Origin: Candidatus Methanoperedenaceae archaeon GB37
GTDB taxonomy: Archaea; Halobacteriota; Methanosarcinia; Methanosarcinales; EX4572-44
Assembly (NCBI GenBank): GCA_905171695.1
Contig: LR991653.1
Coordinates: 1,658,150 to 1,722,149, forward strand
DNA length: 64,000 nt
Reading direction: 5' to 3'
In this document: positions 1 to 64,000 of the stretch, one piece after another
Position numbering within the stretch: position 1 is the stretch's first letter
How the letters are laid out: the number at the start of each line of letters is the position of its first letter
Notes under the pieces: generated by a model
Seen by the model: the letters and a program-made list of their open reading frames with translations, nothing else
Told to the model about the DNA's origin: nothing
Databases searched by the model: none
Translations under genes and position numbers: made by a program

Positions 1-158
1 GGAGTCTAGAATCAGCAAGGATCTTGTCATGTATATATTAAAGCATGAGATAAACTGAAACATGCTCTCGATCTCTCTGCAGTTCCTGCACGAGGAGAGA
101 ATATTGCCCAGCTATAGAGATTGAATGATGAGAGGAGAGGTGGGATAGATCTTTTTTC

Positions 159-887
159 TTATTTTATTCCTACGTAGATTGTGACGATGCCGAAGCTAAG
201 GTCAAAGTATCGCACGTCTCTGATTCCTGAGTCCTTCATGAGTGCTGCAAACTCTTCTCTTTTTGGGAATGTTTTTACAGAGTCTGGGAGGTATGAGTAG
301 GCTGTGCTGCTCCCTGAGATGATTCGACCGATTGCAGGCAGGATCTTTCTGAAGTAGAGGTGGTAGATCCGTTTGAAGAGTTTGTTTCTCGGTATCCCGA
401 ACTCCAGTATAACCACTCGTCCTCCTTTATGGAGGGTGCGGGAGACCTCGGTGAGCGCTCGTCTCTTATCCTGCACATTACGTATCCCGAATGCGATCAC
501 CACGCCATCAAAGAGGTTCTCTCTGAATGGCAGGTCTTCGGCATCGGCACAGACAAACTCGATCTTCTCGATCCCACGTCTCTGGCACTTCATGGCTCCA
601 ATTTTTAGCATTTCAAGAGAGAGATCGCCTGCTATGATACTGCCATCGAAGTCGTCTTGCATGGCGATCTCGATTCCAACATCTCCGGTGCCTGAACAGA
701 GATCCAGTATTAAAGAGCCGTTCTTCACATGCAGCTCTGACACAGCGACTTTACGCCAGTATTTATCACGATTTAAGCTAAGCAACCGGTTTAGAAGATC
801 GTATCTCTTGGAAATTGCTGTAAACATCCTTTGTATCTCGTCTTTCTCAGGATTCACTTGAAAACCACCAGTGTAGGGAGCTCTCAA
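159..887 (-). CDS. Class I SAM-dependent methyltransferase, UbiE/MenG family
   Basis: 242-aa ORF. UbiE-type N-terminus (F..IS.RYDLLN..LS...D..WR) and SAM-binding motif LDLCSGTGD. Confidence 0.8.
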   Translation of the reverse strand: MRAPYTGGFQVNPEKDEIQRMFTAISKRYDLLNRLLSLNRDKYWRKVAVSELHVKNGSLILDLCSGTGDVGIEIAMQDDFDGSIIAGDLSLEMLKIGAMKCQRRGIEKIEFVCADAEDLPFRENLFDGVVIAFGIRNVQDKRRALTEVSRTLHKGGRVVILEFGIPRNKLFKRIYHLYFRKILPAIGRIISGSSTAYSYLPDSVKTFPKREEFAALMKDSGIRDVRYFDLSFGIVTIYVGIK

Positions 888-897
888 TCCGCGGGTT

Positions 898-1932
898 TCA
901 GGTGATTACGCCTGTGATCTCTGCAGCTCTCACTGCAGCCTCTTCGGTGAGGCCGTTACCGAGGATGGTGTACCGTTCTGGGCGGATCTCATGTGCATGC
1001 ATGAGCGCTTCTATGATATGTTCGTCCTTGATCCCGAGTTCATGGGCCGTTGTGGGGGCGCCGATCGTTGAGAGTGCCATCTTTATGCTCTCCCAGTCGC
1101 CACCGTGGAGGTACATCATCATGATCGTTCCAACCCCGCACTGTTCACCATGGAGTGCTGGGCGTGGTGCAATCTCGTCGAGTGCGTGACTAAACTTGTG
1201 CTCAGAGCCACTCGCAGGCCTGCTTGAACCTGCAATGCTCATGGCAACGCCACTCGAGACAAGTGCCTTCACAACCTTCCACGCAGACTCTTCGAGTCCT
1301 GGTTTAATCGAGTCGGCAGAGTCGGTGATGATCTGTGCCGTCATGAGCGAAAGTGCAGATGCATACTCGCTGAAAGCCTCTCCACGCAAGCGGTGTGCAA
1401 GCTGCCAGTCCCGCACAGCGGTGTAATTTGATATGATGTCTCCACAGCCTGCCGCAAGGAGACGATACGGCCCCTCTGCTATCACCTCTGTATCTGCAAC
1501 CACTCCAAGTGGTGGATGAGCCTCGATCGATACCGTTCGCCTCTCTCGACTAACAGACGCTCGCGACGAGACTATGCCATCATGTGAAGCAGCGGTTGGC
1601 ACACTGATGAACGGGATTGAGAGGTTATGTGATGCAAGCTTTGCAACATCGATAGATTTGCCACCCCCCACACCAAGTGCAAAATCTGCCTCCACCTCAG
1701 TACACAAGCGTTCAACCTCTTCAACCTCCTCATCCCCTGATCGCTCGATCGTTGCAATATGAACCTCATAGCCAGAGTCTGTGAGCACACGCTCTGCCAA
1801 CCGACCGAAGGACTGCCCGGTCGTCTTCCCACTGACTATCACCGCTGTACCACCAAGCTTAAGTTCGATGCAGACTTTAGCGAGGTCACTTATCACGCCA
1901 TGCCCAACCACGACGCACCTCGGTAACTCCAT
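898..1932 (-). CDS. egsA: sn-glycerol-1-phosphate dehydrogenase (archaeal lipid backbone)
   Basis: Fe-ADH/DHQS-fold ORF with [10 protein letters not shown] and a G1PDH-like N-terminus [12 protein letters not shown]. The tracked ORF runs to 2037, but the ATG at 1932 avoids overlap with the divergent neighbour. Confidence 0.85.
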
Positions 1933-1980
1933 CCATCTGTGCTTATAACTCGTATTCAAGATCGCTACCTCGAGAGAACC

Positions 1981-2826
1981 ATGTTCGAAGCTGTTAAAGA
2001 GTTCATATACAAATACTACATCTCTGGCATCATCCACGACACGTCATATAACATCGTTGACACCGTAAGCTATGCTCTGATTCTTGGCATAAGTACTTTT
2101 GCAGTATTGAAGCTATTGAGACTCCTGAAGGTGGACGTGGACCGAGACCTCATCCGCGCAACAGTACCTTATATCCTGGCAGGATCCACGCTGCGGGTGA
2201 TAGAGGATACAGAGGCTCTCCTTCCACCTTGGAAGTACATCCTGATAACACCACCAATCTATATTCTTATCTTCATAATCACAGTTCTCCTCCTCGTTCT
2301 CTCGATACAGATCGGATCAATACTCAAGCGTCACTGGCACCAGATATTCTCCTCCATGGGTATCATATGGTTTGTGATCAACCTCACACTCCTCCTAAGA
2401 ATGAAGATGCCTGAGAGAATCGGCATCCCCCTCCTGATCATGGCACTTGGAACCACTACCACCCTTTCAGTCTACCTTGCAGCAAGGAAGATCAACTTTG
2501 AGTGTCTAACCGATCGGCTCAACACAGGCATACTCGGAGCCCATCTCATCGATGCATCCTCCACATTTGTCGGGGTTGACCTTTTAGGATACTATGAGAA
2601 ACACGTGGTTCCAACACTCTTGATAAATCTCACCGGCACAGCAGCGGTGATGTACCCGCTCAAACTCGCGATATTCATACCTGCAATATACCTACTCGAC
2701 AAGGAAGTTGGAGGAAAAGACGATCAAAGGACCCAGAATCTCATCAATCTCATCAAACTCGTGATACTCGTCCTCGGACTATCACCAGCCGTAAGAAACA
2801 CACTCCGAATGACACTTGGCGTCTGA
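1981..2826 (+). CDS. DUF63-like polytopic membrane protein
   Basis: ORF 1939..2826 with ATG at 1981 (MFEAVKEF...). Multiple hydrophobic segments, archaeal DUF63-like N-terminal region. Confidence 0.55.
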
Positions 2827-2928
2827 TAGAAGCCATCGAATTAACTCTGAAACCTTATTTTCACCGATTTTTCTCGGAAGAATAATGGTGAATCAGAACT
2901 ATGGAAGCAGAATAGCTACGTTCGATAG

Positions 2929-2937
2929 ATTAATAAG
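2929..2937 (+). promoter_or_regulatory. TATA-like box upstream of tRNA-Gln
   Basis: ATTAATAAG lies about 28-36 nt upstream of the mature tRNA 5' end. Confidence 0.3.
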
Positions 2938-2964
2938 GAACAAAAACAGAACTGTCATCCCGGT

Positions 2965-3037
2965 AGCCCGGTAGTGTAGAGGTCAATCATGCAAGGCTCT
3001 GGACCTTGCGACACAGGTTCGAATCCTGTCCGGGCTA
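2965..3037 (+). tRNA. tRNA-Gln (anticodon CUG)
   Basis: 73-nt cloverleaf. Acceptor AGCCCGG/CCGGGCT, anticodon stem CAAGG/CCTTG with loop CTCTGGA, T-arm ACAGG-TTCGAAT-CCTGT, discriminator A. No intron and no encoded CCA. Confidence 0.88.
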
Positions 3038-3179
3038 CTCTACTCTCCTATACCGTTTGGATATAAGAGACCACCAATCAGGAATACTGTTAATCCGCAT
3101 GTCACTTGGCAAGATGGTGGGGGGTGCCAGCCAGCCTCTGTAGGATCTTCTGTAGGAGCCTCGTGGTTTGCCTTGTGGT

Positions 3180-3980
3180 TTATAGGTTCAGAACGTCTTT
3201 GATTCCGTAGATTCCTGGTGGGATCTCTTCTCTTGAGATCCATCTGGCTGCGTTTATGGCACCTGCTGCGAAGGTCTGTCTGCTGTGTGCTTGGTGTTTT
3301 ATCTCGATGCGTTCGCCGTTGCCGGCAAAGATTATTGTGTGGTCTCCGACGATGTCTCCGCCTCTGACTGCGTGTATGGCGATCTCTGATCTTCTGGGGG
3401 CGAGTCCATGGCGTCCGTATATGATTGGTTTTTCTTCTTTCAGTTGTTGGTTTATTGTTTCGGCGGCTTTTATGGCTGTTCCGCTTGGTGCATCTCTCTT
3501 CTGGTTGTGGTGTGCTTCTATGATCTCGATGTCATAGTTGTGGAGGTGTTTGGTTGCTTCTTCTATCAGTTTTAAGAAGACGTTTACGCCTGTTGAGAAG
3601 TTTGGTGCTATTACTGCTTTTATCTTTGATTTTTTTATGTTTTCTTCGTTTTGTTGTTGTTGTTTTGGTGTGAAGCCTGTGGTTCCAACCACGAGATTGA
3701 CTTTGGATTTGCAGGCGGTTTCAATGGTTTTAACCGCTGCATCTGCAATTGTGAAATCGATCAGTACGTCTGTTCTTGTTCTCTTAAGCTCGGTTGAGAG
3801 GTTGTCTGGGTGGGTTACGTTTATGCCGAGTGCACCGCCGCCAACGATGTTTCCTATATCTTCACCCACTCGTGCAAGGTCAAAGCCTGCAACTAGTTCC
3901 ATGTCATCTGCCGAGAGCACATTCTGCTCTATAAGCGTTCCCATGCGCCCACAGGCACCACTCACTGCCACGCGTATCAT
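3180..3980 (-). CDS. dapB: 4-hydroxy-tetrahydrodipicolinate reductase
   Basis: 266 aa. N-terminal Rossmann VAVSGACGRMG and EAHHNQKRDAPSGTA motif. Confidence 0.9.
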   Translation of the reverse strand: MIRVAVSGACGRMGTLIEQNVLSADDMELVAGFDLARVGEDIGNIVGGGALGINVTHPDNLSTELKRTRTDVLIDFTIADAAVKTIETACKSKVNLVVGTTGFTPKQQQQNEENIKKSKIKAVIAPNFSTGVNVFLKLIEEATKHLHNYDIEIIEAHHNQKRDAPSGTAIKAAETINQQLKEEKPIIYGRHGLAPRRSEIAIHAVRGGDIVGDHTIIFAGNGERIEIKHQAHSRQTFAAGAINAARWISREEIPPGIYGIKDVLNL

Positions 3981-4858
3981 AGGAGACCAAGCCTACCAAG
4001 TGCGTCTCGAAGTGCATTCTCGGTGGCAGTCGTCCCACGATGGAGTGGGAGTCGCAGATGCCCGCTTGGAAGACCGCATAGCTCCATCGCCATCTTCACA
4101 GGCACAGGGTTCGTCTCAAGAAATAGAGCCCTTACAAGGGGGGAAAGCTCATAGTGTATCTCCAAAGCCGTCTTCATTTCCCCATTCTCAACTGCCTTGA
4201 CCATCTTGACTACCCTCTCAGGCACAAGATTTGCCGCTACCGATATGACGCCGATACCTCCGAGGCTCATGATCGGGAGCGTGAGCGCGTCATCGCCAGA
4301 GAGGACTGCAAAATCCATCTCACGTGTAGACTCAATGATCGTTGAGACCTGCTGGAGATCGCCGCTTGCTTCCTTTATCCCAACGATATTATCGATTCTT
4401 GCAAGTTCAGAGACTACATCAGGCGTCATATTCAACTGGGTCCGTCCCGGGACATTGTAGAGTATTATTGGAATTTCAACGCTCTCAGCTATCGCAGTAA
4501 AGTGTCGTATGAGTCCCTCTCTATTCGGTTTATTGTAATAAGGTGTTATGAGGAGCGCTGCGTCAGCGCCAGCGTCTTCTGCATGCTTTGTGAGAGAGAT
4601 CGCCTCGGAAGTGCTGTTAGAACCAGTGCCAGCGATCACGGGCACATCTGCATGCTCAACCACACAATCGACGACCTCCATATGCTCAGCCGTGCTCAGA
4701 GTCGCAGACTCGCCAGTGGTGCCGCAGGGAACAACCCCTGAGACGCCAGCATCTGAGAGAAACTGGAGATTCTCCACGAGTCCATCACGATCCACTCGAT
4801 CCTCTTCCGTGAAAGGAGTTATAATTGCTGGAATAACACCACCAAACACAAAGACCAC
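3977..4858 (-). CDS. dapA: 4-hydroxy-tetrahydrodipicolinate synthase
   Basis: 293 aa, DapA/NAL family (GTTGES, IVGIKEASGD). 4-nt overlap with dapB. Confidence 0.9.
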   Translation of the reverse strand: MVFVFGGVIPAIITPFTEEDRVDRDGLVENLQFLSDAGVSGVVPCGTTGESATLSTAEHMEVVDCVVEHADVPVIAGTGSNSTSEAISLTKHAEDAGADAALLITPYYNKPNREGLIRHFTAIAESVEIPIILYNVPGRTQLNMTPDVVSELARIDNIVGIKEASGDLQQVSTIIESTREMDFAVLSGDDALTLPIMSLGGIGVISVAANLVPERVVKMVKAVENGEMKTALEIHYELSPLVRALFLETNPVPVKMAMELCGLPSGHLRLPLHRGTTATENALRDALGRLGLL

Positions 4859-4869
4859 CTCTGAATGAA

Positions 4870-5067
4870 TTATCTCTCACTCGCTTCTATCCGCTTCTTC
4901 CGAACAATATAACCTGCCACACGATTGCGTATAGACTTGCCCTTAACATTTGTGTACCTAACCACCTTCTCCTTATTGGCTTCAAAATCCAGACCAAACT
5001 CATCGCCATGCTCTGAGAGCAACTTCGCAGCAAGACGCTTAATATACGTCTGTCTAATATTTCCCAT
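4870..5067 (-). CDS. rps17e: 30S ribosomal protein S17e
   Basis: MGNIRQTYIKRLA... S17e signature. ATG at 5067 within tracked ORF 4870..5076. Confidence 0.9.
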   Translation of the reverse strand: MGNIRQTYIKRLAAKLLSEHGDEFGLDFEANKEKVVRYTNVKGKSIRNRVAGYIVRKKRIEASER

Positions 5068-5367
5068 AACCATCAAAGCCTCATACCGTGATACATCTAT
5101 TCATCAGACCGATCTTATATATAGATTTCTCGGCTGTTTTTATAACTGATTACAACGCTCTCATCGTTCATTCAGAGTCTGAACGCTACTTAAGTGTTCT
5201 CAATACCATTCACAGGTGAAGATGACGCCACTCAGATCTATGGATCGAGGGAGGGATCGAATGGGTCGTTGACCCGAGCATAGATGGTTGCGTCTTATGT
5301 GCAATCAGAAAGCTTATAATTAAAAAGAGTTTCATGTAACGTTGTATTCTGTAGCTTGAGGGAGCTT

Positions 5368-6567
5368 ATGAAGCGTAACATAATAGTTGAGAAGATATCT
5401 GAGAGACCAATCGAAGATCAGGCGATGGAGATTGTTGAGCGGAAGGGGGTGGGGCATCCTGACAGTATTGCAGATGGGATTGCTGAAGCGGCGAGCAGGG
5501 CGCTATGTAATCTCTACGAGGACGAGTGCGGTATGATACTGCATCACAATACCGATCAGGTGGAGATCGTGGCAGGGTCTTCTGCACCCGAATACGGTGG
5601 TGGCGAGTTGATATCACCGATCTATGTACTCCTGAATGGTCGCGCAACAAAAGAGTTTGAAGGCACGCCAATTCCAACCGATACCACGGTTATTGGGGCT
5701 GCAAGAAAGTACTTGGAGGAGACTCTGCTCAATATCGATCTTGAACGACACGTGATACTTGACTGCAGGATAGGGAGCGGGTCAACCGATCTGCAGAATG
5801 TCTTCAAACGTGGAGAGGTTCCACTCGCAAACGACACATCATTCGGCGTGGGTTTTGCTCCACTCTCTGAGACAGAAGAACTCACGTACAACACTGAGCG
5901 GTTCATGATCGAAGAGCTCAGGAGGAAGGGGATCCCTGCGATCGGCGAGGACGTAAAGGTGATGGGCTTCCGGGAGAACGAGACGATCAGCCTAACGATT
6001 GCATGTGCCATGGTAGGGCGATACGTGGACGATCTTGACGCATACATCAGCATCAAGGAAGAGATCGCTGAGAAGGTTCTTGACATGGCAGTAAAGTACA
6101 CCGAGCGTGATGTCAGGGTGATGGTGAATACCGCTGATGACCTCGAAGCAGGCTCTGTCTATCTCACTGTCACAGGAACCTCTGCCGAGATGGGCGATGA
6201 CGGATCGGTCGGACGCGGCAATCGGTGCAATGGTCTGATCACACCGTGGCGTCCGATGAGCATGGAGGCGACGAGTGGAAAGAACCCTATCAATCACTCT
6301 GGCAAGATCTACAATCTCCTCTCAAACGAGATGGCACGCGAGATAGCAGAGGAGGTAAGAGGCGTCGAGGACGTATACATTCGCATACTGTCACGCATCG
6401 GTTATCCGATCGACCAGCCGCTCGTTGCAAGTGCACAGGTAGTGCCAAGTGAAGGCGCCGAGATGGGTCTCATCGAACGTGAAACCACTACTATAATGGA
6501 TCGGTGGCTTGAAGAGATAACAAGTATAACGGAGATGATCGTTGAGGGCAGGATAAAAACGTTCTAA
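5368..6567 (+). CDS. mat: archaeal-type S-adenosylmethionine synthetase
   Basis: About 400 aa of the archaeal MAT family ([17 protein letters not shown]). ATG at 5368 preferred over TTG at 5356. Confidence 0.9.
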
Positions 6568-6592
6568 GCTCGTTCTAAGCTTTATGTAAGCT

Positions 6593-7996
6593 TTATGTAA
6601 GATTATTTGCCGATCTTCGCCTCTCAAGTGCCTCTTCAAAGCGTTTCCATAGTTCCGGGTATGATTCTCTCACGCGTATGAGATCTGCCATCTCTGCCGA
6701 GGGGCAGAGCCAGCATCCGATCCGATCGAAACCCTCCTCGTACAATCGATTGTAGGGTGCGTTCTTCGAGAAGAGGTAGAGCCATACGTGCATCGCTGTC
6801 CAGTTCTGGATCGGAGAAGCTCCTATCTGGTTCTCCACAGAGTGGTTCTTCCATACATGTTCGCTCTTTGCCCGTGCACTCGATTCATATCTTCGCTGTC
6901 CGATGAATGATAGACACCCATCTGGGTACTCTCTCTCGATCAGTTCTTTTATAGGTGTGAGCTTGCATACCTTGCAGCACCAGCGCATCGCAGGGCTTGG
7001 TGGCCCAAGCTCTTCGAATGACTCCCAGAAGCGATTCCCAGCGCTCGCTCTTAATAGGTTCAGGTTGTACTCCTTTGTCACGCATTCGACGTTTCTCACC
7101 GTCTCTGGAAACTCGAGTCCTGTGTCCACGAATAAGAGATCGAACTCTCTCTTCAACTCACTCTCTCTCAGCGCCTCCTTGACAAGCAGGAGCGTTGCAA
7201 GGCTGTCCTTTCCACCTGAATACGAGACCGTTATCGGTCGGTCGACACTCGCGACAACGCCTCTGATAAACTCTCGAGCACGCTTGACATACCTCTCAAG
7301 CACGTCTCGGTTAGCGACAACAGCAGAGCTCCACTCGTGCTCATCATCTGGCAGGTTCTCACGCGGCATGCCATGCCACCTCGTCTTAACGGCAACCCCC
7401 TTCGTTGCAGTGATCATATCCTCCCCACTCATCCGTGCACGCCCACATGCAACGACGCGTCCATCAGGCGTGAGCACCACAACCTCGGAATCGACCATAA
7501 TCTCTCGATCGGCATCGATCACCCCTGGCGCAAGGACGTTCGCACCTTGTTCTACGAGTCCCACGGCACCCTCGTCGATTCTGATCCACCCTCTTCTTCT
7601 AGAGAGATCTGTCTCCCTGTTGAAGATCCTTGCCGCGCCTTCGAGTCGTGGCAGGAATCTCCACCGCTTCTCAGGTACTTCAAAGCGGAGCGATCCCATC
7701 ACAGCACCGTCTAGGATCACCTCATCCATCCGATCCTCATAAGGTGCTCTGTTCAAGACCACAACTCTCTTCGCTGGCACGAGTCTCTCATTGTACTGTG
7801 ACTCTGTGACCTGGTTTATCAAGTCTATATCATATTGAAATGCTGGTCTGATGTCGCCAGGAGGTGTAATGTTCACCATGACTGTCTGACTCTTGCACCT
7901 GCCACAGGTCTTGTCAAGGACCGGGAGGTTGCAGTTCTCACACCAGTGCAGCCAGAGTCTGCCAAGATACGTCCTCTTCTGCCGCGACATCCTCAC
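6593..7996 (-). CDS. Zn-ribbon + PUA + PAPS-reductase-like (PP-loop) protein
   Basis: N-terminal CxxC..CxxC, PUA-like middle region, SYSGGKDS PP-loop motif, C-terminal Cys cluster. Confidence 0.7.
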   Translation of the reverse strand: MRMSRQKRTYLGRLWLHWCENCNLPVLDKTCGRCKSQTVMVNITPPGDIRPAFQYDIDLINQVTESQYNERLVPAKRVVVLNRAPYEDRMDEVILDGAVMGSLRFEVPEKRWRFLPRLEGAARIFNRETDLSRRRGWIRIDEGAVGLVEQGANVLAPGVIDADREIMVDSEVVVLTPDGRVVACGRARMSGEDMITATKGVAVKTRWHGMPRENLPDDEHEWSSAVVANRDVLERYVKRAREFIRGVVASVDRPITVSYSGGKDSLATLLLVKEALRESELKREFDLLFVDTGLEFPETVRNVECVTKEYNLNLLRASAGNRFWESFEELGPPSPAMRWCCKVCKLTPIKELIEREYPDGCLSFIGQRRYESSARAKSEHVWKNHSVENQIGASPIQNWTAMHVWLYLFSKNAPYNRLYEEGFDRIGCWLCPSAEMADLIRVRESYPELWKRFEEALERRRSANNLT

Positions 7997-8610
7997 CTCA
8001 CATCCCCGAGTCTCTTCTGTGCAATCTTGAGCCCTTCAAGGTTGAGACGTTCCCTGAGCATCTCCACAAGTATCTCAACCGCCTCCTCAGGTGGGGACTC
8101 GCCCTCCACAATCTCATAAGCCGGGTCACCGCGCGGGATATCGATCCTCCTTATATCCGACCTGATTTCCTCAAGACCCTCACCACTTAAGGTGCGAACA
8201 GCATGATCTGAATGTGGATTTGGAATTGCAAGCATTTTTAATTCCTGTTTGAAGCATGGGCGATCAAGCAGTTTTGTTAGCAGATAGACAGCCACTCGCA
8301 ATCGTTTCTCACGGTCAACGTCCTCGAGCTTCTCTGAGATCAATTCGTATATATCCTTCCTCCCGTGAAGCGCAGTGTAGACCTTCGAAGGCGGAAGATC
8401 CTCCCTCTTCACGTATCCAAGATCCTCGAGCGCACGCAGGTACCCTGTTATTATCAAACGATGACAACTATAACCATGCTTTGCCAGCTCACGCGAGATG
8501 CCGCTTATCGATAGCTGCTGCCCCTTCACAATCCCTGTTATAGTGCTGTAAAATCTATCCGACATCCAGAAGTCTCTATTGGTAACACAATTGAATAAAG
8601 CTTTGGTCAC
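7993..8610 (-). CDS. hypothetical winged-helix protein
   Basis: 205 aa, 4-nt overlap with the downstream PP-loop gene. wHTH-like segment ISGISRELAKHGYSCHRLIITGYLRALEDLGYV. Confidence 0.4.
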   Translation of the reverse strand: MTKALFNCVTNRDFWMSDRFYSTITGIVKGQQLSISGISRELAKHGYSCHRLIITGYLRALEDLGYVKREDLPPSKVYTALHGRKDIYELISEKLEDVDREKRLRVAVYLLTKLLDRPCFKQELKMLAIPNPHSDHAVRTLSGEGLEEIRSDIRRIDIPRGDPAYEIVEGESPPEEAVEILVEMLRERLNLEGLKIAQKRLGDVR

Positions 8611-8656
8611 ACCGAGACAATCGAGCTTTCTGGGATTCTTCTTCGTTGCCCTGGCC

Positions 8657-10699
8657 CTATTTGACCTTCACCCCGTTCTTTACAGGTTCGTCTGGTTCGA
8701 GAAGGACGCCATTCTCGGTTGCAAGTAGCATGCCCTGTGATTCAACGCCGAAGAGCTTTGCAGGCTCCATATTGGCGACGACGAGAACCTGTCTTTCTAA
8801 GAGTTCTTCTGGGGTGTAGTGTTCTCTGATGCCTGCCACGATCACTCGCGGTATTGTCTCGCCAAGATCGACTGTGAGTTTCAAGAGCTTCTCAGAGCCT
8901 TTGATGCTCGTTGCTTCTTTCACAGTACCGATACGTAGATCCAGTCGTTCAAATTCGTCGAGAGTGATGCTATCAGATCTTCCCCTCTCTTCACCATCTT
9001 TCTTGTTCTTCATCTCTTTTTCCACCGCTTCAATGATTCGCTTGCTAAGAATTCTCTCCATCTCCTCGATCTTTTCATCATCGATCTTATTAAATAGGAT
9101 CTCAGGCTTCAGAATCGGTCTTCCACCCTCGAGTTCGACGAGTGCTTCATCGTATGATACGGTATGAACGCTCTCTCTAAGACCGAGATCTCTCCACGCG
9201 ACCTCCATCAACCCTGGCATCACGGGATCGAAGAGTACGATGAGAGCCTTTGCTATCTGGAGACAATCCTTTATAACACCTGCACATGCCTCTCGATTGG
9301 TCTTCACAAGCTTCCACGGCTCCATTGACTGGAAATATGTGTTGCCAAAGTCAGAGAGTGTCATTGCACTATCCACAGCCCGTTTAAACTCATACCCACC
9401 GATACTCTCAGTGAATTCGTCGATCGCCTGACCTATCCGATCCATAACTTCAGAACTCACAGCCGCCATAGGAACCTCTTTAAAGTTCTTGTATGCAAAT
9501 AGCGTGGTGCGGTAGAGAAAATTTCCGAGAGATCCGACAAGTTCCTTGTTTACCTTCTCCTGAAATATCTTCCACGAGAAGTTGAGTTCCTTTGTATGGG
9601 ACGTGTAACTTGCAAGATAATACCGGAGGAGATCAGGGTGAAAACCATGCGCCAGGTAGTCCTCATCGACCCAGACTATATACCCGCGACTCTTCGAGAA
9701 CTTCTTATCCTCAATCTTCACCATCCCGGACGCAACCACAGCCCATGGAACCGTGTAACCGGCACCCTTCAGGATCGCTGGCCAGAAGATGCAATGGTGA
9801 TAGACGATATCAAGCCCGATGAAGTGAATGATCCTCGAGTCACCGCGCCAGATAGCCTCCCAATCACCCCCGGTCCGTTTCGCCCACTCCTCAGTAAAAG
9901 AGATGTACCCGATCGGAGCGTCCACCCAGACATAGACGACAAGCCCCTCGTGCCCGGGAAAAGAGACCCCCCACTCCATATTCCGCGTAATACACCAGTC
10001 ACGAAGCTCCTGATTCACCCACTCAATAGCATAGTTGCGCGCATTACTCGTGCCACGAAGACCTGGGAGATACTGAAGCAGGAAGTCCTTGAACCGAGAA
10101 AGCCTGAAGAAGAAATGCTCCTGAGTACGATACTCAGCCTCACGCCCACATATCTTACAAACAGGATCTCTTATCTCGCCCGGCTCAAGATGCTTACCAC
10201 AGCCCTGATCACACTCATCACCCCTTGCACGAACCCCACAGTAGGGACAGCGACCCTCAACATACCGATCAGGAAGAAAACGATCACAACGAGGGCAGTA
10301 CGCAAGCTCAATTCTCCGAGGATAGACATGCCCAGCCTCGATCAGAGCCTCCACAATCTGAAGAGTCCTGTGATGATTCGATGGAGCGTCAGTCGTCCCA
10401 AAATAATCAAACTCCACACCCATTCGTCTGAATATCTCATCAAAATGGGCATGATACATCTCAACAAGTTCACCCGGCAGAATGCCAAGCTCCTCAGCAT
10501 TCATCACAATGGGCGTGCCGTGAGTATCAGAACCACAGACAAAGACAACCTCCTGACCCTGCTTACGGAGCGTTCGGACAAAGATATCAGCAGGAACATA
10601 AGTCCGAAGATGCCCAATATGACACCGCCCATTGGCATACGGCAGACCACACGTCACAAGAACAGGTTTTTCAACCGGAAAATCAGAGACCAAAGGCAT
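8657..10699 (-). CDS. metG: methionine--tRNA ligase with C-terminal tRNA-binding domain
   Basis: 680 aa. HIGH-type motif (CHIGHL), KFSKS, Zn knuckles CPRC/CPYC, Trbp111/EMAP-like C-terminus. Confidence 0.95.
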
Positions 10700-10770
10700 A
10701 ACAACCAGAGCACATACAATTCAAATATACAAATACATTGCTGTAGAGAGAAGAGTTGATGCGAGAGCGA

Positions 10771-11544
10771 TCATTTTACCTGTTGAGGGGGTGGAGAGTC
10801 CCACTTGAAGTTCCATTGGGGTGAAGAGTACTTTTCAACGAGCTTGTCTCCCAGTTCTCTCTCGCTTGGTGTTGGGGCGGTGGGTTTGAGTCTCGCATCG
10901 AACTCTTCCTCGAACTTTGTGATGATCTTCTTCTTAACATCGTCCATCCTCACAGGGTAGCCAAGCTCTCTATCCATCCAGGTGAGGCTCTCTTCAAGAG
11001 AGCTTACAAGTTTGTCACTGTACTTTTCACTTGGCACGTTCAAGAGGCGAGCCATCTCTCTCACGTCGAAGTCGAGGAGGAGTGTTCCGTTCTGGAGTAG
11101 ACGATTGCCTCGTCTGGTCTGAGCGTTTCCAGAGATCTTTCGACCCGATACGACGACATCGTTTATGGGGCGGAAACAAGCGTCCATGCCGTAATCTTTC
11201 AGGACCTCGATTAGGACGTTACAGATGGTGTGGTAGGACTCTATGATCTCGAGCGGAAACTGTGTGCCGTCTATCTCGCCAACCACGCCGTAGTTGATCT
11301 GGCGGCCACGGTCGTCTGAAAAGGCGATGCCTCCGCCGCTGATGCGCCGAACGATCGTATAATCTTTGCACTCATCGAGGTTCAACTCGAGGCTTGCCCG
11401 TTGGAAGAAGCCGAGTATGATCGATTTGATCGGGGTCCAGAAGAAGAGCGTGTTTCTGTGGGCACGTCGTAGTATCGCTTCGTTCATCGCCATCATATAT
11501 CTTATATCCACAACGCCAAACTCGATTAAACGCCACTCATCCAT
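10771..11544 (-). CDS. lplA: lipoate-protein ligase A, catalytic domain
   Basis: 257 aa. BPL/LPL catalytic fold with RRISGGG and GRKISGNAQ lysine motif. Confidence 0.85.
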   Translation of the reverse strand: MDEWRLIEFGVVDIRYMMAMNEAILRRAHRNTLFFWTPIKSIILGFFQRASLELNLDECKDYTIVRRISGGGIAFSDDRGRQINYGVVGEIDGTQFPLEIIESYHTICNVLIEVLKDYGMDACFRPINDVVVSGRKISGNAQTRRGNRLLQNGTLLLDFDVREMARLLNVPSEKYSDKLVSSLEESLTWMDRELGYPVRMDDVKKKIITKFEEEFDARLKPTAPTPSERELGDKLVEKYSSPQWNFKWDSPPPQQVK

Positions 11545-11849
11545 TCACCGGTCACCCCCTCATTCTCTTCTTTAATGGCGTCTCTGATTGCAGATACAAA
11601 GTCGGCAGGCTCACAACCAGGTGAGATGATCCCATACTCGGCGTAGACATTCTCGATCGCTCTCACGAGCGCCTCTCTCGATCTTATCGAGAGACCATAG
11701 AGAGCGTCTGTGACATGTATCAGAGCGTCCTCTGGGTAGAGGAAGAAATCACCAGAGAGAATAATATCCCTGATACGATCACGATCGAGCGTGACCTCGC
11801 AGCGGATCAAGCCGCCGCGCGATTTGTATAGACCAATCCTTCTGCTCAT
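11526..11849 (-). CDS. lipoate-protein ligase accessory subunit (LplA C-terminal-domain homologue)
   Basis: 107 aa resembling the LplA C-terminal domain (GGLIRCEV...ILSGDFF). Encoded separately, upstream of and overlapping lplA by 19 nt. Confidence 0.65.
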   Translation of the reverse strand: MSRRIGLYKSRGGLIRCEVTLDRDRIRDIILSGDFFLYPEDALIHVTDALYGLSIRSREALVRAIENVYAEYGIISPGCEPADFVSAIRDAIKEENEGVTGEWMSGV

Positions 11850-11937
11850 AAAGAGTCAATACCACTCCACTCTCCATCTATAGATATCCCTTTCGATCAT
11901 AAAACTTTAATCAAAAAAAGCTATCATTTGACAACGG

Positions 11938-12933
11938 GTGACGATGGCTACCGATTCTCAGATGGTTCGTGTCTCGATCGGGACTCTTGGAGTGCTTGGC
12001 TTGGAACTCGTTTTGATGGACACCGCGCCGAGAACAGCGTATCTCCAGATCTATTCAGAGGATCGCTGCAGGGCTAACTGCAGGTTCTGTTCGCAGGCGC
12101 GAGACTCAGTGGGAGATCTGACCCGTATAGCTCGTGGGATCTACCTACCTTTCGATCGCGCTGTTGTGGTGGATCGGATCAGAGAAGCCTACATGCAGGG
12201 CATTATCAGGCGCGTCTGTATCCAGACCATCATGACTCCGAGCATGTGGAAGGATGCTACAACCCTTGTCACCGAGATCAGAAGAGCCTCTCATATACCG
12301 ATCTCATTTTCAACACACCCGCTTGGGAGAAGACGATACCGCTCGTTGAAGAGACGTGGTGTTGAACGCCTGATAATTCCACTTGACACGTGTACAGAAG
12401 AGCTCTTCGATAAAATAAAGGGCAAGGGTGCAGGGAGTCCTCACCGCTGGAGAAGACACCTCTCAGGGCTCGCTGACGCGATTCAGGTATTTGGGCGTGG
12501 AAAGGTCGGCACACATCTCATAATCGGTTTGGGTGAGAGTGATATGGACGCGATACGGCAGATCGACCGGTTGTGGAGAGACGGCATCGTCACAGCACTC
12601 TTTGCATACACGAGCATCAACGGTTCCAGAATACGTGGTAGGTACTCTGATCCAAGCCACTATCGACGAGTGCAGCTTGCACACTACCTGATCTCAAGAG
12701 GCATTGGTAGATACGATGAGATGAGGTTCGAAGACGGTAGAGTGATAGAGTATGGGATCGATAGGGAGGTTCTCGATAGAATGGTGAGAGATGGTGGAGC
12801 GTTCCAGACAACCGGTTGCCCTGCATGCAACAGACCCTATGCAACAGAGACGCCGAGAAGTATGCGAAACTTCCATAGAAGACCAACAACATCGGAGATA
12901 AAACGGATAAGAGAAGAACTGGGCATGCCATGA
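11938..12933 (+). CDS. radical SAM protein, archaeal LipS1/LipS2-type lipoyl synthase subunit
   Basis: CRANCRFC (CX3CX2C). Divergent from the split lplA and overlaps the next radical SAM gene by 4 nt. Confidence 0.6.
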   Translation: MTMATDSQMVRVSIGTLGVLGLELVLMDTAPRTAYLQIYSEDRCRANCRFCSQARDSVGDLTRIARGIYLPFDRAVVVDRIREAYMQGIIRRVCIQTIMTPSMWKDATTLVTEIRRASHIPISFSTHPLGRRRYRSLKRRGVERLIIPLDTCTEELFDKIKGKGAGSPHRWRRHLSGLADAIQVFGRGKVGTHLIIGLGESDMDAIRQIDRLWRDGIVTALFAYTSINGSRIRGRYSDPSHYRRVQLAHYLISRGIGRYDEMRFEDGRVIEYGIDREVLDRMVRDGGAFQTTGCPACNRPYATETPRSMRNFHRRPTTSEIKRIREELGMP

Positions 12934-13907
12934 CGACAATAACCAGAGAAGAGAGGATTGCAGCAGAGGAGATATCACGCCTCACCCTTGTCTCCAACTC
13001 GCTCAAGGATGCAATGCTTGAATCATTCACCAGGCGAATAGAACTCTTTGAAGACGTGATCCACTTCTATCCACAGCCGTTCACACCACTCTCACTCACA
13101 GGAGAGAGGTGCGAACTCTCCTGCAAGCACTGCAACGCGCATTACCTGAAACACATGATCGATGCCAGCCAGAACCTAACTCGAGTGGGAGAAGAGCTCC
13201 ACAATAGAGGAACAACAGGTATCATCCTGAGCGGTGGAAGCACAAGAGAAGGATACGTGCCACTCTACCAGCATAAAAGAGATATATGGAAGATTAAAGA
13301 GAACACATCCCTCCTGATCAGCGCCCACGTCGGCATGATCACAAGAGAACAGGCAAGAGAGCTGCACTTTCTCGACACAGCACTCGTTGACGTGATAGGG
13401 GACAATAGAACGATTCGTGAGATACTCGGGCTTGAAAAAACGTGTGAAGATATTGAAAACACACTGAGATACTTGAACGATGAGAATATACCGACAGCAC
13501 CACACATCATCGTCGGACTCTCAGAGAAAGGACCCGAAAGCGAACTACACGCACTCGAGATCGCAAGGAAGTACAAACCCAACACCATCGTAATCGTCAT
13601 CTTCATCCCAACACCAGACACACCACTCAGAGAGAGAAACCCACCAGCGATAGAGAACATAATCAAAATCGTGACAACAGCACGCACCACCATTGATGTG
13701 CCAATCTCACTGAGCTGTGTACGACCAGGCGGGCGATACCGCCAACTCTTAGACCACTACGCAATACTCAGTGGCATCGACAGAATCGCAGTCCCATCAC
13801 GAGAAGCATACAGGACAGCAGAAGAGCTCAAACTAAAGATAACAGAACACCCAGGTCTCTGCTGCCCGTGGCAAGAGAATCAACAACCAAAGCCACCCAC
13901 ACAATAA
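12930..13907 (+). CDS. radical SAM protein, archaeal LipS1/LipS2-type lipoyl synthase subunit
   Basis: CELSCKHC (CX3CX2C). Translationally coupled to the preceding radical SAM gene and adjacent to lplA. Confidence 0.6.
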   Translation: MTTITREERIAAEEISRLTLVSNSLKDAMLESFTRRIELFEDVIHFYPQPFTPLSLTGERCELSCKHCNAHYLKHMIDASQNLTRVGEELHNRGTTGIILSGGSTREGYVPLYQHKRDIWKIKENTSLLISAHVGMITREQARELHFLDTALVDVIGDNRTIREILGLEKTCEDIENTLRYLNDENIPTAPHIIVGLSEKGPESELHALEIARKYKPNTIVIVIFIPTPDTPLRERNPPAIENIIKIVTTARTTIDVPISLSCVRPGGRYRQLLDHYAILSGIDRIAVPSREAYRTAEELKLKITEHPGLCCPWQENQQPKPPTQ

Positions 13908-14586
13908 GGATAGAGCAGCAGGATGAGAACTATGGATGCAATACGACTCGAACGTTGGTAGCTATAGTTCATCCCTAAAATAACTTCACCCCCAGATATT
14001 AATATTCTTCATGCTAAAACACCTTACAAAGTAAGAACTAGAAGAGAAATATAGAAAAGAAAGAGACCCAACAATAAAGGAAAGACTGCTTGCAATATTC
14101 CTTTTGTATGACGGAAAGAACATATGACATGAGCAGCTTTGAAGATGTTCTTTATCATGTTGCAGATTAAAAATCTGTCTTTCTACTTTCGTAGAAAACA
14201 GACTTTCTACGAAATAGAAAGGTCTGCAGCTCCCTCAGATCTTTGATCTGAGGAACGGCAAAAGGTCGCTCGCTTGGGACTCTCTTTTTGCTTGTTCTTT
14301 TGTCTTGTTTACTATGTAAACAAGAATTGCTTACAGAGTAAGCAACATTGCGAAGTTTATCTCTAATTGTTAAAGGTTTCCCTCTTACTGCTCTCTTTAT
14401 TGTGGCATCGTAACCCCCTTTGACTCGACTCCGAAGTATCCCTTATCTCGATATACTACCTCACCCTCAATCCCTTAGAATCGAGCTGTATCTGCAGTTC
14501 GCTGCTTACTTTGCAAGCAGCCATCGATTACAGAGTAATCGATTCTTTCTAGATCTCTTTATCTCTACCTGTTTCAATTATTGTTT

Positions 14587-15160
14587 GGACCCGTCCACAT
14601 AAGATTATAAATATGGGAGACTATTTTTTATTTATGCTGAGGGTAAGGTGGGATTGTTGGAGAGTTAAGGTTGTTTGAGAGGAATAAGGTGCTTTTTATA
14701 GGTTGAGATTTCCGGTGTTGCAATCTGTATTCAGACGTCTTCTCTGGGGGAGGACTGCCAGAATTCTCTCTCTGAGCTTCATCCGGTCTCTATAGACCTC
14801 TCTTTGGAAAGAGGGAATGTTTGAAGAGAGATTGCCTGCTTGTATCAGAGAAGAAGAGAAGATACCTGATAGCATTAGACGAAACAGTTGTTAAAGCAAG
14901 ATAAAAGGCGTACTATGCTTATTCTGCTCTTTCGGAGAGAGAAGCCTGGTTGAATCGGTCTTCTCCTTGTTTCAGATTGAAAATCTGAAACTCGCATGAA
15001 ATCCACCCAAAAGATTTCATGCAACACTAAAACAGAGAATAAAGATATTCTTTTGCTCAATTACCTCTTTTAATCCTGTTAAAAACTGGAATTTGTTCTG
15101 TAAGCTCTTTATGCTTTATTATAATCGGTTGGGGTGGTGTTTATATTAAGTGGACACGTC
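14587..15160 (+). mobile_element. MITE copy 1 (574 bp, non-coding)
   Basis: Ends GGACCCGTCCACATAA ... TTAAGTGGACACGTC are inverted repeats. Near-full-length homology to 37128-37697 and, inverted, to 31322-31787. Confidence 0.8.
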
Positions 15161-15306
15161 TACACGGAGAGGTAGAGTGATAAAAAAATATATGTACCAT
15201 CATCGCATAGAAGTTCTTTAGTATCTTGCTGTGCATAAAGTATAAATCTATGCACTCAAGTAAATAATGTGAACGCAAGTGAGTAGTTTCTTGTGATAAT
15301 GCAGAG

Positions 15307-15588
15307 GTGACAGATTTGACAGATGATGATGTGGTGTATATCGGAAATAAACCAGTTATGAACTATGTGTTGGCAGTTGTTACACAGTTCAACAATGGCG
15401 CCAGTGAAGTGACGATCAAAGCACGGGGTCGTGCAATTTCAAGGGCCGTGGATGTTGCAGAGGTTTCAAGGCACAGATTCCTGCCGAATGTCGTTGTGAA
15501 AGATATACAGATCTCCACAGAGAAACTGGAATCTGAACGTGGTGAATCAAACGTTTCATCCATGGAAATACTGCTTAGCACTGATTAA
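15307..15588 (+). CDS. albA: DNA/RNA-binding protein Alba
   Basis: 93 aa with [20 protein letters not shown]...[16 protein letters not shown], a typical Alba sequence. Confidence 0.9.
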
Positions 15589-15640
15589 CATTAAAAAATA
15601 GGTTAATACACCCCCATAGCCTCATTTTATCTATAATTAC

Positions 15641-15673
15641 TCCCACTTTTTCCAGTTTTTTGAAAAATTGGGA
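15641..15673 (+). terminator. hairpin with embedded oligo-T downstream of albA
   Basis: TCCCACTTTTTC / GAAAAATTGGGA is a 12-bp stem with 1 mismatch. A T-run sits in the loop, 53 nt after the albA stop. Confidence 0.3.
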
Positions 15674-15865
15674 GACTGTAAGGAGCATCCAACCAATCTA
15701 GATTACAATCCAATAAACCCGTGCCCTGCATATCTCTCTCCCAAGAGTAAAAACGAGAGTAAACCTATAAGTTTATATGTTGAGAGAAAGATGTTAGATG
15801 GGTTTTTGTCTTCCAGTGGCTATTAATAGCTCTGTGGAGATACCGGAGATACCGAGTTGATTGTT

Positions 15866-16132
15866 ATGAGCGTTGATTCTAATGAGATTATTGGTGGTTG
15901 CATTGCGATACTCGAACGAATACTGGCCGATGATTCAGTTCCGAGGAATATACGGCGTGTTGCAGAAGATATAAAGATGATTTTATTAAATAAAGATGAA
16001 ACTGCTTCTGTGAGGGGAGCTGTGGCTATTTCTAAGCTTGACACGATCAGTAACGACCCTAATATGCCCCTCCACATTCGGACCATGGTGTGGAATCTCG
16101 CAAGTCAGCTTGAGAGAATACCTGTGGATTGA
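15866..16132 (+). CDS. UPF0147-family small protein
   Basis: About 88 aa and helical. Resembles conserved archaeal UPF0147 proteins. ATG at 15866 within tracked ORF 15857..16132. Confidence 0.6.
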   Translation: MSVDSNEIIGGCIAILERILADDSVPRNIRRVAEDIKMILLNKDETASVRGAVAISKLDTISNDPNMPLHIRTMVWNLASQLERIPVD

Positions 16133-16258
16133 GGAATGCCACAACAATAGCGTTTGCGTATTCTATCTTCAAGCTCTCTCTTTAAGGAAAAGGGGGGGTC
16201 TTGATTAACATAAGTTTTTATTGTGTAAGGGTTACTTTATGAGTGGTTTTGAGATTGG

Positions 16259-18031
16259 ATGATGCATCGGATAGGTAGTTTTCTTGAAGATCCCAGGATG
16301 AAGCTCTTGCGCCGATGGACTCTGTATGGCGTCCTGATCGGTATTGTCTCTGGGATTGGTGCTGTTATCTTCTATGGGCTTCTCTCGCTTGTTGCACACT
16401 ATACGCTCGGTGGTATTGCTGGTTATTACCCTGTTCCTCCTGCCGGTGAGGCTCCTCTCTTCGCTGAGGAGTCTGGCAAATCTCTTAACCGACTCTTTCT
16501 GCTTGTAATCCCTGCTTTTGGGGGGCTTATCTCTGGAGTGATTGTCTATACGTTTGCGCCTGAGACTGAAGGCGACGGCACTGATGCCATGATCGAGGCA
16601 TACAACCATAAGAGGGGTATTATACGCAGGAGGGTTCCGATCGTGAAGAGTATAGCCTCTGCTATAACGATTGGAACCGGGGGGAATGCCGGGAGAGAGG
16701 GTCCAATAACTCAGATCGGGGCAGGTTTTGGCTCGGCTCTTGCAGATCGTCTCTCACTCTCGGATCGGGATCGGAGGATGATGGTTCTCTGTGGCAGTGG
16801 TGCCGGGCTTGCGAGCATCTTCCGCGCTCCGTTCGGCGGGGTTCTCTTTGCTCTTGAGATATTGTACCAGCGTGATATTGAGATGGAAGCGATCATACCA
16901 GCATTCGTTTCCTCTGCAGTGGGATACTCGGTATTCACCTATGTCTTTGGATGGGGCTCCCTCTTCAGAACACCCGACTTTGTTTTTTCGCATCCGAGCG
17001 AACTCTTGTTCCACGGGGCGCTCGGTCTCATATGTGCTGGTGTTGGAATACTCTATGTGAAGACCTTCCATGGCATGCGCAAGAGAGTCTTCAAACCATT
17101 GCGGATTAAAAATCACTATAAACCGGCTATTGGCGGTCTTGCGATCGGCGTCATGGCATACTTCTACCCGGAGATACTGGGCACGGGTTATGGTTTGATA
17201 CAGGGAGCTATAGACGGAGAACTTGTACTCTCCACCCTGCTCCTTCTCCTCATGCTGAAGATACTTGCCATTTCATTTACCGTGGGCTCTGGTGGTAGCG
17301 GAGGTCTCTTTGCACCAACACTTGTGGTCGGTGCCATGCTGGGTGGTGCTTTTGGGACGGTTGCACACGAGCTCTTCCCAGGTCTTATAACTCAGCCTGC
17401 TTCCTTCGTCCTCGTTGGGATGGCTGCAATGCTTGCAGGCGTGGCGAAGATACCCATCACCGCTATAGTGATAGTCTCAGAACTGACAGGGAGCTATCAC
17501 CTCCTGGCACCGCTCATGCTTGCATCAACAGCCGCCTATGCACTCACAGGGAGCGTATCTCTCTATGAGAAACAGGTGCCGACCCGCGCAGATTCGCCGG
17601 CACACAGGAAAGAACTCACAGTGAATATACTCGAGACGATCACTGTTGGCAGAGCCATGGACACTAATATTATCACTGTGAGTCCTGAGAAACCTGTTCG
17701 GATGATCCTTGACCTCGTGTACACCTATGGACACAGAGGATACCCAGTTGTAAAGGATCAGAAGCTTATCGGTATCATCACAGTTGAAGACGTGGGGAAA
17801 GTCCCAGCAGAGGAGCGCAATACCCGTACTATCGGTGAGATAATGACGAGGAACGTGATCACAGCAACGCCAGACGAGACGCTCGAAGTGGCTCATAAGC
17901 GGCTGATAAAGCACGATATAGGGCGTCTCCCGGTAGTCCTGAAGGACGATCCTGAACGAATGGTCGGGATGCTGACAAGGTCAGACATCATCCGCATGCA
18001 TGCAAAGATCAGCAGCCAGATTGCTCGATGA
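16259..18031 (+). CDS. ClC-type chloride channel/antiporter with tandem C-terminal CBS domains
   Basis: 590 aa. GNAGREGP and GSGGSGGLFAP selectivity motifs, then a CBS pair after about residue 450. Confidence 0.9.
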   Translation: MMHRIGSFLEDPRMKLLRRWTLYGVLIGIVSGIGAVIFYGLLSLVAHYTLGGIAGYYPVPPAGEAPLFAEESGKSLNRLFLLVIPAFGGLISGVIVYTFAPETEGDGTDAMIEAYNHKRGIIRRRVPIVKSIASAITIGTGGNAGREGPITQIGAGFGSALADRLSLSDRDRRMMVLCGSGAGLASIFRAPFGGVLFALEILYQRDIEMEAIIPAFVSSAVGYSVFTYVFGWGSLFRTPDFVFSHPSELLFHGALGLICAGVGILYVKTFHGMRKRVFKPLRIKNHYKPAIGGLAIGVMAYFYPEILGTGYGLIQGAIDGELVLSTLLLLLMLKILAISFTVGSGGSGGLFAPTLVVGAMLGGAFGTVAHELFPGLITQPASFVLVGMAAMLAGVAKIPITAIVIVSELTGSYHLLAPLMLASTAAYALTGSVSLYEKQVPTRADSPAHRKELTVNILETITVGRAMDTNIITVSPEKPVRMILDLVYTYGHRGYPVVKDQKLIGIITVEDVGKVPAEERNTRTIGEIMTRNVITATPDETLEVAHKRLIKHDIGRLPVVLKDDPERMVGMLTRSDIIRMHAKISSQIAR

Positions 18032-18078
18032 AACGCGAATAGAAAGAGATAAGATAGCGAGTGAGAATAGAATAGAGC

Positions 18079-18678
18079 ATGAACTGGCTCACCATCACAC
18101 AGGGCGAGGCTTCGGTACGACTCGCACGAGATGCCATTAGATCACATTTATTGGGTGACGCAGACCCTTTGGTGCCTGAAGACCCGGTATTTCACGAAAA
18201 ACGAGGGGTATTTGTTACCCTGAACACCAGAAGACATGAGCTGCGTGGATGCATCGGGAGACCTTACCCGATCATGCCGCTTGGAGATGCCATAATAGTG
18301 TCAGCTCAGAACGCAGCCACTGAAGATCCACGATTTCCACCCCTGACGATAGATGAACTTGAGAAGGTCCTCATAGAGGTCACGATTCTCACAACACCAG
18401 AGAGGGTCGATGCCAGACCGATCGACCTGCCCAATCGAGTAGAGATTGGTCGGCATGGATTGATAGTCAGAAAAGGAGGGTATCAGGGACTTTTGCTGCC
18501 GCAGGTCGCAACAGAATACAACTTTGACGCAGAAGAGTTCTTATCGCAGACCTGCATGAAGGCAGGACTCTCACCAGACTGCTGGGTGAAAGGTGCAGAG
18601 ATCTACACGTTCGAAGGACAGATATTCGAGGAGATGCCAGACGGGACTGTGAGAGAGAAGAAGACATATAAAGAGTGA
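18079..18678 (+). CDS. AMMECR1-domain protein
   Basis: 199 aa with the LRGCIG motif characteristic of AMMECR1. Confidence 0.85.
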
Positions 18679-18732
18679 GACCTATCACTTTCTAAGGGGA
18701 GGCTGACGAAGAAGATGCGATCACGAAGATGA

Positions 18733-19866
18733 ATGCTATCGAAGAAGCATCTTCTCATCTTATTGTACGTTTCAGTCTTTCTCGGTCCCTTCGGAGGGAA
18801 CACCGTACTTGCGCTGATTCCATCACTTGAAAGCTACTTTGATGTTGATATCTCGTTTATAGCAGCATCTATCACGATTTACATGATTCCCTTCGCGTTC
18901 TTCCAGATCTTCTCAGGTGCGCTCTCGGATATATACGGAAGAAAAAAGATCATTACCTTTGGTCTGTTTACATTCTCTCTCGCGTCTCTCTGCTGTGCAT
19001 ATTCCACTGTTATCAGCTCTTTCCTTGCTGCAAGAGCGCTGCAGGGACTTGGAAGTGCGTTTGTATCCCCCACAATAATGGCTACAATCGGAGATACGTT
19101 CTCATACAGAGAGCGGGGTAAGGTGATGGGTGGATATGGTGCATCAACCACATCAGGGATTGCATTGGGACCACTCGTCGGTGGATTTCTTGCACTCATC
19201 GATTGGAGACTTGTATTCTTCATGCTCTCCCTCTTCTCTGGTGCGCTCGGACTTCTTTACCTATTCTACTTCAAATCTCCAGAAGGTGATGGAGAATTGA
19301 AGAGCGTATTTGGTAAAATGAAAGGGGTACTCACGAAGAAATCCTTTTTAATTCTCTGCACGATCGGTTTTCTCGTTTTTTTCGGAAATATTGCAGTGAT
19401 GACATTTTTATCGGATACATTGAAACTCTCTGTGACAGAAGATAGAATAGGCATTCTTCTCTCCACATTTGGATTCATAGGGATTGTGACAGCCCCTGTT
19501 GCTGGCTACCTCACAGATTCTATCGGGAGAAAGAAGACGCTACTTACAGGGCTATCCATCATGCTCTGCGCATTCTTAGTATTCCTGCCTCTTGACTCGT
19601 ATATACTGTTCTTCATCCCGATAGCGATAATGGGTATTGGAAGCACAGCCGCGTTCACCTCACTGAACACGATGGTCGTTGAGTGCACGCCAGAATCAAG
19701 AGGAGCGGCTTCTTCTATATACAATAGCTTCCGCTTTCTCGGATACGGCTTATCACCCATCGCAACTCTCCCACTCTACCTATTATCTGGTCTGGATGGG
19801 ATCGTTCTCCTACTTATATGCATAGCCCTCTTGAACATCTCAATCTCAACACGGATTCAGAGGTAG
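18733..19866 (+). CDS. MFS transporter
   Basis: 377 aa with about 12 hydrophobic segments and the MFS loop motif SDIYGRKK. Confidence 0.85.
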   Translation: MLSKKHLLILLYVSVFLGPFGGNTVLALIPSLESYFDVDISFIAASITIYMIPFAFFQIFSGALSDIYGRKKIITFGLFTFSLASLCCAYSTVISSFLAARALQGLGSAFVSPTIMATIGDTFSYRERGKVMGGYGASTTSGIALGPLVGGFLALIDWRLVFFMLSLFSGALGLLYLFYFKSPEGDGELKSVFGKMKGVLTKKSFLILCTIGFLVFFGNIAVMTFLSDTLKLSVTEDRIGILLSTFGFIGIVTAPVAGYLTDSIGRKKTLLTGLSIMLCAFLVFLPLDSYILFFIPIAIMGIGSTAAFTSLNTMVVECTPESRGAASSIYNSFRFLGYGLSPIATLPLYLLSGLDGIVLLLICIALLNISISTRIQR

Positions 19867-19989
19867 AGTGAAAGCAAATTTCATATAAAAAAGTTATATT
19901 CAATTTGCCCCCTCGCTAGAAAAATATTATTTTGGGACGTGCCCGCTTTAAAAACAAACATTTAAATAGATAGATTTAATACTAAATTT

Positions 19990-20667
19990 ATGATGAAGAT
20001 GAAAACAAAAAACTGGACTCCAAAATTCATAGTTTTAGCTATCGTTTGTTTCTTGGTCGGTGTAGGCATTGGTTTAATTGGTTATCATTATTTTTCTCAA
20101 ACCACAATTGGCAGCACAATGGCAGTTTATGAAGATCTTACCCAAGGCAACACTTCAACCAACTGGCAAATTACGAAAATAGAACCAACTAAAGAAATGG
20201 TTGAAAAGATTGTCTTTTATGAGGATGGCAAACAAGAAATTATAGACCTAAAATCTGAAGACGGAAAAGGAATAGCAAGTTTACTTACTCGCAAACTTCA
20301 TGAATTAAATCTACAAGCAACATGTGTTTTTAGCGAGGAAGATATTCGGGAAATAAAGCAAAAAGACAGAGTTGCAGAGTTAATTTTCAAGAAACCAATA
20401 GATATTACAATTTCTCAATGGACTGAGCCAGAAGAAAGATACCATATTCCTGTTGATGAAAAGGGATACAGAATTTTAGAGAATGTTGAAACTGCCATAT
20501 TTATTTTGGAAGATAATCAAGAAAGAGGATTGGAAGCACATATTTTGGTTGGTCATAGAGTTGAAGGAAGAATAGGCTATAGTTGCTGGGCAATAAACAT
20601 TAAAGAAGAAGGAAAACCGGAATTAGATAAAAGTTGGATTGATGGGATAAATAGACTAATGAAATAA
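19990..20667 (+). CDS. hypothetical N-terminally anchored protein (AT-rich island)
   Basis: 225-aa ORF with one N-terminal TM segment. I recognise no motif. Codon composition differs from flanking genes. Confidence 0.45.
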   Translation: MMKMKTKNWTPKFIVLAIVCFLVGVGIGLIGYHYFSQTTIGSTMAVYEDLTQGNTSTNWQITKIEPTKEMVEKIVFYEDGKQEIIDLKSEDGKGIASLLTRKLHELNLQATCVFSEEDIREIKQKDRVAELIFKKPIDITISQWTEPEERYHIPVDEKGYRILENVETAIFILEDNQERGLEAHILVGHRVEGRIGYSCWAINIKEEGKPELDKSWIDGINRLMK

Positions 20668-20702
20668 GCGGGAGCTTCTTTAATTTAAATTTAAAAAACG
20701 CT

Positions 20703-20875
20703 CGGTGGCAAACTCAAAATTTTTCCTTCGGAACGTTGCACTAAAATTTTGCCCTTCGGGGAATATAACAGCGATTAAGAGGTTACGAAGTCTTGCAGAC
20801 TTCTCCACCCAAATTTTTGGCTACGCCAAAAACTTCTCTTAATCGCATATGTTAGTTTCAATTGTGAGTCCGCCG
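20703..20875 (+). other. structured repeat element X1 (candidate ncRNA or attC-like site)
   Basis: Terminal helix 20703-20716/20862-20875, UUCG-type loops, 11-bp helix 20771-20781/20836-20846 enclosing two hairpins. Paralogue of X2 with compensated stem differences. Confidence 0.5.
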
Positions 20876-20878
20876 AAA

Positions 20879-21160
20879 TTACCGTTTTTTGAACCAATTA
20901 ACTAATAAACTTGAAACCAAGTAAGCTACTAATATGCTTAATGGCCAAAAATAAAAATAAGTAAATTCTCCACATCTTGGAATCATTAAACCTGTTTGAA
21001 GTAATAGACCTTCAAAACCAAGATGGACTTTATATTCAACCGAACAAGGCGACTCTAAACAACAACTCCAATAAGCGAAATTAGGGAGTATCAAAACTAA
21101 TAAAATTGTCAATAATACCTTTCCAAAAGTTGGTTTGAAAATTTCTTTGTAGTTCATCAT
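20879..21160 (-). CDS. hypothetical small Cys-containing membrane protein
   Basis: 93-aa ORF with 2-3 hydrophobic segments, bracketed by a 13-bp perfect inverted repeat (20862-20874 / 21204-21216). Confidence 0.4.
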   Translation of the reverse strand: MMNYKEIFKPTFGKVLLTILLVLILPNFAYWSCCLESPCSVEYKVHLGFEGLLLQTGLMIPRCGEFTYFYFWPLSILVAYLVSSLLVNWFKKR

Positions 21161-21203
21161 AAATTATTTAGTCTATATTCTTTAAAATACTTTTGATTTT
21201 AAT

Positions 21204-21371
21204 GGCGGACTCACAACTCTTCGGGATTTCTCACTTCGTGAGAACCGCCTGCGGCTATCCCTCGTCCTCGTTTCACTCGGAGAATATAACAGCGGATAAA
21301 CGGTTTTGGGCTAAAGCCCCTCACCCAAAGTTTGCTACCACAAACCTTCGTTTATCCGCAAAACGTTGGTT
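21204..21371 (+). other. structured repeat element X2 (candidate ncRNA or attC-like site)
   Basis: Shares GAATATAACAGCG, CACCCAAA and CGCA..GTTGGTT with X1. Has an 11-bp helix 21292-21302/21349-21359 and two internal hairpins. Confidence 0.5.
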
Positions 21372-21408
21372 GTGGGGGGTCTCTTTCCCCCTTCTGTTGT
21401 TTTTGATC

Positions 21409-23385
21409 TTACTTCTGTCTTCCCTCTACGAGTGAGTCCACTATGCTTGGGTCTGCGAGTGTGGTTGTGTCTCCGAGATCTTCTATATCGCCGGCTGCTA
21501 TCTTCTTGAGTATGCGTCTCATGATCTTTCCGCTGCGTGTCTTTGGCAGTCCCTCTGTGAACTGTATAACGTCTGGCTTGGCTATCGGGCCTATCTCTTT
21601 TCGCACGTGTGCTGCGAGTTCATTCTTGAGCTCGTCGCTCGGTGTTTCACCTGATTTCAGGATGACAAAGGCATAGATTCCCTCTCCCTTGACATCGTGT
21701 GGGAAGCCTACCACTGCTGATTCTGCCACTGCTTCGTGAGATACAAGAGCACTCTCTATCTCAGCCGTTCCCATCCTGTGTCCTGATACGTTGATCACAT
21801 CATCGACTCTGCCCATAAGCCAGAAGTATCCATCTTCGTCAATTCGGGCACCGTCGCCCGTGGTGTACACTCCTGGGAACTGGCTGAAGTATGTATCCTT
21901 GAATCGCTGGTGGTGTCCATACACGGTTCTCATGAGACCTGGCCACGGTCTTTTAATCACGAGGTTCCCGCCTTCGTTCACATCGGCTTCGGTTCCGTCA
22001 TCTCTAAGAATGGCGGGTTCTATGCCTGGGAATGGCTTTGTTGCTGAGCCAGGTTTGATAGGTATTGCTCCGGGCAGGGGTGAGATCAGTATGCCGCCTG
22101 TCTCGGTCTGCCACCATGTGTCCACGATTGGGCATCTGCCCTTCCCGATAACCTCATAATACCACATCCATGCCTCTGGGTTTATCGGTTCGCCCACTGT
22201 TCCGAGCAGCCTGAGACTTGAAAGATCTCTACCAAGTGGCCACTTGTCCCCGTCTTTCATCATCGCACGGATGGCTGTCGGCGCCGTGTAGAGGATATTG
22301 ACCTTATACTTCTCCACGATCTCCCAGAATCGATCAGGCTTCGGATAGTTTGGAACGCCTTCGAACATCAGGCTTGTTGCGCCAGAGTTCAGTGGTCCAT
22401 ATACGATGTAGCTGTGGCCTGTGACCCATCCGATGTCTGCTGTGCACCAGAATGTGTCCTCGTCCTTGTAATCGAATATCCACTTGAATGTCTGGGTCGT
22501 GTAAAGGAGATAACCAGCTGTTGTGTGAAGCACGCCCTTCGGTTTTCCTGTGCTGCCGCTTGTATACAGGATGAACAATGGATCTTCTGCATCCATCACC
22601 TCTGGCTCGCATACTGGTGAAGCATCCTTCATGAGTTCGTGGAACCACTCGTCCCGCCCCTCAACCATGTTAATATCGCTACCGGTACGCTTAACAACGA
22701 TCACATTCTTGATGCAATCACACTGTGAGACCGCCTCGTCAGCATTTGCCTTGAGTGGTATTGTCTTACCGCTTCTGAAGCTCCCGTCTGATGTTATCAG
22801 GAGCTTGCATTCGCTGTCAAGTATCCTGTCACGGAGAGCTTCTGCGCTGAATCCGCCGAAGACAACGCTGTGGATGGCTCCGATACGTGCACATGCAAGC
22901 ATTGAGATCGGAAGCTCTGGTATCATCGGCAGATAGATCGATACTCTATCACCCTTCTCAATCCCCTTGCTCTTCAAGACGTTTGCAAACTTGCAGACCT
23001 CATAGTGAAGCTGCTGGTAGGTATAGATTCTGGAATCGCCGTGTTCGCCTTCAAAGATCAATGCAGCCTTGTTCTTCTTCTCGGTCTTTAGATGCTTGTC
23101 AAGGCAGTTGTACGATGCATTCAGTTTTCCACCTGCAAACCATGTGTGCTTTGCTTCATCCGGGTCCCATGTGCTCACAGTCTCCCACTTCTTGAACCAT
23201 TCAATGTTCTCTTCTGCCTTCTCCGACCAGAACGCATCCGGGTCAGCAATAGACTTCTTATAGATCTCCTCGTACTCTGCAAGACTCTTTATATGTGCCT
23301 TTGCACTGAACTCTTTAGGAGGCTCAAACTTTCGTGTCTCTTCCATAACCGATGTGATTGTCTTCTCACTCATAATATCACCCAT
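21409..23385 (-). CDS. acs: acetyl-CoA synthetase (AMP-forming)
   Basis: 658 aa. Acs-type N-terminus, [14 protein letters not shown]-binding motif, C-terminal [11 protein letters not shown]. Confidence 0.95.
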
Positions 23386-23560
23386 TCAGTTCAACAGAGC
23401 GTCTGGAGCCATTAACACCACCAGGACGACCTTTCCCAGATGGTGAATCTCCAGATCTTGATGGACGGGGTAAGTATTAATCGCTTATATATCTACCGAT
23501 TCTGTATCTACCCTGCAGCAGGGCTATCAGATACCCAAAAGAGATAGACTCATACCACGG

Positions 23561-23610
23561 CTCTGAAACGTCTCTGAAACGTCTCTGAAACGTCTCTGAA
23601 ACGTCTCTGG
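23561..23610. repeat. 11-bp perfect tandem repeat, about 4.5 copies (CTCTGAAACGT)
   Basis: Read directly: units at 23561, 23572, 23583 and 23594, plus partial CTCTGG. Lies in the divergent acs/larB intergenic region. Confidence 0.95.
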
Positions 23611-23647
23611 CGTCAGTCTTTTCTTTTTCTGGGAGAGTTGTGTTGGT

Positions 23648-24427
23648 ATGGATATATTCACGTTACTTGAAAAATTTAAAAATGGTGAAATTGATATTGT
23701 TGAGGTCGAAAGAGAGCTTCGGCTCATGTATCTGAGAGTGGACGGTACCGCAAGGCTTGACATACACCGGGCAAAGAGGACGGGTGTTCCAGAGGCGATC
23801 CTCGCAGAAGGCAAGAGGGTGGAAGACCTGAAGAGGATCGTACACCACCAGTTAGAAAGAGTTGGGAGATGCATAGTCACCCGTGTAACACCAGACCACG
23901 GAAGAGCACTTGAAGAACTGATCGAAGAAGAAAAGATACCACATACGTGGAACGAAGAAGCCAGAACGATGCAGCTTTACTATAGAGAGATCACAAAGAC
24001 AGGAGGAAAGCTTGGCATAATAACGGCGGGAACATCTGATATCCAGGTCGCAGAAGAGGCGCGTGTCATAGCTGAAGAGATGGGTTGCGAGGTCTACACG
24101 CTCTACGATGCAGGAGTTGCAGGCATCCACAGACTCTTTCCTGATCTCCAGAAGATGATAGAGGAAGGCGTTGACGCGATCGTGGTAGCAGCGGGTAGAG
24201 AGGGCACACTCCCAGCCATAGTTGCAGGACTCGTGGACTCACCTGTTATAGGCGTGCCGGTATCGACAGGGTATGGAGAGGGAGGCAGTGGAAAGGCAGC
24301 ACTTCTATCCATGTTACAATCATGTTCTGTTCTCAGTGTGGTTAACATCGATTCCGGTTTCACGGCGGGAGCTTTTGCTGCACAGATAGCAAACAGGGTT
24401 GCAAGAGCACGCAAAGGACGAGCTTAG
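23648..24427 (+). CDS. larB: LarB-type AIR-carboxylase-family protein (nickel-pincer cofactor biosynthesis)
   Basis: 259 aa. PurE-like core GIITAGTSDIQVAEEA...VVAAGREGTLPAIVAGL...VIGVPVSTGYG with the LarB-type N-terminal extension. Confidence 0.75.
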   Translation: MDIFTLLEKFKNGEIDIVEVERELRLMYLRVDGTARLDIHRAKRTGVPEAILAEGKRVEDLKRIVHHQLERVGRCIVTRVTPDHGRALEELIEEEKIPHTWNEEARTMQLYYREITKTGGKLGIITAGTSDIQVAEEARVIAEEMGCEVYTLYDAGVAGIHRLFPDLQKMIEEGVDAIVVAAGREGTLPAIVAGLVDSPVIGVPVSTGYGEGGSGKAALLSMLQSCSVLSVVNIDSGFTAGAFAAQIANRVARARKGRA

Positions 24428-25350
24428 AAGCTCTTCAGGTCCTCTGGGTGGAGCAAGAGATCATTCACATAGATCGTTCTCCCACTCTTTGCCATGTAGA
24501 GCCGCACCCACCAGACAAGCGTTAAAGGCTGAATAACAATCACTGAAACGAGCATGTTGAGAAGACCCCCGACGAACGGTACACCCCCGAGTATGACTCC
24601 AGGGAGAATTGAGATCACAACTGTTAGGATAAGGAGCATCACCACATCAAGCTTGTGCGAAGCGAAAAATCTAAAACCTGCCTTCAAAGCATCAAGCGGG
24701 TGGAGCGAATCGACCACCAGGGCATAGGGTGCAACCCTGAAAAGGACCCATACCACAACCATATAAGCAGACCAGAGCAGAACTCCGAGAACGAAGAGAC
24801 CCATATTGCCACCAAAGTCGGCAAAGCCACCTGAGAAAGGCTCTGAAAGAAGAAACGCTGGTAGTATGAAAACGATTCCCGCAAGCATCACAAGACCGAT
24901 CAACGCATCCAGAAGCATCAGATTCACAAAGTACCTCCTTGCATAGAGCATCATATCTCCAAGATCAGTACTTCCACGCTCAATGGCAGTCTTTGCCATT
25001 CCAATAGCACCAGCCCTGAAAAAAGTTCTGATAATGATCCAGCCAGCCACAACGATGAAGAACGCCACAACCAACAATCCGATATAGGGTTTGAGGAGCT
25101 CCATCAAACCAAGAACCTCTACGAGTTGCAACTCACCACCAGCCTCCATCGATCTACTCACCGACTCCACCCTCTCAACAAAACTGAAGAGAAAATCAAC
25201 TCCGATTATAAGAGCAAAGACGAAGGCAACGAAGAGAGCAAATAAGAACGAAAAGAGCGTATCCAGAACAAAGGGAAGAGAGATTCCAATATTCCGCTTC
25301 CACGTATCAAAACCCCTGCCGATCACCGTCCCAAGCTCTTCACCCATCAA
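24424..25350 (-). CDS. polytopic membrane protein of unknown function
   Basis: 308 aa with 6-7 hydrophobic segments. 4-nt overlap with the larB stop on the opposite strand. Confidence 0.5.
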   Translation of the reverse strand: MMGEELGTVIGRGFDTWKRNIGISLPFVLDTLFSFLFALFVAFVFALIIGVDFLFSFVERVESVSRSMEAGGELQLVEVLGLMELLKPYIGLLVVAFFIVVAGWIIIRTFFRAGAIGMAKTAIERGSTDLGDMMLYARRYFVNLMLLDALIGLVMLAGIVFILPAFLLSEPFSGGFADFGGNMGLFVLGVLLWSAYMVVVWVLFRVAPYALVVDSLHPLDALKAGFRFFASHKLDVVMLLILTVVISILPGVILGGVPFVGGLLNMLVSVIVIQPLTLVWWVRLYMAKSGRTIYVNDLLLHPEDLKSF

Positions 25351-25375
25351 CAGATAGAATAACTCTATTCAATAC

Positions 25376-26713
25376 TTAACACTTTCCGATGAACGGTGAA
25401 CCTATTTCAGTATAGTCTGTGATTCTGCGCTGGTTCTGTTCTTTTAGTAGTTGCAGTTGTGGTTGCCAGTGTTTGTGTGGCGTTATGATCTTTGTGTGGA
25501 TGTGTCTCAGTGCCTGGTTGAGTGTCTCGAAGGTTTTTGGTGGGTTTTTCAGGGCGTTTCGTGCGGCTTCTCGCACTACCCAGACGCCTAGTGGTGCCCA
25601 GTAGTCTGGGCGTACCTCTCTTATGGCTATCGCGGTGGCACGCCTCTGTTTCGCCTGGAGATGCTCGAGAACTGGTAGGCGTGCTGCATAGTATCCGCCT
25701 CCGAGTGGTGAGTACTTTTTTCTGTTGCGGTGGTCTTCACGGTCAGAGCCTATCCATGGTTTCTCGCTCTTTGGCGAGTCTTCTTTTATATTATGGTCTT
25801 CGCTCTTCTTTTTCTTGTATTGGTTCCATATGCTCTCTGAGATCCATATCTCTACGAGTTCGAAGGCATATGGTTTTGGAAGCAGGATTATCTCGAAGTG
25901 GTTTGCAAGGAGCTCTCCGCTGTATACTTCTATCTCTGTTACCTCCTGATAGTCCTGTATCTCTTTTATCAGCTCCCTTGCGATTGTGTCGTCTGTGGCT
26001 GTGATGCTCCATCGGGTTGGCACGAGTCTCCGTCTTCTGCCGAGGAGTCCTGTTGATAGGAGGCGTGTTATATGGTCTTCACTTATCTTTGCTCTGTAGA
26101 GCTCGTTTATGGCTTCTGTTGCGGGCATATCGGTGTCAGATACTACGGCGTCCACTTTTCGGGGTACGATTGGGTTTTCAGTTATGTTAAGTCGTTTTAT
26201 CTTGCCGCTTGGTCCCAGTGGTGTGAGTATATCGTCGAATTGTAGTTTTAGGGTAGGTGGTTTTTCGAAGAGCACTTCTATCTCGACAGGATCTGATGAG
26301 AGTGCTATCTCTTGTGTCTTCTCGATGAGTATGTTACCCATTGGTCTTTTTGCATTGATGGTGATTTTTGAGTGTATCAGGCTTGAGCGCATTTCTATGA
26401 TCTCTTGAATGCTTTTTTCAAGCCAGTGTGTGGAGCTGTCGTAACTTGCCACTGTTCTTCCTCTTCTTTCTGGTAGCAGGAGTGGTCCTGCGTTTATCTG
26501 GGGGTAGCCTCTCTGGCCAATAAAGATTGATGGTGGTGATGCACCAAAGGTGCTTGCCTTCTCGATATATTCTTTCTTGACGTCTTCTTTGATGTATAGA
26601 GAGTTGTGTGGCTTTCTGGTATTCTGCGTAAGTCCAGACGAAGGTAGGATCTTCTTTTTAGGTTCCTGATTCACTCTTTTTTCTATCACTTTCTTCGTGT
26701 GGTTGGTGAGCAT
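25376..26713 (-). CDS. NreA-like protein (DUF650/DUF651 architecture)
   Basis: 445 aa with SPPSIFIGQRGYPQINAGP, typical of archaeal Nre proteins. C-terminal PIP-like QRRITDYT. Confidence 0.5.
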   Translation of the reverse strand: MLTNHTKKVIEKRVNQEPKKKILPSSGLTQNTRKPHNSLYIKEDVKKEYIEKASTFGASPPSIFIGQRGYPQINAGPLLLPERRGRTVASYDSSTHWLEKSIQEIIEMRSSLIHSKITINAKRPMGNILIEKTQEIALSSDPVEIEVLFEKPPTLKLQFDDILTPLGPSGKIKRLNITENPIVPRKVDAVVSDTDMPATEAINELYRAKISEDHITRLLSTGLLGRRRRLVPTRWSITATDDTIARELIKEIQDYQEVTEIEVYSGELLANHFEIILLPKPYAFELVEIWISESIWNQYKKKKSEDHNIKEDSPKSEKPWIGSDREDHRNRKKYSPLGGGYYAARLPVLEHLQAKQRRATAIAIREVRPDYWAPLGVWVVREAARNALKNPPKTFETLNQALRHIHTKIITPHKHWQPQLQLLKEQNQRRITDYTEIGSPFIGKC

Positions 26714-27256
26714 ATTTTACTGTCCTCTGGTGGTGAGGTTTTTCAAGATTTCGGTGTGTCTCAAGGCTTTTTGGGTGTTGAGTGAATCGGGTAAGGTGCA
26801 AGGGTAAGGTGTGAGAAGGGAGTTTTCTTCCGGTGTTTGACGTAGAGTGTCAAGAGAAGTGCTCTCCTTTCTTTACTGTGGTGTTGGGTGTGGTTTGTTT
26901 GTGTGTGGTGCAAGGTATAGAAGCTTGCTGAACGGCTCTTCAAGCGCTATATTTATATAGAACTATTTTACATCATTATTATTATAATGATGAGTGTTTT
27001 GGGCAGATACGTCAGTATAATAGGTTGGATCTGTAATTAGAGACCTTATTTATAATATAATCAGAATTTTTATATTATTTATATAAAACAAAAAGTATAT
27101 GTAGTATTAGATAAATGTAGGTATTGGCGGGTAAGACCCGTGACCAAGATTGAGGTGAATACAGATGAAAGAGACAAAAAAATCCCAGAGAAAAGATGAG
27201 AAGACAGCCGAAGAGATCTTCAAGAAGACAAGGCTATACGGCGGTTAAAATCTTTT

Positions 27257-28174
27257 ATGGCAGGCACACAGAGGATACTTTATGGGGTGGCAGAACTCTG
27301 CCTCACCCCACGATCCATCTTTTCACCAATCCCATACTTTGCAATATTTCTATACCTTTTATCCATCAATACCCATACCTTCACGCTCCAGTGCCTCCGG
27401 GCGCTCTCCTGGGGGGTCCTCTTCACGCTCGTTGGTGTCTCAGCCTCAAACCTCTGGAACCACACAAACGACTTGGAAGACGATATTATCGCAGGCAAAG
27501 AGAACCTGCTCACAGAGGGTCAAATGAGTAAAAGAAGTGCGTTAGCACTCTCCACACTCCTCTATGCATCATCGATCGCGCTCTCTCTCCACCTCACACA
27601 CACACTCGGGAGGGATATCTGGATGCCTCTCTTGATATGGGCTGTGATCACATGGCTCTATTCTGATAAGATATTTACTGGAGCACGATTGAAGAGCCAC
27701 TACATCGGAGAACTCCTGACCTATATAGTAGCATATCCATGCTTCACACTCACCACATGGCTGATATACTCAGAGAACCTTCTCCAGGGCATGGTAGTTG
27801 CATCAGCCTTCGCCTTTCTCGGAGTCTCAGGCGTTCTCCTCAAGGACTTGAAGGATATATCAGGTGACAGGAGAGCAGGGCTCAGGACACTTGGGGTGAT
27901 CTTCCCACCTTCAACACTCATCCATGCATCCTGCATCCTCCTCATGCTCTACTATCTAACACTTATCATATCAGGCATAACATCCATCTTCAGTATTGGA
28001 ACACTGTTGATCCTCATACCATTCGCATACTACATGAAGAAGACATTCCTCCACTTCACAAGGAAGAACTGGAGACTCTCAGAAGGCGATCACATACCAA
28101 TTGGTGCAATGATGATGACCACTTATGGCTCACTCCTATTACTTGGCGTGGGAAGCCTGATTCAGATAGCCTGA
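27257..28174 (+). CDS. UbiA-family prenyltransferase
   Basis: 305 aa and polytopic. NLWNHTNDLEDD (NxxxDxxxD) and KDLKDISGDRRAG second Asp-rich motif. Confidence 0.8.
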   Translation: MAGTQRILYGVAELCLTPRSIFSPIPYFAIFLYLLSINTHTFTLQCLRALSWGVLFTLVGVSASNLWNHTNDLEDDIIAGKENLLTEGQMSKRSALALSTLLYASSIALSLHLTHTLGRDIWMPLLIWAVITWLYSDKIFTGARLKSHYIGELLTYIVAYPCFTLTTWLIYSENLLQGMVVASAFAFLGVSGVLLKDLKDISGDRRAGLRTLGVIFPPSTLIHASCILLMLYYLTLIISGITSIFSIGTLLILIPFAYYMKKTFLHFTRKNWRLSEGDHIPIGAMMMTTYGSLLLLGVGSLIQIA

Positions 28175-28275
28175 CTCCAGAATAGCACTCTACCATATCA
28201 CCTCTCTCACGAATCCCTCGCCCAGATAACATTATAGATCGCACTCTACCGGTAAGATGGTGGACTACAGCAGGA

Positions 28276-29628
28276 TCAACAATGGAAACACACATCCGTG
28301 CCGCTGCATGAAAAGAAAATATTTTTCTTGACCTCTGTGATAGACTCTTTTTTCACAGAGCTTGGCGGCAGGTACACAGACGGCGCTTCAGTCAACAGTC
28401 CAAAGTAGTTATCTCCAAACAACTCTGCAACCATGTCACGATAGTATATGCTCTCCTCTTCAAATGCGAGTACCGCTCCAATATCCATCACAAAGAACTT
28501 GAAACCTTTAGTATTCCTAAAGGTGCAGAGGCTCGATGCAAAGTCTTTTAATTTGCCTTGAAATGGTTCGTATGCCAGGAAGACCTTCTCTGAAAAATCG
28601 CTGATATCAAAGAATACTGGGAAGAGATCAAAGGGATAGTAGGATCCGACCGCGTGTGTCATGATACCCCCTGTTGTCTTACTTAAGTATATGAGGATGT
28701 ATGGCATCTGTGCCTGGAGATGTCCCTCTCCAAGGTTTGAAGTTATTCCCTCTCTGTTGTGCTTGGATAATCCTGTAAAATCTTTTATTGCAGCGATTGG
28801 TGGTTTATCGTCAAGTGAAACCAGTATATTTTTCTCAAAGCTTGCTTTAAACTCTTTTACCACTGTAAAGTGGTTCTTCACGATCTTGCAGGTCTCTTCA
28901 ATCGTCTTGCCTTTCGCAGGAAATATGTCATCGTAGGATACTTCGATTCCGGGTTTTTCTATTACCAGTGCTGCGATGCTATTGTTGATCTCCTTAAAGT
29001 TTGCAAAGACGCTTGGCGAGTTGAAGCCCATCTCGGTGTGCATCAGGTTGATCCCGATGACCGGTACTCTGTAATCAAGCCGTTTGGCAACAATATCGAG
29101 AATGGTGGGTGCTGGATAGATAATTTTATTCCTGTTACAGTAATCGGCAAAACGTCGAGCATATTTCCCACTTCTGTTGCGGCACATGAAGCTGTAATAC
29201 CTGCCACGTGTCCAGAACTCTATGCTGCCAGCCATATCAGGCACATGGACGAGTGGGAAGTGCAGAATCACAATACCGTTCTTGCAGGTGATCTTCTCTG
29301 CAAGTCTCTCTGCCGATTCACAAGCACCCTCCCCCTCATCACTGCCTACCCATATCCTTGCACTCTCGTCATAGCATAGCACGAGCGATGCACCATCCGT
29401 GCGCATATCAGATGGGAAGATCATTCCGTCAACAGAGCCGCCTATCTGTGGTATGTTACCAAACCTAGTTGCAAGTATCTCAAGTATCTGCTGGTATCTT
29501 CCCCGATACTTGGGGGTAGCATAGAATAAGAGAAGGTCGGGTCTCTCTGCAGATGCTGTCTGGTCCATCAGGTCAAAGGCAGCGCTCTCAGCCTCTCTTT
29601 TGTTGGTGAAGAAGGTTATTGCGTTCAT
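28276..29628 (-). CDS. hypothetical protein with FIST-like N/C domain pattern
   Basis: 450 aa. N-terminal pattern PDLLLFYAT...IPQIGGSVDGMI resembles FIST_N. This is a weak manual call. Confidence 0.35.
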   Translation of the reverse strand: MNAITFFTNKREAESAAFDLMDQTASAERPDLLLFYATPKYRGRYQQILEILATRFGNIPQIGGSVDGMIFPSDMRTDGASLVLCYDESARIWVGSDEGEGACESAERLAEKITCKNGIVILHFPLVHVPDMAGSIEFWTRGRYYSFMCRNRSGKYARRFADYCNRNKIIYPAPTILDIVAKRLDYRVPVIGINLMHTEMGFNSPSVFANFKEINNSIAALVIEKPGIEVSYDDIFPAKGKTIEETCKIVKNHFTVVKEFKASFEKNILVSLDDKPPIAAIKDFTGLSKHNREGITSNLGEGHLQAQMPYILIYLSKTTGGIMTHAVGSYYPFDLFPVFFDISDFSEKVFLAYEPFQGKLKDFASSLCTFRNTKGFKFFVMDIGAVLAFEEESIYYRDMVAELFGDNYFGLLTEAPSVYLPPSSVKKESITEVKKNIFFSCSGTDVCFHC

Positions 29629-29803
29629 CTGATCAGCACGATTATACCAGTCTCACCCCTCTCAGGAGTCGTTTTCATCCCTCTACTCTCTTTTTTTGAC
29701 TTTTTGAATGGTTAAATTACTGCATCTTGGGTTCATCACATTGTTTAAGCGAATTTCTCTTTTTGATGACGAATTTTTCTTTTTGATGAAGATCATATGG
29801 ATA

Positions 29804-30157
29804 TTATGATACGCATCTGTTGATCTCAGACGTTATCCGTTCTATCTCGATTGAGGTTAACATCTGGTGTGCACCTGGTGATAGAATGGCAGCGAGCACT
29901 GTTGACTTTGAGGAGGGTGCGATCAGGACTTTGTGGTCTTTAAAATGAAAGATGGCGCGTGATAGACCTTCTTTGTTCATCTCTTTCAAGACACCACAGA
30001 TCTGTTTTTTGAGCCACGCCAATACCACAAGGATGTCCTCGCTGAAGCCGGGTGTTCGGAGCAGTATCGGAGTTCCGTCTATGCGGTATAATATGCAGGC
30101 ATCGATTCCCTCGATACTGTAGAGATCGTCAATGATCCTTTCAAGCAGTTCTATCAT
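29804..30157 (-). CDS. Roadblock/LC7 (MglB-like) domain protein
   Basis: 117 aa. Pattern IEGIDACILYRIDGTPI...KVLIAPSSKSTVLAAIL fits Roadblock/LC7. ATGA overlap with the KaiC-like gene. Confidence 0.6.
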   Translation of the reverse strand: MIELLERIIDDLYSIEGIDACILYRIDGTPILLRTPGFSEDILVVLAWLKKQICGVLKEMNKEGLSRAIFHFKDHKVLIAPSSKSTVLAAILSPGAHQMLTSIEIERITSEINRCVS

Positions 30158-30984
30158 CGCGAACCAAGCTCTGTGCGGATTACAAGATCGATTAAGTCCC
30201 GAGGATCGCTATCTCTAACCCAATTATCCTTAAGAACCTCGAGTTTTCGTGAGACTTTAGGTGCAAGAGGATCTTCGGATCTGGCTATCTTACCAATCTC
30301 CTCATCAAATACATCATCAAAGTCTCTCTTGGCCATTATTCTGCTTTTTTGTCCCATGGTAGCTTCTACAACAATACCTACACCATTCTCTATTGAGTAG
30401 GGATACAGTCCTTCTCCATGCCTGGCTCCACGTGTCTTAACGATCTTGAGTGTGCGATTGTACAGCTCACCCATACCAATATCTTCCAGACATATCACAC
30501 TGTCTGCAAGGTAGAGCGGGAGAAGTGTGACAGGGCTGCCGTTCTTATTCTCTTCGAGTGTCACCACCGTGGTTCCAATCTCTCGAAGCTCTTGGAAGAT
30601 CATGCTCAGGAACTTTCTCTCTGTCTCATCCATGAATAGGGTGAGATAAGTGAACGGATCGATTGATATTAGAACATCTTCTCCTCCTTTAATCACCTCT
30701 CTTATATCTTGTATGAAGTCAAGCGGAGGGAAGACCAGATCTTCTCCAAAAAAATGGAGAATAGTGAGACTTCCATTCTCTATATGTTCTTCTATCTCGA
30801 AGAACCCAAGCGATAGACAGTCCTGTATGATCTGTTTTTCAGACATCTCAAATGAGATCAAAAGTCCCGTGTGGTTGCGATTCAGGTTGTGGAGGATGTA
30901 TTGTATGGCAAAGGTACTCTTTCCAGCACCCGGACCCCCGCAGAGGACATTCACCGTATTCTTGCGAAAACCACCGTCTATCAA
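30154..30984 (-). CDS. KaiC-like RecA-superfamily ATPase (single domain)
   Basis: Walker A GGPGAGKST and Walker B-like VLISIDP. The conserved N-terminal PTGIYGLDELIDGG continues in frame upstream of the tracked TTG start. Confidence 0.8.
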   Translation of the reverse strand: MIDGGFRKNTVNVLCGGPGAGKSTFAIQYILHNLNRNHTGLLISFEMSEKQIIQDCLSLGFFEIEEHIENGSLTILHFFGEDLVFPPLDFIQDIREVIKGGEDVLISIDPFTYLTLFMDETERKFLSMIFQELREIGTTVVTLEENKNGSPVTLLPLYLADSVICLEDIGMGELYNRTLKIVKTRGARHGEGLYPYSIENGVGIVVEATMGQKSRIMAKRDFDDVFDEEIGKIARSEDPLAPKVSRKLEVLKDNWVRDSDPRDLIDLVIRTELGSR

Positions 30985-31051
30985 CTCATCGAGCCCATAG
31001 ATACCTGTTGGAACAATTGCTCTATCTGCTATAAAATCCCTCCATCATTCC

Positions 31052-31079
31052 ATCAGTGTTATTAGATCAGTGTTATTAG
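31052..31079. repeat. 14-bp perfect tandem duplication (ATCAGTGTTATTAG x2)
   Basis: Read directly. Lies just upstream of the KaiC-like gene. Confidence 0.9.
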
Positions 31080-31321
31080 TATAATAATAATTATTTGTAT
31101 CCATCATAACAATCTATACAATCATTATTACAATGATTCTTTGTATATAGTATTTTCTTTTGAGGTGCTGTGTTGAATAACTATAGGAGTTGCAAACTTT
31201 AAACTTTTACATTGCCCCCTTTCATTATCTTTTATACTCATATTGAATTTCCAGAAGGGGCTTCATTGGTCACATCGTACTTTAGTATGGTATTAATAAA
31301 AGAGGGTCGTATCCCCATTTT

Positions 31322-31787
31322 GGACGTGTCCACTTAACATAGACGCCACCTCAACCGATTATAATAAAGCATAAAGAGCTTACAGAACAAATTCCAGTTT
31401 TCAACAGGATTAAAAGAGCTAATTGAGCAGAAAAATATCTTTATTCTCTGTTTTAGTGTTGCATGAAATCTTTTGGGTGGATTTCATGCGAGTTTCAGAT
31501 TTCCAATCTGAAACAAGGAGCTCTGATACAAGCAGGCAATCTCTCTTCAAACATTCCCTCTTTCCAAAGAGAGGGTTTTAGAGACCGGATGAAGCTCAGA
31601 GAGAGAATTCTGGCAGTCCTCCTGAGCCGAGAGAAGACATCTGAATATAGGTTACAATACCGAAAATTTTAACCTCAAAAGGCGCCTTATTCCTCTCAAA
31701 CACCCTTAACTCTTCGACAATCCCACCTTACCATCAGCATAAATAAAAAATAGTCTCTTGTATTTATAATTTTATGTGGACGGGTCC
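31322..31787 (-). mobile_element. MITE copy 3 (inverted, internally deleted)
   Basis: Ends GGACGTGTCCACTTAAC ... TTATGTGGACGGGTCC. Collinear with the reverse complement of copy 1 except for a roughly 105-bp internal deletion. Confidence 0.8.
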
Positions 31788-32280
31788 GTCGCCTCTTTCT
31801 TCTGCTTTAGCATGACCCCCGGGGGGTCGGCAGTGATAAGAGTTGCATCTTGGATGACCCTTTTTTTTTCTTTACTTTTAAGCCTTTAGCTTTGAGCTCT
31901 CTCTGCAACTCCTTCTATATTATTTCTTGTCTTTTCCCGTTCTGATCATTCTTTCTTTGAATTTCCACACAGTTGAATAATCTGGAATACTTTCAGGAAA
32001 ACCAATGAACTTACGGAAAGATGCTCTGTCAGCAATCTGCCTTTCAATTTCTGGATCTGATAAACCATACCACTACTGTAAGATGAGAATTTTCATCATA
32101 ACAACTTCACCTATCTTCGGTCTTCCTCCCTTTTTCTGTAATGTTTCTCTACATTCCCGCAACAACTGGTCTGAATACTTCCCAATCAATCAGAGTGAAT
32201 CTATTTCTACAAGCCTATCACCAAGTTTTTTCACCCTTTCCATATTCTTCATTCAACGAATAATCGATTAAATACTTCAT
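31788..32280 (-). pseudogene. IS5-family transposase N-terminal remnant
   Basis: Minus-strand translation gives WYGLSDPEIERQIADRASFRKFIGFPESIPDYSTVWKFKERM (InsH/DUF772-like) and GVIQDATLITADP. It has stops and frameshifts and is cut off by MITE copy 3. Confidence 0.5.
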
Positions 32281-32613
32281 ACATATTTTATGCTGAAAAA
32301 TGGGTCAATAAAGGTTTCTGCTTTAATTAAGAAGATGTTTGTTAATTTGATGAGGTCTGGAGGTAAGTGAGTTTTTCAAAGTTCTCTTCTGTCTCTTTGT
32401 ACTGTTTTTCGATCTGATAGATTTTTCCCGGTGTTACTCTCGTCACAACCGCTAGCTTTCCTTTACTGGAGCTTTCTTCTTTTCAAGCTGTCTCTGACCA
32501 TATATCCGATCCGATCGATCTTCCTCTTCGTTAATTCTTCTCGCAGGAGTTGGATGGTAGGGTTGTGAAACAATTTTGGGATGAGACACTTCTGAGACCA
32601 CATGGCATGGTCT

Positions 32614-32835
32614 TCATGTATCGATCTCGATCACCTTATTCCTTGATCGCACACCCTTCACGATCCGTACCCTGTTCCGTCTCACTCCGAAAAACTCTGC
32701 TAGAAGTTTAACCACTGCGTCATTCGCCTTGCCACCGACTGCAGGTGCTCTCACATACACCCTGAACTCACCATCCTCCTTCAGAACCTCGTCCCTCTTT
32801 GCACTCGAAACCACCCTCACAGATATAACTTTCAT
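32614..32835 (-). CDS. DUF167/YggU-family protein
   Basis: 73 aa with VRAPAVGGKANDAVVKLLAEFFGV..RVRIVKG, typical of YggU. Confidence 0.8.
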   Translation of the reverse strand: MKVISVRVVSSAKRDEVLKEDGEFRVYVRAPAVGGKANDAVVKLLAEFFGVRRNRVRIVKGVRSRNKVIEIDT

Positions 32836-32919
32836 ACTGAGTCACCTAAAAGTCCTCTTCATGGTAGATGAAGCTTGCCAAACTTTAAGAGTTATAAAGT
32901 CCTGAATAGAGGACTGGAA

Positions 32920-34113
32920 ATGTTTTTGGTGAGAGGGGATGGTTTGAAAGAGGAGCTGATCAATTTTCTGAGAGAAGAAGAGATGGATGGATACATGATC
33001 TATGCAGATAGTGCAACCGATTCAGATCTCTACTATCTAACGCGTTTCCTTGCTCATGATCCATTTCTCTATCTTCACACCCTTGAGAGGGAGATGGTGC
33101 TTGTATCGACGCTTGAGGCGAGGCGGGCGGAGAGAGAGGCAAGCGTCGACGAGATCGTAACGACCGAGAGATATGGGATGCGCGAGCTTCTCAAGAGTGG
33201 GGTCTCGAGGGCGGAGGCATACGTTGAGGTTGTGAGAGGGTTGCTTCAGGATGCCTTCAATGGAGAGAGTGGCGTGAGGATTGCTGTGCCGCAGAACTTT
33301 GAGGTCTACCTTGCAGACCGGTTGAGGGAGGATCGAGAGATAATACCAAGAATAAGTCCACTCAGGGCTATGCGGGCGCGAAAGAAGAGGGATGAGATTG
33401 CACTGATAATAGATGCAGAGAGGAGAGCAGAAGAGGCGCTCGGTCTTGCTGAAGAGAGACTGAAAGAGGCAGAGGTACGGGGAAGCAGGCTCTATCTCAA
33501 GGGCGAGGTGCTCACTTCAGAGAGACTGAGAGGCATAATCGATATGAGCCTCTTATCGAATGGTTATGAGACCGAGGCAACGATCGTTGCATGTGGCACC
33601 CAGAGTGCTGAGCCACATAACATTGGATCTGGACCGCTCGAATCTGATAAGCCGATCGTGATCGACATATTCCCGCGCCACAAGACCAACCGATACCATG
33701 CAGACCTCACAAGAACATTCGTACTGGGAACGCCAGAGCCAGAACTGATAGAGATGCACAGCGCAGTGCTCGATGCCCAGGAGAAGGCGATCGAGGCGAT
33801 CCAGCCCGGAGTTACAGGAAGCGAGGTTCATGAGATCGTGACGAGAGTACTTGAATCGCACGGGTATGAGAGCGGAGACGAGGGCTTCATCCATTCAACA
33901 GGTCATGGAGTAGGACTTGAGATTCACGAACCACCATCACTCAGCGAGGGGGGAGAGGTACTTGAAGTCGGGAACGTCGTAACAGTCGAACCAGGACTCT
34001 ACTATCAGAAGATCGGTGGTGTTCGTGTGGAAGACCTGATTCTCGTGACAGAGAAGGGGAGCAAGAATCTCACCACATATCACAAAGAATTGAGGATTGA
34101 GGAGAGAGTATGA
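32920..34113 (+). CDS. M24-family Xaa-Pro peptidase
   Basis: Creatinase-like N domain plus M24 metal ligands (HSTGHGVGLEIHE, VEPGLY, RVED). ATG at 32920 within tracked ORF 32875..34113. Confidence 0.85.
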   Translation: MFLVRGDGLKEELINFLREEEMDGYMIYADSATDSDLYYLTRFLAHDPFLYLHTLEREMVLVSTLEARRAEREASVDEIVTTERYGMRELLKSGVSRAEAYVEVVRGLLQDAFNGESGVRIAVPQNFEVYLADRLREDREIIPRISPLRAMRARKKRDEIALIIDAERRAEEALGLAEERLKEAEVRGSRLYLKGEVLTSERLRGIIDMSLLSNGYETEATIVACGTQSAEPHNIGSGPLESDKPIVIDIFPRHKTNRYHADLTRTFVLGTPEPELIEMHSAVLDAQEKAIEAIQPGVTGSEVHEIVTRVLESHGYESGDEGFIHSTGHGVGLEIHEPPSLSEGGEVLEVGNVVTVEPGLYYQKIGGVRVEDLILVTEKGSKNLTTYHKELRIEERV

Positions 34114-35012
34114 AGGATATAGACTCGATAGAAGATGAAACGGTTGAAGAGATCATAGAAAAATACGTGAGAGCCGGGGCAATAGTATCTAAAATCCGAG
34201 AGAGAACTGCAAAGAGAGTGAAGATAGGAGAGAGTCTGCTTGAGGTTGCGAGAGAGATCGAGGAAGAGATGATCGGAGCAGGGTGCAAACCAGCATTCCC
34301 AACCAATATATCACGGAACGAAGAGGCAGCGCACGCAACACCCACGAAGGATGACACAAGAGTCTTCGGAGAAGACATTGTGAAGATCGACCTCGGGACA
34401 CAGATAGACGGATACATCGCAGACACCGCGATAACGATCGACCTGGCAGGCAGAAGCGATCTTGTGAAAGCCTCTGAAGACGCACTCGATAACGCCATCA
34501 AAAATCTACATGCCGGGATAAATACGAAGGAGATTGCAGCCATAATCGAAGAGACGATCACAGAGTACGGATACAAGCCGATAGCGAACCTCACAGGACA
34601 CGGGCTTGCGCGATACAACCAGCACGCACCACCAACAATCCCGAATGTCAAGGTCGAACACGGCACCATACTCGAAGAAGGCGAGATCGTAGCGATCGAA
34701 CCATTCGCAACCGACGGCGCTGGAAGAGTTGTAGAAGGGCACACGAGAGAGATATACCGTCTGATCGAAGAAAAACCGATCCGTCACCCGATAGCAAGAA
34801 AACTTCTCACACAACTGAGAGAGTACAGAACACTCCCATTTGCAAAACGCTGGCTCGCAGGTGAACACATAGACTTTGCGCTACACCAGCTCGAAAAAGC
34901 ACAGATAATAATGGGCTATCCAGTATTGAAAGACGCAGGTGGTGGATTGGTATCACAAGCAGAACACACCGTGATGATCACAGAGAACGGATGCGAGGTC
35001 TTAACGAGATAA
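34110..35012 (+). CDS. map: methionine aminopeptidase, type 2 (archaeal)
   Basis: 300 aa. M24A type-2 pattern (DLGTQIDGYIADTA, GHGL, EPF, AEHTV). 4-nt overlap with the upstream peptidase. Confidence 0.9.
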   Translation: MKDIDSIEDETVEEIIEKYVRAGAIVSKIRERTAKRVKIGESLLEVAREIEEEMIGAGCKPAFPTNISRNEEAAHATPTKDDTRVFGEDIVKIDLGTQIDGYIADTAITIDLAGRSDLVKASEDALDNAIKNLHAGINTKEIAAIIEETITEYGYKPIANLTGHGLARYNQHAPPTIPNVKVEHGTILEEGEIVAIEPFATDGAGRVVEGHTREIYRLIEEKPIRHPIARKLLTQLREYRTLPFAKRWLAGEHIDFALHQLEKAQIIMGYPVLKDAGGGLVSQAEHTVMITENGCEVLTR

Positions 35013-35020
35013 AGGAGAAG

Positions 35021-35821
35021 ATGAAAGAGAGAGATCAGAGACTCAGAGAGAGAACCATCGGCAAGAGAGTTGCAACACTGATAAATCCAGTAACCCTGAC
35101 AGCTCTAATAATACTCACAACCACCGCCCAGGCAAGTATCACAGAGAACACCACCATAACGATCACTCCAACCGAGATAACATCTCTCACAACGAGAATC
35201 TACACAAACAACGACTCAAAGAACCTCCAAAGAGAGATCGACATGGAAGGAGATAACAACAGCTATATTAATGCATGGGAAATAATAAAATATGAAAGAG
35301 TGCAACAGAGATGGATGAAAAGAGAGGAAGCGCCCTGGACAATCAAAAACGCCACAAGAGAGAGAAGAATAAACACCCACACCATAAGCCAGAGAGCACT
35401 TGGAAGGATCAACCCAGAAAAGAAGATAACAACAAAAAGTGAGATCACAACCATCTACCCACAGGGAGAGAGAGTAGAGATCACGATCAAAAAGCCAGAG
35501 AACGAAACGATCATCATCGTCAAAAAAGAGATCAAAATCGAGAGAATAAGACAGACCAACACCACAATACTGAGAACTGACGACTACCAAATGATAAAAC
35601 CACAAAATAACACAACAATAACACTACTACTCAAAAAAGAGAGAAACATAGAGAGAACAACCACAAACCAGAAGAACACAGAGGATGAGTTAGTAAAGAA
35701 TAGCAGAGAAAAAAGAGAAATAGAAGAAGTGAAGAAGGAGAGGGAGACAGCGCTCCTCATCACAGCCAGCATATTCATCACATTAACAACCCTCCTTATC
35801 GTACTATACAAAAAATTATAG
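35021..35821 (+). CDS. hypothetical sequon-rich surface protein with N- and C-terminal hydrophobic anchors
   Basis: ATG at 35021 preceded by AGGAG. T/I/K/E/N-rich, many N-x-T/S sequons, C-terminal TM plus KKL. Confidence 0.45.
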   Translation: MKERDQRLRERTIGKRVATLINPVTLTALIILTTTAQASITENTTITITPTEITSLTTRIYTNNDSKNLQREIDMEGDNNSYINAWEIIKYERVQQRWMKREEAPWTIKNATRERRINTHTISQRALGRINPEKKITTKSEITTIYPQGERVEITIKKPENETIIIVKKEIKIERIRQTNTTILRTDDYQMIKPQNNTTITLLLKKERNIERTTTNQKNTEDELVKNSREKREIEEVKKERETALLITASIFITLTTLLIVLYKKL

Positions 35822-36090
35822 CAAAAAGTTATATAGAGATCGTTTGGTTTATTTCACAGAGGGAGGGTGAGAGAGTCTGGAGAGAGGCCCTTATAAGCAG
35901 GTTAGGGAGAGCTATAGGGTCCATAGGATTTTATCTTCGGAAGGATCTGCTGGAAGGTGAGAAGCATCCAGAATGAAGTATATACGCAATTCATTCGCAC
36001 GCCTTTAGAATCGAAACGTTATATGAACATTGAAGATATTTATGGTTAAATGCATAGCATCTTAAACTTATCACTAAAGAACTCCTCATT

Positions 36091-37078
36091 CTACTTTTTT
36101 GCAAGTGTTATCGATTTTGTTATCTTTTTGAAGGTTTTAGTAATAATTTCTTTAAGTTTTTTTATATTCAGTGGTGTTTTCTCTGAAATTGCTCTTTTAG
36201 CACTCTTCTAGACGTTTTCAATCGGATTCGGATCAGGTGAGTGATGGGGGGATAAACCAGTGAAATGTTCGGTTTCTCGGCTTCCTTCCTTATCTTCCTG
36301 GTATGTTGTGTTCTGAGGTTGTTCGGGGTGATTACAATTCTCTTTTTTCAGGTTTTGCTTCCCTTATCTTTCTGGGAAAAGACACGCGGAGTCTTCATCC
36401 TTGTTGCTCTTGGGAGACTCTATTGAGCTTTCTCTGTTCAAGGTGTAGAATCCTGTAACTTTAGCTTTAATATAGGTAGCAACTCTCTTAAGAGGCTTAT
36501 CGAAGCTCCATAATCTTGCTGTGTTTGTGTTCGCTTCAACTGCCATCTTATCGATAAATCCTATTTACGTCATCCTCGATTTCAGCGTCGTCAAGGGTTT
36601 TTAAAGTGTCTTCTGCATTATCTGGCTTTCTGTAATCCTTCTGGTATGGTCTGGCGTATCTCATTCCAAACGATTTTAGAATTCTTCTGACCTGCCATGA
36701 GGAGTAGATAACTCCAAATTCTAATTCTGCTTCAATGAGCTCTTGAACTTCCTTCGTCGTCCAGGAATCCTTCTCCTTGAGCATTTCTCTGAGCTCTTCC
36801 TTCTGCTCTTCTGTAAGTTTAGATGGTCTTCCTCCACCAAAATCCGGAATTAAACCTTCGTAACCATTGGAGTTCCATCTTTTAAGCCATGCGTAGCCGG
36901 TCGCTTTGGTAACTCCTACCAAACCGGCAACTTCCTCAACACTCATTCCTCTGCAAAGGCGTCTTATAAAGTACAGTCTTTGAAAGACTCTTGTGTCTTT
37001 CTCGAGTTTCTTGATCTCTTCATCCAGTTCTTCTACTGGTAGATACTTCACCACCTCGTAAACCCACTTTCTTCCCAC
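36091..37078 (-). pseudogene. IS630-family transposase, disrupted
   Basis: N-terminal HTH part is intact (ORF 36548..37078). Downstream pieces sit in other frames and include SPDPNPIENV (the IS630 DDE-region motif) with a stop where Trp is expected. Confidence 0.75.
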
Positions 37079-37127
37079 ATATCTGGTCTGTTATCTTTAG
37101 TATAAAATAATTTTGATTAGAACAATA

Positions 37128-37697
37128 GGACGTGTCCACATAAAATTATAAATACGGGAGATTATCTTTTATTTATGCTGAGGGTAAGGTGGGATTGTTG
37201 AAGAGTTGAGGGTGTTTGAGAGGAATGAGGTGCCTTTTCTATGTTGAGATTCTCGGTATTGTAACCTGTATTCAGACGTCTTCTCTCGGGAAGACTGCCA
37301 GAATTCTCTCTCTGGCTTCATCCGGTCTCCATAGACCTCTCTTTGGAAGAGGGATGGTTGGAGAGAGATTGCCTGCTTGCATCGGAGAAGAAGAGAATAT
37401 ACCTGATAGCATTAGACGAAAGAGCTGTTAAAGCAAATAAAAAGGCGTACTATGTCTATTCTGCTCTTTCGGAGAGAGAGGTTTGGTTGAATCAGTATTC
37501 TCCTTGTTTCAGATTGAAAATCTGAAACTCGCATGAAATCCACCCAAAAAATTTCATGCAACACTAAAACAGAGAATTAAGATATTCTTCCATTCGATCA
37601 ACTGCCCAGATCCAACCAAAAACTGGAACCTATTCTGCAAACTGTTCACATTATACTATTACCAGTTGAGGTGGCGTCTATGTTTAATGGACGCGTC
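37128..37697 (+). mobile_element. MITE copy 2 (570 bp)
   Basis: Ends GGACGTGTCCACATAA ... TTAATGGACGCGTC, flanked by TA on both sides. Lies 50 bp from the IS630 pseudogene start. Confidence 0.8.
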
Positions 37698-37763
37698 TAT
37701 CGCGTCCATCGTTCGATATCGAAAGGTATAATTATGTTGCATGCCAGATTCGATATGTAGGGC

Positions 37764-38327
37764 ATGGTTTTGAAGTGTGTTGCAGTGGTTGTATTTCTGC
37801 TTGTGTCGTGTGGTTGTGTTGGTATGGAGTCGGATCATGCTCGGGATCGGGAAGGTGATATGATGAATGAGATCAGTGTATCTTCAGACGCGTTCGAGGA
37901 TGATGGGATGATACCTGCTGAGTATACCTGTGATGGTGAGAATGTCTCTCCACAGATCTCGTGGACTGGTATTCCCGCTGGTTCGAAGAGCATTGTTCTG
38001 ATCGTGGACGATCCTGACGCCCCGGGGGGTACGTTCACTCATTGGGTGGTCTATAATATACCTCCTGATGTGGTGGAGCTTCCTCGGGGCGTTGAGAGGC
38101 AAGGTGCTCTTCCCAGTGGGTGTGTGCGGGGTGTGACCGATTTTGGATCGATCGGGTATGGGGGTCCATGTCCACCTCCTGGAAAGCCGCATCGGTACCA
38201 CTTCAAGGTCTACGCACTTGATGAGAAGCTATCCCTTGGTGGTGGTAGCACGAAGGATGAGGTGGAGGCTGCTATGGAGGGGCACGTCCTTGCAATGGGC
38301 GAGCTTGTTGGGCGCTATGGGCGATGA
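37764..38327 (+). CDS. PEBP/YbhB-family protein with lipoprotein-like signal
   Basis: 187 aa with DDPDAPGGTFTHWVVYNIP and GYGGPCPPPG..HRYHF. N-terminal hydrophobic segment ends in SCGC. Confidence 0.85.
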   Translation: MVLKCVAVVVFLLVSCGCVGMESDHARDREGDMMNEISVSSDAFEDDGMIPAEYTCDGENVSPQISWTGIPAGSKSIVLIVDDPDAPGGTFTHWVVYNIPPDVVELPRGVERQGALPSGCVRGVTDFGSIGYGGPCPPPGKPHRYHFKVYALDEKLSLGGGSTKDEVEAAMEGHVLAMGELVGRYGR

Positions 38328-38564
38328 AGCATCAATGTCAAAGAAAACCACTATTTTTTCTGATTCGTCAACCTTATAGATTATTCGGTACTTTCCAACT
38401 CTCTTTTTCCAATATTCTTTTAAATCTCCTTTTAGGTTTAGTCCTGAATAAGGTTCGTCTAAAATTTCCTCAATGGCTTTTATGACTCGTTCCTTCATAT
38501 CTATATCGAGTTTCTTCCCTTCTTTAAGAAAAGTTCTCAAAAAACGTGCGCGGTACATCTTCAC
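38229..38564 (-). CDS. RelE/ParE-family toxin with aberrant C-terminus
   Basis: RelE pattern GKYRIIYKVDESEKIVVFFDI. The expected GHR..Y tail is then replaced by read-through antisense to the PEBP gene. Confidence 0.55.
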   Translation of the reverse strand: MKMYRARFLRTFLKEGKKLDIDMKERVIKAIEEILDEPYSGLNLKGDLKEYWKKRVGKYRIIYKVDESEKIVVFFDIDASSPIAPNKLAHCKDVPLHSSLHLILRATTTKG

Positions 38565-38764
38565 CTTAATAACGCTTCTATTTTTTCTGGCTCGGAATCT
38601 ACGTAATCACCGCTTTTTAGCTCTTCCTCTCCCTTCTTTAATCTTTTCAATGTCGCCTCGTCCAAGAGCACTTCCAGTGTTTTAAGAATCTGATCTATCT
38701 TCTCATGCGCTTCATAGATCTCCTCGAGCATCTTTTTTGGTATCTGGATCGTATCCGTCTCCAT
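38561..38764 (-). CDS. putative antitoxin of the adjacent RelE-like gene
   Basis: Small acidic ORF (METDTIQIPKK...) overlapping the toxin start by 4 nt. Confidence 0.4.
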   Translation of the reverse strand: METDTIQIPKKMLEEIYEAHEKIDQILKTLEVLLDEATLKRLKKGEEELKSGDYVDSEPEKIEALLR

Positions 38765-39156
38765 GATAGCAAATATAGATTCAGAGGATATAAAAAGTTT
38801 CGCTATGAAGCGTAAAGCACGCCTCATCCACCCATGTACAACCTTCGATTGGACTTGAGCACCTCAGAGAGGTGCTCCTTTTGCGATTGCCTATCAAAGG
38901 CATCTTCGGTCGAACGGTTCAGCCGAAGGTTCAGCCGAAGGCTGAATAGCCCTATCGGTAGGTGGGCTTTTTGCAGGGTGGGCTTTTGGAAAAGCCTGCA
39001 GGGAGTGGAGTTGTGGCTGGTGGGGTTGGGGTGAAGATGCTTCAGCGGTAGTAGATCTCGCTTCCGCCGTTGGTGTAGATTTTCAGAACGATGAAAAGGA
39101 AGAGGCAAAAAGGTATAAGTAGAGAGGCATCGACTTTAGTTGGTTGTGGTGATAAA

Positions 39157-39426
39157 ATGAGGAGCATTTTTACCGCGTTGATCCGGGAGGAGGTAGAAGG
39201 TGGATACTCGGTGCTGTGCCCGGAGCTGGGAGTGGTGAGCCAGGGTGAAACTATAGAAGAAGTGAAGGAGAATATAGTCGAGGCGGTTGAGCTGTATCTT
39301 GAGTCTGCAAAGGATCTCGGAATTCTGGAGGAAATTCTGGAGGAGGCTGGTGTCGATCTCAAAACCGCCAGAGATACGATCGTATTGAGCGAGTACATCA
39401 CCACGCCCCTGCAGGCGAGCCTATAA
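39157..39426 (+). CDS. hicB: HicB-family antitoxin
   Basis: YSVLCPELGVVSQGETIEEVKENIVEAVELYLE is UPF0150/HicB-like. ATG at 39157. Confidence 0.8.
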   Translation: MRSIFTALIREEVEGGYSVLCPELGVVSQGETIEEVKENIVEAVELYLESAKDLGILEEILEEAGVDLKTARDTIVLSEYITTPLQASL

Positions 39427-39573
39427 ATGAAGTTACCGATTCTATCTGCGAAGAAGATCATCAAAGTACTGGAAAAAGATGGGTTTGAGGTAATCAGGCA
39501 AAAGGGAAGTCATATCTCATTATTCAAGAGGAGTGGAGATAAAGCGTATCTGGTTGTTGTCTCGGCATCTTAA
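39427..39573 (+). CDS. hicA: HicA-like toxin, short form (48 aa)
   Basis: Not in the ORF track because it is under 60 aa. MKLPILSAKKIIKVLEKDGFEVIRQKGSHISLFK starts immediately after the hicB stop. The usual C-terminal segment is missing. Confidence 0.55.
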   Translation: MKLPILSAKKIIKVLEKDGFEVIRQKGSHISLFKRSGDKAYLVVVSAS

Positions 39574-39884
39574 AATAGGCTGGAATGAACAGGGAGAGGT
39601 TATCTGAACTCTTGAAGAAGATATAATGTGAAGAGACATCTGTCTTATGCCGGGAATTGCGATTATAACGCTCGTGCTGGGGGTATGGGGTGATGGTGTG
39701 GCATGAGGGTGCAGGAGGAGGGCGAATAAGCGCGCGTTCGATGCAGAAGGGATGGATTTTCAATGGTTCAAATGAAATACTAATCAGGGTAGGTATTCCA
39801 TGTTAACAAGATGTATCGCATGTTTCAGGGGAGAAGGATAGAAGGCTTTTTGTATAAACCGCTTCGATTTTAGGTGAGCTTTAA

Positions 39885-41315
39885 ATGAACACTGTCCAGA
39901 GAATAGCTAAAAACACTGGTGTATTAGGTATCTCACAGGTTATAACCTCGATACTGGGGTTTTTCTTGTTGATCTGCATCGCAAGATACCTCGGCGAAGC
40001 AGGATTTGGTAAATATAGTTTTGCGGTATCCTTTACCGCGTTATTTATAATATTTGCAGACCTTGGAATCAGCCAGTTGATAATTCGGGAACTTGCAAGG
40101 AATAAAGAATTAACAGATGAATATCTCACAAATGTCTCGGTAATCAAACTTCTATTATCCTTTCTTGCATTTGCTCTCATCGCCTTAACGATTAATCTGA
40201 TGGATTTCCCACAAGATACGACTTATGCGGTCTATTTTTTCGCAGTTTATATGATTTTAACCTCTTTCGCACTGACGTTCAGGTCGATATTTCAGGCTTA
40301 TGAACGAATGGAATACGATGCTGCTGTCATGGTAATTGAAAAAATAATACTTATTATACTTGTATTGTTTGTTCTTATATCTGGATATGGTTTAATCGAA
40401 TTGGCATACGCCTATGTATTTGCAGGAATTGTCGCGGTTGTCATAAGCATCTATATCGTTTTGGTAAAAATCGCAAAGCCAAAACCTACGATCAATTTAT
40501 TACTCTGGAAGATGCTCATTGTCGGGTCGATACCGTTTGGCTTAAATGCACTATTTGGTGTTCTATTTTTTAAAATAGATACGGTTATGCTCTCCGTTTT
40601 CAAGGACGATGCTGCGGTTGGGATTTATAATGCCGCATACGTCCCACTGCTTGCATTAACTGGTATTATTTCAGGTATGGTTGTATCTGCGCTCTATCCC
40701 GTGATGTCGAGATATTTCATATCTTCAAAAGATTCTTTAGAGACTTTCACGGTTTTATCATCTAAATATATGGCGATAATTGGATTTCCAATTGGCATGG
40801 GGTGTTTTGTGCTTGCAGATCGATTTATAGCATTGTTCTATCTCGATCAATATTCTGCTTCGATAATTGCGTTCCAGATTCTTGCGTTGTTTATCCCGAT
40901 CAGACTTGTGAGCAGCATAACTGGAACGCTTTTGACTTCGATAAACAAACAGATCCTCCGCACAGTCAGCGTTGGTCTCAGTGCTCTGTTTAATATCGTC
41001 TTGAATGCGGTAATGATTCCCTGCCTGAGCTATGTCGGTGCGAGCATTGCAACCGTTTTATCAGAGGTGTTTTTGTATTTTGTTTTTATTTATTTCATCA
41101 ATAAACATTATAAGAAGTTGGAATTGTATAAGCATTTTATAAAGCCCTTAGTCGCTTCTTTGGTGATGGGTGGATTTGTATTTTATTTTATAGGAGTTAA
41201 TTTGTTTTTACTGATACTATTGGCGGCTTTCGTATATTTTATGATGCTATTGTTGCTGAGAACGTTTACGCAAGAGGATAAGGATATATTCAAGCAGGTC
41301 GTTAAGAGAGGTTGA
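39885..41315 (+). CDS. Wzx-like MOP-superfamily polysaccharide flippase
   Basis: 476 aa with about 12-14 TM segments. N-terminal pattern typical of polysaccharide biosynthesis/flippase proteins. Confidence 0.8.
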   Translation: MNTVQRIAKNTGVLGISQVITSILGFFLLICIARYLGEAGFGKYSFAVSFTALFIIFADLGISQLIIRELARNKELTDEYLTNVSVIKLLLSFLAFALIALTINLMDFPQDTTYAVYFFAVYMILTSFALTFRSIFQAYERMEYDAAVMVIEKIILIILVLFVLISGYGLIELAYAYVFAGIVAVVISIYIVLVKIAKPKPTINLLLWKMLIVGSIPFGLNALFGVLFFKIDTVMLSVFKDDAAVGIYNAAYVPLLALTGIISGMVVSALYPVMSRYFISSKDSLETFTVLSSKYMAIIGFPIGMGCFVLADRFIALFYLDQYSASIIAFQILALFIPIRLVSSITGTLLTSINKQILRTVSVGLSALFNIVLNAVMIPCLSYVGASIATVLSEVFLYFVFIYFINKHYKKLELYKHFIKPLVASLVMGGFVFYFIGVNLFLLILLAAFVYFMMLLLLRTFTQEDKDIFKQVVKRG

Positions 41316-41319
41316 GAAT

Positions 41320-42621
41320 ATGAGCGATGACACGATCGCTTCTGTCGTAAAAGATGGGTTATGCACTGGATGCGGAACTTGCATTGCGCTGTGTCCAGAA
41401 GAAGCCATTGAACTTACAATAAACAAAAAGAAAGGAATTTATATCCCGAAATTGAATGAAGAAAAATGCAACAAATGCGGAATCTGTTATAAAGTATGCC
41501 CTGGTCATGAAGTTGATTTTAAGCAATTAAATTTAGAAATATTTGGAAAAGAGCCAGAGGATATACTGATCGGGAATTACTTGAATTGTTATGTTGGACA
41601 TTCAACGGATTATAATATAAGGTATGATTCTGCATCCGGTGGTCTCATCACTCAACTTTTGATCTTCGCATTAGAGGAAGGAACAATAGACGGTGCTTTG
41701 GTCACGAGGATGAAAAAAGATAAACCTTTGGAGCCAGAACCTTTTATTGCGAGAACGGGAGAAGAGGTGGTCGAAGCATCCAAATCTAAATACTGCCCTG
41801 TTCCTGCAAATATTGCACTAAACGAAATTTTAAATTCAAAAGAAGGAGAGAAATTTGCAGTTGTTGGATTACCTTGTCACATTCACGGAATAAGGAAAGC
41901 AGAGCAAATAAGCAAAAAACTGAAAGAAAAAATTGTTTTGCACGTAGGGATCATCTGCAACCATACGCCAACTTTTTTAGCAACGGAATTCTTACTAAAG
42001 AAGTTGAAAATAAAAAAAAACGATGTCAAAAAATTAGAATATAGGGGTGAGGGGTGGCCTGGTGGGATGAAGATCACAACAAAAAATGGGAATATAATTT
42101 TTGCCCATTATTTCTCTTCTAATTACTGGGGCATCGTATTTAATTCATTTTTCTTCCCGATACGCTGCACACTATGCAATGATAAGGTATGTGGATTATC
42201 CGATGTTTCATTTGCAGATGCATGGGTGCCAGAATTGATGAAAGACAATGATGCTGGAATTTCTTTGATCGTCTCTCGAAACAAGCTATTTGAAGAGTTT
42301 TTAAATAGAGCATCCTTAAAAGGAAAAATAGAACTGAAAAATGTAAATAAAGATGTGGTTCTACAGTCGCAATCGTTAGGTACTATAAAAAAACAATTAA
42401 AAGCGCGTATTAGAATTTTGAAAATATTTGGAAAGAAAATCCCCCTGTATCACCAAGATTTATTAAAATCAAGTTTTTCTGATCATCTCCATGTTCTTCC
42501 ATTCTATTTTAGGAACTGTTTTTTGTCTAAACGTTATTTTTGGAGTTTAATTAGTCTATATCTTTTTTCAATAGAAAATGCAAGTTATTACAAGTCTAAA
42601 ATATTGAAATCTAAAAAATAA
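41320..42621 (+). CDS. FrhB/FdhB-like F420-dependent oxidoreductase with 2x[4Fe-4S] ferredoxin N-terminus
   Basis: CTGCGTCIALCP and CNKCGICYKVCP clusters followed by an FrhB-like domain. Adjacent to the pyruvyl transferase. Confidence 0.7.
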   Translation: MSDDTIASVVKDGLCTGCGTCIALCPEEAIELTINKKKGIYIPKLNEEKCNKCGICYKVCPGHEVDFKQLNLEIFGKEPEDILIGNYLNCYVGHSTDYNIRYDSASGGLITQLLIFALEEGTIDGALVTRMKKDKPLEPEPFIARTGEEVVEASKSKYCPVPANIALNEILNSKEGEKFAVVGLPCHIHGIRKAEQISKKLKEKIVLHVGIICNHTPTFLATEFLLKKLKIKKNDVKKLEYRGEGWPGGMKITTKNGNIIFAHYFSSNYWGIVFNSFFFPIRCTLCNDKVCGLSDVSFADAWVPELMKDNDAGISLIVSRNKLFEEFLNRASLKGKIELKNVNKDVVLQSQSLGTIKKQLKARIRILKIFGKKIPLYHQDLLKSSFSDHLHVLPFYFRNCFLSKRYFWSLISLYLFSIENASYYKSKILKSKK

Positions 42622-43878
42622 TCATTTTTGGCGATTTAATACATCTCTAACTAACTTCCCACTGTACCACGCCAATCTCTTCTGATCTTCCACTTTAACC
42701 TTCAACTCTTCCCGTATCTTTTCTTTGTTATCCCACAAGTCATCTATTTTTGATCTTAACTCCTCAAATTTCATCGTTTTAAAATCACAGACATAGTTTT
42801 CCTGTCCAACTGCCCGCATGATCCCATAATATTTGTGACTCCATGCCGTCGCCATCGTGGGAACATAACTTGAAAGGGCTGCAATATTTGCGTGCATTCT
42901 TCCACCAATAAATATATCGCACAGTCCAATGATCCCTTTTAACTCCTCCGGCGAATAGTCTCCTTTAATCAAATCGATATTTTCTTTATTTCTTGCCAAT
43001 TTGTAAATCTTTTCGTCAATGACTCGATCATCACCCTTATCACCTTCTTTTATCGCTACGACATGCGGTACAAAAACTATTTGTGCATTCAGTTTTTTGA
43101 TGACATAATCAATTAGTTGAGCCATTGATTTTGCATAATTATTTTCTTTGTCATCAAGCATCGCATTTGCAGATATCCCAACTAATGGTCTTTTGTTTGT
43201 ATCTACCTTTTCTTTTGATAGAATCTCTTTAACTCTTTCATAAGGTGCCGTCTCTAAAACAAAAGCACAATCTGCAGTAAGATAAATAGGTGATTTGATA
43301 CCTATCTCTTCTAAATAGTTTTTGGTTATCTCTTCCCTTACGATTATCAAATCCACTTTATTCAAACAAAATTTAGCCAATGGTAAAGTCCATTTCTTAA
43401 AAGTTCCAATAGATTGTGAATATAGCACTGTTGGTTTTTTCAATGACCTACCCAATAAAATAGTTGAACTGATGCTAATAGCAAAACCACCTTTGCTATC
43501 GCTAAATGAATCTCCACTAAGATCAATGACAATATCTGCAGAGGTATATTCTTGAATTACGGAACTATTTATAGAGATGGGATTTAAGCCGATTTTAAAT
43601 AGAATCGACCATAATATATTAGAAATCGGAAAAAAAATTCGGTAATGGATGAAGGGTAATATCCGCATACGCGGTAATCGCCACCAAATACTGCTAACTA
43701 TTTTTATGTTATAAATTTTACAATATTTAGAATCGAGTTCGGGGTAATGAGATATTAAGGTAAATCTTGCATCATAAATGAACTTTTTTAATGTTTTGCA
43801 TGTACTTATGACTTGTGCAGCCGAACCCTTATTCCATGAGCAGTTTGTGTTCGTAAAAAGTATTTTCGTCATTTCCAT
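42622..43878 (-). CDS. polysaccharide pyruvyl transferase
   Basis: 418 aa. WcaK/CsaB-like pattern (N.G..A.......L, RMHANIAALS). Confidence 0.75.
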   Translation of the reverse strand: MEMTKILFTNTNCSWNKGSAAQVISTCKTLKKFIYDARFTLISHYPELDSKYCKIYNIKIVSSIWWRLPRMRILPFIHYRIFFPISNILWSILFKIGLNPISINSSVIQEYTSADIVIDLSGDSFSDSKGGFAISISSTILLGRSLKKPTVLYSQSIGTFKKWTLPLAKFCLNKVDLIIVREEITKNYLEEIGIKSPIYLTADCAFVLETAPYERVKEILSKEKVDTNKRPLVGISANAMLDDKENNYAKSMAQLIDYVIKKLNAQIVFVPHVVAIKEGDKGDDRVIDEKIYKLARNKENIDLIKGDYSPEELKGIIGLCDIFIGGRMHANIAALSSYVPTMATAWSHKYYGIMRAVGQENYVCDFKTMKFEELRSKIDDLWDNKEKIREELKVKVEDQKRLAWYSGKLVRDVLNRQK

Positions 43879-45950
43879 ACCTCTGCTCCGCCGTTGTTAT
43901 AAATTCTGCTCTTTCTGGTGAAGAGATGGGAATATTCTGATATATTGTGAGTATCCTTCCACATTGTTACTATTTTTTCATCAATAACATTATAATATCT
44001 AAGGAAGATATATCCGCTACGTATTGTTCTATTATTTTTAAAAAATCTACCGTTACTTTCTCGTATCCCTCTGCCTAATAATCTTTCACTTCCATAACGA
44101 TCTGTGTACACTATCGATCTGTATTCTTTATTATTATCTTTCAACCATTTAGCAGCCATAATCTCTTGATCATGGACACACATAGAATCATATTGAAAAC
44201 CTTCGGAATTAAAAATTATCGAATGTGGAACGCCAAATGCCTGATAAACAACGCCAAGATTGACCATTAAAAAAGAAAGTAGCACTATTACAATTAACAA
44301 TATTCTCAGTTTTGGGCGTAAAAATTTAAAAACGATATTGCCACCTATCACAAATGCAGGAGCTAGTATAACCAACATTTGTAAGAGTATTCGATCTGGT
44401 CCATATCCCACAGAAAAGTAAGGTATTGCCACCATCGATGCTAAAAAAGCAGCACAGACAAATACCATCGAAAGATATTCTATTCCAAAATTAGATGTTT
44501 TATATTTCCTTGATAGATCAACAACTCCAATACCGATAAAAACGAGTGTAATGTAATATATAATAAGATTTATCCAATCTGGAATCCCTGATAAACCAGC
44601 GCCAAAAGCTCGTTGCTCAGCTGGATGATACATTTCCATAACAAAAATACGATTTAATGAGATGAATGTATTTTCAACAAAACTTACAAGGTGGTTGAAA
44701 GAAGTTTCTGTTATTTGACCGTACCAAAGAAAAATTATGGCAAATGATAATATAACTGCAGTTGGCGTCAAGCTTTTTTCGAATTTAATTGATCCAATAT
44801 TTTTTATTAATGTTGTTATTAATAAGCTAAAAAGTATTAAGCCAAAAAATATATATCCAGTGGAGTAGTGAGACACAATTGTAGAGACCATAAAAATTAA
44901 AAATATTATTTTTTTATTCAATTTATCCGTTTTACTATCTAAAAGTATCACCATTGACAATGCAAAGAAGAATAGTGCAAATGGCGTACGTATGAGTGTT
45001 AAAGAATAAATAAATTGAAAAGAGAAGATATAAAGAAGAGAAGATAAAAATGCACCTGTTTCGCCAAGATATTTTTTAAATAATATGTATAAGCTTAAAG
45101 ATGTAAATGAAATTAATATTTGATATAAAAATTTGTAAACATATTCACTATTTAAATTTAATAAGAGTTGATATATCGTAGGTAGTATTGTAATACTTAA
45201 ACAAGCGTTATATGGACTACAATAATTGGATATATCCCAATGAAAATTATTTAGTGCCAATTGAAAAACAAAATATTCTCTGTGAATATCACCTCCCATA
45301 ATATGATGTGTTCTCAAAGAAAGCATAAACAAAAGTGCAATGCTGATCATCCATACAGCCACAGGATAAGTAGCATCAGGAATCCTATCCCCCAAATAAA
45401 CAAGAGCAACGACGTAAGCAGGAATCAAAAATAGCATCGTCAATAGAATAATATTATTCCCCTGCGTGTTCATCAAATAAGTCCCAAAAACTGCCATGAA
45501 GGGAAACAAAATCGGAAATATCAAAGGAGAAGTTAATTTACCTTTTAAATCGAGTTTGAAATTGAAAACATAATTTATATCAAAATCATTTTTGTTTCGT
45601 TTGTATGCAATAAATGCTAAAATTAACAAAATAACATTAAACGAAATCAATATCGGCTCCAAAGACAAAGGCTTCAGAATAAGCGGATAAAAACTATTCA
45701 CGAACAACCCAGCAAACATCAGGAATGAAACACTTAATCCAATTGATAGTACGAATTTTTTAAGAAATTCTATTTTGTTTAATTTTAAGATGTGAAGGAT
45801 TAATAAACCGGGAATGATTGTAAAACAAAGAAATCCAAGCATCTGTCTTAAAAAAGGAATATTTAGAAGTATTGCAAGATCGGCTAAAACAGTTATTGCT
45901 ATCAAAACCGCAAAATACTGCCTGGCATCCAAATTTTTTAGTTTAACCAT
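43869..45950 (-). CDS. large polytopic membrane protein (DUF2206-like; glycan polymerase or oligosaccharyltransferase-like)
   Basis: 693 aa with more than 12 hydrophobic segments followed by a soluble C-terminal domain. Sits in the glycan cluster. Confidence 0.45.
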   Translation of the reverse strand: MVKLKNLDARQYFAVLIAITVLADLAILLNIPFLRQMLGFLCFTIIPGLLILHILKLNKIEFLKKFVLSIGLSVSFLMFAGLFVNSFYPLILKPLSLEPILISFNVILLILAFIAYKRNKNDFDINYVFNFKLDLKGKLTSPLIFPILFPFMAVFGTYLMNTQGNNIILLTMLFLIPAYVVALVYLGDRIPDATYPVAVWMISIALLFMLSLRTHHIMGGDIHREYFVFQLALNNFHWDISNYCSPYNACLSITILPTIYQLLLNLNSEYVYKFLYQILISFTSLSLYILFKKYLGETGAFLSSLLYIFSFQFIYSLTLIRTPFALFFFALSMVILLDSKTDKLNKKIIFLIFMVSTIVSHYSTGYIFFGLILFSLLITTLIKNIGSIKFEKSLTPTAVILSFAIIFLWYGQITETSFNHLVSFVENTFISLNRIFVMEMYHPAEQRAFGAGLSGIPDWINLIIYYITLVFIGIGVVDLSRKYKTSNFGIEYLSMVFVCAAFLASMVAIPYFSVGYGPDRILLQMLVILAPAFVIGGNIVFKFLRPKLRILLIVIVLLSFLMVNLGVVYQAFGVPHSIIFNSEGFQYDSMCVHDQEIMAAKWLKDNNKEYRSIVYTDRYGSERLLGRGIRESNGRFFKNNRTIRSGYIFLRYYNVIDEKIVTMWKDTHNISEYSHLFTRKSRIYNNGGAEVWK

Positions 45951-45959
45951 TTTTCACCT

Positions 45960-47144
45960 TTACACACTCTTATACAACTCTTCCAGCTTTCGTACATGCT
46001 CGTCCATATCATACTTCTTCACAGATTCAAAAGCACCTTCTTCCAATCTCTTTAACTCTGATGGATGTTCTATCAAGTTCTCAAGTATCCCTTTCAATTC
46101 TTCCACATTTCCAGTTTCGAATAAAAACCCATTGTAGCCTTCCTCAATCAATTCTGGAATACCCCCCATGCTACTCCCTATAACGGGAGTTCCATTCGTC
46201 AAACTTTCATAAATTACCATAGGTGAATTATCATACCAAATGGATGGAACAACTGAGACATTTGCTTTTCGATACAAAGTTATAAGTTCTTCGTCTGGCA
46301 CAAATCCATAAAAATCTATCCTTTGATCAGACGCCGCCATCCTCTTGAATTCGTCCTCATCTCTCCCTTTTCCAATGATGTGAAGTCTAATATTTACAGA
46401 TCCTATTTCTTTGAAAGCACTTATCAATATATGAACGCCTTTATGTCTACTCAAACCACCCACATACAGAACATCGATCATATCATAATCTTTTTCAGCT
46501 TTCTTATCCCACAATTCAATACCCAACGGAAGTTTCATCGTTTTAACACCTTCAAACAGTCCCGTTTCTTTCAATTTACCGATTACAAACTGCGAAGGTG
46601 CAGTAATAACATCCGGTTTGTTATTCACCAGATATTTTTGAATTTTTACATAAACTTTGCACAATCTCGACGGAACGGTACATATCTCACCAGAACCATT
46701 CAACAGATTTGCTCTTGAGCATATCAATGAGTAATCATGTGCCGTGAAGACTAACGGTAGATTCAAACGCTTTGCTGCGCTGAATACAGAGAGTGAGAGC
46801 CCCTTGAAGTTATTAACATGCACAACATCTGGCATCTCCTTCTTCAGAATATTTTTAACAACAACATAAGAATGTGGATTCCATAAATCAATGGTGTGCC
46901 AGATCGGTTTTAGCATTTCTGGCTGGTTCTGATGGTTATACATCGCATAAAGGTTCAATGGGTTGATCCGATAGACCTTTACCCCGTTCACTTCTTCGAT
47001 TGATCCTTTTCCATTCACAGATGTGGTAATAACAAATACTTCATGTCCTCTTTTTACCAGTCCGTCTGCTGCTCTCTTCACGCTAATCTCTGCACCGCCT
47101 ATTACGGATGGCGGATAGAGATTGGATATGAAACAGATTTTCAT
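45960..47144 (-). CDS. glycosyltransferase family 4
   Basis: 394 aa. GT-B fold with N-terminal GGAE and C-terminal E..PMVIYESL..G.PVIGS. Confidence 0.85.
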   Translation of the reverse strand: MKICFISNLYPPSVIGGAEISVKRAADGLVKRGHEVFVITTSVNGKGSIEEVNGVKVYRINPLNLYAMYNHQNQPEMLKPIWHTIDLWNPHSYVVVKNILKKEMPDVVHVNNFKGLSLSVFSAAKRLNLPLVFTAHDYSLICSRANLLNGSGEICTVPSRLCKVYVKIQKYLVNNKPDVITAPSQFVIGKLKETGLFEGVKTMKLPLGIELWDKKAEKDYDMIDVLYVGGLSRHKGVHILISAFKEIGSVNIRLHIIGKGRDEDEFKRMAASDQRIDFYGFVPDEELITLYRKANVSVVPSIWYDNSPMVIYESLTNGTPVIGSSMGGIPELIEEGYNGFLFETGNVEELKGILENLIEHPSELKRLEEGAFESVKKYDMDEHVRKLEELYKSV

Positions 47145-48298
47145 ATCAAATCCTCGTAAACCCTCTCAGTCATCTCAGCAACTCTCTCCCAGGTATATTT
47201 CTCTTCCACAAGCCTTCTCCCATTCGCACCCATCTTCTCTGCTAAATCTTCATCGTTTAATAACTTAATTATCGCACTCGCCAGCGCCTCTGGATTTTTC
47301 GGTGGAACCAACAAACCATTCGCTCCATCTTCTATCACATATTGGATACCCCCCACCTTTGTTCCTATCACTGGTTTTCCGCATGCATTTCCTTCAATCA
47401 GCACCATACCAAAACCTTCTTGAACCGTAGTTGAAGGTAAAACGACCACATCAGAACTCTTGTAGTATTCAATCAATTCAGTTTCATCAACAAAACCGGT
47501 GAATATCACGTTATCAAAAATATTAAACTCTTCACACATTTTCTTATATTCTGAGATCATATCACCTCTGCCCACTAAGACTAGGTATGCACCCTCCACC
47601 TCTTCTAAAACTATTTTGAATGATTTAATTAATTGATCGACCCCTTTATGTGTATGTGCCTTACTCATTACGCCAACAAAAAGAACAATTTTTGAAGAAT
47701 CTGGGATGTCGTATGCCTCATGAATTTTAAATGATTTACCGACACTATATTTTTCAATATCAACTCCGGGTGGAATCCATACGAGTTTATTCGTAAACGG
47801 TTTCAGGAACTTGGATTCATTATAACAAAAAGGAGATGGAGTTATTAGCAGGTTCATTGAGCGCAGAGCCACATGGTTCATCGAATAATTATAAATCTGT
47901 GCTACAGAACTCATTAATAATCCGTCTTTAACGATATCGTTATGATATGTCAAAACAGATGGAATCTTGCATATTTTACTCACTAATGCCGCAATATCGG
48001 GATAATATGGTAAATGGAAATTTATATCTATTAAATCGAAGTCGCCATTCCGCACAAAATTAATCATATCAAAAAGCAGTCCAATTTTTATAGGTGCAGT
48101 AGATATCGTAAAGTCTGGTTTTAGTCTTATTATTCGAATACCATCTATACTTTCCTCCTTTTTTCTCTTTTCTTGACCACTACACAACACTGTGACACTG
48201 TGCCCCCCATCTACAAGCCTTTTCGCAATATTGTAAGCATAGCTTTCAGCTCCGCCACCGTCTGGATAAAAGTATGAAGAAACCATAAAAATATTCAA
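47141..48298 (-). CDS. glycosyltransferase family 4
   Basis: 385 aa. GGGAES N-terminus and EGFGMVLIEGNACGKPVIGT motif. 4-nt overlap with the next GT4. Confidence 0.85.
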   Translation of the reverse strand: MNIFMVSSYFYPDGGGAESYAYNIAKRLVDGGHSVTVLCSGQEKRKKEESIDGIRIIRLKPDFTISTAPIKIGLLFDMINFVRNGDFDLIDINFHLPYYPDIAALVSKICKIPSVLTYHNDIVKDGLLMSSVAQIYNYSMNHVALRSMNLLITPSPFCYNESKFLKPFTNKLVWIPPGVDIEKYSVGKSFKIHEAYDIPDSSKIVLFVGVMSKAHTHKGVDQLIKSFKIVLEEVEGAYLVLVGRGDMISEYKKMCEEFNIFDNVIFTGFVDETELIEYYKSSDVVVLPSTTVQEGFGMVLIEGNACGKPVIGTKVGGIQYVIEDGANGLLVPPKNPEALASAIIKLLNDEDLAEKMGANGRRLVEEKYTWERVAEMTERVYEDLI

Positions 48299-48387
48299 CG
48301 CAACACACCCTGTTTATCAAAGTGATCTCTGTATGGGAAATGGGTGATGAAATAGCTTATTTTCATGCTATTACTCCTTTAGAGACG

Positions 48388-49121
48388 TTACATTTGCTTT
48401 TTTGCTGTTATTAATAGACTTCCACCAAATAAATTGACTAACTGAAGCCTCTCTAAATAGGGTTCTATTCTCTTCACAAGTTTCCAAATTCCATTCCCAT
48501 TTGCAGGTGTAAAGTTTATTCCACCTCTCTTAAGAATAACAAATCCTGCATCATCTAATTTACTATGTATATATATATATATATATATCCTAATGAATGT
48601 TCATTGTGGCTATATCCATATTTCTTCTTTGGAAATCTATGTCTGAAGCTTGTATATGGATTCCAATCATTTGGTTCTATGATGAATAAAAAACCACCCT
48701 CTTTCAAAACCCTATTTATTTCTAAAACCGGATATATTATATCTGGAAAGTGATGTAACACCTGTCCACACAACACTGCATCAAACGAACTATCTTTAAA
48801 AGGCAAACTCAATCCATCCCCACAAATATAACCGCATGTTTCATCAAGATATTTAGCAATCTTCACGTTGGTGAAAGTAACATCCAACCCAATGACATTT
48901 TTAAATGATTTTCGTAGATAAGGCGTATATGTTGCTGTTCCACATCCAAAATCTAAAACAGATGTTTTATCGATCTCCAATACACCCAATTTTTCAAGTG
49001 CTTTTAGCTTTCTTTCTTCATCCCAATCACTGCTGCGATATTCATACCCTAATTTTCCAAATCTCTGTTTATATAAAACAATCTCCTCTTCCGCATTCTG
49101 TTTTTTGTTCATATTATGCAC
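48388..49121 (-). pseudogene. class I SAM methyltransferase split by a frameshift in a (TA)10 tract
   Basis: The N-part is ORF 48555..49121 (VLDFGCGT). The C-part HSKLDDAGFVILKRGG...LLITAKKQM ends at 48388 in the -1 frame. The two frames meet inside the TA run. Confidence 0.7.
48568..48588. repeat. (TA)10 microsatellite
   Basis: Read directly: TATATATATATATATATATAT. Confidence 0.98.
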
Positions 49122-49150
49122 ACCGTTTCGTTCTTTACCTTTGCACCCCT

Positions 49151-49270
49151 TTATATATTATTTTCCATGCTTATGCAAAGATCTGATTTTGAAAATATTC
49201 TTTTAAGCAGGTCAATTCTATCTATTTTGGCAAAAGTGCTTGCAATATCGCAGTCAATGATAACGAGCAT
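49151..49270 (-). pseudogene. PIN-like (DUF3368) toxin, truncated to 39 codons
   Basis: MLVIIDCDIASTFAKIDRIDLLKRIF parallels MIIIDTDIASAFAKAGHFDMLIKLF of the 156-aa copy at 51669..52139. Same TGAATG junction with the upstream UPF0175 gene. Confidence 0.6.
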
Positions 49271-49564
49271 TCAATCACCAGTCGCCCTATATATTCTCCT
49301 CTCGCTCTCTTCCTTTGATCCCCTGACCTCTATTCTGAAGCCCCTGCTCCGGAGTATCTCCTTAAATTCTTCCACAGTCGTCCCAGCCATATCCGCTGCT
49401 TTCCAGAGGCTCACCTCTTTGTTTCTGTAAAGCTCTACAGCCATCTCTACCTTTAACCCGGGCTTCAAATTTAAAAGTGCCCTGTATGCATCTTCAATGA
49501 GATTATCCACACTTCCGCAATATTTCGGCACCAGAGCCTTTGGAAGGTTCTCTGCTAAATACAT
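49271..49564 (-). CDS. UPF0175-family antitoxin
   Basis: 97 aa. Paralogue of 52140..52427 (LIEDAYRALLNLKPGLKVEMAVELY). Confidence 0.7.
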   Translation of the reverse strand: MYLAENLPKALVPKYCGSVDNLIEDAYRALLNLKPGLKVEMAVELYRNKEVSLWKAADMAGTTVEEFKEILRSRGFRIEVRGSKEESERRIYRATGD

Positions 49565-49584
49565 ATTTGTATGTTATACCTCCC

Positions 49585-49712
49585 CACCCTATAAACTGTT
49601 GCTCGCTTCTTGCACATCTCAATAACATCCGCTCCAAACACCACACCCACCTCATCTCACCGACCCCACACCTCCTCAGCACCACCTCGCAGCAAGTGGA
49701 ACATATCTCGGA
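49585..49712 (-). pseudogene. degenerate 3'-end fragment D of the B12-radical-SAM gene
   Basis: Retains CCTCGCAGCAAGTGGAACATATCTC versus CCTCACAGCAAGTGGAACATATCCC in the intact gene (52580-52604). The reading frame is destroyed. Confidence 0.35.
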
Positions 49713-49842
49713 GATAGATATAGATAATAAACAACTGTTGGGATTGGCCCCTTTCCTGCCAGCGCTTTTTCTCCGGGCGTTCCGTAGTCGTCGAATATAT
49801 GCAGTATCTTCATTTTTTCTTCCCCTGATAAACCTCTAGAAA

Positions 49843-50243
49843 CTACTCTATTTTTCCGATAAATGCATAAAAATCTGGTAAATTCTCTTTCAGTATTTCA
49901 AAAGCGATCCTGTCATCTATCCTGCCATATCTGTGAACGACTATGTTTTTAAATCCTTTCATCGCCTTCAATTTCTCTCTCATCTCTTCGCTCAATATCT
50001 TCTTCTTTACCGATTTTCTATAATATCTTTATCATCATGTGGGATTCCGAGTTCAAGGTCTGTGTTGATGATGGCGCAGATGTCAAGGACATTTTCTATG
50101 GCAAACTCTATCCTTTTGTAGATTCCATCTTTTATCAATCCAAGATCTGAGAATTCCTCAAATGTATCTGGTAAATGCTCTTCTACCAATCTGATACTCT
50201 CCTCTATCTACTTCATCTTTGTTCTGATAATCTTTTTTCTCAT
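49843..50243 (-). pseudogene. HEPN (DUF86) toxin, disrupted
   Basis: ATG overlaps the MNT stop (ATGA). There is an in-frame TAG after 11 codons and a frameshift before KGFKNIVVHRYG (the Rx4-6H-like HEPN motif). Confidence 0.65.
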
Positions 50244-50653
50244 GTAATCTCTCTTTCTCCGATATAATCATAAAATTTGTGTTTAAATGCTTCAAAATCT
50301 TTTATTGTCTCGATAGCCGCTTCGTATAAAAACTGCTTATCTTTGCAGTAGATAATTTTTCCCTTCAAAACTTCCACTCGTACATAAATGGGGAGTTGCT
50401 GAAAGATTTGAACGTCAAAAGTATCATCAAAGAGCTCTGAAAGAACTTTGAACCTGAATTTTGATGATTCATCTGGGCTGCCATCATGGTATATACAGAG
50501 GTCTATGTCTGAACCCCCGGTCATCTGCCCCTCTGCTGCTGATCCATAGAGAATGATGAATTTTACCTTTTCAAATCCCTCTACATTCTTAATTTTCTCA
50601 ATTGTCTTCTCTATTTTTGTCTTCGTTATCGTGGTCCCTGCATCCATCTCTTT
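50240..50653 (-). CDS. MNT-type nucleotidyltransferase antitoxin
   Basis: ILYGSAAEGQMTGGSDIDL nucleotidyltransferase motif. ATG at 50653 within tracked ORF 50240..50668. Confidence 0.8.
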   Translation of the reverse strand, partial: KEMDAGTTITKTKIEKTIEKIKNVEGFEKVKFIILYGSAAEGQMTGGSDIDLCIYHDGSPDESSKFRFKVLSELFDDTFDVQIFQQLPIYVRVEVLKGKIIYCKDKQFLYEAAIETIKDFEAFKHKFYDYIGEREIT

Positions 50654-50664
50654 CATCGCCCCTC

Positions 50665-50817
50665 TCACCTATTTGCAATATATCCCATAAACACCCTCGT
50701 CGACTTAATCATCCCCTTCAACTCATGTAACCCCCTCCCTAGAATATCCCTCATCGCTACCGGTATATATGAAGGACTCAAATGATATTCTTTCAACCTC
50801 CGATCCACATAATTCAT
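50665..50817 (-). pseudogene. 3'-end fragment C of a B12-radical-SAM paralogue
   Basis: YIPVAMRDILGRGLHELKGMIKSTRVFMGYIANR aligns with the C-terminus YVPLAVRQVLRRHSLDEMKRLWHSARMFMGYIGGRGE of 52487..53947. Confidence 0.5.
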
Positions 50818-50821
50818 CCAA

Positions 50822-51124
50822 TTACTCCTTTCGTTCTTCTTCAAATGAGAAGAGCATGAGTTTATATATCTCCTCTCTGTGTCCAAAAGCAACCAGTATC
50901 ACCTCGCTTTCGTTCTCATCCACCATATAAATAAGTCTATATTTCCCCTTTATTCTGAGAGATCTGTAATGAGAGAGTCGGTATTTCAGCGGTTTTCCGG
51001 AATACGGTACATCCTGTAGTTTCTTCACTTTCTTCGCTAACTCTTCCATCAATGCTTTGTCTTTCTTCTTCACCCTCTCAATCTGTTTCTTGAAGATTCT
51101 GGTGTACTTCAGACCGTATACCAC
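50822..51124 (-). CDS. RelE/ParE-family toxin
   Basis: 100 aa with GKPLKYRLSHYRSLRIKGKYRLIYMVDENESEVILVAFGHREEIY. Confidence 0.75.
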   Translation of the reverse strand: MVYGLKYTRIFKKQIERVKKKDKALMEELAKKVKKLQDVPYSGKPLKYRLSHYRSLRIKGKYRLIYMVDENESEVILVAFGHREEIYKLMLFSFEEERKE

Positions 51125-51128
51125 AAGA

Positions 51129-51353
51129 TCACTCCAGAAACAAATTATTTAAATCCTCTTCCGATTTGATTACGAAAGTATTCCCTTCTCTAATATCTTT
51201 CTCACTTTCCTTTATCTGTTCCATCAAATCCTTATCGCTTAAGATCTCTATGGTCTCCATCAAAGATTCCATTTCCCCAATCAGGCTTTCAAAGTCCTCT
51301 TTGCGTAGCACTATGTTTCCCTTGACTTCTTTTATTCTCACAACACTTACCAT
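51129..51353 (-). CDS. putative antitoxin of the adjacent RelE/ParE gene
   Basis: 74 aa and acidic, 4 nt upstream of the toxin. Paralogue of 56384..56605 (EILSDKDLMEQIKESEKDIREG). Confidence 0.5.
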   Translation of the reverse strand: MVSVVRIKEVKGNIVLRKEDFESLIGEMESLMETIEILSDKDLMEQIKESEKDIREGNTFVIKSEEDLNNLFLE

Positions 51354-51419
51354 TGTATCACCTCTACTTTATGGAAGATTGAATGGATACTATGTCTTGC
51401 TGTACATATCATAAAGTTG

Positions 51420-51668
51420 TCACCCCCTCCGCCTCATATACCCCATGAACATCCTCGCCGAATGCCATAGCCTCTTCATCTCGTCCAGGCTATGCCGCCT
51501 CAAAACCTGCCTCACAGCAAGTGGAACATATCCCAGGGACATACAACACCCCTCAAGCACCCAACCAGCCAGTTCAGTCATCTCTTCAACCGTTAGCCGC
51601 GAATAAGAGGTTACAGCCTTCTGATGCACCTGTTCAACCATTGGTTGAATGCTTTCTGACAGATACAT
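51420..51668 (-). pseudogene. 3'-end fragment B of the B12-radical-SAM gene
   Basis: The last 82 codons of a paralogue. 51436-51535 is 100/100 identical to 52506-52605 of the intact gene. Confidence 0.85.
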
Positions 51669-52139
51669 TTACAGTTCCACCCTCGATAATAAGCGGTTAT
51701 CCGCGGTTTCAATATCCTTTATAATCTTCAAAACTTCTTCTTTTGTTGCAATGTTTTTTACTATTAGTCCTTTAAAAATAACTCCTGCTGTGATGATATT
51801 CACTCCAAGCTCCTTTGCTGTTGAGATGGCTCTTTTATCAAAAGACGAGAATGAATGCTCTCTTCTCAAACAAACAACGATGCTTTCTGTCTCGCCCTTT
51901 TCAATTTCAGCGTGTTCACCTCTGAGTTTCAAATATTCTCTTTGCTCGTCATCTGAAACAGTCACCAGTTCTGTCTTTTCAAAGATCTCCCTGGGGTATT
52001 CGTGGCCGTGTTCTAAAGGAGTTAAGAGTTCTTCGTAAACTCTTGGAGTTATCCCGACCACCCCAAAAAGCTTTATCAACATGTCAAAGTGACCTGCCTT
52101 GGCGAATGCACTGGCAATATCGGTATCAATTATGATCAT
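51669..52139 (-). CDS. PIN-like (DUF3368) toxin
   Basis: 156 aa with N-terminal IIIDTD acidic motif. Immediately follows the UPF0175 gene. Confidence 0.75.
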   Translation of the reverse strand: MIIIDTDIASAFAKAGHFDMLIKLFGVVGITPRVYEELLTPLEHGHEYPREIFEKTELVTVSDDEQREYLKLRGEHAEIEKGETESIVVCLRREHSFSSFDKRAISTAKELGVNIITAGVIFKGLIVKNIATKEEVLKIIKDIETADNRLLSRVEL

Positions 52140-52427
52140 TCAAATCAGGCTCAATCCCCTCTCAATTTCATCTTTTGAGCCTATATAACTGCTCACTTTC
52201 AATCCTCTCGCTTTCAAGATCTCCTTAAAGCTTTCCAGATCCATGCCTGAAATCTCCGCCGCTCTCAAAAGTGATACTTCCTCTCGCAGATAAAGCTCCA
52301 TCGCCATTTCCACCTTCAACTCAGGTTTCAAATTCAAAAGTGCTCTAAATGCATCCTCAATGAGACTGTTCACATTTTTGTAACATCTTGGCACCAAAAC
52401 TTTTGAGAGGTTCTCTGTCGGATACAT
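52140..52427 (-). CDS. UPF0175-family antitoxin
   Basis: 95 aa. Paralogue of 49271..49564. Confidence 0.75.
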   Translation of the reverse strand: MYPTENLSKVLVPRCYKNVNSLIEDAFRALLNLKPELKVEMAMELYLREEVSLLRAAEISGMDLESFKEILKARGLKVSSYIGSKDEIERGLSLI

Positions 52428-52486
52428 ATTCTATTTTCTCCTTTATTATCCTATAAATATATTCACTAATTTGTTATGAAATATTT

Positions 52487-53947
52487 TCATTCCCCTCTCC
52501 CTCCTATATACCCCATGAACATCCTCGCCGAATGCCATAGCCTCTTCATCTCGTCCAGGCTATGCCGCCTCAAAACCTGCCTCACAGCAAGTGGAACATA
52601 TCCCAATGACATATAATAATCCTTCAACATCTTATCCACCTCTTTCACCATCTCCTCTGAAGACAGGTTCGGATAAGAGATAATCGCCTTCTGATGCCCC
52701 TCTTCATCTAAATACTCATTCGGGTCGTCCGTGAGCAAATACCCATTTTCTCTGCACCATTCGTAAAGTTCTGTTCCGGGAAATGGAGACGAAACAGAAA
52801 CTTGGACCTGCTCAGGCTTTATCTCTTTTATAAATCTCCTCGTCTTCTCTATCGTCTCCTTAGTCTCCCCAGGCAAGCCTATTATAAAATCCGCATGTAA
52901 CAGCAGTCCGGCTTTTTTGACATTTCTTGCAAATTCCTCTGTCTGCCCGGTTGTAAAACCCTTCTTTATCTTTTTAAGTATTTCGTCGTCTCCCGATTCA
53001 AAACCGACAATCAGAAATCGACAGTTTGCCCGTCTCATCTCCTCCATCGTTTCAAGATCGAGAGTATCTGCCCTCGCATTGCACGACCAGGTTATCTCCA
53101 AACCTGTCTCTCTATAACCCTTGCAAAACTCAAGAACCCTTCTCTTATCTATCGTGAGGGTATCATCCTCAAAGAAGACCTCTTTCACCTCTGGCAGATT
53201 CGCCTCGATCCATTCAAGCTCATTCAGGATGTTTTCAACTCTCCTGACCCTGTACTTTCGTCCCATGAAGGACTGGGGCCACGAGCAAAAGGTGCATCTG
53301 TGAGGACATCCTCTTCCTGTAAAGACCTGGACCATTGGATAGAGCGAATAGTTAAGGAAATAATCGCGAATATTCAGGTGCCTTTTGTACACCTCAGACA
53401 CAAACGGCAGTCCGTCCAGTTCACCTGACGTAGACCATGGTCTGTTTGGATTGTGAATAACCTTGCCATTCTGTTTGAATGATATTCCGGAAATATCACC
53501 AATGCGTCCATTCCTTTCCATTCTCTCTGCCAGTTCAGCCAGAGTAAAATCATATTCATATCTCGCAACTATGTCCACGCCACCGTCCAGCATTTTTTCC
53601 GGGAATTGGGATGTTGGCGGACCCACCATAATAACCGGCACATCAGCATCAAGTTCGTTTTTTATTTTTTTGGACACGTCCAGATCGTTGTTCACACTTG
53701 TGAAACTTGTTCCAACAACCACCATATCCGGACTAAATTTTCTTAAATCCTCCATGACTTTCTCGATGCCCCAATCCCATGCAGGTGCATCGACAAGCCT
53801 GACATCATGCCCCTTATTTTCAAGTACCCCTGTAGCATAAGATAACCAGATTGGGTAGTAGAGTGTGCCGCCTCTTCCCGTATCCTGCCATCTCATCTCC
53901 CTGCCAAAGTGAGGAAAGTACGGCGGGTTTAAGAGGTAAATTCTCAT
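52487..53947 (-). CDS. B12-binding-domain radical SAM enzyme (class B)
   Basis: 486 aa. N-terminal cobalamin-binding-like domain, GRGCPHRCTFCSWP (CX3CX2C). Confidence 0.85.
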   Translation of the reverse strand: MRIYLLNPPYFPHFGREMRWQDTGRGGTLYYPIWLSYATGVLENKGHDVRLVDAPAWDWGIEKVMEDLRKFSPDMVVVGTSFTSVNNDLDVSKKIKNELDADVPVIMVGPPTSQFPEKMLDGGVDIVARYEYDFTLAELAERMERNGRIGDISGISFKQNGKVIHNPNRPWSTSGELDGLPFVSEVYKRHLNIRDYFLNYSLYPMVQVFTGRGCPHRCTFCSWPQSFMGRKYRVRRVENILNELEWIEANLPEVKEVFFEDDTLTIDKRRVLEFCKGYRETGLEITWSCNARADTLDLETMEEMRRANCRFLIVGFESGDDEILKKIKKGFTTGQTEEFARNVKKAGLLLHADFIIGLPGETKETIEKTRRFIKEIKPEQVQVSVSSPFPGTELYEWCRENGYLLTDDPNEYLDEEGHQKAIISYPNLSSEEMVKEVDKMLKDYYMSLGYVPLAVRQVLRRHSLDEMKRLWHSARMFMGYIGGRGE

Positions 53948-54924
53948 ACGTTAACCTCCTTCACGGGCTTAAACACTCCCCTTATAAAACCGAGCCCCCA
54001 TCCCCAGAACCAGATTGCGATGAGTGCGTAGTATCTCAAAAAATCTCTCATGCCCGTTTTAGAGCCAAGATACAAACTCATTGCGCCGATCCCTATTCCG
54101 CCAATGATCAATATCGAGAGTGCCCCCCATAGGTACACCATATTCGATAGTGAGAGGATGGATAAAAAAAATATTGCGGATATGATCAGAGACGGCGTGT
54201 AATGAAACCATCTCCCCATATCTCTATGCAGCTTTATTGCCTGCATCCGCCCAATTCCATAATTCCATGCCATCTTCATGAATCTTCCCCAGGTTGGTCT
54301 CCTGTAGTGATAAACAACAGCATCCGGCGTATATAAAATTCTGTATCCATTTTCTCTTATCCGATAGTCCAGTTCCTCATCATCTACGGTAACAAGGCTG
54401 TGATTGAATCCTCCTACCTCCTCCAATACGCTTTTTCTATACATCACATTACAGGTAGGGTTATGGTATATCTCTCTGACTTCTTCCTCACAAAATCCAT
54501 ACCTTGCCCCGGGTTTGCTCAAAAAAGATAATATCACACCCACGCATTTTGCGAATGCGCTGTCATCTTCAGGTGTTATATTCGGACCACCCACTGCTGC
54601 AACATCATCCTTGAAATGCTTTATAAGCTCTTTAATCCAGCCTCTATCAACCACGCAGTCAGCGTCCGTAAACGCTATAAATTTGCCTTTTGCCTGCCTC
54701 ACACCAATCTCTCTTGCATAGCTTATTGTTCCTTTATCTTCAAAGATTACTTTACATCCATATTTTTCAGCAATCCCCACCGTATCATCCGCAGAATGTC
54801 CATCCACAATTATCACTTCCAGCCTATCTTCTGGACATTCCAGATTCTGAATAGAAAATAGACATTTTTCGAGTATACCACCGTTGTTTTTTGTTGGGAT
54901 AACAATGGAAATAATATCGTTCAT
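53944..54924 (-). CDS. glycosyltransferase family 2 with C-terminal membrane segments
   Basis: MNDIISIVIPTKNN...IIVDGHSADDT...FTDADC. ATG at 54924 preferred within tracked ORF 53944..54945. Confidence 0.85.
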   Translation of the reverse strand: MNDIISIVIPTKNNGGILEKCLFSIQNLECPEDRLEVIIVDGHSADDTVGIAEKYGCKVIFEDKGTISYAREIGVRQAKGKFIAFTDADCVVDRGWIKELIKHFKDDVAAVGGPNITPEDDSAFAKCVGVILSFLSKPGARYGFCEEEVREIYHNPTCNVMYRKSVLEEVGGFNHSLVTVDDEELDYRIRENGYRILYTPDAVVYHYRRPTWGRFMKMAWNYGIGRMQAIKLHRDMGRWFHYTPSLIISAIFFLSILSLSNMVYLWGALSILIIGGIGIGAMSLYLGSKTGMRDFLRYYALIAIWFWGWGLGFIRGVFKPVKEVNV

Positions 54925-54925
54925 G

Positions 54926-55078
54926 TCACCTATCTCTCTCACCATCCCACCATTTCAACCCGTACCAGTGAACCTCGTGCCCCCGTTCAGCGAGTCGCTT
55001 CGAGATCTCATAGATTCGCTTCTCTGCACCGCTTTTTATCCATGGATAGACGGCATCGTAGATGTATGCGAGTTTCAT
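54926..55078 (-). pseudogene. GT4 glycosyltransferase 5'-end fragment 1 (50 codons)
   Basis: [50 protein letters not shown] then stop. 132/139 nt identical to fragment 2 by manual alignment. Confidence 0.7.
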
Positions 55079-55092
55079 CTTTTGCTCAACTC

Positions 55093-55364
55093 TTATTGTT
55101 TATATGCTTCATCATGGTGTGCAAACTCCAGAAGGATCACCCTGTGCTCTTCTTCATCTATTCTGTAAAATTAAGCACAAAATGCCCGATATGAACCCTC
55201 CTTTTACCTTTAAGCAATCCACGAAGAGGTTTGCCGAGGTACGGATTCTCTGCGATTTGAGCCATTTTCTTCTGCACTGCTGCGTACAACTTTTTGTTTC
55301 TTTTTGCCAATCTCTTTAACCTGGAAACCAGCTCTTCGTCAATATCCTGGCTGTAACTATTCAT
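55093..55364 (-). pseudogene. RelE/ParE-family toxin with frameshift
   Basis: ORF 55158..55364 ends ...VHIGHFVLNFTE. The conserved tail [24 protein letters not shown] continues in the +1 frame to 55093. Confidence 0.65.
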
Positions 55365-55620
55365 CTTTCAAGCTCTCTAAAAACTCATTTAGCTCCTTTG
55401 CATCTTTGAAAGACCTGGTTTTCCCTTCTTTCACTCTTTTCTCCGCCTCTTTCACACGTTCTATAAATTCATCCGTGAACATCTCTTCCGGCGGGTAGAA
55501 CTGTTCTTCAAGCGTATCTATGATACCCCTCACTATTTTGTATCTTATCCTTTCCTCTATTATCGGAGCAAGCTTATCCACAAGTTCTTCTTCATCAATC
55601 CCGCCCATCTTTTTCACCAT
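55357..55620 (-). CDS. putative antitoxin of the frameshifted RelE gene
   Basis: 87 aa and acidic. Overlaps the toxin start by 8 nt. Confidence 0.4.
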   Translation of the reverse strand: MVKKMGGIDEEELVDKLAPIIEERIRYKIVRGIIDTLEEQFYPPEEMFTDEFIERVKEAEKRVKEGKTRSFKDAKELNEFLESLKDE

Positions 55621-55643
55621 TACTAAGCTTTACTTTTTTCATC

Positions 55644-55979
55644 TTATAAATCTTCATGCATCCATGCAGAAAAACATGAAAACTCCTGAGAATCTATGAT
55701 ATCAAAATCCCCCCTGAGTCCAGTCAGCGTCTTGAATCCGAAATACAAACCTTCTCCTATAGATCTTTTCCCATCAACATAGAGATTATTCCACTTTCCA
55801 ATTCCGTGAAGATGAACACCATCCATCATGATGTCTCGTTCACCATCCCACCACTTCAACCCGTACCAGTGAGCCTCGTGCCCCCGTTCAGCGAGTCGCT
55901 TCGAGATCTCATAAATTCGCTTCTCTGCACCTCCTTTTATCCATGGGTAGATGGCATCGTAGATGTATGCGAGTTTCAT
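55644..55979 (-). pseudogene. GT4 glycosyltransferase 5'-end fragment 2 (111 codons)
   Basis: [54 protein letters not shown]... This is a GT4 N-terminal domain only. Confidence 0.8.
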
Positions 55980-56131
55980 GTTATCTTATCTTTTCTATCT
56001 CACTATATTTTTTAAGTGATTCCTCATTTTATTCCACCCTGACATGCTCAAATATAAATCCATCAACACCATCTATTGCCACTATAACCACTCCTTCTCC
56101 CTCATTCAGATCACCCACTTACCATCGCACA

Positions 56132-56380
56132 TCACCTGTAAACGTCGTTCCTGTACTCAAATGCATACGCCCTTATCACATCCCCATCGATCGCATAGAG
56201 ACGTCTGTACTTTCCGATTCTTATCGATCTGAATCCCTTGAGCGAGTATCTGAGTGGTTTTCCAGTGTCCGGATCTTTCAACAGATTTTTAAGCTCTTTT
56301 CTAACTCTGTCTAGCACAGTTTCATCCTTTATTTTCTTTATCTGATTTTTAAACTTCTCAGAGAGTTCTATTTGAGGCAT
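56132..56380 (-). CDS. RelE/ParE-family toxin
   Basis: 82 aa with GKPLRYSLKGFRSIRIGKYRRLYAIDGDVIRAYAFEYRNDVY. Confidence 0.75.
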   Translation of the reverse strand: MPQIELSEKFKNQIKKIKDETVLDRVRKELKNLLKDPDTGKPLRYSLKGFRSIRIGKYRRLYAIDGDVIRAYAFEYRNDVYR

Positions 56381-56383
56381 GAT

Positions 56384-56605
56384 TCATTCTTTCTCTAAAT
56401 CATTGAAGAAATCATCGATATCCTTCTCTGTTTTGAGTGTGTAATACCTCCCCTCTTTAAAATCTCTCGCACTCTCTTCTATATCTCTTATGAGGTCTTC
56501 GTCACTCAGGATCTCGAGCTCCTCCACCAGGTCTCCGATCTCCTCCTGGATCTGTGTGAGTCTTGTTATTATGCCTCTTGCAATCGGGGATTCAACCATC
56601 TGCAT
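56384..56605 (-). CDS. putative antitoxin of the adjacent RelE/ParE gene
   Basis: 73 aa and acidic, 3 nt upstream of the toxin. Paralogue of 51129..51353. Confidence 0.5.
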   Translation of the reverse strand: MQMVESPIARGIITRLTQIQEEIGDLVEELEILSDEDLIRDIEESARDFKEGRYYTLKTEKDIDDFFNDLEKE

Positions 56606-56705
56606 CTTCTTGACCTCCTCACTTTCTTTATCTTTATTTAAGTATTAAAAGATTGCCTTGAGATTTTACAAAATCTTCTTGATCTTCTTTATATCGGCAA
56701 CCAGC

Positions 56706-56879
56706 TCAACTCTCTCCTTTTTCCATCTCCTCTGCTATGGATATTATTTCCTCAAGTTCTCCATCACTCACTTCTTCCTCTGGGATAAGCGCATACCCTA
56801 TCACAGATACTTCCTTTCTCAACTCCTTTAGCTCCTCATAGACCTTTTCCATGGACACACCCATATAATAATCACTCAT
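56706..56879 (-). CDS. small acidic ORF (57 aa), orphan antitoxin-like
   Basis: Not in the track because it is under 60 aa. MSDYYMGVSMEKVYEELKELRKEVSVIGYALIPEEEVSDGELEEII..., with no partner toxin. Confidence 0.2.
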   Translation of the reverse strand: MSDYYMGVSMEKVYEELKELRKEVSVIGYALIPEEEVSDGELEEIISIAEEMEKGES

Positions 56880-56933
56880 TTTATATTTTTACTTCAATCA
56901 TGTATTAATAATTGCGTCTTATCGACCTCCTCT

Positions 56934-57005
56934 CATCAACATAGAGATCGTCCCATTCTCCGATCCCCCGCACAATATCCCGTTCACCATCCCACCACTT
57001 CGACC
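56934..57005 (-). pseudogene. GT4 glycosyltransferase internal fragment 3
   Basis: CATCAACATAGAGAT...GTTCACCATCCCACCACTTCGACC is collinear with 55782-55863 of fragment 2 and has an internal deletion. The 5' end is missing. Confidence 0.4.
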
Positions 57006-57081
57006 TGCTTTCGGTGGCGATAGATCTCTTCCAGACCTTTGATCTGGATTTGAGTAAGCAACGAGAGAGAGTTTGTGCAGC

Positions 57082-58182
57082 TTATTCTCCTGTTATAATA
57101 GCGAGGAAGAAGGAGTAGAATATGGTTTGAATTCCGATGAGTGCTGCTGTAAGTGCGACGATCGTTGTAAGAGAACTTCCTCCATACCATGGTATCTGAC
57201 CATCAAGGATCTCTATGATTGGCATGGTCCCGAGTGTGAGGAAGCCTGTGCCGGCAGCAGCAGATCTCTTGGGGTTGATGATCTTGAGCACGCGCTCTGT
57301 TATCCTGTTAATCTCGTGGTCTCTCTGCTGTGCGGCGTGAATATCTGCAAATATGCCGAGGGCAAAGAGCTGGTATCCAACGATTGTGAGGAGGCTTCCT
57401 GTGATGAATGTGAGGGTATTCTCTGGTGATCCTGTGAGCCAGGTTAAGAGCATGACGCTCAAGCCTGATAGGAAGAGGGTGATGCCCGGCAGGGTGAAGA
57501 GGTACTCTGGACTTGAGATCAGCATGAACTTGAGGTGTCTCCATCCATCACTGAAGGAAGAGAGGTTTGATTCTCCTCTCCGTGGATGATACGTAATCGG
57601 CACCTCTCGTATCCGCAGATCCTTTCTCACAGCTTCCACTATCATCTCTGAGGCAAACTCCATTCCCACTGTTCGTAGATTCATCTTCTCAAGTGCATCC
57701 TTTCGGAGTGCTCTGAATCCACTATGAGAGTCTGAAACTCCTGCTCTATAGAGGCAGTTCAGGACAAACGTGAGAAACGGATTTCCGATGTACCTGTGGA
57801 GCCAGGGCATTGCACCTTTTTTAATGGTTCCTTTGAGTCTGCTTCCCATGACCATGTCGGCTTCTCCCTTTCTCAAAGGCTCAAGCAACCTTGGTATGTC
57901 GTAGAAGTCATAGGTGTTATCGGCGTCACCGATGATTATGTAGTCACCGCTTGCGTGTTTAAATCCGTAACGATAGGCGTAACCATAACCTACTTTATCC
58001 GGGGTTACGACCTTTGCTCCGTATGATCTTGCAATCACAGGTGTTTGATCGGTTGAGCTGTCAGAGACAATGATCTCTCCATCGATCTTGTTCTCTTTGA
58101 ATACGTTTTGGATTTTTTCAAGGCATATTCCTATGGTTTTTTCTTCGTTTTTTGTTGGTATTATAACTGAGATTTCAGTCAT
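57082..58182 (-). CDS. GT2 dolichyl-phosphate hexose synthase-like glycosyltransferase with C-terminal TM domain
   Basis: 366 aa with ISVIIPTKNEEKTI...IIVSDSSTD...IIGDADNTYD and four C-terminal hydrophobic segments. Confidence 0.85.
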   Translation of the reverse strand: MTEISVIIPTKNEEKTIGICLEKIQNVFKENKIDGEIIVSDSSTDQTPVIARSYGAKVVTPDKVGYGYAYRYGFKHASGDYIIIGDADNTYDFYDIPRLLEPLRKGEADMVMGSRLKGTIKKGAMPWLHRYIGNPFLTFVLNCLYRAGVSDSHSGFRALRKDALEKMNLRTVGMEFASEMIVEAVRKDLRIREVPITYHPRRGESNLSSFSDGWRHLKFMLISSPEYLFTLPGITLFLSGLSVMLLTWLTGSPENTLTFITGSLLTIVGYQLFALGIFADIHAAQQRDHEINRITERVLKIINPKRSAAAGTGFLTLGTMPIIEILDGQIPWYGGSSLTTIVALTAALIGIQTIFYSFFLAIITGE

Positions 58183-58410
58183 ATTGTTTCACACCTCTTA
58201 TTTCCTCTCTGAGATCATTAAGTGGTGCACCTCAAATAGATTTTCGGATGTGGATTTTATAGACTCGGTTTCTTATTTAATCCTTTCCACTTTCCACAGT
58301 TTTTTATGATGATTGTGATAATGATGACTGTGTTCTGTGGGTGGGGATGCGTGATCGAAGTGGTATACTCGAGGATAAAGATTAAGTCCTTAACCTGTGA
58401 GAAGAGTGTG

Positions 58411-59589
58411 ATGATCTCTATCGCCCTTGCCGGGAAGCCAAACTCTGGCAAATCCACCTTCTTCAAGGCTGCCACGATGGCAGACGTCGAGATTGCGAAC
58501 TATCCGTTCACAACGATCGATGCCAATCACGGGATAGCTCACCTGCGCGTCGAGTGTCCATGCAAGGAACTCCAGCTCGAGGATTGTAGATCCTGCCGTG
58601 ATGGTGTCAGGTTTCTCCCTCTCGAACTGATCGACGTGGCAGGCCTCGTACCGGACGCACATAAAGGCAGAGGGCTTGGAAACGCCTTCTTGGACCATTT
58701 GAGCCGTGCAGATGCGATAATCCACGTGATCGATGCGAGCGGCATGACCGATATAGAGGGAAACCCGATCGGAAGAGGAGAACACGATCCACTCGAGGAT
58801 ATAGGGTTCCTTGAGCGGGAGATCGATATGTGGATCCTAGGGATTCTCCAGCGCAACTGGAAGAGGATATCAAAGAAGGGTGGTATAGAGAGGATTCCGA
58901 TCGAACGCATCATTGCAGAACAACTCGGCGGAGTAGGGGTTGATGAGAGAGATGTCCGGACCGCTCTCTCTCGACTCGAGCTTGGAGAGAAGCCAGAGAC
59001 GTGGAGTGAAGACGAACTCCTGAGAGTTGTCGAGGAGATTCGCAGGCTGAAGAAACCGATAATCATAGCAGCAAACAAAGTGGATATAGCACCAGAAGAG
59101 AACATTAAAAAACTCGAAGAACTCGACCGCGATGTGATCTTCCTAAGCAGTGCTGCAGAGCTTGCACTCATGACCGCCGCAAAGACCGGTGTGATCACCT
59201 ACCTTCCAGGCGACAGAGGCTTCAGAGTGATCGGCAGAGGACTATCAGAAGCACAGAGACGAGCCCTTGAGAGACTCGAAAGCTTCGTTGAGAGAAACAA
59301 CGGAACAGGACTCCAGGAGTGCGTCAACCGGGTCGTCTTCGACCTTCTCGAGAAGATAGTGGTCTACCCAGTGGAAGATGAGAACAGATGCTCAGATAAG
59401 AACGGCCGGGTACTCCCGGACGCATTCATCGTGGATCGATCCTGCACCACAAGAGAACTCGCCTACAAGGTGCACACCGAGATCGGTGATAGCTTCCTCT
59501 TCGGAATCGATGCCAGAACCAGGATGCGAATAGGTGAAAGACACGTTCTTAAAGACGGTGATGTGATCAAGATCGCATCTGTGAAATGA
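58411..59589 (+). CDS. YchF/DRG-type P-loop GTPase/ATPase with C-terminal TGS-like domain
   Basis: ALAGKPNSGKSTFF P-loop, NKVD specificity motif, C-terminal VLKDGDVIKI. ATG at 58411 within tracked ORF 58306..59589. Confidence 0.8.
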   Translation: MISIALAGKPNSGKSTFFKAATMADVEIANYPFTTIDANHGIAHLRVECPCKELQLEDCRSCRDGVRFLPLELIDVAGLVPDAHKGRGLGNAFLDHLSRADAIIHVIDASGMTDIEGNPIGRGEHDPLEDIGFLEREIDMWILGILQRNWKRISKKGGIERIPIERIIAEQLGGVGVDERDVRTALSRLELGEKPETWSEDELLRVVEEIRRLKKPIIIAANKVDIAPEENIKKLEELDRDVIFLSSAAELALMTAAKTGVITYLPGDRGFRVIGRGLSEAQRRALERLESFVERNNGTGLQECVNRVVFDLLEKIVVYPVEDENRCSDKNGRVLPDAFIVDRSCTTRELAYKVHTEIGDSFLFGIDARTRMRIGERHVLKDGDVIKIASVK

Positions 59590-59647
59590 TCATATAGAAG
59601 GATTAATAAGTAGCTATTGACAGAATAATAGCCAAGAGGCTGCTAGA

Positions 59648-60769
59648 ATGAAAGAGGCAGAAATGGAAGAAGAGGAAGTTTTAACACACTTAGACGAATT
59701 TTATGCTAAAAACACGTCCTATAAACGGGTATTTAGCTCAATGTGCACGTATCCACACCCTATAGCTGTGAAAGTCCATCACAAGTTCATAGCATCCAAT
59801 CTCGGCGACCCTGGACTCTTTGCAGGTACAGCAGAGATTGAGAAGAGGGTGGTGCGATGGATAGGAACGATGCTCCATAACCCCAACGCCACAGGTTATA
59901 TCACGACTGGAGGAACGGAATCCAACATCCAGGCAATTCGAGCTGCTAGAAACTCTATTGGTGCAAAAAACCCGAATATCATAGTCTCAGAATCGGCGCA
60001 CTTCTCATTTGACAAGATCTCAGACCTTCTCCAGGTAGAGGTCAGAAAAGCAGAACTTGACGAGGAGATGCGAGCCGATATCAGCTCGGTTGAAAGTCTT
60101 ATAGATAGCAATACCGTTGCGCTTGTAGGTATAGCAGGAACGACAGAATTCGGGCAGATCGACCCGATAAGAGAGATGTCAACGCTTGCAGAAGAGCACA
60201 ACCTCTTCCTTCACGTTGACGCAGCCTTCGGTGGATTCGTCATACCCTTCCTCGAGAGAAGATATGATTTTGACTTTGCTTTGAGCGGAGTTACCTCAAT
60301 CACATCAGACCCGCACAAAATGGGCTTCAGCACTATACCAGCAGGAGGGCTCCTCTTCCGGGAGGACCACCACATCCACCACCTCCAGACAGAGACACCC
60401 TACCTGACCAGAAGAACACAGCACAGCCTCTCAGGCACGAGGAGCGGCGCATCAGTAGCAGCAGCATACGCAGTCATGAGACACCTTGGAATGAAAGGCT
60501 ACAAGAAGATCGTGGAGAACTGCATGGACCTGACAAGACGCCTCGTTCAAAGAGCAGGCGAGATAGGAATACAACCCATAATAGAGCCCGTTACAAACGT
60601 GGTCGTACTCGACGTTCCAGAACTGAACGAGACCCGAGAGAGACTCCACAAGAGAGGCTGGATGACCTCCATCACCCGCAAACCCCCAGGGTTACGCCTC
60701 GTGATAATGCCGCACATAACAGAGGAGACGCTCGATAGCTTCATAGACGACCTCAAGAGAGTAACATAG
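59648..60769 (+). CDS. mfnA: L-tyrosine/L-aspartate decarboxylase (methanofuran/CoA biosynthesis)
   Basis: 373 aa, PLP group II decarboxylase with SDPHKMG lysine motif. Size and N-terminus typical of archaeal MfnA. Confidence 0.85.
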   Translation: MKEAEMEEEEVLTHLDEFYAKNTSYKRVFSSMCTYPHPIAVKVHHKFIASNLGDPGLFAGTAEIEKRVVRWIGTMLHNPNATGYITTGGTESNIQAIRAARNSIGAKNPNIIVSESAHFSFDKISDLLQVEVRKAELDEEMRADISSVESLIDSNTVALVGIAGTTEFGQIDPIREMSTLAEEHNLFLHVDAAFGGFVIPFLERRYDFDFALSGVTSITSDPHKMGFSTIPAGGLLFREDHHIHHLQTETPYLTRRTQHSLSGTRSGASVAAAYAVMRHLGMKGYKKIVENCMDLTRRLVQRAGEIGIQPIIEPVTNVVVLDVPELNETRERLHKRGWMTSITRKPPGLRLVIMPHITEETLDSFIDDLKRVT

Positions 60770-60822
60770 ATTCTACGGGTAAATCCAAGCGAGGTCGGAT
60801 CCCACTCGTTATCCCTTTCTCG

Positions 60823-61521
60823 TTATCCTTTCTTGAACCTCCATTCTGCCTGTCGCAGTATGCCATGGAGCGTGATGACCTCTCTTCTTGTCAGGTTTGA
60901 GCGTCCGAAGATCCGTCTCAGCATGAGGAGTGTTTTATCCTGTTTATGCGGAGGATAACCAGACTCTTCCATCATCCTTCCAAAGTGGTCGATCAAGAGA
61001 TCGAACTCGAATCTTGATGCAGTCTCGATCCTCGGTGGTTGGAAGTCTGAGAGTTCGTATAGGATCACGGCTGCGGCGTGCGAGATGTTCATGCTCGTGT
61101 ACTCACTGCTCGTCGGGATCTTTGTTATTATCTCGCACTCTGCAAGCTCTCTCTTCTCAAGTCCCCGGTCTTCACGCCCGAGTACTATTGCCGTGCTTCC
61201 TCTGCGGGCTGTGAGAACCTCTCTCAACTCTCTTGGCGTGAGCGCCGGGGTTCTGACGTGCTCACCTCCTTTGGTACTGGTGATGCCTGTAGAGCCAACT
61301 CTGAGATCGTACCTGGAGATAGCTTCTTTGAACGTGGATACCCTGCGTGCGCCTTCCACCACGTCCCATGCGTGAACCGAGAGTGCGCGTGCAGAGCCAC
61401 CGATCCTGCACGGGTTTACGAGTGTCAGCTCGTGGAAGCCGAAGTTCTTCATCACACGTGCAACCGACCCGATGTTACCCTCGTTCCTGGGTTCGACGAG
61501 CACGACACCTACTCGATTCAC
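60823..61521 (-). CDS. SpoU/TrmH-class RNA 2'-O-methyltransferase (TrmJ-like)
   Basis: 232 aa with VVLVEPRNEGNIGSVARVMKNFG...GRE..GL...E, typical SPOUT motifs. Confidence 0.8.
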   Translation of the reverse strand: MNRVGVVLVEPRNEGNIGSVARVMKNFGFHELTLVNPCRIGGSARALSVHAWDVVEGARRVSTFKEAISRYDLRVGSTGITSTKGGEHVRTPALTPRELREVLTARRGSTAIVLGREDRGLEKRELAECEIITKIPTSSEYTSMNISHAAAVILYELSDFQPPRIETASRFEFDLLIDHFGRMMEESGYPPHKQDKTLLMLRRIFGRSNLTRREVITLHGILRQAEWRFKKG

Positions 61522-61528
61522 GCTCTCA

Positions 61529-62641
61529 TCACTCGAACTGTGGTGTGATCCTTCTGTAGAGTGTGTCTCTTATTGCTGGTTCTCTCCCTGCCTCTCTGAT
61601 TATGGTGTTCAGTTTTGATGGTGCTAAGTACTCGCCACTCGTTGCTCCCGCGCTCTTCGATATTCTCTCTTCCATCAGTGTTCCACCAAGATCGCTTGCA
61701 CCGCAGTGGAGTGCGATCTGAGCGAGCTTCACTCCAAGCTTCACCCAGCTTGCCTGGATATTGTTGATGTGCGTATGGAGGATTATTCGGGCGATGGCAT
61801 GAACCTTCAGATCATCAGTACCGTTTACGCGCTCAAAACCCCTCTCCCTCAAGAGCCTCTCTCCGAGCTCGTTGTTGCGAGGCAGGAACGGGAGTGGTAC
61901 GAACTCGGTGAACCCCCCAGTCCTCCTCTGAAGCTCTCGTATAAGTATCAGGTGCTCTATCCGTTCCTCGACCGTCTCGACGTGTCCGTACATCATCGTT
62001 GCAGTCGTCGGAATTCCTGCCATGTGAGCGGTCTCCACAACCTCTATCCACTCGCGAGCGCTCAACTTTTCAGGGCAGATCTCTTCACGTACGCGCTCTG
62101 AAAGTATCTCTGCAGCTGTTCCAGGCATACTTCCAAGACCGCACTCCCGGAGTCTCAAAAGCGCTCTCTTGATGGTGACTCCAGAGTTTGCCGCCATGTG
62201 CAATACCTCCATTGGAGAGTAGGCGTGGAGGTGGAGGTGTGGAAACTCTGACTTTATACTGTGAAGGATCCTGCAGTACTCCTCGAGTCGTGCACCTTCG
62301 AGGAGTCCTCCCTGGATGCATATCTCACTTACGCCGATCCTGACCGCCTCTCGCACCTTCTCCATGATCTCGTCTATGGAGAAGAGATACCCATCATCAT
62401 CTCTGAATGCACAGAACCTGCAGGAGCCGATGCAACGATTGGTGAAATTGATGTTACGATTGAGAACATAAGTGACCCTCTCCCCACTCGTAATCCTGCG
62501 CAATCTGTCTGCAAGTGCAAATAACTCCAATGGCTCACATTCGGTGAAGAGGTATACCCCATCCGCAGGAGTGATATTGCCCGTCGTGGCACGTTCGAGT
62601 AGAGGTCGTGGTATCTCCCTGAAGTGAGCGGACTGGAGCAT
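61529..62641 (-). CDS. cofH: FO synthase subunit 2 (7,8-didemethyl-8-hydroxy-5-deazariboflavin synthase)
   Basis: 370 aa with NRNINFTNRCIGSCRFCAF radical SAM motif and a CofH-like N-terminus. Confidence 0.85.
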   Translation of the reverse strand: MLQSAHFREIPRPLLERATTGNITPADGVYLFTECEPLELFALADRLRRITSGERVTYVLNRNINFTNRCIGSCRFCAFRDDDGYLFSIDEIMEKVREAVRIGVSEICIQGGLLEGARLEEYCRILHSIKSEFPHLHLHAYSPMEVLHMAANSGVTIKRALLRLRECGLGSMPGTAAEILSERVREEICPEKLSAREWIEVVETAHMAGIPTTATMMYGHVETVEERIEHLILIRELQRRTGGFTEFVPLPFLPRNNELGERLLRERGFERVNGTDDLKVHAIARIILHTHINNIQASWVKLGVKLAQIALHCGASDLGGTLMEERISKSAGATSGEYLAPSKLNTIIREAGREPAIRDTLYRRITPQFE

Positions 62642-62672
62642 TATTAAACGCCTCTAAATCACACAGCACCTT

Positions 62673-63653
62673 TTATACTTTTCTAAATCCCTCTCGATCG
62701 CTAAGCATCTCGATGAGCGGTCTTATCTCATCACTGTACCATGAATCCCTCACATACTTTGGATAGATCGGGAGGCGTTCTCGAAGCGGCATACCGATTC
62801 TCCTTGCAAGCTCCTCGATCCTGGGCCAGGGCGCTTCAGGGTTGATATGGTCTATCGTGACAGTTGATATGCCGCCAAGATCACTCGCACCATGCTCCAC
62901 AAGAGACTTTGGATCGATCAGATTCGGTGGAACCTGAACTGCAACATCCTCTGGCAGAATGCTGCGCGCAAGCGAGACCGCCTCGAGCATCGTGCTCGCC
63001 AATGGAGGCTCACAGCGGCTCATCTTCGTCCCTGGCTTTGGCGAGAAGTTCTGAATGATAACCTCCTGAATATGCCCAAACCTACGATGAACTCGTGCAA
63101 TCGCCTCAAGCGACTCGATCCGATCCGAGAGACTCTCACCAATCCCAATGAGAATCCCGGTCGTGAAAGGAATCTTGAGCCGCCCTGCCTCCTCGATGAA
63201 CCTGAGACGCGTTGCAGGATCCTTGCCAGGCGAATCGGCATGGGCTTCAAGATCGGCAGTCGTCTCAAGCATCAACCCCATACTCGCATTAACAGACTTC
63301 AACCGCCGCAAATCACTGAAAGAGATAACTCCAGCATTGGTGTGCGGAAGCAAACCCATTTCAATAGCCTTTCGAGAACACTCTACCAGATAATCAATAA
63401 AAGAACCAAAACCAATCTCTTCAAGCCTATCCCCAAAACCTTCAACCACCCACGGCGCTTCCCCAAACGTGAAGAGCGCCTCCGCACAGGACGAAAGAGC
63501 ACCACGCCTCAAGAGCCCCACAACCGAGTGATAGTCAAGCAACGCACCCTCCTCATCCACACCACGCTTAAACCCACAGTAAGCACAACTATTACGACAG
63601 ACTCTGGTCAACGGTATGAAGACATTACGAGAGAACGTGACAAAACCCTGCAT
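62673..63653 (-). CDS. cofG: FO synthase subunit 1
   Basis: VTFSRNVFIPLTRVCRNSCAYCGF radical SAM motif. ATG at 63653 preferred within tracked ORF 62673..63695. Confidence 0.85.
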   Translation of the reverse strand: MQGFVTFSRNVFIPLTRVCRNSCAYCGFKRGVDEEGALLDYHSVVGLLRRGALSSCAEALFTFGEAPWVVEGFGDRLEEIGFGSFIDYLVECSRKAIEMGLLPHTNAGVISFSDLRRLKSVNASMGLMLETTADLEAHADSPGKDPATRLRFIEEAGRLKIPFTTGILIGIGESLSDRIESLEAIARVHRRFGHIQEVIIQNFSPKPGTKMSRCEPPLASTMLEAVSLARSILPEDVAVQVPPNLIDPKSLVEHGASDLGGISTVTIDHINPEAPWPRIEELARRIGMPLRERLPIYPKYVRDSWYSDEIRPLIEMLSDREGFRKV

Positions 63654-63732
63654 AGAGCCACCCCAACCACACAAGTCCAGTCGAGACCAAACCACACTCT
63701 TACAAACAAACTCTCACATCACAGAGAGTATA

Positions 63733-63758
63733 AAACATCTTTCATAAACATCTTTCAT
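63733..63758. repeat. 13-bp perfect tandem duplication (AAACATCTTTCAT x2) upstream of cofG
   Basis: Read directly. Followed at 63766-63780 by the hairpin CAGATC-AGA-GATCTG. Confidence 0.9.
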
Positions 63759-64000
63759 CCATTCTCAGATCAGAGATCTGGCAGACCTCCAGACAAACCC
63801 CCATACATATATGAGAACTTTGAAAAACCTTTCCGTCTTTCATCTTTACAATACCAGCAAACAGACCAATAGTCATTCTTTTAATTTTCTGCACTAATAA
63901 AGTCTCAAAGTCTCCCATCCAAGACCTCTAATAGCCCTGCTTCCTCTCACCAAATAGATCCAATGCTACTCCTTCACAACTCTTGATCATCTCATGCAGT

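Follow-up and report, generated by a model that had tools for sequence, protein, structure and literature searches.

Probable recombination sites of an integron-like variant close two gene cassettes in an archaeal genome

The insertion and its two structured elements

We analysed a 64-kb stretch of archaeal DNA (hereafter the window) in which two structured elements, X1 and X2, lie together with two open reading frames, ORF225 and ORF93, in an AT-rich island of 1.47 kb. In this Syntrophoarchaeum-like archaeon, the island separates the MFS transporter gene from the acs gene. Using a 98%-identical MFS protein, we located a relative (L063) that is 98.6% identical upstream and that joins the sequence ending at position 19893 of the window straight to the sequence starting at 21366. 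Because L063 lacks exactly 19894–21365 (ORF225, X1, ORF93 and X2), the alignment identifies these 1,472 bp as a precise, apparently site-specific insertion at G|TT. Both junctions lie at G|TT relative to the empty site, which fixes the position of the crossover, and there is no target duplication. A relative at 84% has a different synteny past its MFS gene (purL) and is therefore uninformative about the insertion. Scans of metagenomes for the predicted empty site and for the acs terminator returned no match.

The host half of the left junction (19882–19893, + strand) consists of CATATAA, which resembles a Xer arm, followed by AAAAG, and ends at the crossover base G19893. It is continuous with the empty site of L063, which reads ...CATATAAAAAAAGTTGGAAAAAGTTGGTTGTGGGG..., and has the same layout as the compact sites adjoining recombinase genes that are described below. 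On the right, the host flank outside the element (21366–21408) reads TTGGTTGTG, followed by a GGGGGG/CCCCC hairpin and a T-run, and is contiguous with the left flank in the relative without the insert. The original prediction had assigned this hairpin and T-run to X2, but they are host sequence, present in the relative that lacks the insert, and lie downstream of the acs gene (− strand).

Between these junctions are two units. Cassette 1 (958 bp, 19894–20851, + strand) contains a right arm, an outer-stem strand, ORF225 and X1 up to the crossover G. It starts at the exact point where similarity to the empty-site relative stops and ends at the G of GTT in X1, and its size and one-ORF content are those found in arrays elsewhere. 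Its first bases are the right arm TTATATTCAAT (19894–19904, +), the only exact copy in the window, which is identical to the array-head arm of four other loci (L055, L056, L058 and L059), matches 8 of the 11 bases of the P. abyssi dif right arm TTATATCTAAA and, together with G20851, is complementary at 9/9 positions to the X1 left arm GAATATAAC (20761–20769). The bases that follow, TTGCCCCCTCGC (19905–19916, +), can be read from the sequence as the outer-stem 3′ strand of the cassette 1 site, pairing at 9 of 12 positions with 20700–20711; analogous outer stems of 8–14 bp occur in the same four loci. The cassette gene, ORF225 (19990–20667, +), encodes 225 aa with a hydrophobic N-terminal stretch. 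X1 (20700–20851, +), which scores 106.8 bits with our covariance model R1 (E = 6e-20), comprises an outer-stem 5′ strand (20700–20711), the helices of a 5′ arm (20715–23/20743–51, 20725–26/20730–31 and 20752–54/20758–60), the left arm GGGGAATATAA (20758–20768), helix P1 (20771–81/20836–46), helix P2 (20781–83/20807–09, with a hairpin at 20787–92/20798–803), the junction CAAAT, helix P3 (20814–20/20826–32) and the crossover base G20851, all on the + strand.

Cassette 2 (514 bp, 20852–21365, + strand) has the same plan, with the right arm TTAGTTTCAAT (20852–62, +), the outer-stem 3′ strand TGTGAGTCCGCC (20863–74, +), a cassette gene and X2 up to the crossover base G21365, and its 3′ boundary is exact against the empty site. 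Its gene, ORF93 (20879–21160, −), encodes a small hydrophobic protein and is antisense to the sites. X2 (21204–21365, +; R1 79.4 bits, E = 5e-14) consists of the outer-stem 5′ strand GGCGGACTCACAA (21204–16), which pairs 13/13 with 20862–74, a type-B 5′ arm that includes a hairpin at 21229–34/21238–43, the left arm GGAGAATATAA (21279–89), P1 (21292–302/21349–59), P2 (21303–05/21323–25, with a hairpin at 21308–11/21316–19) and P3 (21330–34/21341–45), again all on the + strand. When rebuilt in its circular form, the X2 site folds as single-stranded DNA at −40.9 kcal/mol (z = −6.99).

X1 and X2 are spaced 521 nt apart, both on the + strand. The 13-mer that they share, GAATATAACAGCG, has exactly two copies in the 64-kb window (20761–20773 and 21282–21294), both of them on the + strand, and CACCCAAA is also common to the two elements. 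The predicted 11-bp helices, which correspond to P1, are each 100% complementary, and they differ at positions 4, 5, 9 and 10 with 4/4 changes compensated. Likewise, the proposed inverted repeat between the 3′ arm assigned to X1 (20862–74) and the 5′ end of X2 (21204–16) is a perfect 13-bp repeat (13/13). Folding energies fall below those of shuffled controls (z = −4.99 for X1 and −2.54 for X2), and structure conservation in X1 and X2 exceeds chance. Two other assignments had to be revised: the long-range helix thought to close X1 is a hybrid whose 3′ strand is part of the next cassette, and the TATA-like boxes and terminators listed as parts of the elements are not features of the family.

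A structurally conserved family

The family seen in two copies in the original prediction extends to other archaea. A genome-wide scan returned 57 loci, compared with ~9 expected by chance, and ~45 of these are true homologues in archaeal MAGs, mostly DPANN; model R1 gave 98 matches at E<1, of which ~80 have E<0.01. The family is also found in MAGs labelled Patescibacteria and several euryarchaeal, Asgard and TACK lineages. As the homologues all come from MAGs, and the loci examined are 8-kb pieces of fragmented ones, these taxon labels and the linkage of genes to sites depend on assembly and binning. The family was gathered with a fixed 20-mer, with the 5′ strands of P0 and P1 free to vary only where the pattern allowed, and its diversity is therefore under-sampled. 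Scans of viral contigs with the family patterns produced no match and hence no sign of a viral family.

Across 31 members, 89% of the cells in the core fold are paired, compared with 25–45% when the partners are slid. The covariation expected of a functional fold is present, with 145 double-change cells compared with 47 ± 6 in shuffles (0/500 shuffles reach the observed count). The 5′ arm is 94.9% paired (63–65% in the control). P0 (TATAAC/GTTATA) is 85.5% paired, with invariant AA/TT pairs, and P1 is a continuous helix of 10–11 bp that is 94.8% paired, with no bulges or extrahelical bases and with an adjoining spacer of 1 nt on the 5′ side and 3–5 nt on the 3′ side. The motifs CCCAAAT and ACTTC are conserved at the junction. 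The X family thus keeps a three-way-junction fold that is backed by covariation and, because this fold is maintained through compensatory change, the core is under selection.

A fold of this kind could belong to an RNA, and the original prediction had offered as one reading a structured noncoding RNA family transcribed from the + strand. Such a family might comprise 3′UTR or stability elements, or a small RNA that mobile genes carry. The strong covariation, the low folding energy on the + strand and the AT-rich stretches upstream fit such an RNA, although covariation is the same for RNA and for folded single-stranded DNA and cannot separate them. The wobble pairs are divided: P0 and P1 together contain 21 G-T and 8 A-C pairs, as an RNA would favour, but P2 and P3 lean the opposite way (6 and 13), and the overall counts (27 G-T vs 21 A-C) do not single out a strand or provide a clear G-U excess. 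Searches of Rfam 15 returned only a tRNA at gathering thresholds and, at E≤10 over 20500–21600, one chance-level match on the other strand.

The hairpin loops also argue against an RNA. C(UUCG)G-type loops had been placed on the + strand, but their register was wrong. Of the family's 85 stem-bearing TTCG sites, 73 have the longer stem in the C(TTC)G triloop register and 3 in the tetraloop register, and the TTCG sites of the window at 20822 and 21235 have stems of 8 and 7 bp as triloops, compared with 0 as tetraloops. The loops are 3-nt TTC or TAC loops rather than UNCG tetraloops; C(TTC)G was counted 55 times and T(TGC)A 36 times in the family, and 42% of loops read T..C on the top strand (G..A on the bottom), compared with 8% in shuffles. 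C(TTC)G triloops are GAA DNA triloops read on the other strand. On the bottom strand the hairpin loops read GAA, GTA and GCA. All three are stable DNA triloops, which makes this the probable folded strand. Finally, each copy draws the second strand of its outer helix from the opposite end of its cassette, which an RNA from one locus could not use; a helix split between neighbouring units is expected of a recombination site that is cut by integration. The arrays, head sites, recombinase link and precise insertion are features of DNA. An RNA reading of X1 and X2 is thus unlikely, and we give it very little weight.

Arrays, recombinases and known recombination systems

By the definition used for integrons (two or more sites <4 kb from one another, oriented alike and with intervening ORFs), X1 and X2 form an array, and arrays of 3–6 sites are present at ten loci (L012, L015, L020, L021, L030, L031, L042, L047, L052 and L069). 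In these arrays all copies lie on one strand, with a median unit of 946 bp and mostly one ORF per unit. The flank after one site complements the 5′ end of the next with a score of at least 10 in 8/33 consecutive pairs, compared with 1.7% of random pairs and 2/33 self pairs. That only 8 of the 33 pairs have a strong split outer stem counts against the explanation we prefer, recombination sites that are split on integration.

The most recurrent neighbour of the arrays is a tyrosine recombinase gene, which in 7/7 loci is found 5′ of the array, at its head, and in 4/7 has a compact dif-like site beside it. Head sites of the form arm, 5–7 nt, TTATATTCAAT adjoin the recombinase gene in L055, L056, L058 and L059, and then carry 8–14 nt complementary to the 5′ end of the first array site. 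In L012 and L048 we found no compact head site, and the recombinase is co-directional with the array. The regex scan for dif-like sites was very noisy, and we kept only sites with ATTGAATATAA or TTATATTCAAT. All six array-head proteins match NF040815 (recomb_XerA_Arch) best, with 233.7 bits for L012 (cut-off 220) and 125–204 bits, below the cut-off, for the others, several of which are truncated. TIGR02249 matches these proteins in two pieces (profile positions 2–170 and 236–306), also below its cut-off. Aligned to VchIntIA (2a3v), the array-head recombinase has 24 residues where VchIntIA has 66, whereas its alignment to XerA (4a8e) is one continuous stretch. Judged from these alignments, the array-head recombinases lack the IntI-specific insert and fit archaeal XerA best, and they tie the family to array heads that combine a predicted XerA-like recombinase gene with a compact dif-like site. 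C-5 DNA methylase genes also recur near X arrays. The 64-kb window encodes no tyrosine recombinase; recombination activity at its sites is thus only putative, and its cassettes may be stranded.

The textbook example of single-gene capture is the integron, defined by two features, IntI and attC sites that bear extrahelical bases. The X arrays resemble integrons in several respects: the sites form same-strand arrays with about one promoterless ORF per unit, are conserved in structure and variable in sequence through compensatory change, and have boxes like the inverse core and core (...TAAC/GTTA...) that pair, with crossover at G|TT. The array head has a simple attachment site and the gene of a tyrosine recombinase, which in most cases is divergent; arrays that lack a recombinase are frequent; and the bottom strand has a stable GAA-type loop, as in attC(aadA). 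The X boxes fit the R″ (RYYYAAC) and R′ (GTTRRRY) consensus at 6/7 and 5–6/7 positions, respectively.

Given this architecture and the ATATAAC...GTTATAT pair, the X sites might be canonical attC and the window might hold an ordinary CALIN, with a genuine IntI encoded outside it moving the cassettes. Archaea, Nanoarchaeota among them, do have integrons with IntI and canonical attC (Ghaly et al., 2022; PMC9668308), and C-5 DNA methylase genes, which recur near X arrays, are enriched among the Nanoarchaeota cassettes (PMC9668308 data). However, the sites themselves differ. A proxy attC model (R2), which we built from nine validated archaeal attCs (PMC9668308 Data S9), detected all four attCs of a class 1 integron (L075) at 23–50 bits but no X site in the window and 13 array loci (168 kb, E≤10), and with filters off its best hit in 19800–21500 was 6.6 bits, away from X1 and X2. 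None of the 74 loci contains the canonical 5′ motif, and none of the family motifs and 12 contig prefixes that we searched for is present in the supplement of the archaeal integron paper (PMC9668308). The nine validated attCs fold with spacers of roughly 5 by 5 nt and single-base bulges, whereas X has a perfect P1, spacers of 1 nt and 3–5 nt, and neither an unpaired central spacer nor extrahelical bases. X is also larger, at ~190 nt: its conserved 5′ arm forms several hairpins, an outer stem extends past the R box, and the three-way junction and its sequences are conserved; its arms reach 11 nt and resemble dif arms; and the linked recombinases appear to be XerA-like rather than IntI-like. We therefore consider canonical attC unlikely. 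The alternative originally offered to RNA, an attC-like two-cassette array without an integrase, is borne out in its essentials by the same-strand arrays, the head recombinase in related loci, the precise insertion and the absence of a recombinase from the window, but the sites are not canonical attC. We also considered P1 as an inverted second arm and rejected this, as the P1 strands are direct rather than inverted copies of the arm; an analogy to the L box is thus unproven.

The second point of comparison is Xer/dif. In addition to the NF040815 match, the 11-nt arms GGAGAATATAA and TTATATTCAAT resemble P. abyssi dif (ATTGGATATAA-TCGGCC-TTATATCTAAA), compact arm-spacer-arm sites with 5–7-nt spacers adjoin the recombinase gene, and integration proceeds without target duplication, with cleavage at the arm/spacer border. 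A layout of two 11-bp inverted arms with a 6–8-bp spacer fits both the compact head sites and the left junction in the window. In X1 and X2, however, the arms are ~95 nt apart and come within 6–8 nt only if the core is folded out. Whereas dif is a single 28-bp double-stranded site per chromosome, at the terminus, that serves dimer resolution, X occurs in arrays, with its arms set around a structured core and each site attached to a gene. We rejected a plain double-stranded dif reading of X because of this distance and because the core is under structural selection. Some mobile elements (IMEX) exploit the Xer machinery of their host; in one of them, CTX phage, a folded single-stranded attP is a substrate of XerCD.

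A further explanation is that X represents the ends of non-autonomous transposons or hairpin elements (MITE, or PATE of IS200/IS605, mobilized by HUH or DDE enzymes), or else plain dif-like IMEX sites whose fold is irrelevant. Hairpin-rich DNA and insertion without target duplication would fit such elements, a DDE transposase fragment lies near the L001 cassettes, and the similarity of the arms to P. abyssi dif and the existence of compact two-arm sites agree with the IMEX version. Against this, no HUH or TnpB genes recur near the arrays, where the tyrosine recombinase is the only recurrent enzyme, and the copies are not dispersed but stand in direct, ordered arrays with one gene per unit. The selection on the core fold and the separation of the arms, too wide for a conventional dif-type site, also speak against it, and we regard this explanation as highly improbable.

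The proposed system and its cassettes in other genomes

We conclude that X1 and X2 are very likely DNA recombination sites that each close one mobile cassette, and that they belong to a variant of the integron theme. The window would then hold a two-cassette array without a recombinase, which is most likely CALIN-like. We propose that a complete site of ~190 nt, whole only in the excised circular cassette, would consist of the outer stem, the hairpin-rich 5′ arm, the 11-nt left arm (as in X2), the three-way-junction core and a right arm that is complementary to the left arm and resembles an archaeal dif arm. The strands would be exchanged at the G|TT that borders the right arm on its inner side, so that an integrated cassette would start with the right arm and the outer-stem 3′ strand and end with the rest of the site. 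The reaction would be catalysed by a XerA-like tyrosine recombinase, which would have to act in trans on these cassettes because the window encodes none, and X would act as folded single-stranded DNA, like integron attC. The circular cassettes are predicted to have the junctions ...CCGCAAAACG|TTAGTTTCAATTGTGAGTCCGCC and ...CGCATATG|TTATATTCAATTTGCCCCC.

On balance, we lean towards a broader view in which these sites represent a previously unrecognised gene-capture system, analogous to integrons, that uses a XerA-like recombinase and large folded sites with two dif-like arms around a three-way junction, is widespread in DPANN and moves single genes between very distant hosts; it could have an origin independent of IntI or reflect a Xer-like ancestral state. 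We found no description of Xer-linked cassette arrays in DPANN or CPR in the literature. If this view is right, the capture of genes as cassettes extends beyond the IntI lineage, the X-type system probably escapes IntegronFinder and other standard tools, and DPANN symbionts, their hosts and other archaea have a concrete vehicle for gene flow. It would also matter for the long-standing proposal that Xer recombinases gave rise to IntI. An array-head recombinase, its compact site and an X site provide a testable substrate-enzyme pair.

Both cassette genes occur in other genomes. ORF225 has 139 homologues, 80–90% identical, in MAGs labelled with very different phyla; its only match in Pfam is a weak one to DUF4307, and PADLOC gives nothing. 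For ORF93, neither Pfam nor PADLOC gives a function. It has 15 homologues (63–88% identity), and in L069–L071, too, it lies between X-like sites that occupy the opposite strand. The cassette 2 module itself recurs in the L069 array, 91% identical, with ORF93 antisense between two sites, and the segment shared with the window runs from the right arm to the next left arm. Discrete modules of one or a few genes bounded by Xer-type sites in different contexts are also known as pdif modules ('Xer cassettes') on Acinetobacter plasmids, where the sites are 28 bp long, alternate in orientation and depend on XerC and XerD (PMC7399989). In contrast, X sites are all in direct orientation, ~190 nt long and folded, with a single, predicted XerA-like enzyme. 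The window and L069 have different three-way-junction cores in a cassette 2 that is otherwise 91% identical; a single crossover at G|TT does not account for this swap.

The insert and its empty site

The two related elements X1 (20700–20851) and X2 (21204–21365), both on the + strand of the window, are most likely sites of recombination, one for each of two mobile gene cassettes, and would act like the attC sites of integrons. The elements themselves match their original description: the window has just two exact copies of the shared 13-mer GAATATAACAGCG, each on the + strand, and the helices at 20771–20781/20836–20846 and 21292–21302/21349–21359 and the 13-bp inverted repeat at 20862–20874/21204–21216 are perfect. 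Both elements fold more stably than shuffled sequence (z = -4.99 for X1, -2.54 for X2). The AT-rich segment at 19850–21200 (G+C ~33%; genome 50%) has an MFS transporter gene on one side and acs on the other, and holds ORF225 on the + strand and ORF93 on the - strand.

Across CLC-AMMECR1-MFS the window shares 98.6% identity with a 3.1-kb NCBI contig (L063), which then reads ...CATATAAAAAAAGTTGGAAAAAGTTGGTTGTGGGGTGTCTATTCCCCCC..., such that the left flank of the window (to G19893) and its right flank (from T21366) form one unbroken alignment. Because the flanks are contiguous in L063, window 19894–21365 (1,472 bp) is a precise insertion between the G and TT of a GTT (G/TT), and it has no target duplication. 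The insert consists of cassette 1 (19894–20851, ORF225 and X1) and cassette 2 (20852–21365, ORF93 and X2). The flank alignment also assigns the G-rich hairpin and T-run 3' of X2, previously counted with the element, to the host. The left junction, CATATAA-AAAAG-TTATATTCAAT, has the same layout as the sites found at the heads of cassette arrays; the window contains no recombinase gene.

Exactly at the integration point, L063 has one additional tandem copy of an 11-nt sequence (AAAAAGTTGG A / AAAAAGTTGG, at 3050–3075, the equivalent of junction 19893/21366), which may be a target polymorphism or have arisen as a footprint or by slippage. The host is Syntrophoarchaeum-like (window 16259–19866 compared with L064–L067). 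For its MFS protein, identity is 84% with the counterpart in 'Methanosarcinales archaeon ex4484_138' and 74% with the one in Ca. Syntrophoarchaeum. The 84% relative keeps the CLC-AMMECR1-MFS order and has purL, not acs, after MFS.

Fold and strand of the X sites

We tested an alignment of 31 cores against one specified fold, made up of P0 (TATAAC/GTTATA), P1 (10–11 bp), P2 (GG(U)/(A)CC of CACCCAAA, enclosing hairpin 1) and P3 (hairpin 2). In this fold 89% of cells were paired, versus 25–45% with slid partners, and double-change cells numbered 145 versus 47 ± 6 in shuffles, the variation seen in the 5' strands of P0 and P1 being limited by the 20-mer used for collecting the cores, which fixed part of both. 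In 500 shuffles, covariation never rose to the observed level. P2 was recovered independently by RNAalifold, and the type-A 5' arm was 94.9% paired, versus 63–65% when slid one column.

The first of two readings originally proposed was a structured RNA transcribed from the + strand; the upstream arms had been described as carrying C(UUCG)G-type loops. At 85 TTCG sites, the stem was longer with a triloop register in 73 cases and with the UNCG register in 3, and the 5' arm pair 63/74 covaries in the triloop register. A survey of 325 perfect-stem hairpins from 80 elements yielded 55 C(TTC)G and 36 T(TGC)A loops; T..C loops on the top strand, equivalent to G..A on the bottom strand, made up 42% (8% in shuffles), and G..A loops on the top strand 3%. 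Read on the complementary strand these loops are C(GAA)G, C(GTA)G and T(GCA)A, which are very stable GNA triloops of DNA hairpins, as in d(GCGAAGC). The same motif is found in attC(aadA), whose sequence we checked, on its bottom strand. Wobble counts were indecisive (27 G-T, 21 A-C). We infer that the substrate is folded single-stranded DNA, probably the bottom strand, and consider a + strand RNA unlikely.

Cassette arrays and the linked recombinase

A covariance model of the X-site core (R1) gave 98 matches at E<1 in the comparison loci, in arrays whose members share a strand (L021, for instance, has six, and L031 and L047 have five apiece); X1 (106.8 bits) and X2 (79.4 bits) were its only matches in the window. 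Two adjoining near-copies of GAATATAACAGCG within a long ORF (54558–54583, - strand, 2 mismatches each) are probably due to chance, as R1 has no match there. Array units have a median length of 946 bp, most with one ORF, and the largest ORF runs in the direction of the sites in 22 units and against it in 13.

In a cassette model, only the circular form of the cassette would contain a complete site, since integration at G/TT would leave the last part of the site at the cassette's other end. The outer stem is split as this model predicts. The 42 nt after the GTT of one site and the 5' end of the next reached a complementarity score of at least 10 in 8 of 33 pairs; random pairs did so in 1.7% of cases and self pairs in 2 of 33. 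The start of cassette 2 (20862–20874) pairs at 13 of 13 positions with the start of X2, and the start of cassette 1, TTATATTC (19894–19901), together with the crossover G in front, is complementary at 9 of 9 positions to the left arm of X1. The circular-form site reconstructed for cassette 2 folds as single-stranded DNA at -40.9 kcal/mol (z = -6.99).

In L055, L056, L058 and L059, a compact site, [arm]-5..7 nt-TTATATTCAAT, adjoins a recombinase gene, and the 8–14 nt directly after this site complement the first X site's 5' end. The consensus after the G at the 3' end of the X core is likewise TTATATTCAAT, which shares 8 of 11 bases with the right arm of Pyrococcus abyssi dif. In L056 (~2085–2200, 2960–3000), L055 and L059, the ORF of the first cassette is flanked by a further pair of complementary stretches, ATGGGGTCG / CGACCCCAT; this pair sits outside the 8–9 bp outer stem, and therefore the complete site may exceed 190 nt.

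When all ORFs of the loci were clustered, the most recurrent array neighbour was a tyrosine recombinase (PF00589 and PF13495), located 5' of the array in 7 of 7 loci and divergent in four of these. Its best family match is archaeal XerA (NF040815), with the L012 protein above the curated cut-off. The integron-integrase profile matches in two pieces only, skipping positions 171–235; the array recombinase has 24 residues in place of 66 in VchIntIA and aligns without a break to P. abyssi XerA, so the IntI-specific domain is absent. A XerA-like enzyme would be the one to act on X sites.

The second original reading, attC-like sites in a two-cassette array, stands for cassette sites with precise G/TT insertion and falls for canonical attC. 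Folds of the nine archaeal attCs with experimental validation (PMC9668308, Data S9) differ in having ~5 by 5 nt spacers and single-base bulges. A covariance model built from these nine (R2) recovered 4 of 4 attCs of a class 1 integron (L075); it matched no X site in the window or 13 array loci, and reached at most 6.6 bits at 19800–21500 with filters off. R1 had no match in the class 1 integron, and the canonical attC 5' motif occurs in none of the loci. The X sites were negative in three defining tests of the attC family and are linked to XerA-like recombinases. Neither the family motifs nor 12 of the family's contig prefixes were found in the supplement of the archaeal integron paper (PMC9668308), and a literature search found no description of Xer-linked cassette arrays.

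Cassette genes and hosts

ORF225 has 139 homologues, many 80–90% identical, in MAGs labelled Methanoxibalbensis, Diapherotrites, Micrarchaeota, Parcubacteria and Actinomycetia; such identity across very different labels points to a mobile gene. On the Methanoxibalbensis contig, an X2-like element lies 3' of the homologue and a degenerate one 5' of it. Four Diapherotrites-labelled loci (L002–L005; gene at 4001–4654 in L002) carry an 84% identical homologue without an adjoining X site, between genes for a GntR/MarR-type regulator and an Apyc1-like metallo-beta-lactamase, and the gene therefore exists outside cassettes too.

ORF93 has 15 homologues, and in L069–L071 it again lies antisense between two X-like sites, inside a five-site array. 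Cassette 2 is 91% identical to L069 over window 20830–21292, a stretch that takes in the right arm, outer stem, ORF93, type-B 5' arm and left arm and ends at the core start, at GAGAATATAACAG. The three-way-junction cores beyond (window 21290–21365, L069 3790–3868) show no relationship, which means that core and remaining cassette are exchanged separately. Across the family, 5' arm types A, B and C and P1 variants also occur in all combinations. Both observations suggest a putative second exchange point at the invariant left arm.

Genes recurring in or near arrays (L007, L015, L020, L021, L022, L024, L029, L048, L050) encode a C-5 DNA methylase, an AAA_14/DUF4143 ATPase, a GNAT acetyltransferase, a nucleotidyltransferase (NTP_transf_2) and DUF5680, a gene set typical of cassettes with accessory or defence-like cargo. 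Among Pfam families, C-5 methylase is also the most enriched one in Nanoarchaeota cassettes (PMC9668308).

Scanning one genome per species with the pattern GRGAATATAACAGCGRWTAA yielded 57 loci, versus ~9 expected by chance, with the whole element in ~45; viral contigs gave no match. Archaeal hosts are Nano-, Woese-, Pace-, Aenigm-, Iain- and Altiarchaeota, as well as Thermococci, Thermoplasmatota, Methanosarcinales, Methanomicrobiales, Methanophagaceae, Jordarchaeum, Thermoproteota and Nitrososphaerota. Several bacteria-labelled MAGs, mostly Patescibacteria, are also carriers. Some arrays occur in MAGs labelled as ordinary bacteria: Nitrospinae (L012), Bacteroidota (L048), Gammaproteobacteria (L011, L041) and Cloacimonadia (L051). 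These short contigs may be mis-binned DPANN DNA or reflect real cross-domain spread; the recombinase of the Nitrospinae-labelled L012 nonetheless passes the archaeal XerA model.

What the first reader, a model, noticed from the sequence alone, without database searches (positions are those of the whole stretch)
49585..52605. Serial accretion of toxin-antitoxin cassettes at the 3' end of a B12-radical-SAM gene, with a 100-bp perfect att-like direct repeat
Reading the - strand downstream of the intact radical SAM gene (stop at 52487), cassettes and gene fragments alternate:
- UPF0175+PIN cassette (52427-51669)
- fragment B, the last 82 codons of a radical SAM paralogue (51668-51420)
- RelE/ParE cassette (51353-50822)
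- fragment C (50817-50665)
- MNT+HEPN cassette (50653-49843)
- fragment D (about 49712-49585, frame destroyed)
- UPF0175 plus truncated PIN (49564-49151)
The terminal block 52506-52605 of the intact gene is identical base for base to 51436-51535 in fragment B (offset 1070 bp). Immediately upstream of that block the two copies are still homologous but clearly diverged (HQKAIISYPNLSSEEMVKEVDKMLKDYYMSLGY versus HQKAVTSYSRLTVEEMTELAGWVLEGCCMSLGY). This is the attL/attR-type footprint expected if a small unit carrying [gene 3' end + TA cassette] recombines into the gene's 3' end. Such an event would restore the ORF and displace the old end. Successive events would stack up and older copies would decay (B identical in the core, C recognisable at protein level, D only a 25-nt remnant). 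The gene end would then behave like an integron attI or a tRNA integration hot spot, yet no integrase is present in the window. I am not aware of a described system of this kind that targets a protein-coding 3' end with TA-only cargo.
Basis: partly seen in the sequence, partly recalled or inferred. Interest (0 to 1): 0.8.

Follow-up and report, generated by a model that had tools for sequence, protein, structure and literature searches.

The report
TA cassette array with gene-end repeats
Behind a cell-surface sugar-pathway gene of an ethane-oxidising archaeon, small toxin-antitoxin gene pairs have piled up, each separated by a leftover copy of that gene's tail; relatives show the pairs are swapped between lineages, most likely by ordinary homologous recombination rather than a dedicated integration enzyme, which leaves a readable footprint of how these selfish modules spread without mobility genes.

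Summary
There is a 100-nt exact direct repeat (52506-52605 = 51436-51535). Four copies of the radical-SAM 3' end (A intact, then B, C, D) alternate with four toxin-antitoxin (TA) cassettes.

Relatives show the array is polymorphic:
- Most have an empty site.
- About ten independent contigs carry arrays with other cassettes or other orders.
- Cassette blocks are 96-98% identical between lineages whose rSAM genes are only 86% identical.

The fragments are chimeras. Each cassette stays linked to the fragment downstream of it. Fragment start points vary (rSAM residues ~335-451) and junctions fall at different places in the repeat. A 9-nt microhomology joint and a stub of a foreign downstream gene are embedded in the array.

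The same architecture occurs with a GT4 5' fragment just upstream in this window, and with an ABC-ATPase 5' fragment in an ANME-1 MAG. I found no integrase, no attC-like fold and no viral attP.

Best reading: [gene end + TA] units integrate by single-crossover ("pop-in") homologous recombination and persist because they are addictive. This is a new variant of known kinds (TA islets, tandem accretion).

The parts
52487..53947 (-). Intact B12-binding radical SAM gene (486 aa); copy A of the repeated 3' end is its last ~70 codons
   Evidence: Pfam PF02310 + PF04055. Orthologues at 61-99% aa identity in 30+ loci.
52506..52605 (-). 100-nt core, copy A (identical to 51436-51535)
   Evidence: Base-by-base comparison at offset 1070.
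51669..52427 (-). Cassette 1: UPF0175 antitoxin-like gene (52427-52140) + DUF3368/PIN-like toxin gene (52139-51669); both intact; the youngest unit
   Evidence: PF03683. PF11848 precomputed for the E50 orthologue and homologues. Present in E50, L002 and L013; absent between the A-type fragment and ATb-ParEb in L046.
51420..51668 (-). Fragment B: a chimera. The 'up' part (51645-51536) is 84% identical to the decayed D-lineage and 61% to A. The core (51535-51436) is 100% identical to A. It has its own tail.
   Evidence: Alignments and identity matrices.
50822..51353 (-). Cassette 2: antitoxin (51353-51129) + ParE/RelE toxin (51124-50822)
   Evidence: PF05016. The same block (tail + spacer + genes) is 97-98% identical in L015, L046, L051 and L052, and 84% identical in L053.
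50665..50817 (-). Fragment C (rSAM residues 437-486). It starts right after the ParE stop codon and belongs to a foreign fragment lineage shared with L051 and L053.
   Evidence: tblastn. Same start point after the ParE homologue in L053. Core is 78% identical to L051 but 63% to A.
49843..50668 (-). Cassette 3: MNT nucleotidyltransferase (50668-50240) + HepT/HEPN toxin (50189-49843; frameshifted in this strain)
   Evidence: PF18765/PF01909 and PF01934 in two pieces. One-base deletion at ~50012 relative to E50 and L013.
49725..49842 (-). Remnant of an rSAM stop region plus codons 1-31 of a different GT4 gene (MKILHIFDDYGTPGE...), imported with cassettes 2-3 from an L052-type locus
   Evidence: 85% identical to the rSAM-stop/GT4' start junction of L043 and L044. 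In L052 the intact GT4' follows HepT. The joint to fragment D is a TATTATCTA microhomology.
49585..49724 (-). Fragment D: a 'YLSPRYVPLA' piece of A/L044 type joined within TTGCTG|CGAGG to a decayed D-lineage core
   Evidence: Alignments. From 49695 onward it is 96.5% identical to L010, L014 and L015.
49151..49564 (-). Cassette 4: UPF0175 (49564-49271) + PIN truncated at codon 39 (49270-49151); the oldest unit
   Evidence: PF03683. Intact 167-aa DUF3368 partner, followed by a further rSAM fragment, in L010 and L015.
53944..54945 (-). GT2 glycosyltransferase, conserved partner gene upstream of rSAM; lies between the two arrays
   Evidence: Pfam in the gene table. Synteny in most relatives.
54926..57010 (-). 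Second array of the same architecture. GT4 5' fragments: F1 (~57010-56900, decayed), F2 (55979-55644), F3 (55078-54926; 94% identical to F2 over 146 nt). They alternate with antitoxin + ParE-type pairs at 56605-56132 and 55620-55158.
   Evidence: (D2). A comparable array with 4-5 GT4 5' copies is in L004.

Best explanation
This is a TA-only islet that grows by insertion-duplication.

The mobile unit is a piece of DNA that carries the last 45-430 nt of the rSAM gene, followed by a TA pair. It could be a circle or an 'ends-in' linear fragment. The unit is first made by an illegitimate joint between the far side of a TA cassette and a point inside the rSAM 3' region.

The unit then pairs with the resident rSAM 3' end, or with any fragment copy already in the array. 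A single homologous crossover ('pop-in') integrates it. The gene stays intact, and the TA pair ends up bracketed by two direct copies of the gene end.

Repeats of this process, en-bloc imports, short-homology deletions and decay produce the stack. The direct repeats should make such inserts unstable through pop-out. Only addictive cargo would then be retained, which would explain the TA-only content.

What is shown: the anatomy, the polymorphism, the chimeric fragments, cassette sharing between lineages, and generality across host genes. What is inferred: the circular or ends-in intermediate, dependence on the host recombination machinery, and retention by addiction.
For: 1. Empty sites. In L003/L018, L004, L005, L006, L016, L020, L025, L027 and L031-L040, rSAM is followed directly by ordinary genes.

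2. Arrays with other content or order occur in L010, L014, L015, L043, L046, L047, L051, L052 and L053.

3. Cassette blocks are more conserved than the host genes. L015 against the window gives 98.2% for ATb-ParEb and 96.6% for UPF0175d, but 86.4% for rSAM and 75.7% for GT2. L053 gives 84% against 72%.

4. Each cassette keeps the fragment downstream of it:
- ParEb stop | residue 437 in the window, L052, L051 and L053.
- E4 PIN | residue ~340 in L010, L015 and L047.
The upstream copy varies. Four different core types precede the same tail + ATb-ParEb. This is what a contiguous [x..stop - spacer - TA] unit crossing over anywhere in its homology would give.

5. Fragment start points are variable and sometimes cut toxin genes. 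They fall at residues ~340, 373 (inside HicA in L046), ~408 (after DUF433 in L015), 415, 418, 437 and 451.

6. The chimeras are quantified. Fragment B is 84% (up) and 70% (core) identical to the D-lineage, against 61% and 100% to A. L015 fragment 3 is 99% (up) to L047 and 98% (core) to A/B, but 87% to its own gene.

7. A stub of a foreign downstream gene and a 9-nt microhomology joint are embedded in the array.

8. The same architecture occurs with unrelated repeats: GT4 5' fragments in the window and L004, and ~500-nt ABC-ATPase 5' copies in the ANME-1 contig L057.

9. All cargo checked is TA-type.

10. There is no recombinase domain in the window or in the annotated array loci, no attC-like fold, and no viral copy.

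11. Each strain has 0-2 private mutations in the core of fragment B, matching the ~1% background. The perfect 100 nt therefore needs only recency.
Against: - No circular or excised form has been observed.
- The tightest junctions (fragment D, L015 fragment 3) are all compatible with a single crossover region, TTGCTGTGAGG. A site-specific event followed by gene conversion is therefore not excluded.
- The rest of the genome could not be searched for a trans-acting recombinase.
- In L053 all three copies are host-type in core and tail. This needs later conversion or a de novo duplication of the resident end.
- Most comparators are short-read metagenome contigs. Repeats could in principle produce chimeric joins, although the junction sequences are each distinct.
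- Recombination proficiency, DNA uptake and toxicity of these TA pairs are untested in this uncultured archaeon.
Confidence: 0.55

Rival explanations
1. Site-specific accretion. A tyrosine or serine recombinase encoded elsewhere in the genome recognises a core inside the rSAM 3' end. It integrates integrase-less mini-elements that carry a replacement gene end plus a TA pair, as with cis-mobilisable elements or integron cassettes.
For: - Empty and occupied sites exist among relatives, and the ORF is restored after insertion.
- Three informative junctions are compatible with a crossover in TTGCTGTGAGG, at the left edge of the 100-nt block.
- Cassettes appear in different orders in different lineages.
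Against: - No recombinase in the 64-kb window or in the annotated array loci.
- The sequences flanking the 'core' inside the units are homologous to the host gene over variable lengths.
- Units with the same cassette have different cores upstream, so the common edge there lies near the stop codon, not at the left core edge.
- The same architecture occurs with two unrelated repeated sequences.
- No attC-like structure and no attP on viral contigs.
Confidence: 0.15
2. In-situ segmental duplication plus cassette swapping. Unequal sister-chromosome exchange in a polyploid cell tandemly duplicates [rSAM 3' part + TA]. Afterwards, cassettes lying between two fragment copies are replaced by ordinary double-crossover recombination with DNA from other strains. 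No single-crossover integration of a free unit is needed.
For: - The illegitimate y|x joints needed are the same as in the best explanation.
- Once two fragment copies exist, double crossover explains exchange, mosaicism and en-bloc import.
- Two zero-divergence tracts next to a polymorphic cassette block between the window and E50 show active recombination in the locus.
- In L053 all copies are host-type.
Against: - No array shows two adjacent copies of the same cassette, which is the immediate product of a tandem duplication.
- Every distinct cassette has its own fragment start point. Each would therefore need its own duplication in some donor, followed by transfer. That converges on the best explanation.
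Confidence: 0.2
3. Long target-site duplication. An unknown insertion machinery makes widely staggered cuts in the target gene end and fills them in, so that both copies derive from the resident gene.
For: L053 (all copies host-type, 82-86% identical to each other) and L057 (three 88-94% identical copies) look like duplicates of the resident sequence.
Against: - Duplicated lengths vary from ~95 to >500 nt.
- In the window, fragments B, C and D are not derived from the resident gene. The 'up' part of B is 61% identical to A but 84% to another lineage, and C is 63% to A but 78% to L051.
- No transposase is present.
Confidence: 0.05

Closest known systems
Sedentary chromosomal integrons with TA cassettes (IntI/attI/attC)
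   Same: A one-directional array of small cassettes separated by a repeated element. TA modules are prominent cargo and are thought to stabilise the array. Cassettes are shuffled and shared between lineages. (Integron literature, e.g. PMC12614218 and 10.1101/2022.08.03.502626, listed.)
   Different: There is no IntI and no attC hairpin. The inter-cassette repeat is a 45-430-nt piece of the neighbouring host gene. The junction position is not fixed. Other host-gene fragments play the same role elsewhere.
Tandem accretion of integrase-mediated integrative elements at a gene 3' end, including integrase-less cis-mobilisable derivatives (own knowledge of tRNA/protein-gene islands and CIMEs)
   Same: The element brings a replacement 3' end, so the target gene stays intact. 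The displaced ends remain as direct repeats between stacked elements. Empty sites exist in relatives.
   Different: The units are only 0.7-1.1 kb and carry TA genes alone. No integrase was found. The repeats are long, diverged, homologous segments with variable outer limits rather than a short identity block. The mechanism is probably homologous, not site-specific.
Bacterial 'TA islets' without mobility genes, proposed to spread by homologous recombination at flanking core genes (Belot et al. 2026, PMC13617665); also Neisseria minimal mobile elements (own knowledge)
   Same: TA-only clusters in small, high-turnover spots, with no transposase or integrase. There is presence/absence polymorphism and frequent toxin pseudogenisation (here HepT, the ParEb gene in E50, and the truncated PIN).
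   Different: Those models use double crossover in both flanking genes and leave no duplication. Here every cassette is bracketed by duplicated gene-end fragments, the footprint of single-crossover or ends-in integration. The hosts here are archaea, and the sites are surface-glycan gene clusters.
Laboratory 'pop-in/pop-out' (insertion-duplication) integration of non-replicating circles in archaeal and bacterial genetics (own knowledge)
   Same: A single crossover through one homologous segment gives direct repeats flanking the insert. If the segment includes a gene end, the gene remains intact. The repeats promote pop-out.
   Different: Here it would occur naturally and repeatedly, with TA modules as the cargo that resists pop-out. 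This is not demonstrated experimentally.

Membership tests
Integron | IntI-type tyrosine recombinase gene next to the array | tested here: not met
   No recombinase domain in the ORFs flanking the array or in 30 other large ORFs of the window.
Integron | attC site (imperfect palindrome folding as a single-strand hairpin) at the end of each cassette | tested here: not met
   ssDNA folds of the inter-cassette repeats give z = -1.6 to +0.9 and no long hairpin. No boundary inverted repeats.
Integron | Array of co-oriented mobile cassettes that vary between strains | tested here: met
   All cassettes are on the minus strand. Content and order differ in L010, L015, L046, L047, L052 and L053.
Integrase-mediated integrative element / cis-mobilisable element stacked at a gene 3' end | Cognate site-specific recombinase (in the element or in trans) | not testable with these tools
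   Absent from the window and from the annotated array loci. The rest of the genome could not be scanned.
Integrase-mediated integrative element / cis-mobilisable element stacked at a gene 3' end | One fixed crossover core shared by all junctions | tested here: not met
   The junction in fragment D lies at TTGCTG|CGAGG, the left core edge. The units carrying ATb-ParEb share only the last ~5 codons + spacer, and four different core types lie upstream of that. Caveat: later gene conversion could blur the junctions.
Integrase-mediated integrative element / cis-mobilisable element stacked at a gene 3' end | Element arms outside the identity block are unrelated to the target | tested here: not met
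   Every unit carries 45-430 nt homologous to rSAM upstream of the core, with start points varying between residues ~335 and 451.
Integrase-mediated integrative element / cis-mobilisable element stacked at a gene 3' end | Empty target site in relatives; target ORF preserved after insertion | tested here: met
   Empty sites in more than 15 loci. The rSAM gene is intact at 486 aa, against 481-484 aa in relatives.
Type II toxin-antitoxin modules | Adjacent small antitoxin and toxin genes of recognised families | tested here: met
   UPF0175 + DUF3368/PIN, antitoxin + ParE, and MNT + HepT in the window. HicB/HicA, RelB/RelE, VapB/PIN, DUF4258/DUF2283 and MNT/HEPN in related arrays.
Type II toxin-antitoxin modules | Toxin toxicity neutralised by the cognate antitoxin; addictive behaviour | not testable with these tools
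   Needs kill-rescue and stabilisation assays.
TA islet spread by recombination at flanking core genes | TA-only cluster in a variable spot between conserved genes, without mobility genes | tested here: met
TA islet spread by recombination at flanking core genes | Double-crossover insertion that leaves no duplication of the flanks | tested here: not met
   Each cassette is bracketed by duplicated gene-end fragments.

The most novel reading that the evidence does not exclude
TA modules in ANME-related archaea (Methanosarcinales and Methanophagales) propagate as a recombinase-free, self-perpetuating cassette system. [Gene end + TA] units pop out of arrays through the direct repeats, pass between cells, and pop in at any homologous gene end. 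Addiction selects against their loss. Each insertion adds a new landing pad, so surface-glycan gene clusters accumulate 'pseudo-integrons' built entirely on host recombination. The strand-biased G>A changes in the imported block would then be a footprint of a single-stranded transfer stage.
Probability: 0.35. Interest if true: 0.8.

Novelty: new variant of a known kind. Interest (0 to 1): 0.6.

Why it matters
How TA modules move between chromosomes when they carry no mobility genes is an old open question. Current models, such as Belot et al. 2026, infer recombination at flanking genes but have no footprint to point to.

These arrays preserve the footprints: duplicated gene ends, chimeric fragments, illegitimate joints, and a stub of a donor's neighbouring gene. 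The mechanism therefore becomes directly testable by looking for circle junctions, by mapping the spectrum of crossover positions, and by checking RadA dependence.

The arrays also suggest a simple reason why TA genes dominate such islets: only addictive cargo survives between direct repeats.

The location is also of interest. The arrays flank a conserved GT2-rSAM pair inside hypervariable surface-glycan clusters, in at least two orders of alkane- and methane-oxidising archaea. This bears on how those clusters are exchanged and stabilised in uncultured syntrophic archaea.

Tried and rejected
- **tblastx of the window against itself**: too noisy because of linked-HSP E-values. I used blastn and targeted tblastn instead.
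- **Scan of viral contigs with the fragment alignment**: no relative found, so no candidate attP on a virus or plasmid.
- **attC-like folding of the inter-cassette repeats**: nothing above shuffled controls.
- **Rfam scan of the whole window**: only one tRNA, far from the array.
- **Literature searches**: no description of TA arrays punctuated by host gene-end fragments.
- **Ongoing gene conversion as the reason for the perfect 100 nt:** rejected as unnecessary. The core of fragment B carries 0-2 private changes per strain, which matches the ~1% background.
- **Assembly artefact:** rejected. E50 and L013 reproduce the array.
- **Simple tandem duplication of one ancestral segment:** rejected. 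The fragments belong to different lineages and the cassettes differ.
- **Transposase-type target duplication:** rejected. The lengths are variable and the copies have foreign origin.
- **The 8-bp inverted repeat CATAGCCT...AGGCTATG inside the core:** not conserved in other core types, so I dismissed it as a recombinase site.
- **PINa family assignment:** my hmmscan gave no Pfam hit. The assignment rests on precomputed PF11848 hits for its orthologue and homologues.

Full report
**1. Observation**

The window contains an exact 100-nt direct repeat, 51436-51535 = 52506-52605, at offset 1070. It sits inside about 214 nt of homology at 80% identity (D1); the blastn self-hit has E = 1e-48.

On the minus strand an intact B12-binding radical SAM gene (53947-52487; Pfam PF02310 + PF04055) is followed by:
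- UPF0175 + a PIN-like gene (52427-51669)
- fragment B (51668-51420)
- an antitoxin + ParE (51353-50822)
- fragment C (50817-50665)
- MNT + HepT (50668-49843)
- fragment D
- UPF0175 + a truncated PIN (49564-49151)
- a methyltransferase and GT4 genes

The corrections are these:
- Cassettes 1 and 4 are homologous (59% aa), so there are three TA families, not four.
- HepT is frameshifted in this strain.
- Fragment D is about 140 nt long. It is preceded by an unnoticed stub consisting of an rSAM-tail remnant plus the first 31 codons of a different GT4 gene.

**2. Source and sister strains**

The rSAM protein is identical to that of Candidatus Ethanoperedens thermophilum E50 (GCA_905171685.1). The window DNA, however, differs from E50 by 1.1%. 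It probably comes from a sister genome with a 1,922,745-bp contig.

E50, an independent 4.2-kb metagenome contig (L013, 98.5%) and L002 all have the same array order, so it is not an assembly artefact.

The differences between the window and E50 are uneven:
- None across GT2 + rSAM (54978-52475).
- None across D...GT4x (49864-46718).
- About 60 in the cassette block, including reciprocal frameshifts. ParEb is broken in E50; HepT is broken here.

Three-way site patterns are mutually incompatible, which indicates recombination.

The A/B core identity is 100/100 here, 98/100 in E50, 99/100 in L002 and about 93% in L013. Private changes in the core of fragment B (0-2 per strain) match the ~1% background. 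The perfect repeat therefore reflects a recent event, not a conserved site.

**3. Empty and occupied sites**

I searched genome and metagenome collections with the rSAM protein and with an alignment of its C-terminal fragments, then mapped the hits with tblastn and blastn.

In more than 15 lineages (rSAM 57-79% aa identity) the gene is followed directly by ordinary genes.

Arrays occur in about ten independent contigs, with different content and order:
- **L010:** f1 | UPF0175 | RelB-RelE | f2 | UPF0175d-PIN | f3 | GT4x.
- **L014 and L015:** rSAM | DUF433 remnant | fD | UPF0175d-PIN | f3 | ATb-ParEb.
- **L046:** HicB-HicA' | A-type fragment | ATb-ParEb, with no UPF0175a-PINa cassette.
- **L047, L051, L052, L043 and L044** carry further variants.
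- **L053:** rSAM only 61% identical, with rSAM | ATb-ParEb homologue | fragment 437-484 | VapB-PIN | fragment 451-482 | GT4.

**4. Cassette blocks move between lineages**

Against L015, the ATb-ParEb block is 98.2% identical over 620 nt, including a pseudogene fragment and a spacer. The UPF0175d block is 96.6% identical. By contrast rSAM is 86.4% and GT2 is 75.7%. Against L053 the cassette block is 84% identical and rSAM is 72%. Selection on proteins cannot explain this, so the blocks were exchanged.

**5. Anatomy of the unit**

Each cassette stays attached to the fragment downstream of it.
- The ParEb stop codon is followed at once by a fragment starting at rSAM residue 437 in the window, L052, L051 and L053.
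- The PIN of the UPF0175d unit is followed by a fragment starting near residue 340 in L010, L015 and L047.

The copy upstream of a given cassette varies. The tail + spacer + ATb-ParEb is preceded by four different core types: window-A type in B and in L015 f3, L013-A type in L046, L015-A type in L052, and C type in L051.

The fragments are chimeras:
- B: 'up' is 84% identical to the D-lineage and 61% to A; core is 100% to A and 70% to the D-lineage.
- L015 f3: 'up' is 99% to L047; core is 98% to A/B but 87% to its own gene.
- C: core is 78% to L051 and 63% to A.

Fragment start points range over residues ~340, 373, ~408, 415, 418, 437 and 451. Some cut a toxin gene: HicA at codon 21 in L046, and PIN in the window.

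The window block from the core of B through ATb-ParEb, C and MNT-HepT to the GT4' stub matches L052 at 95.4%. In L052 the intact GT4' gene follows HepT. Here only 31 codons of GT4' remain. They are joined through the microhomology TATTATCTA to an rSAM 'YYLSPRYVPLA' piece, and then, within TTGCTG|CGAGG, to the decayed D-lineage core.

All of this fits a contiguous unit [rSAM x..stop - spacer - TA] closed by an illegitimate joint. Such a unit recombines anywhere along its homology with a resident copy.

**6. Generality**

Just upstream of GT2 in this window, three GT4 5' fragments alternate with ParE-type pairs. F2 and F3 are 94% identical over 146 nt.

L004 has an empty rSAM site. Upstream of its GT2 it carries 4-5 GT4 5' copies (86-98% identical) interleaved with MNT-HEPN, DUF4258-DUF2283, RelE-like and PIN remnants.

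In an ANME-1 (Methanophagales) MAG, L057, three ~500-nt copies (88-94%) of the 5' part of a Wzt-type ABC ATPase gene alternate with UPF0175-DUF3368, VapB-PIN and PIN-like pairs. The intact gene comes last.

The architecture is therefore not tied to the rSAM 3' end.

**7. Tests of site-specific models**

- No recombinase domain was found in the array flanks or in 30 other large ORFs of the window. The only mobile-element trace is an IS630-type HTH-only ORF.
- None appears in the precomputed gene tables of nine array-bearing loci.
- The inter-cassette repeats do not fold like attC sites.
- No viral contig carries the fragment.
- The tightest junctions are compatible with a crossover in TTGCTGTGAGG. 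That 11-mer is also one of the two longest identical stretches between the A-type and D-type cores. Other junctions lie near the stop codon.

A trans-acting recombinase followed by gene conversion cannot be excluded, but nothing requires it.

**8. Interpretation**

The best explanation is homology-driven insertion-duplication ('pop-in') of [gene end + TA] units, combined with illegitimate joints, en-bloc imports, short-homology deletions and decay. Inserts flanked by direct repeats should be lost by pop-out unless their loss is penalised. That would explain why about 15 distinct cassettes in about 10 arrays are all TA-type. This last step is inference.

The rivals are a site-specific system with a distant recombinase, in-situ duplication followed by double-crossover swapping, and long target-site duplication.

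**9. Relation to what is known**

The array resembles chromosomal integrons and tandemly accreted integrative elements in layout, but it fails their defining features: IntI and attC for integrons, and a fixed core with unrelated arms for integrative elements.

It fits the recently described bacterial 'TA islets' without mobility genes (PMC13617665). It adds what that model lacks: duplication footprints that indicate single-crossover integration. It also extends the phenomenon to archaeal surface-glycan clusters.

I rate it a new variant of a known kind. The interest is moderate to high because it makes the mode of TA spread testable.

**10. Caveats**

- Most comparators are short-read metagenome contigs.
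- No excised forms were observed.
- The whole genome could not be scanned.
- TA activity is unverified.

Noticed in passing
window 54926-57010 (minus strand): A second array of the same architecture. Three GT4 5' fragments (F1 decayed ~57010-56900, F2 55979-55644, F3 55078-54926) alternate with two antitoxin + ParE-type pairs (56605-56132 and 55620-55158). The full GT4 gene is gone. A single GT4 5' fragment upstream of GT2 is conserved in L003, L004 and L023.
   Followed up: partly
window 14587-15160 (+), 31323-31787 (-), 37128-37697 (+): A MITE-like family of about 565 nt with three copies at 87-95% identity. It has ~12-nt terminal inverted repeats (GGACCCGTCCAC... / ...GTGGACACGTCC). Copy 2 has a 112-nt internal deletion. 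Copy 3 abuts an IS630-type HTH-only ORF (36551-37078). No Rfam match.
   Followed up: partly
window 49864-52475: Private substitutions of the window lineage, polarised with E50 and L013, are 15 G>A against 1 C>T on the gene-sense strand (about 2:1 expected from composition; p ~ 0.01). E50 shows 5:4 and L013 shows 10:6. This could be a single-strand deamination footprint of an imported block, or a sequencing artefact.
   Followed up: partly
window 52475-54978 and 46718-49864: Two tracts with zero differences from the E50 genome bracket the highly polymorphic cassette block, against a ~1-2% background. This suggests recent recombination or a sweep of GT2-rSAM and of D...GT4x between the sister strains.
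   Followed up: no
window 55714-55788: 24 differences from E50 are clustered in 75 nt inside GT4 fragment F2. This looks like a gene-conversion tract from a divergent copy.
   Followed up: no
window 38232-38827 and 39091-39423: Further TA genes elsewhere in the window: ParE + antitoxin, and a HicB-like solo gene. No duplicated gene-end fragments are detectable around them.
   Followed up: no
L057 5713-9775 (ANME-1 MAG QENH01000163.1): Three ~500-nt direct copies of the 5' part of a Wzt-type ABC ATPase gene alternate with UPF0175-DUF3368, VapB-PIN and PIN-like pairs. Further TA remnants lie upstream, and the locus is part of a glycan cluster (a UDP-glucose dehydrogenase lies nearby).
   Followed up: partly
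L048-L050 (Logan SRR26901927/28/30): An rSAM C-terminal fragment (residues 338-484, 133-aa ORF) sits directly after a pyridine-nucleotide disulfide oxidoreductase gene in three samples. This is a fragment in an unrelated context.
   Followed up: no
window 48560-48593: A (TA)n microsatellite forms the 3' end of the methyltransferase ORF (protein ends ...GYIYIYIYIVN). The gene is called 3 aa shorter in E50 (185 aa; the window ORF is 188 aa).
   Followed up: no

Follow-up and report, generated by a model that had tools for sequence, protein, structure and literature searches.

Stubs of a GT4 glycosyltransferase gene alternating with toxin-antitoxin cassettes in an archaeal surface-glycan island: probable scars of repeated recombination

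The locus described here raises the question of how three fragments of one glycosyltransferase gene came to alternate with toxin-antitoxin (TA) cassettes between two GT2 genes. It lies in a window (the whole stretch of DNA analyzed) of 64,000 nt from Candidatus Methanoperedenaceae archaeon GB37 (GCA_905171695.1, LR991653.1:1,658,150-1,722,149, forward strand), a metagenome-derived genome of an uncultured archaeon from marine or hydrothermal sediment. The parent GT4 gene of the fragments is designated GT4x, the membrane-anchored GT2 gene upstream of them GT2TM, and the GT2 gene following the stubs GT2b. A literature search for such an arrangement of gene stubs and TA cassettes returned no description.

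The array and its components

On the minus strand, between GT2TM (58182-57082) and the pair of GT2b and a B12-binding radical SAM gene (54924-52487), three GT4x pieces covering codons ~42-75 (fragment 3), 1-111 (fragment 2), and 1-49 (fragment 1) alternate with TA genes, namely an antitoxin lacking its toxin, a RelE/ParE pair that is intact, and a pair of DUF2683 antitoxin and frameshifted RelE/ParE toxin. The features are as follows.

57082..58182, minus strand: GT2TM, a GT2 with C-terminal membrane domain (PF00535 match); conserved upstream flank and proposed homology anchor
57006..57081, minus strand: degenerate spacer of 76 nt; by alignment, the native place of GT4x codons 1-41
~56917..57005, minus strand: fragment 3, lacking a start codon; in-frame GT4x residues ~42-75, from which 6 internal codons are deleted (repeat families D5 and D7)
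56706..56879, minus strand: orphan acidic antitoxin-type ORF, likely true start ATG at 56852; partner toxin missing; no Pfam match
56384..56605, minus strand: cassette 1 antitoxin, 73 aa, 3 nt upstream of the toxin gene; no Pfam match
56132..56380, minus strand: cassette 1 toxin of the RelE/ParE superfamily, 82 aa, apparently intact (PF05016, E = 4e-10, 40.5 bits)
55980..56131, minus strand: spacer, a decayed remnant of an earlier cassette by upstream-flank comparison and L167 ORFs
55644..55979, minus strand: fragment 2, GT4x codons 1-111; mosaic
55834..55982, minus strand: 5' block copy 2, ~149 nt, recombining block found by repeat search
55621..55643, minus strand: joint GATTTATAAGATGAAAAAAGTAAA, AT-rich and promoter-like, linking fragment 2 to cassette 2
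55357..55620, minus strand: cassette 2 antitoxin, DUF2683 family (PF10884), 87 aa
55093..55364, minus strand: cassette 2 RelE/ParE toxin, inactivated by a +2 frameshift near 55170
54926..55078, minus strand: fragment 1, 50 codons (GT4x codons 1-49) plus stop, forming TGAcATG with the GT2b start
54933..55081, minus strand: 5' block copy 1, ~149 nt, recombining block found by repeat search
53944..54924, minus strand: GT2b (PF00535), first gene of the GT2b/radical SAM module after the stubs
52487..53947, minus strand: B12-binding radical SAM gene (PF04055 and PF02310), whose 3' end is repeated downstream in a mirror-image array

The radical SAM 3'-end repeats are located at 52493-52706 and 51423-51636, with a further piece at 49685-49720. 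According to Pfam, the genes neighboring the array encode GT2, Obg-like GTPase, radical SAM, GT4, and methyltransferase proteins, among others; the G+C content of the island is low (30-39% at 42-52 kb).

All features that the original prediction had listed for the array are found at the coordinates given there. The alignment of fragments 1 and 2 with seven mismatches within 139 nt, at an offset of 901, was reproduced, and repeat search extends it to 149 nt (54933-55081 versus 55834-55982) of 93% identity, in direct orientation and 901 bp apart, which is far beyond chance; the two block copies differ at 10 positions. The TGA stop of the 50-codon fragment 1 does end one base before the GT2 ATG at 54924, and this start is favored over the upstream ATG at 54945 by homologues, which begin MD/MS..IIIPTKN. 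Fragment 3, for which 57005-56934 had been proposed, indeed represents in-frame GT4x residues 42-75, but extends to about 57005-56917; comparison locus L091 has an identical joint between this fragment and the gene that follows.

Fragments 1 and 2 match the GT4 N-terminal domain PF13439 with 26.1 and 24.4 bits, below the cut-off of 28.5. A GT4 enzyme of the GT-B type combines PF13439 and PF00534 in about 370 aa, and full-length GT4x relatives measure 366-381 aa; holding at most 111 N-domain residues with scores below cut-off, the fragments are relics rather than enzymes, non-functional as glycosyltransferases. Fragment 1 carries the exchange G16S at a glycine that is invariant in the family. 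In fragment 2, nt 1 to ~140 correspond to the shared block and the remainder derives from a divergent allele; compared with L098, codons 1-45 give a dS of 0.12 and codons 46-105 a saturated one. The earlier description of the fragments as decaying fits fragment 3, but holds for fragments 1 and 2 only in part, as their first ~140 nt belong to a recombined, near-identical pool shared across strains.

The parent gene is, as had been noted, absent from the window; no 3' part of GT4x is present, and the complete GT4 genes, two in number (45960-48298), share only 25-29% identity with GT4x. Full-length GT4x (defined as at least 340 codons) is found in 133 fetched loci, in 49 of which GT2TM ends a median of 50 nt upstream. 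It is the conserved downstream neighbor of GT2TM in many methanogens, ANME-1, and Archaeoglobi, where GT2TM orthologues carrying PF26629 (GT2_TM_C) are followed directly by full-length GT4x. An alignment with full-length homologues yielded closest copies of 77-78% identity over 108 aa; an exact look-up of the 111-aa fragment 2 protein returned no record. That no full-length parent exists, as seemed to follow from a word-indexed protein search giving only proteins of 61-193 aa, proved to be a search artifact, many full-length relatives being found by exhaustive HMMER and genome scan. A full-length parent whose duplication would explain the fragments without cassettes, which had been named at the outset as a possible refutation, was not found. 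Between the 115-aa stub of L089 and the full-length GT4x of L009, dS is 0 and divergence sets in abruptly past codon 115; this pair is best read as a truncation at the strain level. An ancient pseudogene kept by selection, considered on account of a dN/dS of about 0.05, was rejected, because the stubs are equally close to full-length genes as to one another and because of the dS of that same pair.

In both cassettes a PF05016 toxin is preceded by a small antitoxin, in agreement with the RelE-type assignment made earlier; by toxin profile and operon order they are predicted type II TA modules of the RelE/ParE superfamily. At a cut-off of 23 bits, PF05016 scores are 27.6 for the front of the frameshifted toxin (55158-55364) and 50.2 for its intact orthologue in L092, in addition to the 40.5 bits of cassette 1. 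The antitoxin gene lies directly upstream of the toxin gene, with a gap of 3 nt in cassette 1 (56384/56380) and an overlap of 8 nt in cassette 2 (55357-55364). The frameshift reported for the latter consists of 2 extra bases near 55170; L092 and contigs of runs X3 and X5 do not have them, and there the toxin is intact, a PF05016 protein of 89 aa. The orphan small acidic ORF is present as described and can be specified as a stand-alone antitoxin-type gene with orthologues in L091 (82%, 65 aa) and L001 (92% over 26 residues, 58 aa); both directly follow a GT4x fragment, as in the window, and that of L001 is accompanied by a short toxin remnant. In sequence style, the cassette 1 antitoxin matches those of the L098 and L167 cassettes. 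The DUF2683 antitoxin is found widely in ANME-1 and Methanosarcinales-labelled contigs, where a ParE-type toxin and a GT2 5' end typically follow it. The spacer at 55980..56131 ends in 22 nt identical to the 3' terminus of the gene for the 76-aa partner in the L167 PIN cassette. In every array seen, all cassettes are co-oriented with the operon, and they carry their own AT-rich, TATA-like upstream motifs. Since the antitoxins of cassettes 1 and 2 are unrelated and cassettes within a single array are divergent, they were acquired independently. A further TA pair at 38.2-38.8 kb is without flanking gene-end repeats; the pattern is thus not universal among the TA loci of the genome.

A 149-nt repeat in a metagenome-derived genome invites suspicion of an assembly artifact, that is, a collapsed or chimeric repeat, and assembly error had been named at the outset as a danger to the interpretation. 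The unitigs of the source sample (runs X1 and X2) cover 53.8-58.4 kb without a single mismatch; the pieces 53872-55002, 55049-55903, and 55972-58400 span every fragment/cassette junction at an even depth of 26-32, and each of the two block copies has its own unitig. Moreover, contig L092, from an independent metagenome of another project, shows the same succession from fragment 2 through cassette 2 to fragment 1, with 95.3% identity across 1012 nt. An artifact is extremely improbable on these grounds and has been excluded for practical purposes.

Related arrays and the recombining 5' block

The comparison across strains that had been suggested was carried out on contigs that are mostly short metagenome pieces, and on runs X3, X4, and X5 besides the source sample. 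Related environmental contigs carry the same architecture with changed cassette partners. At least nine other contig families contain two or more GT4x 5' copies (L001/2, L091, L092, L098, L102, L106, L167, L172, and L174), most of them with TA-type cassettes in between; the cassettes are of the ParE/RelE, DUF2683, PIN, HicBA, UPF0175, MNT, and retropepsin types. L174 combines four GT4x 5' copies and three GT2b 5' stubs with four small cassettes, of which three have a ParE-type toxin and one an MNT nucleotidyltransferase. In front of one and the same block-to-PIN joint, L092 has cassette 2, L167 a different RelE cassette, and a minor strain in the source sample (depth about 2.5 versus 26-32) a ParE88 cassette. 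In runs X3 and X4, the block continues into GT2b, PIN, or a fragment-3-type sequence, the last of these joined to an intact 5' block, and three different sequences precede it. A joint related to GATTTATAAGATGAAAAAAGTAAA follows GT4x codon ~109-111 in L092, in L106, where a different cassette follows, and in the L091 remnant. In refinement of the earlier reading, the cassettes are reshuffled cargo and more than mere passengers.

The gene sets behind the stubs vary as well. The GT2TM/GT4x stub is followed by GT2b and radical SAM in the window, L003, L005, and L091, by genes for a sulfotransferase, a GT4, and a sulfatase in L090, and by those for a GT2 and epimerases in L089; a DUF2206 gene is found downstream in many loci. 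GT2b orthologues are 59-77% identical in L001, L003, L005, and L091, and in other genomes GT2b 5' stubs precede GT4x. This succession of a stub and differing gene sets supports the original proposal that glycan genes were replaced repeatedly by recombination, with TA cassettes at the junctions. A viral or plasmid vector was considered and discarded, as neither the block nor the DUF2683 antitoxin is encoded on any viral contig.

Copies of the block from the window, L092, L098, L167, and L101 differ at 2-17 of 111 nt (2-10 of 111 when the decayed copy L092_f1 is omitted), without grouping by position or genome; identity across strains is 91-98%, and 85% for the decayed L092 copy. All four gametes are seen in 13 of 36 informative site pairs, and L101 has a breakpoint near nt 66. 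In X3 and X5, the depth of the block is 5-20 times that of its flanks, with 6-11 contigs at one site. Judged by these patterns, the first ~140 nt of GT4x constitute a shared, internally recombined block. Homology between the copies starts at the ATG; their 3' ends lie at nt 135, 141, 142, and ~148, and elsewhere at codons 18 to 174.

The arrays have a clear polarity. Truncated GT4x copies start at codon 1-3 in 21 cases, an apparent 5' bias inflated by the ascertainment of the comparison loci via the GT4x 5' end; GT2b stubs are 5' ends in seven of seven cases, and only one orphan GT4x 3' piece was found among all fetched flanks taken together. The radical SAM pieces, on the other hand, are all 3' ends, in the mirror relationship noticed originally between the two arrays. 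A clustering of stub lengths at ~110 codons was not accepted as a real signal, being attributable to the same ascertainment with a 111-aa query.

Many joints show microhomology, among them GACAT/ATGA between fragment 1 and GT2b, CATGGAA between fragment and antitoxin in L001, and the joint of an L091 deletion from RelE2 codon 36 to the GT4x ATG; ATTTAT-type joints occur in L102, L091, and fragment 3. A stretch of about 25 nt around TGGTGGGATGGTG (nt 124-150) contains four independent fragment-to-cassette joints as well as the 5' boundary of fragment 3. The conserved cassette-end motif was considered as a recombination site, but is better explained by descent from one joint after codon ~110 via ATTTAT-type deletions.

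Proposed route of array formation and its alternatives

The array is probably a stack of recombination scars and selfish cargo, located on the upstream border of a hypervariable island of surface-glycan genes. The route leading to it, which we infer from the end products and hold with rather more confidence than doubt, would start from the ancestral state of GT2TM followed within about 50 nt by full-length GT4x, as it is found in the relatives. According to polarity and joints, DNA of a related strain with a different first gene would enter and pair homologously on one side only, in the GT2TM flank, while its other end would be joined illegitimately, often at a microhomology of a few bases, just upstream of the start codon of the resident first gene. 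After each such event, an intact gene start would be preceded by the 5' stub of a gene that came from the donor or was displaced. With one-sided pairing and an illegitimate joint, homology is expected to start at the ATG and stubs to be 5' ends; anchoring on one side, at the conserved GT2 gene upstream, would thus be a simple explanation of the 5' polarity. The radical SAM 3' stubs would stem from the mirror process, with its anchor in the downstream flank. In a second step, visible in the sequence patterns and with presumed enzymology, homologous recombination and gene conversion among the ~135-150-nt GT4x copies, within and between strains, would homogenize the block, yield mosaics such as fragment 2, and reshuffle whatever sits between the copies. 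Small microhomology deletions finally trim stubs and inactivate toxins, as the sequences show. TA cassettes would likely accumulate because insertions are tolerated at the seams and addiction modules are not easily lost. Neither a dedicated recombinase nor an att or attC site would be involved.

An integron- or integrative-element-like, site-specific cassette system, with the ~140-nt GT4x 5' block as attachment site and a recombinase or nuclease encoded elsewhere, would account for the uniform orientation of the cassettes, the start of block homology at the ATG, the clustering of several independent joints at nt 135-150 (TGGTGGGATGGTG), and the AT-rich 5' motif common to unrelated cassettes. 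This motif is, however, explained by descent from one ancestral joint through deletions, stubs are anywhere between 18 and 174 codons long, the four-gamete test and the L101 breakpoint place exchange points throughout the block, and GT2b 5' ends and radical SAM 3' ends fill the same linker role. Furthermore, no integrase or transposase adjoins any array; no integrase was found by Pfam in the ORFs of 36.5-60.8 kb and a few more upstream, and apart from an HTH fragment at a distance of 18 kb, the window has no transposase-like piece. A search of 54800-57200 for inverted repeats (at least 14 nt, within 200 nt) gave none, and one of 48-58.5 kb against Rfam gave no match. Such a system is therefore considered unlikely. 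A purely local history, in which the GT4x 5' segment was duplicated in tandem and TA modules were inserted later and independently, without intergenome exchange, is suggested by the close, direct repeat of fragments 1 and 2, but fragment 2 runs 62 codons past fragment 1, and that part is highly diverged from the allele sharing the 5' block; the cassette antitoxins are unrelated, block copies group neither by genome nor by position, and identical joints are found in other populations with other partners. Quite improbable as a full account, it is left only as a contributor to some steps.

The stubs might also be kept because they are useful, either as upstream ORFs delivering ribosomes to the next gene, as from fragment 1 to GT2b, or as small proteins. 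The TGAcATG junction, the start codons and open frames retained in fragments 1 and 2, and a dN/dS of about 0.05 between stubs of different lineages are compatible with this; yet dN/dS is also low between stubs and full-length genes, which fits recent derivation from functional genes as in L089/L009. Fragment 1 has lost the invariant glycine, its positional counterpart in L092 has seven amino-acid changes among nine substitutions, fragment 3 has no start codon, and the spacing from stub to next gene varies among relatives, so that usefulness is an unlikely explanation. None of the RNA-seq runs searched for the array contained its sequence.

Two observations speak against the preferred reading of stacked recombination scars. 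The tight cluster of joints at TGGTGGGATGGTG is not predicted by random illegitimate joining and could indicate a site preference or a nuclease, and strict stacking with the newest scar next to the anchor conflicts with the position of fragment 3, the most degraded one, beside GT2TM. No intermediate of the route, be it a circle, a heteroduplex, or a fresh event, was seen. To our knowledge, one-sided homology-facilitated recombination has been demonstrated in naturally transformable bacteria, but not in this archaeal group. That gene-end handles offer a general, recombinase-free route for the movement of type II TA cassettes in these archaea is put forward tentatively, as a possibility with the balance against it. 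If so, a cassette beside the conserved first ~140 nt of a widespread gene would be copied into related genomes by host homologous recombination, integron-like arrays would be built with gene fragments as linkers, and the breakpoint cluster might mark a preferred initiation or cleavage site.

Comparison with known systems

As in the replacement-type flexible glycan islands (O-antigen or glycosylation islands) of marine bacteria and haloarchaea (cf. PMC4781885), where strain-specific content of low G+C is exchanged by recombination between conserved flanks, different gene sets are found between conserved flanks in the related genomes. Unlike in those islands, there are no clean double crossovers in the flanks; gene-end stubs are stacked, and the seams are filled with TA cassettes. 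In Rhs C-terminal displacement and orphan cdiA-CT/cdiI modules (PMC3482391), the same short piece of a conserved gene precedes each variable module, modules are swapped by homologous recombination via the repeated piece, and older copies decay. The repeated piece of the present array is likewise homologous to part of a conserved gene, internally recombined, and combined with different partners. It stems, however, from a biosynthetic gene, of which it is the 5' end, or the 3' end in the case of the mirror array; the modules are autonomous antitoxin-then-toxin operons with their own start codons instead of in-frame toxin tips and immunity genes, and there is no sign that a swap alters the product of the conserved gene.

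Vibrio superintegrons and the integrons reported in archaeal metagenome-assembled genomes share the co-oriented small cassettes, many of them type II TA, and the repeated linker. TA modules are thought to stabilize chromosomal integron arrays. The present arrays differ from integrons in having neither IntI nor attC, and their linker is a protein-coding gene fragment of variable length with exchange points spread throughout. Integrative elements that duplicate gene ends (tRNA or protein-gene att, tandem islands) have direct gene-end repeats flanking inserted DNA in common with them, successive insertions leading to tandem arrays; here, by contrast, there is no integrase, the units of 0.5-0.9 kb encode only TA proteins, the repeats end at varying points, and the ends of three different genes are involved. 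Homology-facilitated illegitimate recombination likewise combines a homologous anchor at one end with a microhomology joint at the other, so adding foreign DNA beside the anchor, and the scar polarity is as it predicts; in this locus it would be deduced from its products, and a second layer of recombination between the scars would follow.

The spread of chromosomal TA modules without obvious mobility genes is an old loose end, and the locus and its relatives would record one possible route. For the surface-glycan islands of uncultured alkane- or methane-oxidizing or related archaea, which are likely virus targets, diversification would be one-sided and scar-leaving rather than proceeding by clean replacement. 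The stubs are also traps for annotation, appearing in databases as many short "hypothetical GT4" proteins, and they break short-read assemblies at glycan islands.

Organization and authenticity of the array

On the minus strand of the window, three pieces of a GT4 glycosyltransferase gene, here termed GT4x, and two toxin-antitoxin (TA) cassettes lie between a membrane-anchored GT2 gene (GT2TM) and a second GT2 gene (GT2b).

Features of the array and its flanks
58182-57082, minus: GT2 gene (GT2TM)
57081-57006, minus: spacer, 76 nt
~57005-56917, minus: fragment 3, in-frame match to GT4 residues 42-75 with 6 internal codons deleted
56879-56706, minus: acidic ORF, 57 aa
56605-56384, minus: antitoxin of cassette 1, 73 aa
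56380-56132, minus: toxin of cassette 1, 82 aa
56131-55980, minus: spacer, 152 nt
55979-55644, minus: fragment 2, GT4 5′ fragment, 111 codons
55620-55357, minus: DUF2683 antitoxin of cassette 2
55364-55093, minus: frameshifted toxin of cassette 2
55078-54926, minus: fragment 1, GT4 5′ fragment, 50 codons, its stop one base before the GT2b ATG
54924-53944, minus: second GT2 gene (GT2b)
53947-52487, minus: B12-binding radical SAM gene

All array feature labels are backed by Pfam. The array contains a direct repeat of 149 nt with 93% identity at an offset of 901, and no 3′ part of GT4x is found within the window. The original prediction of an array of GT4 fragments and TA cassettes is borne out by the ORFs, the Pfam assignments, and this repeat. 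The toxin of cassette 2 is inactivated by a frameshift, namely, a 2-base insertion near 55170, which is absent from three other populations, where the gene encodes an intact PF05016 toxin of 89 aa.

The array is no assembly artefact. Its sequence is present in marine-sediment and hydrothermal metagenomes, and in the two best-matching runs, unitigs tile 53.8-58.4 kb with zero mismatches and even depth, breaking only at the repeat; the junction-spanning pieces cover 53872-55002, 55049-55903, and 55972-58400. A contig from a different project, L092, is 95.3% identical over 1012 nt to window positions 55958-54947 and contains fragment 2, cassette 2, and fragment 1 in the same order.

Many full-length GT4x relatives of 366-381 aa were retrieved by exhaustive HMMER searches and scans of genome and metagenome contigs, and 133 fetched loci have a GT4x reading frame of 340 codons or more. 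In 49 of these 133 full-length loci, GT4x is preceded by a GT2TM orthologue with the GT2_TM_C membrane domain, at a median distance of 50 nt. The pair is found in genomes labelled as Methanobacterium, Methanothrix, ANME-1, and Archaeoglobus. Hence, GT2TM has GT4x as its conserved partner downstream, and this is the native arrangement. Fragment 2 shares 77-78% identity with its closest full-length relatives, which reside on bacteria-labelled contigs (Dehalococcoidia single-cell genomes, Clostridiales, Eubacteriales, Endomicrobia, and others; L009-L012, L014, L089); these labels would reflect mis-binning or contamination, or else a transfer of the glycan gene pair between domains. A word-indexed protein search with the fragment as query returned only truncated relatives, missing the full-length ones even though copies of 77-78% identity exist in genomes. 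Many database entries of 60-190 aa annotated as hypothetical GT4 are such GT4x stubs.

Recurrence of the array and exchange of its parts

The array type recurs in other loci with TA cassettes as filling, and the units are co-oriented in all six tabulated arrays.

Arrays of the same type in other loci
L001/2: GT2TM, stub, UPF0175, 77-aa gene and retropepsin-like gene, stub, acidic antitoxin, GT2b
L091: GT2TM, stub remnant, DUF2683 and truncated toxin, stub, acidic antitoxin, GT2b, radical SAM
L098: stub, ParE pair, stub, more small cassettes
L106: GT2TM, stub, HicB-HicA fusion, stub piece, DUF2683, GT2b
L167: stub, RelE pair, stub, PIN pair, stub
L174: from GT2TM to downstream GT4 genes, four GT4x 5′ copies and three GT2b 5′ stubs, with four small cassettes, of which three have a ParE-type toxin and one an MNT nucleotidyltransferase

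The orphan acidic ORF of the window, including its joint to fragment 3, is orthologous to the stub-antitoxin joint of L091. The stubs mark replaced gene sets: a GT4x stub is followed by GT2b and radical SAM in L003, L005, and L091, by sulfotransferase, GT4, and sulfatase genes in L090, and by GT2 and epimerase genes in L089, and the reverse order, with GT2b 5′ stubs preceding GT4x, is found in L101, L102, L110, and L174.

At the protein level, stubs are as conserved as full-length genes (dN/dS ~0.05, dS saturated). The L089 stub and the full-length L009 gene are nearly identical alleles; since their dS is 0 and they diverge abruptly after codon 115, truncation is a strain-level polymorphism and not an old relic. 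Displaced copies decay. Fragment 1 carries G16S at an invariant glycine, its L092 counterpart has 7 amino-acid changes in 9 substitutions, and fragment 3 has lost its start codon.

Judged from sequence comparison, the first ~140 nt of GT4x behave as a shared recombining block. Over block nt 22-132, copies from the window, L092, L098, L167, and L101 differ at 2-17 of 111 positions (2-10 if the decayed L092_f1 is left aside) and group neither by position nor by genome. Intragenic recombination is seen in the four gametes present in 13 of 36 informative site pairs and in the L101 block, which changes type near nt 66. Fragment 2 itself is a mosaic, its dS against L098 being 0.12 for codons 1-45 and saturated beyond.

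Partners are switched across the block. Its depth is 5-20x that of its flanks in two metagenomes, with 6-11 contigs at one site, and beyond the ATG (position 55078), the sequence varies among metagenome contigs. What lies ahead of one and the same block-to-PIN joint differs: L092 has cassette 2 there, L167 another RelE cassette, and a minor strain of the source sample (depth ~2.5 versus 26-32, about 8%) a ParE88 cassette. In runs X3 and X4, the block continues into GT2b, PIN, or a fragment-3-type sequence. The final 22 nt before fragment 2 match exactly the end of the PIN cassette partner gene of L167, which makes the 152-nt spacer a relic of a former neighbour.

Depth spikes of up to 320x, versus ~16-30x in the flanks, were observed in run X3 at 55340-55493 (end of the DUF2683 antitoxin and start of the toxin) and in run X5 at 56418-56571 (antitoxin of cassette 1) and 56880-57033 (fragment 3), and those cassette parts are therefore present in numerous further settings within these communities. 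In L106, the HicBA cassette sitting at the same joint as cassette 2 appears to have been fused by a deletion that disabled its toxin: one 103-aa ORF (5383-5695) matches HicB (residues 7-61) and then the second, C-terminal half of HicA (59-92). By-eye calls at 1270-2750 of L098, 3′ of a GT4x copy, comprise a small-ORF and zinc-ribbon (MqsA/YgiT-like) pair, a UDP-GlcNAc 2-epimerase-like 5′ stub, and a DUF2283-like gene, which suggests that 5′ stubs of other sugar genes also adjoin cassettes. L001 contains GC-rich, MITE-like palindromic elements of ~85 nt in or beside its GT4x stubs (8425-8510 and 10031-10115), and both stubs have a 45-nt in-frame, hairpin-containing insert after codon 37 (8672-8716 and 10194-10238), which is also present in the database proteins P0028, P0036, P0040, and P0044.

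Joints and polarity

Homology among GT4x copies starts at the ATG, and many joints contain short microhomology.

Microhomology joints
Fragment 1 to GT2b: GACAT/ATGA
L091: deletion from toxin codon 36 to the GT4x ATG, inactivating the toxin
L001: stub to antitoxin, CATGGAA
ATTTAT-type: joints shortening stubs into a common AT-rich, promoter-like sequence, which comes after codon ~110 in the window, L092, L106, and L091

Four independent stub-to-cassette joints (nt 135, 141, 142, and ~148) cluster around TGGTGGGATGGTG, and the 5′ edge of fragment 3 (nt ~124) also falls into this cluster, which spans ~25 nt (GT4x nt 124-150). It concerns the block copies at 54933-55081 and 55834-55982 as well as L092, L098, and L167, and could be a recombination or breakage hotspot.

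Truncated GT4x copies starting at codon 1-3 number 21, a polarity test weakened by the ascertainment of loci through the GT4x 5′ end; secondary copies within loci have the same 5′ bias. The GT2b stubs are 5′ ends in seven of seven cases. The fetched flanks together contain a single orphan GT4x 3′ piece, located beyond the 3′ end of an intact copy. The radical-SAM pieces are all 3′ ends, located downstream of the radical-SAM gene.

A proposed replacement pathway within a glycan island

Incoming DNA would pair homologously in the conserved GT2TM flank only, and its other end would be joined illegitimately just 5′ of the start of the first resident gene. The joints would lie at the ATG because the native spacer is as short as ~50 nt and the resident gene has to be preserved. 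A donor gene that happens to be cut would leave a 5′ stub, and anchoring in the downstream flank would yield the radical-SAM 3′ stubs. Repeated blocks would recombine within and between genomes, homogenizing the block and reshuffling the cassettes, and TA cassettes may build up, given that they are tolerated at the seams and that addiction modules are hard to lose. Recombination-mediated glycan gene replacement with TA cassettes at the junctions, as originally proposed, is supported, with refinements from the comparative loci, block exchange, joints, and polarity. This mechanism is testable by long reads from existing cultures.

The window locus works like a replacement-type glycan island and like Rhs/CDI displaced-end arrays, albeit with reversed polarity. 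The likeness to an integron array is superficial, in appearance. The array and surrounding genes yielded no integrase, no attC-like structure, and no RNA family, and no copy was found in viral contigs. The defining tests of integrons, integrase-mediated islands, and polymorphic-toxin arrays were negative for the locus. Such arrays are undescribed in the literature searched; we rate this one as a variation on already known kinds of system.

The wider cluster is a low-G+C surface-polysaccharide island encoding a flippase, a pyruvyl transferase with an FrhB-like partner, a DUF2206 membrane protein, two GT4 enzymes, and a methyltransferase. G+C is 30-39% over the glycan genes (40000-52000) versus 45-52% in the flanks, and GC skew is strongly negative at 46-58 kb, which fits a horizontally exchanged island transcribed from the minus strand. 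At its far edge (36548-37078 and 38229-38827), an HTH-only fragment of an IS630/IS481-type transposase and another ParE/RelE pair are found, the latter without flanking gene-end repeats. Positions 49271-52706 form a mirror-image array built on the radical-SAM 3′ end: 52493-52706 recurs at 51423-51636 (80% over 214 nt), with a further 36-nt piece at 49685-49720. These copies are separated by UPF0175 and a 156-aa gene, ParE and its 74-aa companion, an MNT nucleotidyltransferase and its 75-aa companion, and another UPF0175. In L116, the adjacency of MNT, radical-SAM 3′ piece, UPF0175, and PIN-like gene is kept and is followed by a GT4x stub.
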